From NCBI GenBank assembly GCA_002269645.1, contig NIVC01001569.1, positions 1 to 64,000 of the forward strand: DNA of 64,000 nucleotides. The letters run 5' to 3'. The DNA is from Macrostomum lignano. Taxonomy: Eukaryota. A program made the position numbers and the translations under genes. Shown here piece by piece: positions 1 through 64,000 of the stretch. Position 1 is the first letter of the stretch. The number at the start of each line of letters is the position of its first letter. The notes beneath the pieces were generated by a model. The model was not told the origin of the DNA and did not search any database. It saw only the letters and a program-made list of their open reading frames with translations.

Positions 1-145
1 TTTCACATAAACCCCAAGCTTAACAAGCTCAGAATTTCACATAAACCCCAAGTTTAACAAGCTCCAGAATTTCACATAGACTCCAGGCTTCACAAGCTCA
101 GAATTTCACATAGACTCCAAGGCTTCACAAGCTCAGAATTTCACA
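1..145. repeat. About 35-bp minisatellite (TTTCACATAAACCCCAAGCTTAACAAGCTCAGAA)
   Basis: About 4 copies at the window start. Confidence 0.8.
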
Positions 146-789
146 TAAACTCCCAAGCCTTTACAAGCTTAACGTACAAATAGTCTAAAACATAAAATAA
201 GTCTCGTAAGTTTACGAGATTGTGAGGCTTTAAACTTCTAAAATATTTAGTTGTGAGATTTGAGCTAGTCAAGAATTTGTGATGACTCATACAGTTAGGA
301 CAGGTGACTTCTGCTCTATGATTCATGCTAGCGTCGGGAACGGGAGCCACAAGCAATGCGAACTCAAGGCTCATTTTCTTCTAGCTGTTCTTCCCCTTTA
401 AGCGGCTATTTCCATATAGCTGCATCTAATTCCGTTCTCTGTTCTCACACCAACTACTCCCAGTGAGGTTATGCAACACCCTTGCATGCCTGCCTGCGCA
501 ATCCGACACTGGGACAGTCCTCGCCAGCCTATTAGGATGAATTAATGTAATGGCTCTGCCTTCATCGCCTTGTCATCTTATCTTCACCGAACTAGCTTTA
601 CCGTCTTCCCTTGCTTCGTTCTCATATCTATTTGAAGTTTGCCGCCTACTTTATTTGATGATTTATTAAGAAGATAATCGACTTCTTATAAGTAATGCTT
701 TTTAATTAGGAAAAAGAGAACTGTCAAGATGTGGATGTAAAACTGTAAAAGGCTTGGTATTCCTGTTAATATAGGTATGAATAACGGCT

Positions 790-1175
790 GTAAATCGGCC
801 TTCATAACAGCTGAATAGCAGCCTTCATAACAGTTAGATATCGGCCTTCATAACAGCTAGATATCGGCCTTCCTAACAGTTAGATATCGGCCTTCATAAC
901 AGTTAGATATCAGCCTTCATAACAGTTAGATTATCGGCCTTCATAACAGTTAGATATCGGCCTTCATAACAGCTGGATATCGGCCTTCATAACAGTTAGA
1001 TATCGGCCTTCATAACAGTTAGATATCAGCCTTCATAACAGTTAGATATCAGCCTTCATAACAGTTAGATATCGGCCTTCATAACAGTTAGATATCGGCC
1101 TTCATAACAGTTAGATATCAGCCTTCATAACAGTTAGATATCGGCCTTCATAACAGTTAGATATCGGCCTTCATA
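790..1175. repeat. 23-bp minisatellite (TCGGCCTTCATAACAGTTAGATA)
   Basis: About 16 near-identical tandem copies. Confidence 0.9.
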
Positions 1176-1714
1176 AAAACTGGATACAGAATAAAAATCT
1201 GTATTCCTTTGGTTCCTCTTGGTTCCTTTAAAACAGATGATAAACATTGCACTATTCGAAGTCAAAAAACAAGCCAATGTATTGCTCGATGATAAGAACT
1301 ACTGCATTCCATTGAACTCTGGGCCCAGTATGTGAGAGGCATCTTTTGGTTTCTTTCTCTTTCATTTACTATTTGTCTGCGTGTAATTGCTACCGCTGAC
1401 CTACCTGTATCTCTGCCCACCTGTAGCCATTTTCTTGCTTAGCCTCGGCTAACGAAGCTTCTTCAGTCGAGTTACAAGTTGCAGGCTACGCTGCTGAAGG
1501 CGAAGTCATCAATCAACGCTTAGCAAATTTGGGATGTTGCCAAGTTCATAAGCTAGGCGGGTGCGTGCAAGGAGGATAAGATTTTTTGCCTGAACAAAAC
1601 GAAAAAAACTTCTTGAAGTGGGAGGCCCTTTTTGCGTTTTTTTTCAAAAAAATATTTACTTTTGACTACTCGCAATAGTAGTATATTTTTTATTGTTATT
1701 TGCTATCTTTTCAG

Positions 1715-5570
<3,856 letters not shown>

Positions 5571-5639
5571 CGTTGAAATCAAGTGTGTAAGGCTAGAATT
5601 TTTTGTTGTGCTATTCGGTTACTAATCGTTTGTTGCTTA

Positions 5640-5990
5640 GTAACCGAGATGTTTACCTTTGGATACGGAGGATAAGTTACTTTGCCTAGTAACGGAAGTG
5701 TTTACCTTGGATACCGATCAGTTATGTTGCTTAGCAACGGAAGTGTTTACCTTGGATACCGAACGGTTATTTTGCTTAGCAATGGGAGTTTTTACCTTGG
5801 ATACCGATCAGTAACTTTGCTTAGCAACGGAAGTGTTTACCTTTGATACCCAACGGTTATTTTGCTTAGCAACAGTGCTGTTTACCTTGAATACCGAACG
5901 GTTATTTTGCTTTGCAACAGGAGTGTTTACCTTGGATACCGATTGGTTGACTCGCTTAGTAACGGGAATGGTTATATTAGATCACGATTG
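5640..5990. repeat. About 45-bp minisatellite
   Basis: GTGTTTACCTTGGATACCGAACGGTTATTTTGCTTAGCAACGGAA-like units just downstream of the LNX stop. Confidence 0.8.
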
Positions 5991-6879
5991 GTTATCGTTG
6001 CAACGGGAGTGTTTTCCTTGCGTTCGTGCTTTATGGACTGACGTCATCACCATAGCAACTGAGTGTTTCACTACTAATATTTGGTCATAGGTAACGTCTC
6101 CGTTCTTATAAACCATTAGCCTTGTGCTACTCTTCGGTTCAAATTGTGCCATTTTAGTGGTTCTGCAAAAAATATAGACTTCATGTGTAATGGAAGTCGT
6201 ATGAGAATTGTGTGTGAAAGTCAAGTCGTTTGTTTTACAATTTCAATCCTTGCTTTCTATTCTTCTTTTAAGATTGTCACACAGTATTGCCTTCGAATTA
6301 AAATAATGATCAATTTCTCAAATTTTGTACTTACCTGCAAATATTGCTAATATAATGGATAATGTTCATGATTTTTCGCTTTTTGTATAGTTTTTTCTTG
6401 TTATATCCGCTTACCGCTACTGTTATAAGCAGGTCAGTTGCATAAATAAAGCGTAAATGTCGCTTTTTTATAACTAGTCAGTGGCAAGTTGAGTAAACAA
6501 ACGTATATTTTTACCCAATTTTGAGTTTCAGCTTTTTCTTGTATATATTATGTTGTTTATGCATAGCGTTTTTTGTTCATAAAAATTGCCTGACAGAGAA
6601 TCGCTTCTTGTACACACGAATTCGGGCGCCATTCACTGCTGTAATCTTTGGTTTGCTTTTATTGGTATCCGATTATTGTTTCAGCTTATCATATTTCTAG
6701 TCTTAACTAATTAAACTTCACGTTGCAACTTATTTACTTATTTTTTGTTACTTCTGTTTACCTTGCTTAATAAATATATTTTCAGAGTGCTGGCTGAATT
6801 ATTAGTATGTTATTAAGCTTCAAACCATGACAGTTTATGTTGACTAATCCACTCGCATCCACTCGTTGCCTAGCAACAA

Positions 6880-7445
6880 GTTTGCTTACCCTAGATACCG
6901 GTTTTTACCTTAGATAAGGATTTATTTAACCAAAATACGGGGTTTTTTACCCTAAATATGAGTATGTTTACACTAGATACTGAGTTGCTTACCCTAGGTA
7001 CGGGTTTGCTCACCCTAGATACGGGTTTGTTTACCCTAGATATGGGTTTACTTACCCTAGCCACAGGTTTTACCCTAGATACGGGTTTTTTACCCTAGAT
7101 ACGGGTTTGGTTACCCTAGATACTGGTTTGCTTACCCTACCCACCGGTTTTACCCTAGATACGGGGTTATTTACCCTAGATACAGGATTGCTTAGTCTAG
7201 ATACGGGTTTGTTTACACTAGATACGGTTTTTTTTACCATAGATGCGGAACAGCGGGTTTGTTTACCCTAGATACGGGTTTTTACCCTATATACGGGTTT
7301 TTTACCATTGATACGGGCTTGATTACCCCAGATATATGTTTTTTTACCTTAGATACGGATTTTTTAAATCTAATTCCGGGTTTTTACCATAAATATGGGT
7401 GTATATTTACACTTGATACGGAGTTGTTTACCCTAGATACGGGTT
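6880..7445. repeat. About 21-bp degenerate minisatellite (TTACCCTAGATACGGGTTTGT)
   Basis: Many degenerate copies; shares the TTTACC.T.GATAC core with the 5640-5990 array. Confidence 0.8.
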
Positions 7446-8084
7446 TGCTTACTCTTTGTTGCTATGCGACTGATCAGCTGAATAAGATAATTGCTAGTCA
7501 AGTTATTTCTCTCGCTTTTTGGTGTCGCATTTTCTCTTAATTGACGCTCCTTGATGCTGTCGGTCATCTGTTTGAATAGCTTTTTACAAACCATGTCTTC
7601 TAATTCTATTATCTGATGCTCGTTTCGCCTCAGTCTACAGTTTTGATTCTAGTCGGCTGACCAAGCGATCTTTATGGCTTGAAAATATTCAAAGCAGCTC
7701 CTGTTCACCTTCGCCCTCTGGATATTTTTGCTTTTGCTTTTTCATTCATTCCTTTTTCTTTCAATGTGTTAAAAAGATTAACAATTATATAGTGTTTCAT
7801 TATAATACTTAAATTTCTTCTTTTCGAAGACTTTGAGAGGCCTTGTCAAAGTTTTCTAACGACGCATGCAGACTGCAGTAAAATCAAATGAATTTTGCTC
7901 ATAATTTTTTTGCTTCTAAATTTATAATATTAGTAATTTATTGTCCAACTTTTTTCTGTACAATTTATTCCCTGTCTGAGCAAGTGGCCTTTGAAAAGTT
8001 GTTTCTTAGAAAGCAGAAAATTGGCGGCAAACAACAGATTTGAAGCATTCACGCCAGATGCTCTTGATCCGTTGTTTTGGTTGC

Positions 8085-8450
8085 TCTAATTTCACCCCTC
8101 TAATGTATCGTATCTCCAACCTCGCCTCTCTAATGTATCCTATCTCTAATCTCACCCTTCCTATGTATCCTATCTCTAAGCTCAAACCTCCAATGAATAC
8201 CTCCTATGTCTAATCTCACCCCTCCAATGTATCCCATCTTTTATCTAACCCTTCCAATGTATTCTATTCTCTCTTATCTCACCCCTCCAATGAATCTATC
8301 CTATCTCTAATTTCACCCCTCCAATGAATCTATCCTATCTCTAATTTCACCCCTCCAATGAATTTATTCTATCTTTAATCTCACCCCTTTAATGTATCAT
8401 ATCTCTAATCTCACCTTCTCCAATGTATCCTATCTCTAATCTCACTGTTC
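8085..8450. repeat. About 30-bp minisatellite (CTCTAATCTCACCCCTCCAATGTATCCTAT)
   Basis: About 11 degenerate copies. Confidence 0.75.
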
Positions 8451-11107
8451 TTAAACCTCGCGCGTTTCTGCTCTGTCTGACTGTCTTATGCCATTCTCAG
8501 TTTTCTCTATTTCTAATCATGCATGAGTCATTGTCATGATGACCTCTAAATCAAGTGATTTTTATATTCGGAGCAGACTGGATCAACAAAGTGTAATTAA
8601 TAAAATGTTAATTATTTAATTATCTACATACTACTCACTATATTATTTTACACGATAATTCTTGCACTCATAAATCAAAATTTCTCATTTCTGTAATTTT
8701 GGCCATAATGTTTACATGTGACACCGACAACTTGACAAGCCTAAGCTTATAAGTCTTGAAATTTTAGGTGTGTTTGCCTGTCTGTAGTAATTTTTCTATG
8801 TATTGTTTAGTATTGAATTATTTTTTCATCATTTTAATGCAATATTAAACAGATTTTTTCCTACCTGCCTGTGCTATTTATACAATAATCGAATACACTA
8901 TTTAAAATGCTGCTGAATTCGAGTTCATTGATTGATCAGTCACTTAGGTTGATAATTAATGATTTTGATTCGTTTATTTGGTTTGTCAGTCAGTCACCTA
9001 CCTTAATTTTATTATTATTTGCATGCCAATAATATCAACACAAGTAATTAAATTGATTACAACATACATGTGTATTATGCTTATCGTGCAGCTGGTTAAT
9101 ATGCTGCATAGATTTTACTTGTTTATTGATAAATATAATATTCATTTTTATTCTATTCTCAACTCGTGCATGGATAAATTATAGATATAACAATAATTAT
9201 TATTATAAAGTTAAACTCTATTTACTGAGAGCTTTATAAAGAAAAACGATACAAATCCAATTACGAATAAATTGTGTCTTTTTCATTCCTTAATCGAGAA
9301 GCTTCCATCGTCCAATTATATACATTCGCTATTCAAAAACGTTTAAACTAAAACCTGTAATTGTAAAAAGGCTGTTATAAAAATGTCATTAACTTGCTGC
9401 GTGGTTAAGACCTAAGAGGCCCCGGCCCAGACAATAAGAGGGTAAGAGCGTCTGTACGTTTTATTTTAAACGCTTTTGGTGTGGTCACAAGCGTGGGCCT
9501 TATTTTCTCTCCTTTTTAGCTAAGCAAGCGGAATCATTCTTATTCCGCACTCGCACCCTATAAAACAGGCCTAGGCCTATACCCCTATAGTATAGATAAG
9601 ATTAAGTATGTGTGGATAAACTGTCACGTGACCGCAGTTTTAAGCCAATCAGAGTCTTAATAAAAGCATCCCCTGCCCCAACAGTCCGCCTTCCTCTCCT
9701 TTCTGTTCTGGCCGGGCGGGCTACTCCTAATTTTAATGCGATTTTACAACCCGTCCGCCCAGCCCCGACACCCCCGTCCCCTACCCTCTAGCTGGCAGGA
9801 GCTTGGACCTTAAAATAAATTGCTATTAAACAACGTGTAATATAGGCTTCATTCAACCTAAGATTAGATTGGACTGGAGTGTTGCAACTTGCTAGCAAAT
9901 AGCAATCCGCATTGATGAGAACGACTACTACGAACAATACATGTTATGCATGTGTACGTCTAATAATAGCAATACAAGATGGTAGAAAATTGACTTGTGA
10001 CTTGTGAAACAATGGGTAAATATGAATTGAACAATCAAAATGCTTTTTATTTTGCAATTTACGTAACATCAAATAGTTCAAGAGGATTACTGTGATGATT
10101 TACATTTACATGTAAAAAACATCCTATTAATGCCACTGCATGCATATACGAGCGTACAGAATACCGCTACCGGAATAGACAAAGAAAATGGGTTGCTATA
10201 GGATGTCATGACAATTGTCAATTGACGAGATACGAGTAATTCATGACAAGGACACAAGGTGTGAGTAAAAAGCATTAATCATCTTTGCAGCAGCTATATA
10301 GTAGTCTTATATTTGGTTCGATCACCTGACAAGTGGCTTTTGGATCTAACGTTTGAAGCAGTTCCGAATTACATGGCTGTTGTGAAAATCAACATGATAA
10401 CTTTTTTCAATCTTCCATGAATCATCTTTCGCTTCTCGAATCTTGACCAAGGACCAATTTAGTATAACTTGGTCTTCAGCTATACTACAATGGTCCTTGA
10501 TCTTTAAATCGTTTAGAAACATTTGTTTTCTTTCAGCTCATCTGAACAGCCTTTTTCTGTGATAATAGTCATGAATATGATAATCTGACATGCAAATCAC
10601 CAAGGCAACCTGAACATTTTCGTGCTTCGTAAACAAAGAAAGTTAAGCTTTTTTCTTATCTTTTATACTTTATTTTATGCCTTGCTTTACTTAGTAAAAT
10701 TGAAACGCCAAACAAGCAGCAGCAAACCCTCCTTTACCCTATACTTTGGCCATTCGGCCCACTTTACTACTATGCTATAGTGTTATCTTCCTTGACGTTA
10801 ACGGTAATCCAAGGCCAACTTACGCTCTTCCAGTCGTCCTTGGGTAAACCCACTCCCTCCCTTTCCTCCCTTTCCCTCCTTCTCTGCTCGCTCCTCGATT
10901 GGCCGGAGGCTTCCGCCAATCCAGCCCCCCACCTCACTCCGCCAATTAAGCAATAAACTGGGCTAGCCTGTTTAGAAAGGGCCTCCCAATCCTACCTCCC
11001 TCTTTCTGACCTCACAGCTCACTCCCGGCCTTTTAGCGTGAAATTAGAACTTCAAAATGAAGTAAGCGCGTGCCAGTAATAGTGATTTTCTTGCCGAGCT
11101 AACCGAA

Positions 11108-14100
11108 ATGGACAACAATAATAACAACGTTAACATGCTGCCGCAGCCGCACGGTGGATCAGCTTTCACCGCGTATTCTCGTCGCTCCTTGCAGCCACAA
11201 CCAGTCTCAACTTCAAGCTCTCACGCTGCTACTGCTAGTCCACATACACAACAAGCAATAGCAGTTCACCGTCCTCAGCAGCACTGTGTGCACCATCCGA
11301 ATCAACATCCGCAGCAGCAGCACCAGCTTTATCCGCCGCATCTTCAACCGCCGCAATTTTCGCCTCGGCCATCTCTGCAGCACAAATGGCACTCCTATTG
11401 GCACGATTGGCAGCATTATTACTCCCATAACTATCCAATGCCAATACCAATGCCTATTATTAATCAGCATCATCCAGTTAGCCCGGCCGTCAGTCCTACA
11501 ATCCGGCCTGTACTGATCCCGCCCGCTCAGCCAGTTTATTATCCGCAAACGCAACAGGCAGCTGTGCCCCATTATCAATATCGCCATTGTCCTCCCCAGC
11601 AGTTGGGCCAGCAGAGTCGTTTCGCCGCTCCCTCTGGCAGGAGCAGTTTGCCAATGTCGGCCTCAGCAAAATCGGCTGCTGGCGGCAAGCCGCCTCTGCG
11701 CGCGGCCAGGCGACTGAATCAAGACCAGTTGAGACCGGGCGGTAATCGTAGAGCAACAATAAGCGCCATGACAGCTGTGGAACCGTTGGATCTTAGAATT
11801 GCTAGCAAGTGTAATGCCAGCAGCAGCACTACTAGCTCTGTTGCCACTGTTACTAATATCGCTTTGACAACAGGATTGTCTTCCTCGGCTCAGAAAGCTT
11901 CGCTGTCGCAATGGTGAGTTTAACTGTGTTGCTTTTGTCATTTTTTTAATAATGTCTTTGTCCACTTCCTTATTCACTGTCCTCAGCAGCTCCCCACCTT
12001 CATCTGCCCCTCCATTCACTTCACTGTACTCAGCAGCTCCCCACCCACATCCACCCCTCGGCCTTATCCGCCCCCAATTCGCTGTCATCAGCAGCTCCCC
12101 CTCATCCGCCCCTCATCCGCTCCTCATCCACCCCTATTCACTGTCCTCAGCAGCTCCCCACCCTCATCCGCCCCTTATCCGCCCCCCATTCACTGTCCTC
12201 AGCAGCTCCCCACCCTCATCCGCCCTTATCCGCCCCCCATTCACTGTCCTCAGCAGCTCCCCACCCTCATCCGCCCCTTATCCGCCCCTCAGTCACTGTC
12301 CTCAGCAGCTCCCCACCCTCATCCGCCCCTCAGTCACTGTCCTCAGCAGCTCCCCACCCTCATCCGCCCCTTATCCGCCCCCCTCATTCACTGTCCTCAG
12401 CAGCTCCCCACCCTCATCCGCCCCTTATCCGTCCCCCTCATTCACTGTCCTCAGCAGCTCCCCACCCTCATCCGCCCCTTATCCGCCCCCTCATTCACTG
12501 TCCTCAGCAGCTCCCCACCCTCATCCGCCCCTTATCCGTCCCCCTCATTCACTGTCCTCAGCAGCTCCCCACCCTCATCCGCCCCTTATCCGCCCCCTCA
12601 TTCACTGTCCTCAGCAGCTCCCCACCCTCATCCGCCCCTTATCCGCCCCCATTCACTGTCCTCAGCAGCTCCCCACCCTCATCCGCCCCTTATCCGCCCC
12701 TTCATTCATTCACTGTCCTCAGCAGCTCCCCACCCTCATCCGCCCCTTATCTGCCCCTCATTCACTGTCCTCAGCAGCTCCCCACCCTCATCCGCCCCTT
12801 ATCCGCCCCCCATTCACTGTCCTCAGCAGCTCCCCACCCTCATCCGCCCCTTATCCGCCCCCCATTCACTGTCCTCAGCAGCTCCCCACCCTCATCCGCC
12901 CCTTATCCGCCCCTCAGTCACTGTCCTCAGCAGCTCCCCACCCTCATCCGCCCCTTATCCGCCCCTCAGTCACTGTCCTCAGCAGCTCCCCACCCTCATC
13001 CGCCCCTTATCCGCCCCTCAGTCACTGTCCTCAGCAGCTCCCCACCCTCATCCGCCCCTCAGTCACTGTCCTCAGCAGCTCCCCACCCTCATCCGCCCCT
13101 TATCCGCCCCCCTCATTCACTGTCCTCAGCAGCTCCCCACCCTCATCCGCCCCTTATCTGCCCCTCATTCACTGTCCTCAGCAGCTCCCCACCCTCATCC
13201 GCCCCTTATCCGCCCCCCCTCATTCACTGTCCTCAGCAGCTCCCCACCCTCATCCGCCCCTTATCCGCCCCCCCTCATTCACTGTCCTCAGCAGCTCCCC
13301 ACCCTCATCCGCCCCTTATCCGCCCCCTCATTCACTGTCCTCAGCAGCTCCCCACCCTCATCCGCCCCTTATCTGCCCCTCATTCACTGTCCTCAGCAGC
13401 TCCCCAGCATCGGGAAGACAGCAGAAGCAGCCAAGTAATTCGGAGCCAGCAGCGACCGAAGCCAGTTCGTCAATGGCTGTCAAGAAGGCCTGGTTGCACA
13501 AGTGGGCTGAGCAACAGATGGAGAAAAAGCAAATGCCGCCACCGATGCAGCCTCCTATTATGCGGAATTTGCCCAAACAGAAGCAGGCTAACATTGATGA
13601 GTCAGAATCGAACAGTTCAGGTACAGCGGCGGCGACAGCTGGGAACTCCAGGCCGACAGCAAAGGTGAGTTAGTAATTAATTAATTTATACTACCTTACT
13701 GCATACCTAAAAATCTCTAAAATCGTTCAACACTTTAATTACACAAAAAAAGTATAGGCAGGTAGATGACCTGCGGCCAGCAAAGCCTCCCTGATCCTTT
13801 GAAACTTTACAATAGCAATCTGGCTCGCTCAATATTTGTCTCTTCTAAGCTCTCCGCTCTGCTCTTGTAGATAAAGACTTGGCCATTGGAGTAGTTGAAG
13901 TCTTATTAGCCCACCTGGGAATGTGTATAAAGACTCAGCTATTAGAGTAGCTGAAGTCTTATTAGCCCACCTGGGAATGTGTATAAAGACTCAGCTATTA
14001 GAGTAGCTGTAAAAGTGTCATTAGCCCACCTGGGAATGTGTATAAAGACTCAGCTATTAGAGTAGCTGTAAAAGTGTCATTAGCCCACCTGGGAATGTGT

Positions 14101-17100
14101 ATAAAGACTCAGCTATTAGAGTAGCTGTAAAAGTGTCATTAGCCCACCTGGGAATGTGTATAAAGACTCAGCTATTAGAGTAGCTGTAAAAGTGTCATTA
14201 GCCCACCTGAGAATGTGTATAAAGACTCAGCTATTAGAGTAGCTGGTGTCATTAGCCCACCTGAGAATGTGTATAAAGACTCAGCTATTAGAGTAGCTGT
14301 AAAAGTGTCATTAGCCCACCTGGGAATGTGTATAAAGACTCAGCTATTAGAGTAGCTGTAAAAGTGTCATTAGCCCACCTGGGAATGTGTATAAAGACTC
14401 AGCTATTAGAGTAGCTGTAAAAGTGTCATTAGCCCACCTGGGAATGTGTATAAAGACTCAGCTATTAGAGTAGCTGTAAAAGTGTCATTAGCCCACCTGA
14501 GAATGTGTATAAAGACTCAGCTATTAGAGTAGCTGTAAAAGTGTCATTAGCCCACCTGAGAATGTGTATAAAGACTCAGCTATTAGAGTAGCTGTAAAAG
14601 TGTCATTAGCCCACCTGGGAATGTGTATAAAGACTCAGCTATTAGAGTAGCTGTAAAAGTGTCATTAGCCCACCTGAGAATGTGTATAAAGACTCAGCTA
14701 TTAGAGTAGCTGTAAAAGTGTCATTAGCCCACCTGAGAATGTGTATAAAGACTCAGCTATTAGAGTAGCTGTAAAAGTGTCATTAGCCCACCTGGGAATG
14801 TGTATAAAGACTCAGCTATTAGAGTAGCTGTAAAAGTGTCATTAGCCCACCTGAGAATGTGTATAAAGACTCAGCTATTAGAGTAGCTGTAAAAGTGTCA
14901 TTAGCCCACCTGGGAATGTGTATAAAGACTCAGCTATTAGAGTAGCTGTAAAAGTGTCATTAGCCCACCTGGGAATGTGTATAAAGACTCAGCTATTAGA
15001 GTAGCTGTAAAAGTGTCATTAGCCCACCTGGGAATGTGTATGTGCATAAAGACTCAGCTATCAGAGTAGCTGAAGTGTCAAACGCCCACACCTAAGATGT
15101 GGATATCAGATATGGGTAAAGGCTTCGTCTAATAACAGAATAGGTGAAATCCTCAGACTACTTGAGAATGTTGAAGTCACTGAACAGATGTAAACAGTCT
15201 ATTATACATAATTGACTGCATCGCATGATTAACACAAACACGACGCAGGCATCCAGAAAGCGGCAGTCGATCACTCTACCTACAATGTTACGATCATCCA
15301 AGACTGCCGCCGCGGCCTCAGCACTGACGGCAACGAGGCCTAAAGAGGCATCAGCTGGGAGGGCGTCGGATGGCGAGACCCTGCTATCGTTAGCATCGGT
15401 TGCTAACACGGCTAAGAGACGGTTGAGCTTGTCGACTGCAACTGCCATGAGCGGCGCTGACGGTAAAAAATCTCCACAAAATCCAGAAAATTAAAAAACC
15501 CCAATAATATAAAATATTTATCTTAATCTCCCTATAGGATAAATGAATAAACCACAATTGTATACCTGTAAAATGTAAAATCCTCTCGCCCGTCCCCACC
15601 TGCCAACAGAGAGCAGCAGATCAACAGAAGGTCAGGTGGATGCCAGCCAGACTCTCGTAGCTCTGCAGGGCAACACCTGCCGGGAGCTGGTCTACACTCG
15701 GCTGCCCCTGTGTAGAGACTGCCGGCTGATAGCCACGCCTCCGGTGGCCCAGCCCAGCTGCCGGTTCAAGGAGTTTAGAAAGTGAGCTCGATTAAATGCA
15801 CCCAAGCAGTGCAGCTCTACTTTTGTGCTTGGAGAATCTTTTAATTTCCCAATTGAGAATCGCCCCTGATCCCATTGAGAATCGCCACTGATCCCATTGA
15901 GAATCGCCCCTGATCTCATTGAGAATCGCCACTGATCCCATTGAGAATCGCCACTGATCCCATTGAGAATCGCCCCTGATCCCATTGAGAATCGCCACTG
16001 ATCCCATTGAGAATCGCCATTGATCCCATTGAGAATCGCCCCTGATCTCATTGAGAATCGCCCCTGATCCCATTGAGAATCGCCATTGATCCCATTGAGA
16101 ATCGCCACTGATCCCATTGAGAATCGCCCCTGATCCCATTGAGAATCGCCATTGATCCCACTGAGAATCGCCCCTGATCTCATTGAGAATCGCCCCTGAT
16201 CCCATTGAGAATCGTCACTGATCCCATTGAGAATCGCCATTGATCCCATTGAGAATCGCCATTGATCCCATTGAGAATCGTCACTGATCCCATTGAGAAT
16301 CGCCATTGATCCCATTGAGAATCGTCACTGATCCCATTGAGAATCGCCACTGATCCCATTGAGAATCGCCATTGATCCCATTGAGAATCGCCACTGATCT
16401 CATTGAGAATCGCCCCTGATCCCATTGAGAATCGCCACTGATCCCATTGAGAATCGCCATTGATCCCATTGAGAATCGCCATTGATCCCATTGAGAATCG
16501 CCATTGATCCCATTGAGAATCGCCACTGATCCCATTGAGAATCGCCACTGATCCCATTGAGAATCGCCCCTGATCCCATCCCATTGAGAATCGCCACTGA
16601 TCCCATTGAGAATCGCCACTGATCCCATTGAGAATCGCCACTGATCCCATTGAGAATCGCCACTGATCCCATTGAGAATCGCCATTGATCCCATTGAGAA
16701 TCGCCATTGATCCCATTGAGAATCGTCACTGATCCCATTGAGAATCGCCATTGATCCCATTGAGAATCGTCACTGATCCCATTGAGAATCGCCACTGATC
16801 CCATTCAGAATCGCGATTGATCCCATTGAGAATCGCCCCTGATCTCATTGAGAATCGCCCCTGATCCCATTGAGAATCGCCACTGATCCCATTGAGAATC
16901 GCCACTGATCCCATTGAGAATCGCCACTGATCCCATTGAGAATCGCCATTGATCCCATTGAGAATCGCCCCTGATCCCATCCCATTGAGAATCGCCACTG
17001 ATCTCATTGAGAATCGCCCCTGATCCCATTGAGAATCGCCACTGATCCCATTGAGAATCGCCATTGATCCCATTGAGAATCGCCATTGATCCCATTGAGA

Positions 17101-20100
17101 ATCGCCATTGATCCCATTGAGAATCGCCACTGATCCCATTGAGAATCGCCACTGATCCCATTGAGAATCGCCCCTGATCCCATCCCATTGAGAATCGCCA
17201 CTGATCCCATTGAGAATCGCCACTGATCCCATTGAGAATCGCCACTGATCCCATTGAGAATCGCCACTGATCCCATTGAGAATCGCCATTGATCCCATTG
17301 AGAATCGCCATTGATCCCATTGAGAATCGTCACTGATCCCATTGAGAATCGCCATTGATCCCATTGAGAATCGTCACTGATCCCATTGAGAATCGCCACT
17401 GATCCCATTCAGAATCGCGATTGATCCCATTGAGAATCGCCCCTGATCTCATTGAGAATCGCCCCTGATCCCATTGAGAATCGCCACTGATCCCATTGAG
17501 AATCGCCACTGATCCCATTGAGAATCGCCACTGATCCCATTGAGAATCGCCATTGATCCCATTGAGAATCGCCCCTGATCCCATCCCATTGAGAATCGCC
17601 ACTGATCCCATTGAGAATCGCCACTGATCCCATTGAGAATCGCCATTGATCCCATTGAGAATCGCCATCTGACTTCATTAAGAATCCAGAATCCCTATAA
17701 AGTACATTATGACTATAACTTATCCAGGCTGCGCCTATGCCAAGGCGTGCTCACGGTGGCGGGTTTCTGCTCCCTAGGCGATGTGACACCAGCTGACACG
17801 GCTGACTGGCGAGTCGAACCGGCCCCGCCGACGGCAACATCCTCAGCAGCCACCGCCGCCGCTGCAACCTCATCGCCGCAGCACAAGTTGCACCGAGACG
17901 TGGCTGCCAAGCAGTTGACGCTGCTTCTGCCGCCGCTGCACCAGCTGCTTCAACGAGAATCGGCCGCGGTAGCTCGCTGGGCCGGCAGCGACCTGAACCA
18001 GCTGCTCTGGCGTAGGAAAAAGAAACAACAGAGGCGGCAGCCGATGACCGATTTGTGAGTCTGTGATTTTGTTTATGGAAAATTAACTAAAAATTGCTGA
18101 ATGTTTCATAATTCAAATCCCATTTCATAATCTAAAAGCTGAAATGTCACTTTAATCATCCCAATCAAGAATCCTCATCAAAAATCCCAATCTGAAATCC
18201 AATCGATAATATCCCTATCTAAAATCACATAGATAATATCCCTATTTGAAATCCCATCGATAATATCCCTATTTGAAATCCCATCGATAATATCCCTATC
18301 TGAAATCCCATCGATAATATCCCTATCTGAAATCCCATCGATAATATCCCTATCTGAAATCACATCGATAATATCCCTATCTGAAATCCCATCGATAATA
18401 TTCCTATCTGAAATCCCATCGATAATATCCCTATCTGAAATCCCATCGATAATATCCCTATCTGAAATCCCATCGATAATATCCCTATTTGAAATCCCAT
18501 CGATAATATCCCTATCTGAAATCCCATCGATAATATCCCTATCTGAAATCCCATCGATAATATCCCAATCTGAAATCCCATCGATAATATCCCTATCTGA
18601 AATCACATCGATAATATCCCTATTTGAATTCGCCATGATCCAGGTCCCGCTGCCTGGAGCCGGAGCCGCCGGTCAATCAAATCCCACCTGAGGAGCAGTG
18701 CACCAGATGCGGCAGCCCAATATTTAGCATGCACCTGGCCTGCCTAGAATGCGGCTACAGTCTCTGTCTGACGTGCTCAAATTCCCTAGCTAACTATCCC
18801 GACCAGCAGCCTCAGCAGCAGCAGCAATTCAGCGAGGACTGCCCCTCTTGGCGGCACTGCCCAGACCGCATGAAACCAGTTTGCCTTATGCGGCCGGACT
18901 ATCTGGCTAATCTGGCTCGAGCTGCCGATCAGTTAGCAGAGGATCTGGTGGCTAAAAATCCTCATTCCGACCCGGGGGCCACTGATGAAGCTGGCAATGT
19001 TGACAGCAGCAAGCCTGGGGATTGCGCTGTGCGATTGTCCGTGCCTTTAGCCTCGCTTGCCGACTTTCAAACTCGTTGGATTAAGCGGCTGCCGATTGTG
19101 CTAACAGGATGCCTGAAGCCTGCGAACAGCGGTGCCGAGTAAGTAAAAGAGGGACATCTCGTACTTTATTAACTGGTACAAATATATAAAGAGCAGATAC
19201 ACCTGAAGGGACAGGGGAAGAGGGAGTGCACAGGGAGAGGGGAAGAGGGGGTGCACAGGGAGAGGGGAAGAGGGAGTGCACAGATAGAGGGGAAGAGAGA
19301 GTGCACAGGGAGAGGGGAAGAGGGAGTGCACAGGGAGAGGGGAAGAGGGGGTGCACAGGGAGAGGGGAAGAGGGAGTGCACAGATAGAGGGGAAGAGAGA
19401 GTGCACAGGGAGAGGGGAAGAGGGGGTGCACAGGGAGAGGGGAAGAGGGAGTGCACAGATAGAGGGGAAGAGAGAGTGCACAGGGAGAGGGGAAGAGGGA
19501 GTGCACAGGGAGAGGGGAAGAGGGAGTGCACAGGGAGAAGGCAAGAGGGAGTGCACAGGGAGAGAGGAAGAGGGAGTGCACAGGGAGATCGAAGAAGAGG
19601 GAGTGCTCAGGGAGAGGGGAAGAGGGAGTGCACAGGGAGAGGGGAAGAGGGAGTGCACAGGGAGAGGGGAAGAGGGAGTGCACAGGGAGAGGGGAAGAGG
19701 GAGTGCACAGGGAGAGGGGAAGAGGTGGTGCACAGAGGGAGAGAGGAGAAGAGGGGTGCACAGGGAGAGAGGGGAAGAGGGGTGCACAGGGAGAGGGGAA
19801 GAGGGAGTGCACAGGGAGAGGGGAAGAGGGAGTGCACAGGGAGAGGGGAAGAGGTGGTGCACAGAGGGAGAGAGGAGAAGAGGGGTGCACAGGGAGAGAG
19901 GGGAAGAGGGAGTGCACAGGGAGAGGGGAAGAGGTGGTGCACAGAAGGAGAGAGGAGAAGAGGGTGCACAGGGAGAGGGGAAGAGGTGGTGCACAGAGGG
20001 AGAGAGGAGAAGAGGGGTGCACAGGGAGAGAGGGGAAGAGGGAGTGCACAGGGAGAGGGGAAGAGGGAGTGCACAGGGAGAGGGGAAGAGGGAGTGCACA

Positions 20101-23100
20101 GGGAGAGAGGGGAAGAGGGAGTGCACAGGGAGAGAGGAGAAGAGGGGTGCACAGGGAGAGAGGGGAAGAGGGAGTGCACAGGGAGAGGGGAAGAGGGAGT
20201 GCACAGGGAGAGGGGAAGAGGGAGTGCACAGATAGAGGGGAAGAGAGAGTGCACAGGGAGAGGGGAAGAGGGAGTGCACAGGGAGAGGGGAAGAGGGGTG
20301 CACAGGGAGAGGGAAGAGGGAGTGCACAGATAGAGGGGAAGAGAGAGTGCACAGGGAGAGGGGAAGAGGGGTGCACAGGGAGAGGGGAAGAGGGAGTGCA
20401 CAGATAGAGGGGAAGAGAGAGTGCACAGGGAGAGGGGAAGAGGGAGTGCACAGGGAGAGGGGAAGAGGGAGTGCACAGGGAGAAGGCAAGAGGGAGTGCA
20501 CAGGGAGAGAGGAAGAGGGAGTGCACAGGGAGATCGAAGAAGAGGGAGTGCTCAGGGAGAGGGGAAGAGGGAGTGCACAGGGAGAGGGGAAGAGGGAGTG
20601 CACAGGGAGAGGGGAAGAGGGAGTGCACAGGGAGAGGGGAAGAGGGAGTGCACAGGGAGAGGGGAAGAGGTGGTGCACAGAGGGAGAGAGGAGAAGAGGG
20701 GTGCACAGGGAGAGAGGGAAGAGGGGTGCACAGGGAGAGGGGAAGAGGGAGTGCACAGGGAGAGGGGAAGAGGGAGTGCACAGGGAGAGGGGAAGAGGTG
20801 GTGCACAGAGGGAGAGAGGAGAAGAGGGGTGCACAGGGAGAGAGGGGAAGAGGGAGTGCACAGGGAGAGGGAAGAGGTGGTGCACAGAGGGAGAGAGGAG
20901 AAGAGGGGTGCACAGGGAGAGGGGAAGAGGTGGTGCACAGAGGGAGAGAGGAGAAGAGGGGTGCACAGGGAGAGAGGGGAAGAGGGAGTGCACAGGGAGA
21001 GGGGAAGAGGGAGTGCACAGGGAGAGGGGAAGAGGGAGTGCACAGGGAGAGGGGAAGAGGGAGTGCACAGGGAGAGAGGGGAAGAGGGAGTGCACAGGGA
21101 GAGAGGAGAAGAGGGGTGCACAGGGAGAGAGGGGAAGAGGGAGTGCACAGGGAGAGGGGAAGAGGGAGTGCACAGGGAGAGGGGAAGAGGGAGTGCACAG
21201 GGAGAGGGGAAGAGGGAGTGCACAGGGAGAGGGGAAGAGGGAGTGCACAGGGAGAGGGGAAGAGGGTGCACAGGGAGAGGGGAAGAGGGAGTGCACAGGG
21301 AGAGGGGAAGAGGGGTGCACAGGGAGAGGGGAAGAGGGAGTGCACAGGGAGAGGGGAAGAGGGAGTGCACAGGGAGAGGGGAAGAGGTGGTGCACAGAGG
21401 GAGAGAGGAGAAGAGGGGTGCACAGGGAGAGAGGGGAAGAGGGGTGCACAGGGAGAGGGGAAGAGGGAGTGCACAGGGAGAGGGGAAGAGGGAGTGCACA
21501 GGGAGAGGGGAAGAGGTGGTGCACAGAGGGAGAGAGGAGAAGAGGGGTGCACAGGGAGAGAGGGGAAGAGGGAGTGCACAGGGAGAGGGGAAGAGGTGGT
21601 GCACAGAGGGAGAGAGGAGAAGAGGGGTGCACAGGGAGAGGGGAAGAGGTGGTGCACAGAGGGAGAGAGGAGAAGAGGGGTGCACAGGGAGAGAGGGGAA
21701 GAGGGAGTGCACAGGGAGAGGGGAAGAGGGAGTGCACAGGGAGAGGGAAGAGGGAGTGCACAGGGAGAGAGGGGAAGAGGGAGTGCACAGGGAGAGAGGA
21801 GAAGAGGGGTGCACAGGGAGAGAGGGGAAGAGGGAGTGCACAGGGAGAGGGGAAGAGGGAGTGCACAGGGAGAGGGGAAGAGGGAGTGCACAGGGAGAGG
21901 GGAAGAGGGGTGCACAGGGAGAGGGGAAGAGGGAGTGCACAGGGAGAGGGGAAGAGGGGTGCACAGGGAGAGGGGAAGAGGGAGTGCACAGGGAGAGGGG
22001 AAGAGGGAGTGCACAGGGAGAGGGGAAGAGGGGTGCACAGGGAGAGGGGAAGAGGGAGTGCACAGGGAGAGGGCAAGAGAGAGTGCACAGGGAGAGGGGA
22101 AGAGGGAGTGCACAGGGAGAGGGGAAGAGGGAGTGCACAGGGAGAGGGGAAGAGGGAGTGCACAGGGAGAGGGGAAGAGGGAGTGCACAGGGAGAGGGGA
22201 AGAGGGAGTGCACAGGGAGAGGGGAAGAGGGAGTGCACAGGGAGAGGGGAAGAGGGAGTGCACAGGGAGAGGGGATTAGAAATTAGCCGACTAAACTTGA
22301 ACTATAATATTGCTGGCACTATGTACCGCCAACAGCAGTGGGGAGTCGCTGTGTCTCCCAAACAGCAGCGCCAGCAGCCAGCCTCGCCAGTGTTTCAACT
22401 CCGCTCTGATCGACTGCATCAGCGGCGCGCCCGTGACTCCACCTACTGGCCAGACAGCCGAGACCACTTTCTGGTGCTACAGCTCTAATGAGGAGGCCGG
22501 CACAGCCGCCAGGCTGCGACTGATACAGTGGCCAGCGCCGAGCGACGCTGAAGCCCTGCTGAAACAGCTGGTGCCCGATTATATCAGGTTGGTTGCTAGG
22601 GCTCCAGTAGGTTAATGACCGACTGCTTAAGTAGCTTTATGATCACGACTGACCCCAGTAGCTTTATGACCCCGACCCCAGTAGCTTTATGACCCCGACT
22701 GACCCCAGTAGCTTTATGACCCCGACTAACTCCATCGGATTTATGAATTGGTTGCTTTAGTATTAGTACCTTTACTGACGGTGTGGACAGAAAAACCTAG
22801 CAGAGATAAGTGGCCCATCTAAATTAATGGCTTCATAAACAAAGTACCCATGCTACCACACGCCAACCACCACCGACATCTGCCCAGTCCGCATGGCTGC
22901 TTCAACATGGCTTTGCGCAAGTTTCAAACAGCCTCCAGATTGGTTAGTGGGCACCGCGGAAGCGACTGCTATCTGCGCATCGCCTCCCGCGACATTGTCA
23001 GTCTGGCCCTGCTGCCTCCGTCAGCCTCGAGCGTCTCGGATGACCAGCCAGTTGCAGCTGTGTGGCACGTGTTCCATAGCGAGTCACTGCGCCAGCTCAA

Positions 23101-24918
23101 TGAACAAATATACCAGTTGGAGCTGCAGACTGTCAGGTACGACCTATCGTCTCTGACTTCGCTTCATTTAGGGACCTGACACCTGTGATTGCTTGATTTA
23201 GGGACCTGGCACCTGTGATTGCTTGATTTAGGGACCTGGCACCTGTGATTGCTTGATTTAGGGACCTGGCACCTGTGATTGCTTGATTTAGGGACCTGGC
23301 ACCTGTGATTGCTTGATATTTAGGGACCTGACACCTTTATTTGCTTGATAATTAGGGACCTGACACTTGTGATTGCTTGATATTCAGGGACCTGACACCT
23401 GTGATTGCTTGATTTAGGGACCTTGCACCTGTGATTGCTTGATATTTAGGGACCTGACACCGGTCATAATTTAGCTAGATTTAGGGACCTGACAACTGTG
23501 ATTGCTTGATAATTAGGAACCTGACAACTGTCATAGCCCGATTTAGGGACCTGACACCTGTGATTGCTTGATATTTAGGAACCTGACACCTGCAATTGCT
23601 TGATATTTAGGAACCTGACACCTGTGATTGCTTGATAATTAGGGACCTGACAACTGTGATTGCTTGATAATTAGGAACCTGACACCGGTCATAATTTAGC
23701 TAGATTTAGGGACCTAACGCCTGTCATAGCTAGATTTAGGGACCTGACGCCTGTCATAGCCCGATTTAGGGACCTGACACCTGTGATTGCTTGATATTTA
23801 GGAACCTGAAACTTTTAATTGCTTGATAATTAGGAACCTGACACCGGTCATAGCCCGATTTAGGGACCTGACACCTCTAATTGCTTGATATTTAGGGACC
23901 TGACACCTGACACCTGTCATAGCTTGATTTAGGGACCTAACACTTGATCATAGCTTGATTTAGGGACCTGACACTTGATCATAGCTTGATTTAGGGACCT
24001 GACACTTGATCATAGCTTGATTTAGGGACCTGACACTTGATCATAGCTTGATTTAGAGACCTAACACTGGATCATAGCTTGATTTAGAGACCTAACACCT
24101 GTAACTTGACATGGATCTGATTCACCAATTTGACCTATTATGAGCCATTCTGCTCACCGTTAACCCCCCCCCCTTCATACTATTCAGATATCTGGACGAC
24201 TTAAGTCTGACTCGACTGGCTGGCGTAGCTCCGCTGCAGCCGCCGCCAATTGTGCTGCGCCAGCGCTGCGGCGAGGCGGTGCTGCTGCCTGCGGGATGCG
24301 CCTTTCAGGTTCGTCCATGTAGTTTCTTTTGCTGGGGTGACTGGGGTAGCAGATGCAGACTCGCGGATACTGATGGAGCGGAGATGCATATTCAAGGATA
24401 TTGATTGATTGGGCAGATGTGCAACCGATAGCACAGCCGCAGCTATTGCGCCGCGCATCTGAAGGCTGCGTACGGCTGTTCAGTCCAAGGACTGGGGGGC
24501 GGGGGGGGGTCGCCACACACACCTTCAATTACCCCAGCTAATGCTGGCACCCATTTTACAGCTGGGTGAACTGAAGCAATGCAGAGTTCAGTGTCTTGCT
24601 CATGGACTTGTTCGAAGTGGGTCGTGAATCGAACCCCCGACCTTTCAGTCGTGAGTCCGACTCTCTAGCCTAGTACAACCCCCTCCCCTCTCTAAGGATA
24701 CTGAGTTTATCCTAATCGATATCACACCTCTTCAAACCCATTCTGTCCCGCAGTTCCGCTTCGAGATGACGGGCACCCAGGCTCAGACGGATTTCAGCAG
24801 CGCAGAGTCCATGGCGCAGTGCCTGGCCAGCAATTGGACGGGCGTGCTAGCGCACGACGACTGCCTGGAGATGAGCCTGTTCCAGCGGGTTCGCCTCTGC
24901 ATTTCCAGCCTTGAGTGA
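11108..24918 (+). CDS. KDM3/JMJD1/Hairless-family zinc-finger + JmjC protein, predicted catalytically inactive
   Basis: Exons 11108-11913, 13397(or 13400; or 11987)-13664, 15249-15462, 15610-15781, 17728-18054, 18644-19138, 22336(or 22339)-22587, 22888-23136, 24188-24308, 24754-24918; all junctions phase-consistent. KDM3-like motifs: LQGNTC...LCRDCR...CRFKEFRK|LRL...LTVAGF; C6 finger EQCTRCGSPIFSMHLACLECGYSLCLTC; FQTRWIKRLPIVLTG; LIDC...TFW; LRLIQWP; LVPDYI|SPHGCFNMA; AAVWHVF; YLD...LRQRCGEAVLLPAGCAFQ; TDFSSAE...HDDCLE. Long Q/H/P-rich N-terminus. Confidence 0.88.
11970..13406. repeat. About 52-bp C-rich minisatellite containing a 3' splice site in every unit
   Basis: About 28 copies of ATTCACTGTCCTCAGCAGCTCCCCACCCTCATCCGCCCCTTATCCGCCCC. 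Confidence 0.92.
13905..15085. repeat. 59-bp minisatellite, intronic
   Basis: About 19 near-identical copies of ATTAGCCCACCTGGGAATGTGTATAAAGACTCAGCTATTAGAGTAGCTGTAAAAGTGTC; no spacers. Confidence 0.93.
15849..17668. repeat. 22-bp minisatellite (GATCCCATTGAGAATCGCC[AC][CT]T) with higher-order duplication
   Basis: About 80 copies filling intron 15782-17727. Confidence 0.95.
18185..18625. repeat. 27-bp minisatellite (GAAATCCCATCGATAATATCCCTATCT)
   Basis: About 16 copies in intron 18055-18643. Confidence 0.92.
19208..22273. repeat. About 25-bp polypurine minisatellite (GTGCACAGGGAGAGGGGAAGAGGGA), about 3 kb
   Basis: Fills intron 19139-22335; source of the spurious 600-1060 aa ORFs. Confidence 0.95.
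23165..24105. repeat. About 30-32-bp minisatellite (GATTTAGGGACCTGACACCTGTGATTGCTT)
   Basis: Fills intron 23137-24187; a separate short 27-bp array lies at about 22625-22745. Confidence 0.88.
24420..24670 (-). mobile_element. tRNA-derived SINE, family A, copy 2 (last intron of the KDM3-like gene)
   Basis: Close homology to 3786-4046 over about 250 bp. Confidence 0.75.
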
Positions 24919-25077
24919 CCCGGCCTCACCTGTGCGCTTGCGACCACTAAAGCTTATTTATCGTGAGAGATGGTGACGATATTGTGACTTTAAACAATTT
25001 TATTGTTTCAGAATGATTAACCATTTGATTTTTAACCGTGCTGACTTTGAGGCGTTGGGCGTCACAACCAAAAGCCC

Positions 25078-25520
25078 GTATCTCACCCCACTTCCCTCAG
25101 ATTCTCACCCCACTTTTCTCATAATCTCACCCCAGTTACCTCAGAATCTCACCCCACTTCTCTCATAATCTCACCCCAGTTACCTCATATTCTCACCCCA
25201 CTTCTCTCATAATCTCACCCCAGTTCCCTCAGAATCTCACCCTACATCCATCAGAATCTCACTCCACTTCCCTTAGAATATCACCCTACTTCTCTTGGAA
25301 TCTCATCCCACATCTATCAGAATCCCTCCCCATTTTTTGAGAATCTCACTCCACTCCCTTATTATCTCACCCTACTTCTCTTGGAATCTCACCCCATTTC
25401 CCTTATAATCTCACCCCACTTCTCTTAAAATCTCACCCCAAGTCTCTCATTATCTCACCCCATTTCCCTCAGAATCTCACCCCACATCTGTCAGAATCTT
25501 ACCCTACTCTCACTATCTCT
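25078..25520. repeat. About 30-bp degenerate minisatellite (ATCTCACCCCACTTC...)
   Basis: Downstream of the KDM3-like stop codon. Confidence 0.75.
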
Positions 25521-27662
25521 CAGTTACATGTAGCTATTTTACATGTATGTCACCAAAGTAAAATTTTAACATGAGATCCTTAGACAACTGGTGGTTATAA
25601 AACGTGGCATTTCTTTTTTTAAGTACAAAATGAGTATTCTTATATTCTACATAATTCGTTCATTCGAGTTGAGTGCTTATTACTCGTGTGATGAATCCGA
25701 CAAGCCAAAAGTATGCTCAACTCAAAGCACTTGACACACATGATCTATTTCTCATTTACCGACGTAATTATTTTTTTGTTCATTTCTCTTTATTGATCTA
25801 GCGACTGAAATCCATTGGTTTTTTGGTAAGTTATTTTAGCCAGCTGCTGCAACTGCAGAACTGGGACAGCATTTACTGCTTCACTGCTTACTCGATTTTC
25901 ACCGCCAATTGGGTGGAATTAGCATTTGATTTGTCCCTCGACCAGCCGCATGCACGAGTTTAATGAGTGTTTATTAATATGTTGAATTGATCTATGACAT
26001 TGTATGCATTGACTAACTATGAATCTTAGCTACGTCTACGTGTTGTTAAGTAAACTTGCTATTTTCCAATATAAGTGTGAGGTGTTGAAACTAATGCATT
26101 TTCATATAAATTCGCATCTTCATTCTAGTTTATTTATTTTTTTTTCTGCATTGTACAGTCTCGTCGCTGGCTCTCGACCGACGCACTGTCTCGTTGCTAT
26201 AGAAAACACATGTATTGTACAGGTAAATGTACAGCTTGTGCACATGTACCATGGTACAGGATGCAATGCTGTGGATTTATGTGTCATAGATATAATTTTA
26301 GCATCCTGAATTTAACCCAAAATGTCACCCAGCAGCTTTTGTTGCCAGCTGAAAAGCTTCATCTCGAATTCGTATTTCATTAGACGTTTACAACTTCTGT
26401 AGCTGTAGGTCAGAGAGGCTCAGCAGTGTAAAGGGTGTAGGGCATGGGCGATGATATTTTACTTGATTTTGAACTCTGACTGATGCGATCCTGAAGTAAG
26501 TGTCGAATTACTTTGACTTAGGATGCCAAATGACACTGATTTTAACGCTTAAAAAACACGGACAGCCATGCAGATAAGCTCCAAAGATGAGGAACTGCAC
26601 CACGCGGTTCTCGTGTGTACTGTATATTAAATTACGTGTACCTGAAAACTGTTCAAACAGATCGACACACATGCATTTACGTACAGATAGGAGGCCGATA
26701 ACATCTTACATGTACATGTGCATGTACAAGAAGTGTACATATATTGCAGCTACAGTGGTAACGTCTCAACAAGGATCACTTTAGTACAACAGTGATGATA
26801 TTGATATGTGGCCATGCAACAACAGATCGGAGTCGCTTAGGCGGCTTGAGTGAATCAGCAGGCCGGCGCGGCGATACCGGATAGCGGTCCACGCGTCGTG
26901 ATTTTACATCCAAGCTACATATAGAACAGACACTGACAAGCATTGCTTCATTCCTTTACGGAAAAAGTTTGATGAGGCAAAGTCAATTGTGACGAAAAGT
27001 TGTAAGTTGCAGATCAAAGTCTCGCTTCAGGATCCATTTCAGCTAACTGAATGATTACAACTGTACGTGTCAAGTCAGAAAAAATATATGAATTTAGCTA
27101 AACCAAAAGCGAAGATAGAGAACAGAAAGTGGAAATCTGCATAGTTTTTGGCTTCTTTTTAATGACAAATCGTTTACATGTGGTCGACTGAAACTTTCCG
27201 GCTCGGTTTATTTTATATATCTTGTTCAAACGCAACGGCTTAGCTTGTAGGCCTATAATTTCACAGTTTATATCCGTTTTTGAAAAATAATTTGTGCAGA
27301 ACTATGTATGATTGCCAAAAATTTGTCTCGCTAGAATCTAGACCCGAGGTAGGCTAAGTAGAGGCCTTAGCCCTTAGCTTAGGCCTAGCCTTAGACTAGA
27401 CCCTAACTATATTAAAGTTTGACACTATGCTAAGCATTATAAACCATAATAGGCCTAGGCATTTAGTATTAGGTAAACTCTAGCCTCTCATAGTAGGCTT
27501 AGATGGCAAGTCTAAGGCTAATGGCTAATAAGGCATAGGCCTATGCAATATTATAAAGTTATATTCGCCAGATGCCAGCCCATTTCAAATCCCTAATCCT
27601 TTAGTAGGCCTTAGGCCTATAAAAAACAGCCTAACTAGTTATACTAGGCCTAAGCCTTTACC

Positions 27663-27773
27663 GGCTATCCTGTAGTTTCGCACGTTTAATTATTTCCGGA
27701 ATTATTTCGCCCTCTATTCAAGGGTGGTGGGGGGTGGGGGTTGGAATTAAACGTGCGAAACTACAGGTTAGCC
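27663..27773. mobile_element. Small MITE-like element
   Basis: 29-bp TIRs GGCTATCCTGTAGTTTCGCACGTTTAATT / AATTAAACGTGCGAAACTACAGGTTAGCC (1 mismatch) around about 50 bp. Confidence 0.55.
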
Positions 27774-28829
27774 CCTTTACCTAATCAATAATTTTGTATA
27801 CTATGTCTATTCTATAGGCCCTTACTCTAAATTAATTGTTCCTTTTTGCAACTAGCTTTGTTTTATATTTTCTTTATTATTATTATGAGTTTGTTTTTCC
27901 TTTTCTTTGCCTATTTTTACTTCTTTGTAGGACTAGGCCTAGCCTAGGGCTAGGCCTTAGCTAGACCCTACTATCCCCCCTCCCTACGCCCCTGGCCTAA
28001 TTATATATATAATTTTATGTATAAGTTGGCTTCTATACACTACTGAAATGATTGCAAACTGAAGCTGGCAATATTACCTTTACCCTAAGCACATATGCAT
28101 TATGTAAAATATTAATTTTAACCTAGCTTTCCTTTGGTTCACAATCATTGCTATTTGTGTTACACATTCAAATGATCATATACCAAAGCTAATATAAGCA
28201 TTATCCAACAAACTGGCACTTTCAACTCTGTATATTTTTGTTTTTTTATTTTTTTAGTTTTGAATATACCATTTTTATGCTGCAATTGAGCAAAATATAA
28301 GCTAAGGCATACATGTGCAACCTCCAATATTCAGTCAGTCGTGTGACTTAGTTTTAACAAAAATTCAACATAGTTTTTGGCCAAAAATGCAACTTACATG
28401 TAAAAAAGTCCTAAAGCAAAATTAATATAGCTTTGGGTAAATGGTAGGAGTAACTATGACTGTCTTATAAAGGCAAAAATGCCTCATCATCTACTTATTA
28501 CTTTTTAAAACAGTCTAGTTTTAATAAGTCAACTCTACTTATTACAAAGCCTTTTTGGCTAAATATAAATGCGCTAATTATTAAAAAAAGTGGCCCACAT
28601 TTATTTGAAGTTTCTTTTCTTATTTAATTTAAAAATTTAGAAAAAGAATGATTTTTTCTTCTTATGATTAACACATTTTTTACCTTTAACTTGCTGAACA
28701 GGGGGGATTTAATTGTGACTTAACATCTAAATTTAAAGCATCTCATTGAAACTTTGAATCAGATTTTCTTTGAACAAGAAATTGATCTGCAACTGAAGTG
28801 CTGGACTGATTGAAGCTACTAATTGAACG

Positions 28830-31800
28830 ATGGCTTCTTCTGGAGGCAGCAACAGCAGCCAGATTGGCTGGCCCTTTGCCAGCGGTGATAGCAGCAGCCA
28901 TGGCAGCAGCAACAGTTTGCGCACTGCTGACATTGCGGTTGATGCAGCCACTGCTGCCATAGCTAGGCTGCATTCGCCTTCACAGACTGCTGGGCACGAG
29001 CAGCCGAAATTGCAGCAGCAGCAACAGAAGCAGCAGTCTATCTACAAGTGAGTTTTTGCTTGGACTGAGTTGGAAATAGTTTCTATCTAGATGGTTACTG
29101 GTTTCAGTAAAGGTATTGCTTTTACTAACCCCCAAGCACTGAGCATACATGCGCAACCCCCCTGATTTACACTGGCCATGCGACTTACCTGTGAAAGAAA
29201 CCCTAAAAAAGTAACGCAATTTTGGGTATACGGCAGGAGTAACTATGACTGATATTAGGGCTAAAATGCCTCGTCATCTAAGTAGTACTACGTCTGTATT
29301 CCTTCGGGTGGGCATTTTTTTGACTCACCCCTTGTCCGCCACAATTTACAGTGCCTCAGCGCTGAGACCTGTAAGAGAGGTCCATTTATCTCCATTTATA
29401 GATAACTACTAATTAGATGACGAAGCATTCGTATCTAATAAGACGTTCATAGTTACTCCCGCTGTTTACCCGTTTTCAATGGTTTGTTTTTAAGTTATGC
29501 TTTCAATTAAAGTTTATGCTTATGTCATACCAATATTGCAGATACGTGCTTGGCCGAGAAATTGGCATAGGCAGCTACAGCAAAGTCTTGGTTGGCCACG
29601 GACCAGATGGACCAGTTGCGCTAAAACAGATTCGCGTGTCCAATAGCAGCGGCCTGCCCTATAGTACTATGAGAGAATTGGTCATATTGAAACCGCTGTC
29701 AAAATTGCGTCATCAAAATATTGTAGCACTTATTGACGTGTTACTGCAGCAGCATGGCAAAGACTATTATCTGTTTCTAGTGTTCGAGCTGCTGCACTGC
29801 GATTTGCAAATCTATTTGTCCAGGCATCGAATGGGACCCGTGAGTTTGAGTAGACATACTCCGGATACTCCCTGTCTGAGTAGACATGCTCCCTGTTTTA
29901 GTAGACATGTCCCTGTTTGAGTAGACATGCTCCCTGTTTGAGTAGACATGCTCCCTGTTTGAGTAGACATGCTCCCTGTTTGAGTAGACATGCTCCCTGT
30001 TTGAGTAGACATGCTCCCTGTTTGAGTAGACATGCTCCCTGTTTGAGTAGACATGTCCCTGTTTGAGTAGACATGCTCCCTGTTTGGGTAGACATGTCCC
30101 TGTTTGGGTAGACATGCTCCCTGTTTGGGTAAACATGCTCCCTGTTTGAGTAGACATGCTCCCTGTTTGAGTAGACATGTCCCTGTTTGAGTAGACATGC
30201 TCCCTGTTTGAGTAGACATGCTCCCTGTTTGAGTAGACATGCTCCCTGTTTGAGTAGACATGCTCCCTATTTGAGTAGACATGCTCCCTGTTTGAGTAGA
30301 CATGCTCCCTGTTTGAGTAGACATGCTCCCTGTTTGAGTAGACATGCTCCCTGTTTGAGTAGTCATACTCCCTGTTGAGTAGACATGTCCCTGTTGAGTA
30401 GACATGCTGGCCGTTTGAGTAGTCATACTCCCTGTTGAGTAGACATCCTCCCTGTTTGAGTAGACATGCTCCCTGTTTGAGTAGACATGTCCCTGTTTGA
30501 GTAGACATGCTCCCTGTTTGAGTAGACATGCTCCCTGTTTGAGTAGACATGTCCCTGTTTGAGTAGACATGCTCCCTATTTGAGTATACATGCTCCCTAT
30601 TTGAGTAGACATGCTCCCTGTTTGAGTAGTCATACTCCCTGTTGAGTAGACATGTCCCTGTTGAGTAGACATGCTCCCTGTTTGAGTAGACATGCTGGCC
30701 GTTTGAGTAGTCATACTCCCTGTTTGAGTAGTCATACTCCCTGTTTGAGTAGACATGCTCCCTCTTTGTCTAGTTATACTCGTATTTTAAGTAGCTATCC
30801 TCCTAGTCAATCCAAAGTAATTCTTCCTCAAGATCCCCAGTTTGAGCAGCGTCAGTCTATCAAGTTCCTTAGCTGTTTGAGCAGCGTCAGTCCATCAAGT
30901 TCCTTAGCTGTTTGAGCAGTGTCAGTCTCCATCAAGTTTCCCAGTTTGAGCAGTGTCAGTCTCCATCAAGTTTCCCAGTTTGAGCAGTGTCAGTCTCCAT
31001 CAAGTTTCCCAGTTTGAGCAGTGTCAGTCTCCATCAAGTTTCCCAGTTTGAGCAGTGTCAGTCTCCATCAAGTTTCCCAGTTTGAGCAGTGTCAGTCTCC
31101 ATCAAGTTCCCCAGTTTGAGCAGTGTCAGTCTCCATCAAGTTTCCCAGTTTGAGCAGTGTCAGTCTCCATCAAGTTTCCCAGTTTGAGCAGTGTCAGTCT
31201 CCATCAAGTTTCCCAGTTTGAGCAGTGTCAGTCTCCATCAAGTTCCCCAGTTTGAGCAGTGTCAGTCTCCATCAAGTTTCCCAGTTTGAGCAGTGTCAGT
31301 CTCCATCAAGTTTCCCAGTTTGTGCAGTGTCAGTCTCCATCAAGTTTCCCAGTTTGAGCAGTGTCAGTCTCCATCAAGTTTCCCAGTTTGAGCAGTGTCA
31401 GTCTCCATCAAGTTCCCCAGTTTGAGCAGTGTCAGTCTCCATCAAGTTTCCCAGTTTGAGCAGTGTCAGTCTCCATCAAGTTTCCCAGTTTGAGCAGTGT
31501 CAGTCTCCATCAAGTTCCCCAGTTTAAGCAGTGTCAGTCTCCATCCAGCTCTCCAGTTTGAGCAGTCAGTCGCATTACTCATTTCAGTCGGCTGTTCGAA
31601 ATCTTGGGCATCAGCTGATGCTCGGCCTGGACTTTCTACACAGGCATCGAATCGTTCATCGTGATTTGAAGCCGCAGAATTGTCTGCTAAATCAACAGTG
31701 CACAGTGCTCAAAATTGCCGACTTCAACATGGCCAGAGCTTGCTCCTGGGAGAAACAGGTAAGTCGTTTTACATTTAAACAATCAACTTAATGCATTGAT

Positions 31801-33011
31801 TTCTTGAATCAACTCTCGCTCAAATGAATCAACTTACTAACCCACAGATGACGGCAGTGGTCAGCACTCTGTGGTACCGCAGCCCGGAAGTGCTGCTGGC
31901 CTACGGCTACTCCAGCCCTACTGACGTCTGGAGCGCCGGTTGCATTCTGTTCGAAATGGCCGCCAACGGCAAGTCGCTATTCAATGCCCAGAAAGAGGCT
32001 CCCATGCTTAGGCAAATCTTAGCCCTGCTAGGCGTACCCTCGGCCGCGGCTTGGCCAGCAGGATCTGCCGTTGCTAGGCAACCATTGGCCGCGGAGTTTC
32101 CGCCAGAATTGCCGGCTTCGGCTGTGGCCGCTTGTTTAGCCGCCCGCCTGCCAACTGGTCTGGCCAGCGGTCTTGACGGCGGCTGCGGCTACACGGGCGG
32201 CCGATGGAGTCTGGCCAGCCTTCTTGGCGAACGGCTGCTCCGTTTCTCACCGTTGGCTCGTTGCACCGCCGCTGAGGCTCTCCGGCATCCGTATTTTGCC
32301 GGCGCCGGCGCTGTGGCTGAATCGGCGGACGCCGCTGCTGACGCTGCTGCCGCCGATGTTGTCGAATCTGTGGTTAGAAATGTCGGCATCAACAGTCCCT
32401 TCCCAATGCCGCCGCCGCAGCAACAAAGTCAAACACTTTTCCCCGTGCCTCGATGGGCGCTTGGCGCCGGCGCTTCTTCATTTGGCGCCGCCGCATTTGG
32501 CGCGCGCTCTCGCGGTCGAGCTTCGATGCCGGCGGCGGCGCCGTTCAGTGGCGGCGGCAGTTTTCGACAGAAACGACCGGCTTCGTCGATGATGTCGGAG
32601 GAGGAAGAGGACAATGTCGAACGGAGAGAAGTTGCAGAAGAAGAATCTGTCGAAGTGGACGACATTGCTTGGGCTAGCGACGAGCAATTGGAAGAGTTTT
32701 CTAGTTCGAACGAGTCCCAGGCTGGCCTGGTTGGCATGGTAACCGCTAGCAGCGAGGAACAGTCGGATTCGTCGTTTAAGAATGCCAGTCAGACTGATCG
32801 ACTAGACGGCGGCGCCGACCAGATGTTGGTTAGTCAGAATTCGGAGAACAATCCGCCTGCACTGCCTGAAGTGGCTGCCGCTGCCCCTGCTCAGCCCCAG
32901 GCTAGCTGCTTCTCCGACCTTTCTAACTGCGGCGGCAAGCTGGCGCCGTCTCGACCACCGCCGCCGCCTCTGCCTTTGAGACAGCGACACGCAAGGAGGT
33001 TCAGCTTCTGA
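28830..33011 (+). CDS. CDK4/6-like cyclin-dependent kinase with long acidic/low-complexity C-tail
   Basis: Exons 28830-29047, 29542-29839, 31588-31758, 31848-33011. Motifs EIGIGSYSKV, VALKQ, PYSTMRE (cf. PISTVRE/PLSTIRE of CDK4/6), LVFE, LDFLHRHRIVHRDLKPQN, IADFNMAR, TAVVSTLWYRSPEVLL, DVWSAGCILFEM, EALRHPYF. The 89-nt intron 31759-31847 has a TACTAAC-like branch point. Confidence 0.9.
29845..31565. repeat. Two abutting minisatellites in CDK intron 2: 21-22 bp (CTGTTTGAGTAGACATGCTCC) and 34 bp (CAGTTTGAGCAGTGTCAGTCTCCATCAAGTTTCC)
   Basis: About 29845-30765 and 30838-31565; both share a (C)TGTTTGAG/CAGTTTGAG core. Confidence 0.92.
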
Positions 33012-33117
33012 AAAAGCTGTCTGATTGTTACTATGCGATTGCTTCATATTTTGCTATCAGCTCTCTCAAACCTATTTGATCTCATCACCACTGTGTACTT
33101 AATTTTCCCAATCCCAG

Positions 33118-33465
33118 TGATTGATCTTCCCGCCCGAGTGTTTGAACCTCCCGCCCGAGTGTTTGATCCTCCCGCCCGAGTGTTTGATCTTCCCGCCCGA
33201 GTGTTTATCTTCCCGCCCGAGTGTTTGATCTTCTCAGCGGAGTGATTGAACTTCCCGCCCGAGTGTTTGATCTTCCCGACAGTGTTTGATCTTCCCGCCC
33301 GAGTGTTTGATCTTCCCGACAGTGTTTGATCTTCCCGCCCGAGTGTTTGATCTTCCCGACAGAGTGTTTGATCTTTCGCCCGAGTGTTTGATCTTCCCGC
33401 CCGAGTGTTTGATCTTCCCGCCAGAGTGTTTGAACCTCCCGCCAGGGTGTTTGAACCTCCCGCCA
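33118..33465. repeat. About 21-bp minisatellite (GTGTTTGATCTTCCCGCCCGA)
   Basis: Just downstream of the CDK stop codon. Confidence 0.85.
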
Positions 33466-36236
33466 GATACCCAATCGCATAGCTGCTTTACCTTGAATCT
33501 CTTCCTGTGTAATTTCGCTGCCTTGGCAGCAAACACAACTTGAACCCAAAGAACTTCGCTTTATTTTAATAATGAGTCGCAAAAAGTCATTTGAAAATGT
33601 TTCAAAGAAATTGTAAGTCCGCAGTGTTTCATTGTATCCTATGTTGCGTAATCATTGACCAGCGTAAACTTATGCTCGCTTAAATTAGTCAATGGACATA
33701 GTTGCCATGTTGTAAGCAACTAATTTTATATTACACCTGCTTAATCGCTGCTGAATATATATTGTAAAGTTTGCAATTGTGCAAAAATTATTAAAATTTA
33801 ATTTTCAGATTTTACAGTTGCCTGGTCAGTAGGCAGTGCTGCTCTCTGCTGCTTTTTAAAATGGAGCAATTCTATATATAATTTTTCAATTGTCCTCAAG
33901 TATGTATAATTTATGTCTTTTTTGTCGGCCCACTTTTGTTGCCAATTAATTTCTTTATTTGACAGACCTGGTTATATTCGTAAAGACGATTTGTGTATCT
34001 GCATTTTCAATTAGTCTGCAATTCTTGTGCATAGCATAGTAACGGTGCTATTATTCTATTAATAGGTGCGTTTAAACTTTAACTTTTATTCCCCTGTTCG
34101 CATTTGCTGTTATAATTTTTCCTTATTATGGCAAGATTTTGGGCATGTTTGGATATGTTTCCTACTTGCATTTGTTTCTATTTAACGTCCGGTTGGAAAA
34201 CAATTAACATTTGTTTAAAGTACAATAATTAAGGTCAAAATAAACCTACCGGCGGTAACTGAGCTATCTTGTTTTCTAAAGAAATTGAACTTCTCAGGCT
34301 TGTTTAGACAAGGGGTTTTATTTTTCCAGTTCGGCCAAAGAAGCTGAATTTAATCCCAGAACTGTGTTTTGCTTTGTTTAAATGTATTTGTCAACTATTT
34401 TTAATACCATTTAAATTCATATTTTCAGCATCATTCGGAAAAAAACATTCTAAAAAGTACATCTAGTCGTAGAAGAAATTTGCAATTGACATATCCACTA
34501 TCTAGAAGCTACGCGAAGAATATCATTGGGTAAAAGGGAGGGTTAAACTTGTCACGTTCGTTAAATTTACATGTCACTTTACTGTTACATGCAAATCTGG
34601 ACTTTAACTTTATCAGTGATAAATTAATAAACGACTTAATAGCATCACCGCGAGGAGTCACGCATGAACAGCTGGGGTCAGTCAACGGAAAACAATTTTC
34701 AAATTAACGTACAGATGATTCACACCTTTGCAACTCATTCATTTTCGTATCAACTCAGCAGTAATTGCATTTTATGACATCGTCGTGGAATTCTTTAAAA
34801 CATAAACAAAATAACTTCTCTATCAACGCATAGCATACAGATCATTATTAGAAAAACAACTTCAAGCTGAAACGCATTAACTGATCTTAATAAGCATATA
34901 GCGGCATGATTTTTTTGATGTAAAGTCACGGTAAATGAAATTTAAGCGTAACTTTTCTACGAACTACGTAAAATTGTGACAAAGAAACTGGCGTAGCTAC
35001 GATTTTGAAATGGAGGGGGCATAAAATTTTATGATAAGTTGCTTCTAACACTGCTCAGCCTCAGTCATACATAAAAAGTGCAAGTCTGTTTAGAATAGAC
35101 TTTTAGTAGTACTATAGTAGTAGTATTTCATTTTTCTTTAATTTACTATTGCTTTTACTTGCATTACAAGCAAGTCTTGCTATTACTACTTAGGCAAACT
35201 GGCTAATGCTAGTATGTTATGATTATGATTAAAACAGTTTTATATATTTGTGAACCTTTAGCTTAGGAGTAGCCTATAGTATAGGCCAATGTCAATGAAT
35301 AATATAATAATATGAACCAAGCCAGCCCCATACTAGGCATAGTCTAGATCAAAGCAGTTGTGTATACAGTATACTAGAATCAAAATTAGGCCTATAGTTT
35401 TTTTTCTACACTGACATAGTGACATTGAATTAAAGTTTTTTATATTGAGAGTAAATTTGCTTGTATTGTATGCCAATTTTTTTACAATGTACTGTTCAAA
35501 AATAAGGACTTTCAATAAGGTAAAGGGAGTTTTATCTATAGTCTAGACTGGATGATGGATTATACTACTAGGTGCATGCCAGAATTCAAATGCTTTAAAC
35601 CAATTTTTTAAATGCACATTAATATCAAGCCATAGTTAGGAAGAAAGCATATAATAATCTATGCTAGAAATTTCTGGGGTGGTACACTCAAAAAATTTGG
35701 CATACATATGTAAAAGGCATGTTTGCTCTCACTGAAATTATCCCACTGTTGCAACCAGCTGTTGTAGGGCTACTTTTCTAATTCCTATGTATTGAATATC
35801 CTAAAGCTGCTACCAAGTTGTTACAGGCGTGTTTCCTTCTGTCCCTACAAATAATTCCACAATTTCACCAAAGTTGTCATGGCTTAATTTCTATCTTTAT
35901 AAATGTTTTAATGTTGGTAGCTGCTACCAAGACTATTCTATTAATAAATTTTGAGTTTATTAATCTTAGAATAAGTCTGAGATATGTTTCTTGGAATTAT
36001 TCTGAGTATATATCTGAGTAGTTGTGTAAGTATATATTTGAGAATTTGTCTAAGTATATTGTTCTTAGAATAGGGCCTACTATTTAGCCCCCCTTATAAG
36101 TATCGTTTCGTTATCCTGTTATTCTGGTAGCATTTACTATTATTCTAGTAGCATTTGCTGTTATTCTAGCCTGAGCGGTATATTGGCTTACTGGTATATA
36201 GAAAGCTTAATATCAACATTTGAATATGATTTCAAT

Positions 36237-36294
36237 TTCTAACAACTTCAACGCGTTTCGCACGCCATGGTACATCGTCAGGATTTTATTAGAA
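36237..36294 (-). ncRNA. Type I hammerhead ribozyme, second copy in the inverted pLTR
   Basis: Reverse complement of 37169-37226 within the left inverted repeat. Confidence 0.68.
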
Positions 36295-37168
36295 CGATTT
36301 GAGAAATTGAGATTGAAAGCGATTGATTAAATATTGGTTTTTGCAACGTACACAGGTAAGGAGGGTAAGATTGAAAACAATTGATTACAACTTGGCTTTA
36401 ACAACATACATAGGTATAGTAGGTAGGAGAGAGAATTATAGATTGAGATTGAAAGTTAAACCATATGCGTAGGTTATTCTTTGCCTCTTTCAATCGTAAC
36501 ATCCGGGTCGTCTTCCACACGAACAAGATTAGGAACTTTGTTAGCAGATTAAAGTCGCGTGTTCCTTGTACTCTGCGTGCAGATGTTGTCTACCAATTTA
36601 ACTGCTCTGTGGACCAGAGCGTCTCCTATGTGGGGAAAACCAAAAGACACCTACACACGAGGATCAGGGAACACTGGCTCAAACCATCTGCTATACAAAC
36701 TCACCTCCTTGAATGCACTAACTGCAATGACTGCAAACCAGAAGAACACTTTAAAATCATTGACCAAAGCCATATTGACGCCAAACTTAGAATTCTCGAG
36801 GCCCTGCACATAAAAGCTCAGACCCCGAATCTCAATACCCAATTACAACATAGTGGTGCAGGTCACGTTCTCCACGTTTTCTGAACAGTGAGTGACACAG
36901 TCGTGCACGCTGTGTACACTTAGCTTGATGTTCAATTACCTAAGCTAGCTACCGCCCCTGATTCTGCCTTTTGACCACTGGACAAGAATTGTGTACATTT
37001 GGTTTAACTTTCAATCTCAATCTATAATTCTCTCTCCTACCTACTATACCTATGTATGTTGTTAAAGCCAAGTTGTAATCAATTGTTTTCAATCTTACCC
37101 TCCTTACCTGTGTACGTTGCAAAAACCAATATTTAATCAATCGCTTTCAATCTCAATTTCTCAAATCG

Positions 37169-37226
37169 TTCTAATAAAATCCTGACGATGTACCATGGCG
37201 TGCGAAACGCGTTGAAGTTGTTAGAA
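37169..37226 (+). ncRNA. Type I hammerhead ribozyme (minimal, PLE-associated)
   Basis: Stem I 37169-37181 pairs with 37214-37226 (11 of 13 pairs, one G-U); core CUGACGA 37182-37188; stem II GUAC/GUGC with loop CAUGGC; GAAA 37204-37207; palindromic short stem III ACGCGU; predicted cleavage after GUU (37213). Confidence 0.7.
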
Positions 37227-38665
37227 ATTGAAATCATATTCAAATGTTGATATTAAGCTTTCTATTTATTCTTCTCGCCAAGCGAGCGACTCTACCAGCA
37301 TTTTACTGGTATATGTATTACATGTACTTCTAATCCTAGGCATTACTGAGATCAGAGGGTCACAGCCTCCGGTTATTCTTACATGTATCGATTTAGGATC
37401 TACTTCGTATTCTCTTACTACTTCCACTTCTCAGTAGTATATATTGTATGTGTTCTCTGCCACTTCACTTCTCTTCTGCAAATGAATAACTTAGAAAACA
37501 ATCTTCAATAACATTTATTCGGAACTCTTACTATTCACTATTAAATGTCTTGTTATCAAACCGCAATGCGCTAGGTTGGTCTCTCCTCTGCTGAAAACAC
37601 TTTTATTTATACTAAAATTTACTGCTAGTTTAAACAAAAGTTAGTTCGCATAAAATATTATGAAAACTATGTGTATTATAACAAGTGTGTTTTCCTAGAT
37701 TCGGCACACATTCAAAATGAGTTATATGGTTATCAATTTTATAATAAAAGAATCAGGAGGGGCCCTGCACACATATTAGTATACAAAAGCTTTTGGTATA
37801 TGCATTTAATATTTTGTGTGATATACACTACATTGAAAATAAAAAATATTAGGCTTTATATTATAAATAACAGTCACAAATTCACAATAGTTTTCCATGC
37901 ATTATAATTGATAAATTTGATGAGTATTTAATTCAAAACTGATTTCTATGTTTTATATAAGATAAAGATATAGAATTTTAACAAAAGTGCACAAAATTTG
38001 TTTTGTTTATTATGTATATATTTGAAATATTGGCTATCCTGTGGCTATAGTTTTGCACATTAAATTATTTTTTGAAAATAATAACTTTTAAGTAACTTTA
38101 AGCTTAGTAAATGACAGAATAGATAATAAGGAACAAATGTAATATAGTATCAAGTGCCTACTTTTGTTTAAATACATATATTATGACTAGGCCTATGTTG
38201 TTGTTAATCATTGATAAAACTTTAAACTCATTGACTAATCAGGTAGACCTAACTGTCTATTCTGAATACCATTGAGGGCACATGGGTTTATGTAAAGGCC
38301 AAATTTTACTAGATACACAGTACATCCAATAGATTTCTGATGGATGAATGTATTATCCGATAGACTGTTTGAGTCACACATAAGAGTACCTCTGGTAGTG
38401 CCTCTTCCCAAATAAGACCTTTGGGAACTTTCTCTACTGACTAGGTATCATATTATTATCCATTGTAGACTAATAAAACTAAATAGTTGATTCCCAGTTA
38501 GCCCTTATTATCTACGAGTATTATATCACTTACTAATCTTAAAGTTAGGCCCTCCTACTAAGTAATTTTTTTAACAAAAATAATTTAACATGTGAAACTA
38601 CAGGATCATACATGCCCAACACCCATCCAAACTAGATGGGTGAAATGGTCGCTAGCCAAGGTACA

Positions 38666-39631
38666 AGGGGTGTCCCAGAAGTAGTGTCACTTTTGCTTGC
38701 TTCCACAAGTATTAATGTGTGTTAAAAAATCATATGCCCTAAAAGTTAGTGGCTTATTTTAGCTTTTAGGCCACAAAAGTCTAATTTTTATAAGTGCTTC
38801 CTGCTATAAGCAGCATGCATTTTTTGCATACCCTTGGCCATAGAAATACACACTGCATAGTGCTTCTATACTCACTCAGAAGAAAGCCACAAGTAGAGCT
38901 GATCAAGCACAGAGTTGCAAGACAGCAACTGCAAGATTTGTTCCAGTCATGGACCCTATTTTATTAGAGGCAGGGGGGTTGTATGTACCCTGGCGCACTT
39001 TAAGCGACATAGGCACACAACCAGCGAGAGGCATTACTGTCCATTCTGCCGACTCCCCTGAGCAGGCATACAAGTGCGCGGATACGTATGCAGGCACACA
39101 CTCACACAGGAGTATACAGCGGCCCTAACTTTATTTATTGTTAGGCATGTACACTTCACTGCACCTTGGGGGGTTGGCTCTCAAGGCCGGTAATTGCACA
39201 AGCAGAGCCAAGCCGAGATTCCAATTCAGCCCAAAATTAATGTGACTGCACTTGGAATCGAGCCTGGGTTGCTGGCACACCAAAGCAGCTGTGCTACCGC
39301 TGGGCTACGACCCCCCTTTCATGGACCCTAACTTTCACTCTACAGAAGGGTGGAGACACACAATTTTTACACTTTAGAGTCTTGGTCAGAAATGCTCTGA
39401 TATTCACAAAAACCTGAACCGCATTCACAGTCCCGACTCCCAATGCCATCAATTGGAACAGTTTACAGGTGGATAAAACAGTTTGAGGCTAGCTGGCAGT
39501 GTGTTGCCAACTTATCCAAAAGTTAGGGTCCATGACTGGAACAAATCTTGCAGCTGATATCTTGCAACTCTGTGCTTGATCAGCTCTACTTGTGGCTTTC
39601 TTCTGAGTGACACTACTTCTTAGACACCCCT
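38666..39631. mobile_element. MITE/non-autonomous DNA transposon with long TIRs, interrupted by a SINE
   Basis: Terminal AGGGGTGTCCCAGAAGTAGTGTCACT (38666-38691) versus its inverse at 39606-39631 (2 mismatches); inner arms 38872-38958 and about 39525-39610 are also inverted. Confidence 0.6.
38959..39318 (-). mobile_element. tRNA-derived SINE, family B, full-length copy with 12-bp TSD
   Basis: Direct repeat TCATGGACCCTA at 38947-38958 and 39319-39330; head GGGGTCGTAGCCCAGCGG; 3' end ...CTCTAATAAAA on the - strand. Confidence 0.78.
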
Positions 39632-41428
39632 CAAAAGTCACAAAATCAAAAATACAAAAAAATGAAAAATTGGGAGGAAAAAGAAAGGAGGGAGAAGAAA
39701 GAGAGGGAAAGAAGAGAGAAAAAGAGAAAGAGAAGAAAATAGAAAAAGGCAAGAAAAGTCACATACAAAGTTAAAATTAAGTCGCAATCGGGAGGAACTT
39801 AGTTGCAATTAGGAGGAACTAAGTCATAATCTTTAGGAACTAGCTTGTAAGTCACAATCAGGAGGAACTAAGTCACAATTGGGAAGAACTAAGTCGCAAT
39901 TGGGAGGAACTAAGTTGCAATCAGGAGGAACTAAGTTGCAATTGGGAGATTTTCTGCCTGTCATCTCCTTTGCTTAGGCTTTGTAACAAAATAAATAAAG
40001 AAAAAGAGCAAATTGCACAAAGAAAATTGTGTATTTTGCAGTCCTGATGAGTTCATTAAATGTAATGATAAAATATAATAATTTTAATAATTTTATTCTA
40101 TCTTTGACTCTTGACTCAGCTACATAGGTACTACTTACTGCTAGTCTATGACTACTACAATATTTGCCTTCTATGAGTACAATACTAAGTATTTACCCAT
40201 AATATATTCCTACAAATTTAATTTAAGGAGACAAAGATATAAGTATTCTGAATCTCTTCTACCAGGAGCATCTGATACCCAGTGACTTTAGCCAGTTATT
40301 TACATAAATTTCCAGTATAAAATTGCTCAATGGAGGACCATTATTGCAATTTCGTAATAGATACTCAATTTTGGCAGATGTTAATTGTGTTCTTCTATCA
40401 TATACTATATGTTTATAGATAGAAAATCCTTGTTCTGAATTAGCTAAATAAAATAGGTTAAGTTCGCACCACCTGAATTAGTTTTTTTAATTCTAGGCAT
40501 CCATTCAATTGTCTGTACTTCAAGAAAAAAGCCTAGAATAAAACAGGACTTTTAAGCTTGTACATGCAGAATTCAGTCTTGTGAGCTATTAAGCTATGAA
40601 TGAGTATTTGAAACTGGCCAGATATTGTCCTCGGCAACCTCCTCTGATGCCTCTATGCTTGGCTTGAATGAGAATCAGAATCAGACGATACTGTTTCCAT
40701 TTCATCTTTGGCAGAATCATCTTGCATTCTAAGGCATCTAGCTAGAGAAATAATCTTTGCACTGTATACTAAATAATAATAATATACTTGTATATCAAAA
40801 AATTCATAAGTGTTTATATACACTATGTATATACATTGGCATGCCATGACATGCACACTGTATGGCAATTGTAATGTTAAGGTTTCAGAATGCATGTTTG
40901 AAAAATTTGGCATGCACTAAATCTTCTGGAATATAGAGTTTTATTGAATTTTAAATAAGTATTCTAGCTCAATATTTTTAATATATAATACTAAAAAATA
41001 CGAGCTATTAAATATTTATATTTATATAATAATATAGTTTTAATATTGTATTAAATTTTAATTAAATAAATATAAATTTTTAAAAATATGAAATGGCTCT
41101 ACAAAACAAAAAATTCCAGTTTTTATGCCAGTTAATAGCTTAAATAGTATAGTTATAATTATGAACCATAAATAGGATGGAAATATATTTTTAACATCAA
41201 AAGAAGAATATCATGGTGTTAAGACAATTTTAAAAATGGTATATATTGAAAATTTCCAAACTAAGATGCCATTTTAAAGAAAGTAAGCCTATTTTTTCTG
41301 AATTGATAAATGGTTAATTTTTTAAACCTTAACTAGAGATCTTAGAAAATGTGCCATAAATGTAATTAAAAGCAAATTCAAGTTTTTATTGCTTTTGTTT
41401 TAACATTCATGTTGCATAATAGGTAGCA

Positions 41429-43124
41429 ATGGACAATGAATTGCCAATGCCCCTGGTGCCAGCAGATCGGGTTAACCTTCGCCTCCTATTAGTGTCAGGA
41501 GAAGTTCATAATTTCCTATTTAATCCAGATGACTGTGCTCAAGAGATAACTGATTTTGTGTTTCACAACTGGCCTGAAGGTAGGTGAATTTAAGCTGAGT
41601 GATTTTGGGGAATGTCAATATTTTATTAATTATACATCAAGAGGGAAATTATACTCGTACAGGATATCATTAAAAATCAGAGATAGATCAGAGATGGGAG
41701 AGATAGATCAGAGATGGGAGAAACAGATCAGAGATGGGAGAGATAGATCAGAGATGGGAGAGATAGATCAGAGATGGGAGAGATAGATCAGAGATGGGAG
41801 AGATAGATCAGAGATGGGAGAGATAGATCAGAGATGGGAGAGATAGATCAGAGATGGGAGAGATAGATCAGAGATGGGAGAGATAGATCAGAGATGGGAG
41901 AGATAGATCAGAGATGGGAGAGATAGATCAGAGATGGGAGAGATAGATCAGAGATGGGAGAGATAGATCAGAGATGGGAGAGATAGATCAGAGATGGGAG
42001 AGATAGATCAGAGATGGGAGAGATAGATCAGAGATGGGAGAGATAGATCAGATATGGGAGAGATAGATCAGAGATGGGAGAGATAGATCAGAGATGGGAG
42101 AGATAGATCTGAGATGGGAGAGGTAGATCTGAGATGGGAGAAACAGATCTGAGATACGAGAGATAATCAGAAATGTTTTTCAGTGAACACTCTAGGTTGC
42201 TCAACCACCCCCCCCCCAGACTGGTCGTCGGCTGAGCGGCCAGACTCCAACATCCTTCGCCTCATCTATCACGGCCGATTCCTTCATCCCAGTGTGACCC
42301 TGTCTGCCCTGCGCCTGCCGCTTGGCAAGACCACTGTCATGCACCTGGTCTCCAGGGAGACAGCTCCGCCCCAGCCTGCTGATGGTGAGCTCTGGGGTGT
42401 CAGGCTGGGTCTGATTGCAGTGCTGAGTGTGTCAGACTGGGTCTGATTGCAGTGCTGAGTGTGTCAGATTGAGTCTGCTTGCAGTGCTGAGTGTGTCAGG
42501 CTGGGTCTGATTGCAGTGCTGAGTGTGTCAGGCTGGGTCTGATTGCAGTGCTGAGTGTGTCAGACTGCGTCTGATTGCAGTGCTGAGTGTGTCAGACTGG
42601 ATCTGATTGCAGTGCTGAGTGTGTCAGGCTGGGTCTGATTGCAGTGCTGAGTGTGTCAGACTGCGTCTGATTGCAGTGCTGAGTGTGTCAGACTGCGTCT
42701 GATTGCAGTGCTGAGTGTGTCAGACTGGATCTGATTGCAGTGCTGAGTGTGTCAGACTGGGTCTGATTGCAGTGCTGAGTGTGTCAAACTGGGTCTGATT
42801 GCAGTGCTGAGTGTGTCAGACTGGGTCTGATTGCAGTGCTGAGTGTGTCAGACTGGGTCTGATTGCAGTGCTGAGTGTGTCAGACTGGGTCTGATCACAA
42901 TGCTGAGTGTGTCAGATTGAGTCACACTAGTTAAATAAGTTAAATTGCGCACTTACTCTGCATCGAAATTCTTTGATCTCAATAACGTCGACTTAGCTGT
43001 GTCAACTGTTATCAGTAAATAAAGATAATTAATCTATAACTATTAATTAAATAATTTTATTTCAGAAGAGCGCCGCAACTCAAAGCGCAGCGACAGCGGC
43101 TGTCATTGCTGCGCAGTTCTGTGA
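41429..43124 (+). CDS. UBL3: Ubiquitin-like protein 3 (membrane-anchored ubiquitin-fold, CaaX)
   Basis: Exons 41429-41579, 42220-42384, 43066-43124 (both introns phase 1): MDNELPMPLVPADRVNLRLLLVSGEVHNFLFNPDDCAQEITDFVFHNWPE|DWSS...NILRLIYHGRFLHPSVTLSALRLPLGKTTVMHLVSRET...|ERRNSKRSDSGCHCCAVL*; ends in a CCAVL prenylation/palmitoylation motif. Confidence 0.95.
41682..42170. repeat. 20-bp minisatellite (AGATAGATCAGAGATGGGAG)
   Basis: UBL3 intron 1. Confidence 0.93.
42398..42920. repeat. 32-bp minisatellite (ACTGGGTCTGATTGCAGTGCTGAGTGTGTCAG)
   Basis: UBL3 intron 2, about 16 copies. Confidence 0.92.
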
Positions 43125-43332
43125 AGCACAGCGTTGCCAAACGCCCTCAGTCAGTCGGACTTTTTCATCTTATTAATCCTCCCCCCCTGTCCTGATTCCT
43201 TCTTCAATGGGTCGCTAAAAGTACACGTTGAAGAATGTGAAATACGTTTGAAGGCTAAAATTATCTAAATTTGTTGAAACAGCAACACCATGGCTTTAGG
43301 ATTAAAAAGACAGACCACAACATATTTCGAAG

Positions 43333-43799
43333 GTTGCCAACACAGATACCGGTATAACTAGATGGGGCCACTCAGGCATATATATTTAGTAAAACAGCTT
43401 TCTACTTGCAGTTCAGTAGCAACGAAGAATACATAAGCTATTTTATAAAAATAAAGGCAGCTGAAATGACTTTGATAAGTTTAGAAGCCAATCTTGCAGG
43501 CGTAAACAACTCGCTAATTGGTTCAGCAATAATGTACATTGTTGGCCAGTCCACTGAAATGTACATGGCAGATTTAGGCTGGCTGGAATTCTGAGAAAGG
43601 CAATAAAAATTGGGGCGGGGCAGAGGGGGTAAGTGCGGAAAGGCGGCGGTTGGAGGGTTTAAGCTGGGGGTAAGAGCCAATAAATGAGCCTTGGCTTTAA
43701 AAGTACATTAAAATGCTTAAGTTTAACTTGCTACTGAACTGAAAGTGCTGAGTGTGCTGAGTGGCCCATCTAGTTATTCTAGTATCTGTTTTTGCCAAC
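43333..43799. mobile_element. Degenerate MITE-like element (imperfect TIRs)
   Basis: GTTGCCAACACAGATAC...TAACTAGATGGGGCCACTCAG versus the inverse ending at 43799; inner CAGTTCAGTAGCAA / TTGCTACTGAACTG pair. Confidence 0.45.
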
Positions 43800-44707
43800 A
43801 AAAACATGGCTAAATAAGATAAGCTTGGTCAAAAAACGAGTACTTGATGGGATTATCTGATTCGTAGAACAGTTTTCACTTTATCATCATTTTATAATCT
43901 AGCCTTCATAACTTTGTTTTCCAAAAAATATTAGTTTCAATACTGCTTCTAACGCTCCTTGTGTTCTTTTATTCTTCCATAGGTCAGTTGGACAAGCGGC
44001 GTACACAGCGCTTGTTGGTGCAATGTCTTCTGTATAGTAGCTGTAATCATACTTTGTTTTACTACAGTGCCAGTCTGTCAGCTTGCTTCAAAATACTATT
44101 AATTTAACATTTCACGTGCTCATAATTTCAACTTATGTAAGCTTAATTTTTTTGCTTTTTCTTGAACCTATTTGCTAAGCTCAGTTGCTCATGGTTGTCT
44201 GCTTTGTTAATTAATTTTCGCTTTTTTACTCTAATATTTGTTGCACTTCTGGCTCTGTTCAAGTGTCCGTAAAACTATCTGTAAGCTTTCAATTAGGTTG
44301 AATTGTCAAACTTTTGCCTTATATCCCAGCCACGATGTACCGCAGTATTTCCGCGCAGTGCTTAACTCTACTTACAGTAGCAAGTGCTGGGTTTTCATTA
44401 TCTTTTTTATAAAAAAAACTCAAACGAACCGTGTAAAAATTGCCAAGCGCCATACGCTTCAATTGTAAATCTCTGAAATAAAAACTGACTTTGACTTGAC
44501 TGCGAAAATTCTTTGCTCCTACTCTCCGTGTTTTGTGGACTCGGGAGAGTTTGTGAAATAAATAATTAGTGTCAGTTTTGTCTTCATTTGTTACATCTAG
44601 CTCTGTTAGTTCTAATTGCATTTAATGCTCGATAAAATTACGAATTGAAAGAGTAAACTTGCAGTCAGTAGCAGTTTTAGCAGTTTTGCTTAGGGCTTGT
44701 AGCCCAT

Positions 44708-44952
44708 GAGTAGAGCTCAGTAGTTAGAGCGTCGGACTCACGACTTGTAGGTTGGGGGTTCGATTCTCGACCCAACTCGGAACAATTTGTGTCCTGGAGC
44801 AAGGCGATTAAACTCTGCATTGCTTCAGTTCACCCAGCTGTAACATGGATGCCAGCACTAGCTGATATAATTGAGGGAGTATGTGGCGACCGGCCCCCTG
44901 CAGTCCTTTGGACTGAACAGCCGTACGCAGCCTTCAGATGCGCCGCGCAATA
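44708..44952 (+). mobile_element. tRNA-derived SINE, family A, copy 3
   Basis: A-box-like GAGCTCAGTAGTTAGAGC, B-box-like GGTTCGATTCTC, same central and 3' blocks (GGACTGAACAGCCGTACGCAGCCTTCAGATGCGCCGCGCAATA). Confidence 0.75.
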
Positions 44953-46211
44953 CTGTACATGTAGCTCTGATCTCTTTTTTCCTTTATTCCCACGCCTCAA
45001 TTCTTTCTCTATCCGGCCTCTATCTCCCTGGCCCGCAGTCGTCCACCTAGATTATCATCGACCCCTGGTGTAGAAGTACATGTACGTGTTTACAGTGTAA
45101 TTAAATATTCTGACTAAGCCATGACCAACATGCAGTCCCCATCGGCCATCCTTAGCTTATTCTTATGTGCATTGAATTGAATTTCGCATTAGGATTCCGC
45201 AACGAGCACTTAATCTTGGAATTCTAAAGAGTTCTATATATAATCCTAGGCTATCACTAAATTCTTTTTGATTGAGCGGCCCATTCATCGATCGTCTCTG
45301 CAGTTGAATCTCTGCACTAGTGCGCGATGAATAAAGTATAAATTAACCAAGCTTTAACTTTTTAAAAGATGCACTTCCCCATACGATACTGTGGAAGAAA
45401 CTAGATGCTTCTACGCCTCGGGGATGTTCATCAATACGGACTGGAGCAGCTCATTTTATATTAAAAATTCTACATGTAATTTAATTACATTAGCCTTGCG
45501 ACCCAACAAGTGTCGCAATTGGCTCGCTATAGAGGATTTGTATTAACAGTTTCTTGCACTCTTAAGTACACGCAGGAACGGTTTATATAGGACTTTTTAT
45601 GGTAACCAAAGACATTCTCCGTAGTGAGTTTAGGGTGGCTGCAACATTTGGTGTTAGCTCGTACAATTTGGTTAATCTCGGTTTTGGAACTTCATGACAA
45701 TCAAATTTGTACACTAGCTGTAAATTTCTACAGAAAGCAATGTTTGCATTATTTCGGAGTAAAGGTATTAACTTGCATTATTCGATTCATGAGGTGATTC
45801 GCGCCGTCTTTGGAGCTTACATGTACGAGTACGAGGAAAAATCTTTTACTGGTCGACTGTAGCCTTTTACATTATACTTAACCCGTGACATTGGCAGTAC
45901 TATTTAAAACAAAAAGCTATTTTTTTATTAAAAACTAAGTTGAAACAGCAAATAGTTACAATAATTGTACGAAAGTAAAACTATAAATATTTTTTTCATT
46001 TAATACTTGAAAAAATCTACATCCATAATTATTTACAGTCGTTGTTTTGCCTTTCAATTTTATCGCAAATTAATTAATTATTAAACACAAGAAGAAAGGC
46101 ATTGCCATTGAGGTTACCGCATAACATTTTCAGTTTTCAATCGAGGCAACAGTCTGCGAAAACTGAAGTGTTTCGCAGATGAATTGTTTATAAATTAGTT
46201 TTCAAAGAATA

Positions 46212-48399
46212 ATGACACAAAATTTGGCCTTATGCTTTAGTGTCAGCAGAATTTGTTGCTACAATGTAAGTGACTGAGTCTGTGACTGTGACGACTAGGA
46301 CTATATTTTTTATATTTTTAACCGCCTTGTTAACCTTAATGTCCATTGTTATTACAAACACTTTTAAAAAATACACTACGTAATGACTGCAGCACATCTA
46401 TTGACAAGAAATACTTGGGTTTAATTTTTTATTCTGTTCTGCTTTCGATTCACAATGCAAATAGGTAAAATTATCCTAAAATACTTTAGACACCATTTCA
46501 TTTGATGACACTATAATAAACATAAAAAATTAGTTTATATTTGAGGAATTTAATTTTAACAATCTTTTCATGTTTACTTAATGCACGAATTCATCCTTAA
46601 TTTCATTTCATTTATGTATTCATTGACATCTAAACCAAATCAAACAGATTTACAAGATGGCCTGTTGTGTTAAAGAACCACCACCAAAAGAGGAATTCGA
46701 CTTAATCTGCGTTGGCCTGGACAAATCAGGAAAAACAGCATTGCTCAATAGCTTCTTACAAGATAGCTTGGATACAAGTCCCACAACTGGCTTCAATATA
46801 AAGGTAATTTACAAAGCAACTTTAAATTAACTTATTAATTGTTTATAATGGGATAGCTTATTATATAATATTTCAAAGGTATATCAGCTGATGATATTTT
46901 TAAGGGTATGTCATGAAATTCTCAACCGATAAAACATTCTAGTTGTTATTAATTCTCAGTTAATAATAACAACACTTTTAACATCCAAGGCAATACAAAC
47001 AACCCCACTTAAATTATCTGAAGTTATTTTTTCTGAGTGAAATAAATTTTCAGTTTAGCAACTAGCATGCTAATAATCTCGTACTCTTTTAACCGATAGA
47101 TCAAATTTAATATCAGAAAGTTTATCTTTCAGGATATTCACCTGGATTCGGTGAATTTGCACGTGAAAGAGCTTGGCGGCTCGCACCAGATCAGGCCTTA
47201 CTGGGCCCGCTACTACGGACCCGACATTCACGGCGTCATGTTCGTGGTGGACGCCAGCGAGACTGACGACAGCCGATGGAATCTGGCGCGCCAGGAGTTG
47301 CGGTCAGTGCTGGACTCCGACAAGCTGGTCGACGCACCAGTCTTTGTTCTGGCCACGCACCAAGACTGCGCCGGGGCATGCGGCGAGGTGGAGGTAAGTA
47401 TGATGCTTGAGCCTCCCAGATGCTCAGTTGCTGGGCCAGCCTCCCAGATGCTCAGTTGCTGGGCCAGCCTCCCAGATGCTCAGTTGCTGGGCCAGCCTCC
47501 CAGATGCTCAGTTGCTGGGCCAGCCTCCCAGATGCTCAGTTGCTGGGCCAGCCTCCCAGATCCTCAGTTGCTGGGCCAGCCTCCCAGATGCTCAGTTGCT
47601 GGGCCAGCCTCCCAGATCCTCAGTTGCTGGGCCAGCCTCTCAGATCCTCAGTTGCTGGGCCAGCCTCCCAGATCCTCAGCTGCTGGGCCAGCCTCCTAGA
47701 TCCTCAGTTGCTGGGCCAGCCTCCTAGATCCTCAGTTGCTGGGCCAGCCTCCCAGAGTGTCAGTTGCTGGGCCAGCCTCCCAGATTCTCAGTTGCTGGGC
47801 CAGCCTCCCAGAGTGTCAGTTGCTGGGCCAGCCTCCCAGATTCTAGGGGAAACTCATAAAAGTACACGGAATAGAGAAGATGCATCATTTGTTTGCGTAA
47901 AAAACGAAAATGCCTACTAATAGTAATATGCACCGCAGCTTGTGCCTTGTCTGAGCAATTTTAGTTGCAATAAAAATCAACCAGTCGATGGTTTCTGACT
48001 ACAAACACAATTATTGGTTATTGACTGCTAACATATTGCTAAAAGTGTCTGACATATTTTATGATCGCTATAATATCGTGTAAAGAGATCATAAGGAAGC
48101 ACAATAAAAATGACTTATGAATACATTAATCTTTTTTTCATTTACACTGGCTGTTCGGTAAATGCAGTCAGCTCTACACAATGAACCGCAGCATCAGTTT
48201 CTGTGTTCCTAGCAATCTGAGAGGCAAGGCATCATAGGGAGCCCAACAATTAGCCAATGGCTATATTATATTACTAGCAAAACTGATAGGGTTAACTGCA
48301 CAAAGACACAGAAGCATCTCTGCTTTAATAAATGCAAATGTATAAGTGCTTGTCGAAGGGAGCGATTCGAGAGAAACAGGGGGAAAGAGGGAGAGAGTG

Positions 48400-48463
<64 letters not shown>

Positions 48464-49184
48464 AAGAGAGAGAGGGAGAGAGTGAGAGAGGGGGAGAGGG
48501 GGAGAGGGAGAGAGGGGGAGAGGGAGAGAGTGAGAGAGAGGGAGAGGGAGAGAGGGAGAGAGGGAGAGAGGGGAGAGTGAGAGCGGGAGAGAGGGAGTGA
48601 GGGGGAGAGTGAGAGAGGGAGAGAGGGTTGAGAGGGAGAGAGGGAGAGAGTGAGAGGGAGAGAGGGAAAAGGGTTAAAGAAAGAGAGGTTGGGCAAGGGA
48701 AGGAGAGAGAGGAAGAGGTAGAGAGAGAGAAAGGAAGAGGGGGAGAGGTAGAGAGAGAGAGAGAAAGGAAGAGGGGGAGAGGTAGACAGAGAGAGAGGGG
48801 AAAGGTAGAGGAGAGAGGGAGAGAGGGTAAAAAAAGAGGGGAGAGGGAGAGAATGAGGGAGAGAGGTTCAATGAGAGAGAGGTTGGGCGAGGGAGGGAGA
48901 GAGGAAGCGAGAGAAGCGGAACCTTGAATGTCAAGTGAAAGCGAGTCATGGCAGCCATTAATGCAACACTTCCAACCCCTCACTCGATTGCAACCCCTCA
49001 GCTGATGGAGCGGCTGCAGTTCTCGGCCGGCCAATCAGAGAGCCGGAACGGCGAAATTTTCGTGCTCCTCTGCAATGTCAAACAGCGCGACACGGTGATG
49101 CTGGCACTCACTAAAATTGCCAACCTCTTGCTGGTCGCTCACGGCGATGACGTCATTCGCAACGACCAGGCCGATGCCGATTGA
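46212..49184 (+). CDS. ARL15: ADP-ribosylation factor-like GTPase 15
   Basis: Exons 46212-46265 (inferred), 46648-46803, 47133-47393, 49002-49184, all phase 0. CCVKEPPPKEEFDLICVGLDKSGKT (P-loop), TTGFNIK, ARL15-type LHVKELGG, IRPYWARYY, VMFVVD, VLATHQD; N-terminal Cys cluster. Confidence 0.92.
47410..47840. repeat. 27-bp minisatellite (GCCTCCCAGATGCTCAGTTGCTGGGCCA-like)
   Basis: ARL15 intron 3; starts about 15 nt after the donor. Confidence 0.92.
48375..48915. repeat. (GA)n / GA-rich low-complexity tract
   Basis: ARL15 intron 3. Confidence 0.9.
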
Positions 49185-49244
49185 ACTCTGTTTGAACAGC
49201 CTTAGTATCAAGATTCCTGGTCTCTTGGTGCGAAATCTCAAATT

Positions 49245-50955
49245 AACCCCACTCTACTCATTACACTTTACTCCCTACACTCTACTCCCTACACTCTAAT
49301 CCCTACACTCTAATCCCTACACTTTGCTCCCTACACTCTAATCCCTACACTCTAATCCCTACACTTTGCTCCCTACACTCTAATCCCTACACTTTACTCC
49401 CTACACTCTACTCCCTACACTCTAATCCCTAGACTCTAATCCCTACACTTTGCTCCCTACACTCTAATCCCTACACTCTAATCCCTACACTTTGCTCCCT
49501 ACACTCTAATCCCTACACTTTACTCCCTACACTCTACTCCCTACACTCTAATCCCTACACTCTAATCCCTACACTTTGCTCCCTACACTCTAATCCCTAC
49601 ACTCTAATCCCTACACTCTAATCCCTACACTCTAATCCCTACACTCTAATCCCTACACTCTAATCCCTACACTCTAATCCCTACACTCTAATCCCTACAC
49701 TCTAATCCCTACACTCTAATCCCTACACTCTAATCCCTACACTCTAATCCCTACACTCTAATCCCTACACTCTAATCCCTACACTCTAATCCCTACACTC
49801 TAATCCCTACACTCTAATCCCTACACTCTAATCCCTACACTCTAATCCCTACACTTTAATCTCTACACTTTACTCTCTACACTCTAATCCCTACACCTTA
49901 ATCCCTACACTCTAATCCCTACACTCTAATCACTACACTCTAATCCCTACACTTTAATCCCTACACTCTACTCCCTACACTCTACTCCCTATTCTATCAT
50001 CCCAGCATTATTCTGGAATTCCGCTCCGTCCATCATGACGCATTGAACATAACAGACGGATTTGTTCTTAACTAATTGCTTTATGTGCATCTGTGTGAAT
50101 GGGGCCTAGCTCTAATTTTTTCTATTCTTTTACATTAATGAAAACTTGTGGGACGTAGGCAGACTTTAGTTGCTAAGTACAAGTAAAAGTCAGTCAAATT
50201 TGCGGTTTTATTGTGTACCGTTCGAATTTTATAATTTTCTTACTCATTCTGTATCTCATTATTGATTGTTTATTTTCGAGATACCATTTAGCAAACGGAG
50301 TAACATTTTCGGTTTTGGCTTGAATAATAAATGAATATTTCCGACAGGGGCGAATGAAAGTTAAATATCAAGTAGAAGATGAATAAGTGAGTAGCTAAAA
50401 TGATGGAGTTGAGAGTAGAAAGGGTAGAGTAGAGAGTAGAAAGGGTAGAGTAGAGAGTAGAAAATGTAGAGTAGAGAGTAGAAATGGTAGATTAGAGAGT
50501 AGAAAGGGTAGAGTAGAGAGTAGAAAGGGTAGAGTAGAGAGTAGAAAGGGTAGAGTAGAGAGTAGAAAGGGTAGAGTAGAGAGTAGAAAGGGTAGAGTAG
50601 AGAGTAGAAAGGGTAGAGTAGAGAGTAGAAAGGGTAGAGTAGAGAGTAGAAAGGGTAGAGTAGAGAGTAGAAATGGTAGATTAGAGTGTAGAAAGGGTAG
50701 AGTAGAGAGTAGAAAGGGTAGAGTAGAGAGTAGAAAGGGTAGAGTAGAGAGTAGAAAGGGTAGAGTAGAGAGTAGAAAGGGTAGAGTAGAGAGTAGAAAG
50801 GGTAGAGTAGAGAGTAGAAAGGGTAGAGTAGAGAGTAGAAAGGGTAGAGTAGAGAGTAGAAAGGGTAGAGTAGAGAGTAGAAATGGTAGATTAGAGAGTA
50901 GAAAGGGTAGAGTAGAGAGTAGAAAGGGTAGAGTAGAGAGTAGAAAGGGTAGAGT
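49245..50955. repeat. 14-bp array (CCCTACACTCTAAT, about 49245-49990) and 21-bp array (AGAGTAGAAAGGGTAGAGTAG, about 50410-50955)
   Basis: Two arrays of opposite strand skew separated by about 400 bp of unique sequence. Confidence 0.88.
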
Positions 50956-51719
50956 ATAAGTTTAAGGTAGAACGGCGTAGACGGATGAGCTACTCAAAAG
51001 AAAATAAACATTTCCAAAGTCGTCCCGTCCAAAACACTACGGCTGTGTAACTCACGCATCCTCAAATTCATTTTTGAAGGCTAAATTTTACAATACATTC
51101 TTCTTTTCTAAAATCCTTGTGCGCTGATTCCAGGAAATATTATAATGCTCATTTAATCTGCGAAAGCTTTTTCAATATTGTTTTTTCCGCTGTCTGCTAT
51201 CTATGAATTATAATTATACTCCTAATAAAATGCCAGACTTACAGAAAATTGAATAAGTTGGTAAGTCATTTCGCAAATTAAAATGTGCGACCATATGTGC
51301 TAGCAGACATGCAGTCTTAATTATTTACAACTTGAGGGTTCGTCATATTTTTTGTGTCATAACCGAAATTTGATGGACCAAAAAATTGCATTATTTATAA
51401 GAATTTCCCACTTTTCCCAAGAAGTCCTTGTCAAGCTATCCTTGATATCCTAGATAGAGCCGATATGTTGTGTAGTAAACTTTATCAACTGCACTTTGAT
51501 TATTGGAATTTTTGCGAATTCTTTGATAAGTTTAATCTTTTAAAATGTTTCTATAGACATAGCATAGCTGGGATTCCTACACCAGCTTTCCTAAAGAGAG
51601 ATAAAGAGATCTGTATTGATTTTTCATGGAGCCTGCTAGCTTGCTGTAGTAAATCAATGACTGCAGTTCCACCCTGAAAGGCAATCTGAATCCTTCTATG
51701 TCAACCAGAAGCAGAGGGT

Positions 51720-52330
51720 TCTAGTTTGTGAAGATTCTATAGTTTGTGAAGATTCTATAGTTTGTGAAGATTCTATAGTTTGTGAAGATTCTATAGTTTG
51801 TGAAGATTCTATAGTTTGTGAGGATTCTATAGTTTGTGAAGATTCTATAGTTTGTGAAGATTCTACAATAGTTTTTGAAAATTCTATAGTTTGTGAAGAT
51901 TCTACAATAGTTTGTGAAGATTCTACAATAGTTTTTGAAAATTCTATAGTTTGTGAAGATTCTACAATAGTTTTTGAAAATTCTATAGTTTGTGAAGATT
52001 CTATAGTTTGTGAAGATTCTATAGTTTGTGAAGATTCTATAGTTTGTGAAGATTCTATAGTTTGTGAAGATTCTATAGTTTGTGAAGATTCTATAGTTTG
52101 TAAAGATTCTATAGTTTGTGAAGATTCTATAGTTTGTGAAGATTCTATAGTTTGTGAGGATTCTATAGTTTGTGAAGATTCTATAGTTTGTGAAGATTCT
52201 CTAGTTTGTGAAGATTCTATAGTTTGTGAGGATTCTATAGTTTGTGAAGATTCTATAGTTTGTGAAGATTCTCTAGTTTGTGAAGATTCTCTAGTTTGTG
52301 AAGATTCTATAGTTTGTGAAGATTCTACGA
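51720..52330. repeat. 18-bp minisatellite (TTTGTGAAGATTCTATAG)
   Basis: About 33 copies. Confidence 0.92.
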
Positions 52331-52650
52331 GTATATAGTTTGTTTCGGTTCTGTTTTTACCTTCTAATCCAGCTTGCAATCAAGGACGACTAAAGATAAC
52401 TCGTCTACTGCTGCGTTCAAGGACTCAAGGACTATAAGCTGTGCTTGTCCAATCAGTGAGAAGCCAAGGCTGCTTGTGAGACATTGACAGAATATTATTT
52501 ATGGCTAGCGCCCTGCTGATCCTGTCTCAGATTTCCCTATCGCTAAAATCCCTAAGCAATAAAAAAACTCGTCAGCTTAAAAGCGACAAGGTTTCAATAA
52601 CTGCTTTTTCTTCCCAGTCAAAAAGCTTTCTTTGAGAAACAAATTTGAGA

Positions 52651-55600
52651 ATGCAGCAATTTTATTTCATCAAGTTGACTGTCATCATAGGCCTCCTGCT
52701 GGCTCCGGAGCTCGGCCACGGCTTCATCGGGACTCTGGGCGGCAGAGACCGCGGCGCTGTGAGACTTTGCTCAATTATATACTTCTGTTAGCACAGCTTC
52801 AAGAATCTTGTTGGCCTCGTTTCGACGCCAATTTTAGTCTTTATGGCGCCTCTTAAGAGTCTCTTTGGCGCCCCCTAAGATCGTCTTTGGCGCCCCTTTA
52901 GAGTCTCTTTGGCGCCCCTTAAAGAATCCCTTTGGCGCCCTTTTAGAGTCTCTTTGGCGCCCCTTAAGGAATCCCTTTGGCGCCCCTTTTAGAGTCTCTT
53001 TGGCGCCCCTTAAGGAATCCCTTTGGCGCCCCTAAGGAATCCATTTGGCGCCCTTTTAGAGTCTTTTTGGCGCCCCTTAAGGAATCCCTTTGGCGCCCCT
53101 TTTAGAGTCTCTTTGGCGCCCCCTAAGAGTCTCCGGCGCCTCTTAAGAGACTTTAGTGCCCCTTAACCTTCTTACGTTCCCTCTGCTGACGAGCCCTCAT
53201 CAACACTGCAAAATGCGGATGATGTTTGTGCAAGCAGACCGGTGACCTCAGAGTCTCAAATCAAGATCAGAGAGCTTACAAAATCTCGCCATCAACAGCC
53301 CATTGTGAGGGCCAAGGCCTGCACAGTCCACAGGCTCTTAGAAGAGAAAATCACCGTTGAGTTTATTAAAACCGCCAACCCCTGTTCCCCTGTTGCGCGC
53401 CAAATATTGCTGCTATTCCTGACACCTCCGCTGCCTTAGCCGGTTGAGAGCTGATTGAAATGAACTGAACGGCCGGCTCTTTTTTATGAGTTTTCTTTGC
53501 CTGGCTCAGATGATATATTGCCACTGCAATCCAATGTTAATCAGGACCTCCGTCCATTTACTCTACTTTTTCTTTCTAGCCAATAAGATTCGCGATTAAG
53601 AAGGAAAGATTTCAAGGCTTCATTTAGATCAAAATTTGGTATTCGAATTTGTCTTTTTCGCTGCTGTGTTTTAGAGAGGGTGTTAGAGAGGGTGTTAGAG
53701 AGGGTGTTAGAGAGGGTGTTAGAGAGGGTGTTAGAGAGGATGTTAGAGAGTGTGTTAGAGCGGGCGTTAGAGAGGGTGTTAGAGAGGGTGTTAGAGCGGG
53801 CGGTAGAGAGGGTGTTAGAGAGGGTGTTAGAGAGTGTGTTAGAGCGGGTGTTAGAGAGGGTGTTAGAGCGGGTGTTAGAGAGGGTGTTAGAGAGGGTGTT
53901 AGAGCGGGTGTTAGAGAGGGTGTTAGAGAGGGTGTTAGAGCGGGTGTTAGAGAGGGTGTTAGAGCGGGCGTTAGAGAGGGTGTTAGAGAGGGTGTTAGAG
54001 CGGGTGTTAGAGAGGGTGTTAGAGCGGGTGTTAGAGAGGGTGTTAGAGAGGGTGTTAGAGCGGGTGTTAGAGAGGGTGTTAGAGAGGGTGTTAGAGCGGG
54101 TGTTAGAGAGGGTGTTAGAGCGGGCGTTAGAGAGGGTGTTAGAGAGGGTGTTAGAGCGGGTGTTAGAGAGGGTGTTAGAGCGGGTGTTAGAGAGGGTGTT
54201 AGAGAGGGTGTTAGAGGGTGGTAGAGAGGGTGTTAGAGAGGGTGTTAGAGAGGGTGTTAGAGAGGGTGTTAGAGAGTGTTAGAGCGGGCGTTAGAGAGGG
54301 TGTTAGAGAGGGTGTTAGAGAGGGTGTTAGAGGGTGTTAGAGAGGGTGTTAGAGAGGGTGTTAGAGAGGGTGTTAGAGAGGGTGTTAGAGAGTGTTAGAG
54401 CGGGCGTTAGAGAGGGTGTTAGAGAGGGTGTTAGAGAGGGTGTTAGAGGGTGTTAGAGAGGGTGTTAGAGAGGGTGTTAGAGAGGGTGTTAGAGAGGGTG
54501 TTAAACAGGGTGTTGGAAAGCGTGTTACAAATTGTGTTAAACAGGTTTCTGGAGAGGGTGTTAGAAAAGGTATTAGAAAAGGTCTTCTAAGTAGTCAGCT
54601 ATTAGCTACAGTGTACCCGAATCAGCCACCCGTAAAAGGCAAGTGTCCGCATGCCAGTCATCTATCCAATAAGCCACTTCACGTCACTTTTGATTCCATA
54701 ATTAGCTAATGCAAATTATCATCAGTCAGTCGTGCATCATCTATCCAGCTCTAGAGAGCATCTCAACAACCAAACTGCACCCGCAGTGCGAACGGGACGG
54801 CGGCCTCTGCTACACCGAGGACGCCTGCTGTACCGACTACAGCTGTCAGAAGGCCAGCCATGGTTTGTCTCTGCTGACTCTGCGGATTGCGGCTGCTGCT
54901 GGTTGGGTGCTGACAATATGCTAGCGGGATCGATAGCACTTTCTGACCTACTCTCTAGCTCTAGCCTACTCTCTAGCCTACTTTCTAACCTACTCTCTAG
55001 CCTACTCTCTGATCTACTCTCTGACCTACTCTCTAGCCTACTCTCTGACCTACTCTCTAGCCCACTCTCTAGCGTACTATCTAGCCTACTCTCTGACCTA
55101 CTCTCTAACCTTCTCTCTGACCTACTTTCTAGCCTACTCCCTAACCTACTCTCTAACCTACTCCCTAACCTACTCCCTAACCTACTCACTAACCTATTCT
55201 CTAGCCTACTCTCTAGCCTACTCTTTAGCCTACTCTCTGACCTACTCTCCAACCTACTCTCTAACCTACTCTCCAACCTACTCAACAACCTACTCTCCAA
55301 CCTACTCTATAACTGAGTTCTCTATTATTTCAAACCAACTTGACACAGTTATAACTGTAGTAACTAAAACTCTAAAATCATATTTCTGTTATCTCCACAG
55401 TTGAAAGAAGTTTCTAGAAACTGTAGAAAATGAGCTGCATGCTAAACTACTGCTCTGCCCTGAAATAGCGGATGTGTCCAGCTCTGCTGCAGCTTGCCTG
55501 AGACAATTCTGCACAGCCAAGCTAAATCCATCAGAAAGAATTTGATCGATGACAGTCGACAAGATGATAAATCATATTTTTAACGATCAGAAAAAGGAAA

Positions 55601-57026
55601 AAACTTTTTTAACTGGTTCAGAGACACGATCTCTAATGATCTTGGTGAAGCCCAGAAACTGCTCGCGTTCAAGTTTATTGGTGACGGGGATGAGCACTGC
55701 CGCTCGGTGCTAGACTCAAGAAAATATGCAGCTTTAGTTTTGCTGCGTTAGTCTGCTCACTGGGTTAGAGAGTAGCTTAGAGAGTAGGTTAGAGAGTAGG
55801 TTGGGGAGTAGATCAGAGATTAGGTTGGGGAGTAGGTTAGAGAGTAGGTCAGAGAGTAGGTTAGAGAGTAGGTTGGAGAGTAGGTTAGAGTAGGTTACAG
55901 AGTAGGTTGGAGAGTAGTTCAGAGAGTAAGCTAGAGAGTAGGTCAGAGAGTAGGTTAGAGAGTAGGTTGGAGAGTAGGTTAGAGTAGGTTAGAGAGTAGG
56001 TTAGAGAGTAGGTTGGAGAGTAGGTCAGAGAGAAGGTTGGGGAGTAGGTTAGAGAGTAGGTTAGAGAGTAGTTTAGAGAGCAGGCTAGAGAGTAGGGAGA
56101 GTAGAGTAGATCAGAGAGTAGGTTAGAGAGTAGATCAGAGAGTAGGTTAGAGAGTAGGTTAGAGAGTAGATCAGAGAGTAGGTTAGAGAGTAGGTTAGAG
56201 AGTAGATCAAAGAGTAGGTTAGAGAGTAGATCAGAGAGTAGGTTAGAGAGTAGATCAGAGAGTAGGTTAGAGAGTAGGTTAGAGAGTAGGTTAGAGAGTA
56301 GCTCGGAGAGAAGTCTTAGTTGGGAGCCTGTTTCATGTTGCTGTTTATTTGCAGAATATGGGATGTCAGGCTGGGTTCACACGAGCAAACAAATGAATCA
56401 GGAAGCCATGGTGGAGATTGCTTCTCACTGGCAATTCAGTCTGTCGCTCTTCCCCAATTCCTCTCAATTTCTGCTTACAATTTCGCCTGAAAATCCACTA
56501 GCGTGTTTTGAAGGTAGTAGAGTTTTGGTTTTAAAACAAACTTGAAAAAATATTTCTGCGCATTCATATAGTGGCTCAAGGTTCGATGATGTTGGAAACG
56601 CAAAAACAATAGGAAAAAAGATACGAGCGTACGAGCTATTCGCATCATTGCGCTAGCAAGAATCGCTAGCAATGGCATTCTACATTTATTGCATGTCATA
56701 TGGTTTTGCTGTTTTACGACTTCTCAAATCCGCACTCCGCAGCCGCTTCCGGTCGCTGCACGCCAACAAAAGCTCGCCTGCTAGAAGATTCCGATTACGA
56801 AGCCAAGCAAGGCGGAGGCGGCGGCATCGGCGGTTCATCAAGCGACGCTTGTTCGGGAAATTCCGACTGCCCTCCCGGCCAGTGCTGCGGGATGGAATTC
56901 TACGGCCCAAGGGCCTTAGCCTATCGACGGGTGTGCAAACCGGCTAGCGCAGATTCCGATTGTCCCACTGGCAGCGGAGTGGAGCAGAATCTGTTCAACC
57001 AGTACTATAGTGGACTGTTCCGTTAA
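52651..57026 (+). CDS. Putative secreted cysteine-rich protein: signal peptide + ICK knottin + second 6-Cys module
   Basis: Exon 52651-52758 encodes MQQFYFIKLTVIIGLLLAPELGHG/FIGTLGGRDRGA (signal-peptide-like, GTGAG donor). Candidate bridging exon 53238-53304 (phase 0 to 1). Exons 54749-54862 and 56743-57026 join in phase 1 to complete C-x6-C-x5-CC-x4-C-x10-C (CERDGGLCYTEDACCTDYSCQKASH|AASGRC), followed by a Gly/Ser linker and CSGNSDCPPGQCC...VCKPASADSDC. The link to exon 1 is inferred. Confidence 0.6.
52840..53160. repeat. About 22-bp minisatellite (TTGGCGCCCCTTAAGAGTCTCT)
   Basis: Intron 1 of the putative knottin gene. Confidence 0.85.
53670..54540. repeat. 12-bp minisatellite (GTTAGAGAGGGT)
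   Basis: About 70 copies. Confidence 0.93.
54942..56302. repeat. Inverted pair of 12-bp arrays: (CTACTCTCTAAC)n 54942-55313 and (GTTAGAGAGTAG)n 55763-56302
   Basis: The units and their variants (CTGAC/GTCAG, CTAGC/GCTAG, CCAAC/GTTGG) are exact reverse complements; 450-bp unique spacer. Confidence 0.88.
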
Positions 57027-57148
57027 TTATTGCCCACTGTTAAGCTTTGACTTTAGGTACTGGGAAAATCAACGAGCGACGAAATTTGCAGGGGTGGATA
57101 ACCAAGCTATGTGGCTTGAGTATGTACATTTGTGCGTGAAATTTTATC

Positions 57149-57792
57149 ACCCCATAGTCTGGCCCTAGATTGCTAGCACCACCCCACTCCGCGCCTGGAT
57201 GAACGCTTGTTTTCTTATCGTTGGCTACCCCCCTCCCATAGTCTGGCCCTAGATTGCTAGCACCACCCCACTCCGCGCCTGAATGAACGCTTGTTTTATT
57301 ATCGTTGGCTACCCCCCTCCCATAGTCTGGCCCTAGATTGCTAGCACCACCCCACTCCGCGCCTGAATGAACGCTTGTTTTATTATCGTTGGCTACCCCC
57401 CTCCCGTAGTCTGGCCCAATTAGATTGCTAGCCCCACCCAACTCCGCGCCTGAATGAACGCTTGTTTTATTATCGTTGGCTACCCCCCTCCCATAGTCTG
57501 GCCCTAGATTGCTAGCACCACCCCACTCCGCGCCTGAATGAACGCTTGTTTTATTATCGTTGGCTACCCCCCTCCCATAGTCTGGCCCTAGATTGCTAGC
57601 ACCACCCCACTCCGCGCCTGAATGAACGCTTGTTTTATTATCGTTGGCTACCCCCCTCCCATAGTCTGGCCCTAGATTGCTAGCACCACCCCACTCCGCG
57701 CCTGAATGAACGCTTGTTTTATTATCGTTGGCTACCCCCCTCCCGTAGTCTGGCCCAATTAGATTGCTAGCCCCACCCAACTCCGCGCCTAG
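57149..57792. repeat. 84/87-bp minisatellite
   Basis: About 7.5 copies starting CATAGTCTGGCCCTAGATTGCTAGCACCACCCCACTCCGCGCC. Confidence 0.92.
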
Positions 57793-58603
57793 ATTTATGC
57801 CTGTCTTCTCTTTCCCTGTAATTCTACTGCTACAGTCTAACTGGCTTACACCCACCCCACTCCGCAAGTGTACACTTGCTCTATCAGCCGGGCCCCGTAT
57901 CAACCAATCGAAGAGCGGATAGCTTCAGAAAAATAATTAAGTGGTTAAAAGCTGGAAACATTAGTAAGGCTATGTGCATTTGCTTCTGTCGAACAGAAAC
58001 CAGGCAGTGCCGTAATTTTCGAGTACCTGAAGATCCTATAAACCTAATTAAATTATCTAGATGAGGCTTAAATCGTCTTTACTCGCAGCGGAAATACGAG
58101 TTGTCACCTTTTGCAATTAAATAAAAGCAAGAAATGGTTTTAAACTATGATGAAGCATCAAATTTTATTTACGGCCTTCTTGAATATTTTTACATATCAG
58201 CATTCTATACTACTGCTAGTTTAGTTAGTAGACTATTTGAGAAATTTCTAAAGTCTAAAAAGTTTATATGCTTTCGAATATCACAGATTTTAGCGCCGCC
58301 GTCCGCATGCGAAATCCAGGTTTTAGGTGCGCTGTGTTTTTCTACCTTTCTAATTCTATCTACACAAAAAAGTTTTCTTTAAATCTAAATTTAGACTCAA
58401 GTTAGACGCATTCTGCTTATGATAACAATAGCCGCAGGATTGTACGAGAGTGTGCTAGTGCTATAGTAGGTGTTTCTGCAAGGTAAGAAGTTTTTTCTAA
58501 TGAGCTACCAAAACCGGTACCTCAGTCGTCATCAACAGCCGTCATCACTAGTCCGGCTTGAAAACAATCTTCATCGCAAGTCAAACGCTGACTCCAAAAG
58601 TCA

Positions 58604-61094
58604 TCACACGGCGTCACCGACGTTCGACATGTTGACAATAAAATGTCGCCATTCGAGTCTTTGCAGGGTCTTCGATTGCCGGCCGGCTTGTCTGAGCAGG
58701 GAATGCCAGGGTATGAGCAGACTCAGGCCCAGCCATCTGATCTCCAGCCGCAGCAGAACCGATTGGGCCAGCGAGCTCGGCTGCCTCAGTCGAGTCAGGG
58801 TGACGCAATTGCCGCCGTCATTAACGTCGGAGTGAAAGCAGAAGTGCTGGCTCTTGGCCAACTCCCATCGGGCGCCCCCGGAGCCGTTGTGTTGCTGCCA
58901 CCAGTCAGCGTGAACCTCCACTCCGGCACTCGGTGGCTCTGTACAGCTGCGGGAGTCGAACTCGGGGCCTAGTTCCACCTTGAGCAGGTAGCAGCGAAGC
59001 TGAGTACCGTTTGAGCTGGCCGACAGGCCGAGCAGAGCCCTCGCTGCTGCTGAACAGGACTTCGGAAACCTTCGAGTGGAGTCTGAGATTTCGGTTGACA
59101 TGGCGATGCAGCCTGAAAGTAAGCAGATTGGGGCGATGACAGACGGGGATCCTGAATCTGAGATCCCAATTCTGAGATCCCGAATAGGAGATCCTGAATC
59201 TGAGATCCCGAATCTGAGATCCCGAATTTGAGATCCCGAATTTGAGATCCCTAATCTGAGATCCCGAATTTGAGATCCCGAATTTGAGATCCCGAATCTG
59301 AGATCCCGAATTTGAGATCCCGAATTTGAGATCCCGAATCTGAGATCCCTGAAATCTGAAACCTTGAGATCCCGAATCTGAGATCCCGAATTTGAGATCC
59401 CGAATTTGAGATCCCTAATCTAAAATCCCGGATCTGAGATCCCGAATTTGAGATCCCGAATCTGAGATCCCGAATCTGAGATCCCGAATCTGAGATCCCG
59501 AATCTGAGATCCCGAATCTGAGATCCCGAATCTGAGATCCCGAATCTGAGATCCCGAATCTGAGATCCCGAATCTGAGATCCCGAGTCTGAGATCCCGAA
59601 TCTGAGATCCCGAATTTGAGATCCCGAATCTGAGATCCCGAATCTGAGATCCCGAATCTGAGATCCCTAATCTAAAATCCCGGATCTGAGATCCCGAATC
59701 TGAGATCCCGAATCTGAGATCCCGAATCTGAGATCCCGAATCTGAGATCCCGAATCTGAGATCCCGAATCTGAGATCCCGAATCTGAGATCCCGAATCTG
59801 AGATCCCGAATCTGAGATCCCGAATCTGAGATCCCGAATCTGAGATCCCGAGTCTGAGATCCCGAATCTGAGATCCCGAATTTGAGATCCCGAATCTGAG
59901 ATCCCGAATCTGAGATCCCGAATCTGAGATCCCTAATCTAAAATCCCGGATCTGAGATCCCGAATCTGAGATCCCGAATCTGAGATCCCGAATCTGAGAT
60001 CCCGAATCTGAGATCCCGAATCTGAGATCCCGAATCTGAGATCCCGAATCTGAGATCCCGAATCTGAGATCCCGAATCTGAGATCCCGAATCTGAGATCC
60101 CGAATCTGAGATCCCGAATCTGAGATCCCGAATCTGAGATCCCGAATCTGAGATCCCGAATCTGAGATCCCGAATCTGAGATCCCGAATCTGAGATCCCG
60201 AATCTGAGATCCCAAATCTGAGATCCCGAATCTGAGATCCCGAATCTGAGATCCCGAATCTGAGATCCCGAATCTGAGATCCCGAATCTGAGATCCCGAA
60301 TCTGAGATCCCGAATCTGAGATCCCGAATCTGAGATCCCGAATCTGAGATCCCGAATCTGAGATCCCGAATCTGAGATCCCGAATCTGAGATCCCGAATC
60401 TGAGATCCCAAATCTGAGATCCCGAATTTGAGATCCCAAATCTGAGATCCCGAATTTGAGATCCCAAATCTGAGATCCCGAATTTGAGATCCCTAATCTA
60501 AAATCCCTAATCTAAAATTCCGAATCTGAGATCCCGAATCTGAGATCCCGAATCTGATATCCCTGAAATCTGAAACCTTGAGATCCCGAATCTGAGATCC
60601 CGAATTTGAGATCCCGAATCTGAGATCCCGAATTTGAGATCCCTAATCTAAAATCCCTAATCTAAAATCCCTAATCTCAAATTCGGAATCTGAGATCATG
60701 AAACAAGCAACTCAGGCTTACTGTGTCTCATTTTCCGATGCTCTTCCTCGCAGCAATGACCGATCAATCCGAATTCTTCAAGCAATTTGTAGCAGACCGG
60801 ATCGCACGGATCCAAGCAATCTTGCTGCTTCTGCGGCTGCTTGCACTCTTGCTGATATTGCAGAGAGCAAGTATCTATTAGATTGGTCGGCAGATTGACA
60901 GTTTTGACTTCAACAGAGGGCTGCTGTTGCTGATGCTTCTGCTGTCGAGTGTTCAGCCATCTCAGCAGCAGGAAACGAATCGCAATGATGGTAAAAACGA
61001 TGCCTGCTAAAGAAGCCGTGCAGACCAGAGCAATGGTCAGAGCCCTGGTCAGCTGATGCGAATGCATGGCTGATGCTGTCTGCAGGATTTTCAT
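58604..61094 (-). CDS. Putative single-pass membrane protein with degenerate C2-like domain (synaptotagmin-like topology)
   Basis: Exons 61094-60722 and 59112-58604 join in phase 1 (A|GTAAG ... CTTTCAG|GC) across the 14-bp minisatellite intron, giving about 293 aa. Hydrophobic N-terminal segment ALTIALVCTASLAGIVFTIIAIRFLLL followed by basic residues. The C-terminal region loosely resembles synaptotagmin C2A (LLGLSASSNGTQLRCYLLKVEL ... LEWRHF). Confidence 0.5.
59148..60697. repeat. 14-bp minisatellite (GAGATCCCGAATCT)
   Basis: About 110 copies filling the intron of the - strand TM-C2 gene. Confidence 0.95.
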
Positions 61095-61429
61095 TTAAGT
61101 GAAGAATATATTAACTGTCCACATCCGTCATTTATTTATCTGAAGAATGCAATAATGATAAAATGTTTTACTTTCTACTTAGTAGTCACATCAGTAGAGT
61201 AAGCAGCGCGTGCGCGTACTTTGCATTGTGCACTATAAATACGAGTATTTTAATCGATTGGTTCTGAACAGCTAAGAGGACTGAATAGAGAAATTTTATC
61301 CTAATTATCGCCTGGGCCCTTTTGTTTCAAGAGGGAGCTGGGCTAAAAGTTTATATTTTACAAATCTTCTGTAAAAACTTGCTAAGAAAAAATTTACCGA
61401 TGCAAAAACAGCGATACGGAATTGCCATC

Positions 61430-63830
<2,401 letters not shown>

Positions 63831-64000
63831 CTTCTCCCAGTCTCCCAACATTTTTTTCTTGCAGCCAATTTTCACAGATATTCATCCTCAATCCTCAATC
63901 AGGAATTTCTAATTCAAAACGGAATTACAGCTCGAACCGGCCAATCAGCCATTCCTTGCCTGAATTCTGGCCTTTCTTGATGATAATTTCTTTTGCAATT

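What the first reader, a model, noticed from the sequence alone, without database searches (positions are those of the whole stretch)
17728..24918. KDM3/Hairless-family JmjC protein that has lost all three iron ligands (pseudo-demethylase)
Seen: the spliced JmjC aligns without gaps around the catalytic motifs of KDM3. GTTNLHLDVSDAVNV reads SDCYLRIASRDIVSL (His to Arg, Asp to Ala), PAGAPHQV reads PAGCAFQF (His to Phe), and the 2-oxoglutarate Lys of CIKVAEDF reads GTQAQTDF. The C6 zinc finger and the upstream Cys-rich CxxC/CRF block are intact, with no stop or frameshift over 10 exons. Established: the HxD...H triad is required for JmjC demethylation. Inference: a chromatin reader/scaffold that lost catalysis, in parallel to vertebrate Hairless or JARID2.
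Basis: partly seen in the sequence, partly recalled or inferred. Interest (0 to 1): 0.7.

Follow-up and report, generated by a model that had tools for sequence, protein, structure and literature searches.

The report
Catalytically dead KDM3-like flatworm gene
The flatworm Macrostomum lignano has an intact, unannotated 10-exon gene related to the KDM3 histone H3K9 demethylases; it keeps the family's zinc finger and fold but has replaced all three iron-binding residues, so it almost certainly cannot demethylate, as is already known for other JmjC proteins.

Summary
A 10-exon, all GT-AG, 1022-codon open reading frame (window 11108-24918, + strand) encodes a very diverged KDM3/JHDM2-type protein. 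The finding's coordinates cover only exons 5-10.

Homology is real but remote:
- hhalign against a KDM3 alignment gives probability 97.5%, E 5e-12, over the whole JmjC domain.
- A KDM3 HMM scores 26 bits, against at most 1.6 bits in 500 shuffles.
- The C2HC4 zinc finger has exactly the family's spacing.
- Identity to KDM3B is about 21-24%, whereas insect and echinoderm KDM3s keep about 60%.

All three Fe(II) ligands are replaced: His to Arg875, Asp to Ala877, His to Phe967. A near-invariant Lys is Gln977. No hidden exon with an intact HxD exists in the window.

The window is Macrostomum lignano contig NIVC01001569.1:1-64000. The gene is absent from the protein libraries, but GenBank's annotation dropped repeat-overlapping transcripts, so that says nothing about expression.

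Not testable here: expression, selection (dN/dS), and whether an intact paralogue exists. Dead KDM3-subfamily members are already known in plants.

Verdict: a real new member of a known kind, of moderate interest.

The parts
11108..11913 (+). Exon 1 (aa 1-269): predicted start ATG, Gln/Pro/His-rich low-complexity N-terminus
   Evidence: ORF, GT donor. Linked to the rest only by phase; no homology support.
13397..13664 (+). Exon 2 (aa 269-358). The acceptor lies in the last unit of a 52-bp minisatellite; alternatives are 13400, 13436 and 13466.
15249..15462 (+). Exon 3 (aa 359-430)
15610..15781 (+).
   Evidence: The sequence is present. Conservation in KDM3 was not verifiable.
17728..18054 (+). 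Exon 5 (aa 487-596): Ala/Ser-rich linker with three clustered LxxLL motifs (LTLLL, LHQLL, LNQLL at 17915-18007) and a basic RRKKKQQRR stretch
18644..19138 (+). Exon 6 (aa 596-761): C2HC4 zinc finger CTRCGSPIFSMHLACLECGYSLCLTC (18699-18776), and the start of the JmjC region (FQTRWIKRLPIVLTG)
22336..22587 (+). Exon 7 (aa 761-845): JmjC N-terminal part (LRLIQWP opposite LKLKDWP). A NAGNAG acceptor makes 22339, 22363 and 22366 also possible.
22888..23136 (+). Exon 8 (aa 845-928): the HxD strand reads L-R875-I-A877 (codons 22976-22978 and 22982-22984). AAVWHVF lies opposite GALWHIY.
24188..24308 (+). Exon 9 (aa 928-968): YLD...GEAVLLPAGCAFQ; the distal His is Phe967 (24303-24305)
24754..24918 (+). 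Exon 10 (aa 969-1022 plus stop): GTQAQTDFSSAE opposite CIKVAEDFVSPE; the near-invariant Lys is Gln977 (24778-24780); C-terminal helix HDDCLEMSLFQRV opposite HEDKLQVKNIIYHAV

Best explanation
This is a protein-coding gene of Macrostomum lignano. It descends from a KDM3/JHDM2 histone H3K9me1/2 demethylase and has become a pseudo-enzyme.

Shown:
- It keeps the family architecture: a Cys-rich block, a C2HC4 zinc finger and a JmjC beta-barrel.
- It keeps many fold-determining residues: 4 of 5 invariant Trp, the PAG and WH motifs, and YLD.
- All three Fe(II) ligands are replaced (Arg, Ala, Phe).
- A near-invariant Lys after the distal His is replaced.
- The Thr/Asn of the TTNLH strand are replaced.
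- The RPDLGPKMYNAYG and DPIHDQ segments are deleted.

Inferred:
- It cannot bind iron or 2-oxoglutarate in the canonical way and does not demethylate.
- A 1022-codon frame across 10 canonically spliced exons has survived divergence to about 21-24% identity. The protein has therefore been kept by selection for a non-catalytic role.
- The most likely role is a zinc-finger/JmjC scaffold that binds partners or chromatin. It may act by pairing with or competing against an active KDM3, or by recruiting co-regulators through the LxxLL cluster.
For: Gene structure and open frame. Codon-position GC pattern: GC3 0.62-0.69 against GC2 0.51-0.53.

Homology to KDM3:
- The best PDB hits are all JMJD1C.
- BLASTP to the KDM3B JmjC is colinear end to end.
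- KDM3 HMM: E 1.9e-9 for the whole model with Z=1; 26.0 bits on the C-terminal 423 aa against at most 1.6 bits in 500 shuffles.
- hhalign: probability 97.5%, E 5.3e-12, 275 columns.
- Identical zinc-finger spacing.
- In a six-frame scan of the window, the two best ORFs are exons 9 and 8, with exons 7 and 10 also listed, all in HMM order.

Ligand substitutions.

Established knowledge: KDM3A H1120A/Y and KDM3B H1560A/D1562A are inactive (PMC3623819, PMC13149330). KDM3-subfamily members with mutated cofactor sites exist and are expressed in plants (PMC2579438).
Against: - There is no evidence of expression.
- No protein containing exon 6 exists among 1.84 billion representatives, a library drawn from a collection that does hold annotated M. 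lignano proteins. This is weakened because the GenBank annotation excluded transcripts overlapping repeat annotations (PMC5730564).
- No orthologue or homeologue could be compared, so purifying selection is inferred only from the intact frame.
- Pfam's JmjC model does not reach any threshold.
- The loss of the triad is part of a general drift: only 33% of near-invariant columns are kept. That pattern would also fit a gene under very relaxed constraint.
- Exons 1-3 are unsupported by homology.
Confidence: 0.62

Rival explanations
1. It is a silent or recently inactivated gene copy. The frame happens still to be open, but the gene is no longer expressed or constrained, for example a redundant copy left after the genome duplications of M. 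lignano.
For: - It is absent from all protein libraries searched.
- It is extremely diverged, with low-complexity stretches.
- The genome is highly redundant: three copies of the neighbouring ARL15 region, and 180 Mb of duplicated blocks (PMC5730564).
- No AATAAA or ATTAAA lies within 480 nt after the stop.
Against: - A neutral sequence diverged to about 21% identity would not keep 1022 codons open across 10 exons with all splice sites canonical.
- The divergence from KDM3 is far older than the approximately 93% identity duplication.
- The coding GC3 > GC2 pattern persists.
- Absence from the annotation is explained by the repeat filter.
Confidence: 0.2
2. It is still an oxygenase or demethylase that binds metal through non-canonical residues, for example the His867/Asp871 of GHRGSD just upstream, or Cys965 in PAGCAF.
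For: Hairless has a Cys in place of the first His and is reported active (PMC8237996). A His, an Asp and a Cys do lie near the pocket strands.
Against: - All three canonical positions are changed at once, to Arg, Ala and Phe.
- The near-invariant Lys and the Thr/Asn of the TTNLH strand are also lost.
- HxxxD is not the i/i+2 geometry of the facial triad.
- Single-ligand mutants of KDM3A and KDM3B are already dead (PMC3623819, PMC13149330).
Confidence: 0.04
3. It is a gene-model artefact. The true transcript would use other exons carrying an intact HxD...H, or the KDM3 similarity would be chance similarity of Cys-rich and low-complexity sequence.
For: The model was hand-built by choosing frame-preserving GT/AG sites. 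Several acceptors are ambiguous. Pfam finds no JmjC. Exhaustive phmmer with exon 6 found no KDM3.
Against: - The KDM3 HMM scan of all 1684 six-frame ORFs of the window finds only the model's own exons, in order, and no other KDM3-like ORF.
- hhalign E 5e-12.
- The shuffle control.
- Exact zinc-finger spacing.
- The ambiguous acceptors change one or a few residues far from the catalytic motifs.
Confidence: 0.05

Closest known systems
KDM3A/KDM3B/JMJD1C (JHDM2 family H3K9me1/2 demethylases)
   Same: - Same order of parts: C2HC4 zinc finger with identical spacing, then a JmjC domain alignable end to end.
- Shared motifs: FQxxW..PV, LKLKDWP, Y..G.LN, WH, YLD, GDAV.IPAG..Q, DF.S.E and the C-terminal HEDKL helix.
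- LxxLL motifs are present (from my own knowledge, KDM3A has one).
   Different: - About 21-24% identity, where animal KDM3s keep 50-60% with human.
- All three Fe(II) ligands and the near-invariant Lys are replaced.
- Two conserved segments are deleted.
- Shorter (1022 aa).
- Pfam's JmjC model does not reach threshold.
Plant KDM3-subfamily clades with mutated cofactor sites (AtKDM3A/AtKDM3B of Zhou & Ma 2008; from my own knowledge, JMJ24-type proteins)
   Same: These are KDM3-subfamily proteins with a zinc finger plus JmjC in which the predicted iron and 2OG-binding residues have been replaced, yet the genes are expressed (PMC2579438; noted again in PMC3623819). This is the closest precedent for a dead KDM3.
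   Different: They are an independent event in plants. Orthology is excluded by phylogenetic distance. From my own knowledge, the plant proteins carry a RING-type finger used for E3 ligase activity; nothing of that kind was shown here.
Hairless (HR, 'KDM3D')
   Same: A KDM3-subfamily member with a zinc finger, LxxLL-type interaction motifs and an atypical JmjC. It has long been discussed as a co-repressor or scaffold (PMC3623819).
   Different: The HR metal motif differs from KDM3A only by Cys for the first His, and HR is reported to demethylate H3K9me1/2 (PMC8237996). The flatworm protein has lost all three ligands. HR is, from my own knowledge, restricted to vertebrates.
JARID2
   Same: An animal JmjC protein that lacks cofactor-binding residues and works as a non-catalytic chromatin scaffold (cited in PMC3623819).
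   Different: It belongs to a different JmjC subfamily (KDM5/JARID, with JmjN, ARID and a C5HC2 finger). There is no homology beyond the JmjC fold.

Membership tests
KDM3/JHDM2 subfamily of JmjC proteins | C2HC4 zinc finger (C-x2-C-x7-H-x2-C-x2-C-x4-C-x2-C) N-terminal to the JmjC domain | tested here: met
   identical spacing in the model (aa 615-640) and in 7 database KDM3s. It is the only such pattern in the six-frame translation of the window.
KDM3/JHDM2 subfamily of JmjC proteins | JmjC domain homologous to KDM3 over its whole length | tested here: met
   hhalign probability 97.5%, E 5.3e-12, 275 columns. HMM 26 bits against at most 1.6 bits in shuffles. The best PDB hits are only JMJD1C. 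Caveat: Pfam PF02373 is not detected.
KDM3/JHDM2 subfamily of JmjC proteins | Fe(II) facial triad HxD...H | tested here: not met
   Arg875, Ala877 and Phe967 occupy the three positions. These columns are 94-100% conserved in 120 KDM3s.
   Gln977. Thr/Asn are replaced or gapped. Whether this Lys contacts 2OG was not verified.
KDM3/JHDM2 subfamily of JmjC proteins | H3K9me1/2 demethylase activity | not testable with these tools
   Needs a biochemical assay. Predicted absent from the mutant data in PMC3623819 and PMC13149330.
KDM3/JHDM2 subfamily of JmjC proteins | Conserved N-terminal Cys-rich (CxxC...CRF) block upstream of the finger | tested here: inconclusive
   The block is present in exon 4. 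No full-length KDM3 was available for comparison, and PDB gave no match.
JmjC pseudo-enzymes (JARID2, plant dead KDM3 clades) | JmjC fold retained while cofactor ligands are lost | tested here: met
   structural Trp/Pro/Gly/Tyr columns are partly kept (29 of 88 near-invariant columns) and the ligands are lost.
JmjC pseudo-enzymes (JARID2, plant dead KDM3 clades) | Expressed and under purifying selection | not testable with these tools
   Only indirect evidence: an intact 1022-codon frame over 10 exons. Homeologue and orthologues were out of reach.
Hairless (HR) | Cys replacing only the first His, with Asp and the distal His retained | tested here: not met
   All three positions are changed. 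HR motif as described in PMC8237996.

The most novel reading that the evidence does not exclude
The dead KDM3-like protein would be a selected, expressed regulator rather than a relic. One form: it is the only KDM3-lineage gene left in Macrostomum, so the lineage would have given up KDM3-type H3K9me1/2 demethylation but kept the scaffold. The other form: it is a dedicated non-catalytic partner that pairs with the active KDM3 or recruits nuclear receptors through its three clustered LxxLL motifs. Either way it would be the first animal KDM3-family member with a fully ablated Fe(II)/2OG site and a defined non-enzymatic role, in a transgenesis-amenable stem-cell model.
Probability: 0.2. Interest if true: 0.55.

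Novelty: new member of a known kind. Interest (0 to 1): 0.35.

Why it matters
Dead JmjC proteins such as JARID2 and the plant KDM3 clades show that the JmjC/zinc-finger scaffold has uses beyond catalysis. Non-catalytic roles of KDM3A, KDM3B and JMJD1C are actively debated. A naturally 'triple-mutant' KDM3 relative in Macrostomum lignano would give a clean natural experiment on what the KDM3 scaffold does without chemistry, because RNAi and transgenesis work in this flatworm. It also flags a real gene that the public annotation misses, probably because almost every intron holds a minisatellite. Without expression or selection data it remains a well-supported sequence-level observation of a known kind, not a surprise to specialists.

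Tried and rejected
Searches that found nothing or were uninformative:
- Pfam on single exon ORFs and on the whole spliced protein gave no JmjC hit, only sub-threshold Cys-finger families.
- The search for homologous proteins with the C-terminal 570 aa gave no hit, but the search hit its 8000-candidate ceiling. It was probably saturated by low-complexity words, so it is uninformative.
- Exhaustive phmmer with exon 6 against 1.84 billion representatives gave three marginal non-KDM3 hits. So there is no close relative or annotated copy in that library.
- The look-up of encoding contigs with the ORF 18729-19139 found nothing on record.
- Rfam and tRNA scans for taxon clues found nothing.
- PDB search with the exon 4-5 Cys-rich block found nothing relevant.
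- Literature and supplement searches for a M. lignano KDM3/JmjC found nothing.

- I tried to walk from ARL15 to the KDM3-like gene on the homeologous contig by looking up the spliced UBL3 protein. So no dN/dS and no pocket model.

Rejected ideas:
- A missed exon with HxD.
- Chance similarity.
- Absence from the annotation as evidence of no expression.


Full report
**What is there**

The region is eukaryotic. Short GC-rich open segments on the + strand are separated by AT-richer stretches packed with minisatellites.

I joined the open segments at frame-preserving GT/AG sites. This gives a 10-exon model with these exons: 11108-11913, 13397-13664, 15249-15462, 15610-15781, 17728-18054, 18644-19138, 22336-22587, 22888-23136, 24188-24308 and 24754-24918. 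The CDS is 3069 nt. It has 1022 codons, no internal stop, and every intron is GT...AG.

The finding's coordinates (17728-24918) are exons 5-10. Two acceptors are ambiguous by a few codons: exon 2, whose acceptor lies in the last unit of a minisatellite, and exon 7, which has a NAGNAG acceptor. Neither is near the catalytic motifs. Exons 1-3 are supported only by phase.

**Is it a KDM3 relative?**

Single-sequence searches are weak.
- Pfam finds no JmjC.
- phmmer against PDB puts only JMJD1C JmjC chains on top, at E 0.34, in three colinear stretches.
- An exhaustive phmmer of exon 6 against 1.84 billion representatives finds no KDM3.

Profile methods are clear.
- I confirmed that the KDM3B JmjC I recalled is PDB 6rbj_A 28-351.
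- I used it to collect 705 KDM3 proteins, of which the best 120 were returned, and built an HMM from those 120.
- The HMM scores the spliced model at E 1.9e-9 with Z=1.
- It scores the C-terminal 423 aa at 26.0 bits. The maximum in 500 shuffles is 1.6 bits, and the reversed sequence scores -3.5.
- hhalign of a 24-sequence KDM3 alignment against the model's zinc-finger plus JmjC region gives probability 97.5%, E 5.3e-12, and 275 aligned columns. These run from the 'FQxxWxxGxPV' start to the C-terminal 'HEDKLQ' helix.
- BLASTP to KDM3B is colinear over the whole domain at 21% identity.
- The family-specific finger C-x2-C-x7-H-x2-C-x2-C-x4-C-x2-C is present with identical spacing. It is the only such pattern in the six-frame translation of the window.

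Among all 1684 six-frame ORFs of the window, the two best matches to the KDM3 HMM are the ORFs of exons 9 and 8. Those of exons 7 and 10 are also listed, all in HMM order. Nothing else in the window resembles KDM3. Membership in the KDM3/JHDM2 lineage is therefore well supported.

The divergence is extreme. Insects, crustaceans and an echinoderm keep about 60% identity to human KDM3B in this domain. This protein keeps 21-24%.

**The catalytic residues**

Three alignments agree on the register.
- The first His (100% conserved in 120 KDM3s) is Arg875, codon 22976-22978.
- The Asp (94-100%) is Ala877, codon 22982-22984.
- The distal His (99-100%) is Phe967, codon 24303-24305.
- The near-invariant Lys ten residues later is Gln977, codon 24778-24780.

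One smaller MAFFT run shifted the HxD strand by one position. It still gave no HxD/E.

The Thr/Asn of 'TTNLH', and the Ser and Asn of 'SDAVN', are also lost. The 'RPDLGPKMYNAYG' and 'DPIHDQ' segments are deleted.

Of 88 columns that are at least 93% conserved in the family, the model keeps 29. These are mostly Trp (4 of 5), Pro, Gly, Tyr and Leu. Most conserved polar or charged columns have changed. The picture is a retained scaffold with a dismantled pocket. Statistically, though, the loss of the triad is not more specific than the general drift.

Established mutagenesis shows that KDM3A H1120A/Y and KDM3B H1560A/D1562A are inactive (PMC3623819, PMC13149330). Loss of catalysis is therefore a strong inference. 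I could not verify that the Lys is the 2OG ligand.

**Where it comes from**

The neighbouring ARL15-like gene is 97-100% identical to Macrostomum lignano proteins. Fetching their contigs shows that the window is exactly NIVC01001569.1:1-64000 of assembly Mlig_3_7 (GCA_002269645.1), with the same coordinates.

The ARL15 region exists in two more copies: a 99.9% identical contig (NIVC01004352.1) and a copy at about 93% identity (NIVC01000010.1). All three encode the identical ARL15 protein.

**Annotation and expression**

No protein containing exon 6 is in the libraries, although annotated M. lignano proteins are.

This is not evidence of silence. [quoted passage not shown] Seven of this gene's nine introns hold a minisatellite and an eighth holds a SINE-like repeat.

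My first homologue search had hit its candidate ceiling and is uninformative.

Indirect support for a living gene is the intact frame and a coding-like GC3 > GC2 pattern. A sequence that had drifted neutrally to about 21% identity could not have kept 1022 codons open across ten exons.

**What could not be done**

As a result I have no pocket model and no dN/dS. I also have no census for an intact KDM3 paralogue in M. lignano. Literature and supplements gave nothing on Macrostomum KDM3. Schistosoma mansoni is listed with a JMJD1B/KDM3 gene (PMC4159997), so flatworms do have the family.

**Comparison with what is known**

Catalytically dead JmjC proteins are a known kind.
- JARID2 is the standard animal example (PMC3623819).
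- Within the KDM3 subfamily itself, two plant clades have mutated cofactor sites yet are expressed (PMC2579438, PMC3623819).
Its metal motif differs from KDM3A only by a Cys for the first His, and it is reported to be an H3K9me1/2 demethylase (PMC8237996).

The flatworm gene is therefore a new member of a known kind. To my knowledge and within the searches made, it is the first animal KDM3-lineage gene described with all three ligands gone. It is also unannotated.

**Mechanism proposed**

Shown: a KDM3-derived zinc-finger/JmjC protein without a metal site.

Inferred: it is non-catalytic and is kept for a scaffold function. Candidates are partner or chromatin binding through the finger and barrel, competition or pairing with an active KDM3, or co-regulator recruitment through the three LxxLL motifs clustered in exon 5.

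Rivals are a silent or recently dead copy (0.2), non-canonical metal binding (0.04) and a model artefact (0.05).

**Verdict**

The finding is a new member of a known kind, with interest 0.35.

Noticed in passing
window 1-64000: The window is exactly Macrostomum lignano Mlig_3_7 contig NIVC01001569.1:1-64000. The ARL15 region (about 36.6-59.2 kb) also exists on NIVC01004352.1 (99.9% identical) and NIVC01000010.1 (about 93% identical). All three encode the identical 199-aa ARL15-like protein.
   Followed up: yes
window 12110-13406, 13898-15072, 15847-17686, 18184-18636, 19207-22275, 22630-22734, 23166-24102: Seven of the nine introns of the KDM3-like gene each hold a different minisatellite: units of 52, 59, 22, 27, 25, 27 and 32 bp, with up to about 120 copies and 3 kb. 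They open long spurious ORFs on both strands, for example the 1060-aa ORF at 19081-22263 (-). They probably explain why the gene was filtered from the GenBank annotation.
   Followed up: partly
window 24380-24700, 3786-4033 (+) and 44725-44952 (-): There are three copies (83-90% identical) of a roughly 250-bp SINE-like repeat with a tRNA-like end (GGTTCGATTC...). One copy sits in intron 9 of the KDM3-like gene. ARAGORN and Rfam call nothing there.
   Followed up: partly
window 17915-18007 (exon 5, aa 550-580): Three LxxLL motifs (LTLLL, LHQLL, LNQLL) lie within 31 residues, followed by a basic RRKKKQQRR stretch. LxxLL motifs mediate nuclear-receptor binding in KDM3A and Hairless. This may be chance in a Leu/Gln-rich helix.
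   Followed up: no
window about 29.5-32.1 kb (+), DFN at 31720-31728: A CDK4/6-like protein kinase gene (Pfam Pkinase E 7e-44 on roughly joined exons) has its DFG motif reading DFN ('KIADFNMARA'), while HRDLKPQN is intact. It may be another diverged or degenerate enzyme.
   Followed up: partly
window 2014-5567 (+): The upstream neighbour is a multi-PDZ-domain gene (Pfam PDZ E 4e-14 and 2e-8). It has a (CTGT)n-type microsatellite-filled intron around 4.7-5.1 kb.
   Followed up: partly
window 41429-43124 (+) and about 46.6-49.2 kb (+): A UBL3-like gene (annotated 124-aa Rad60-SLD_2 product; three exons reconstructed) and an ARL15-like GTPase gene. Both are well conserved, in contrast with the KDM3-like gene.
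   Followed up: partly
window 36453-36881 (+): An ORF with a weak GIY-YIG match (Pfam E 5e-4, below cutoff), of the kind carried by Penelope-like retroelements.
   Followed up: no
window 56670-57023 (+): A Cys-rich ORF ('CSGNSDCPPGQCCG...CKPASADSDCPTG') reminiscent of prokineticin/astakine-type domains. No Pfam hit.
   Followed up: partly
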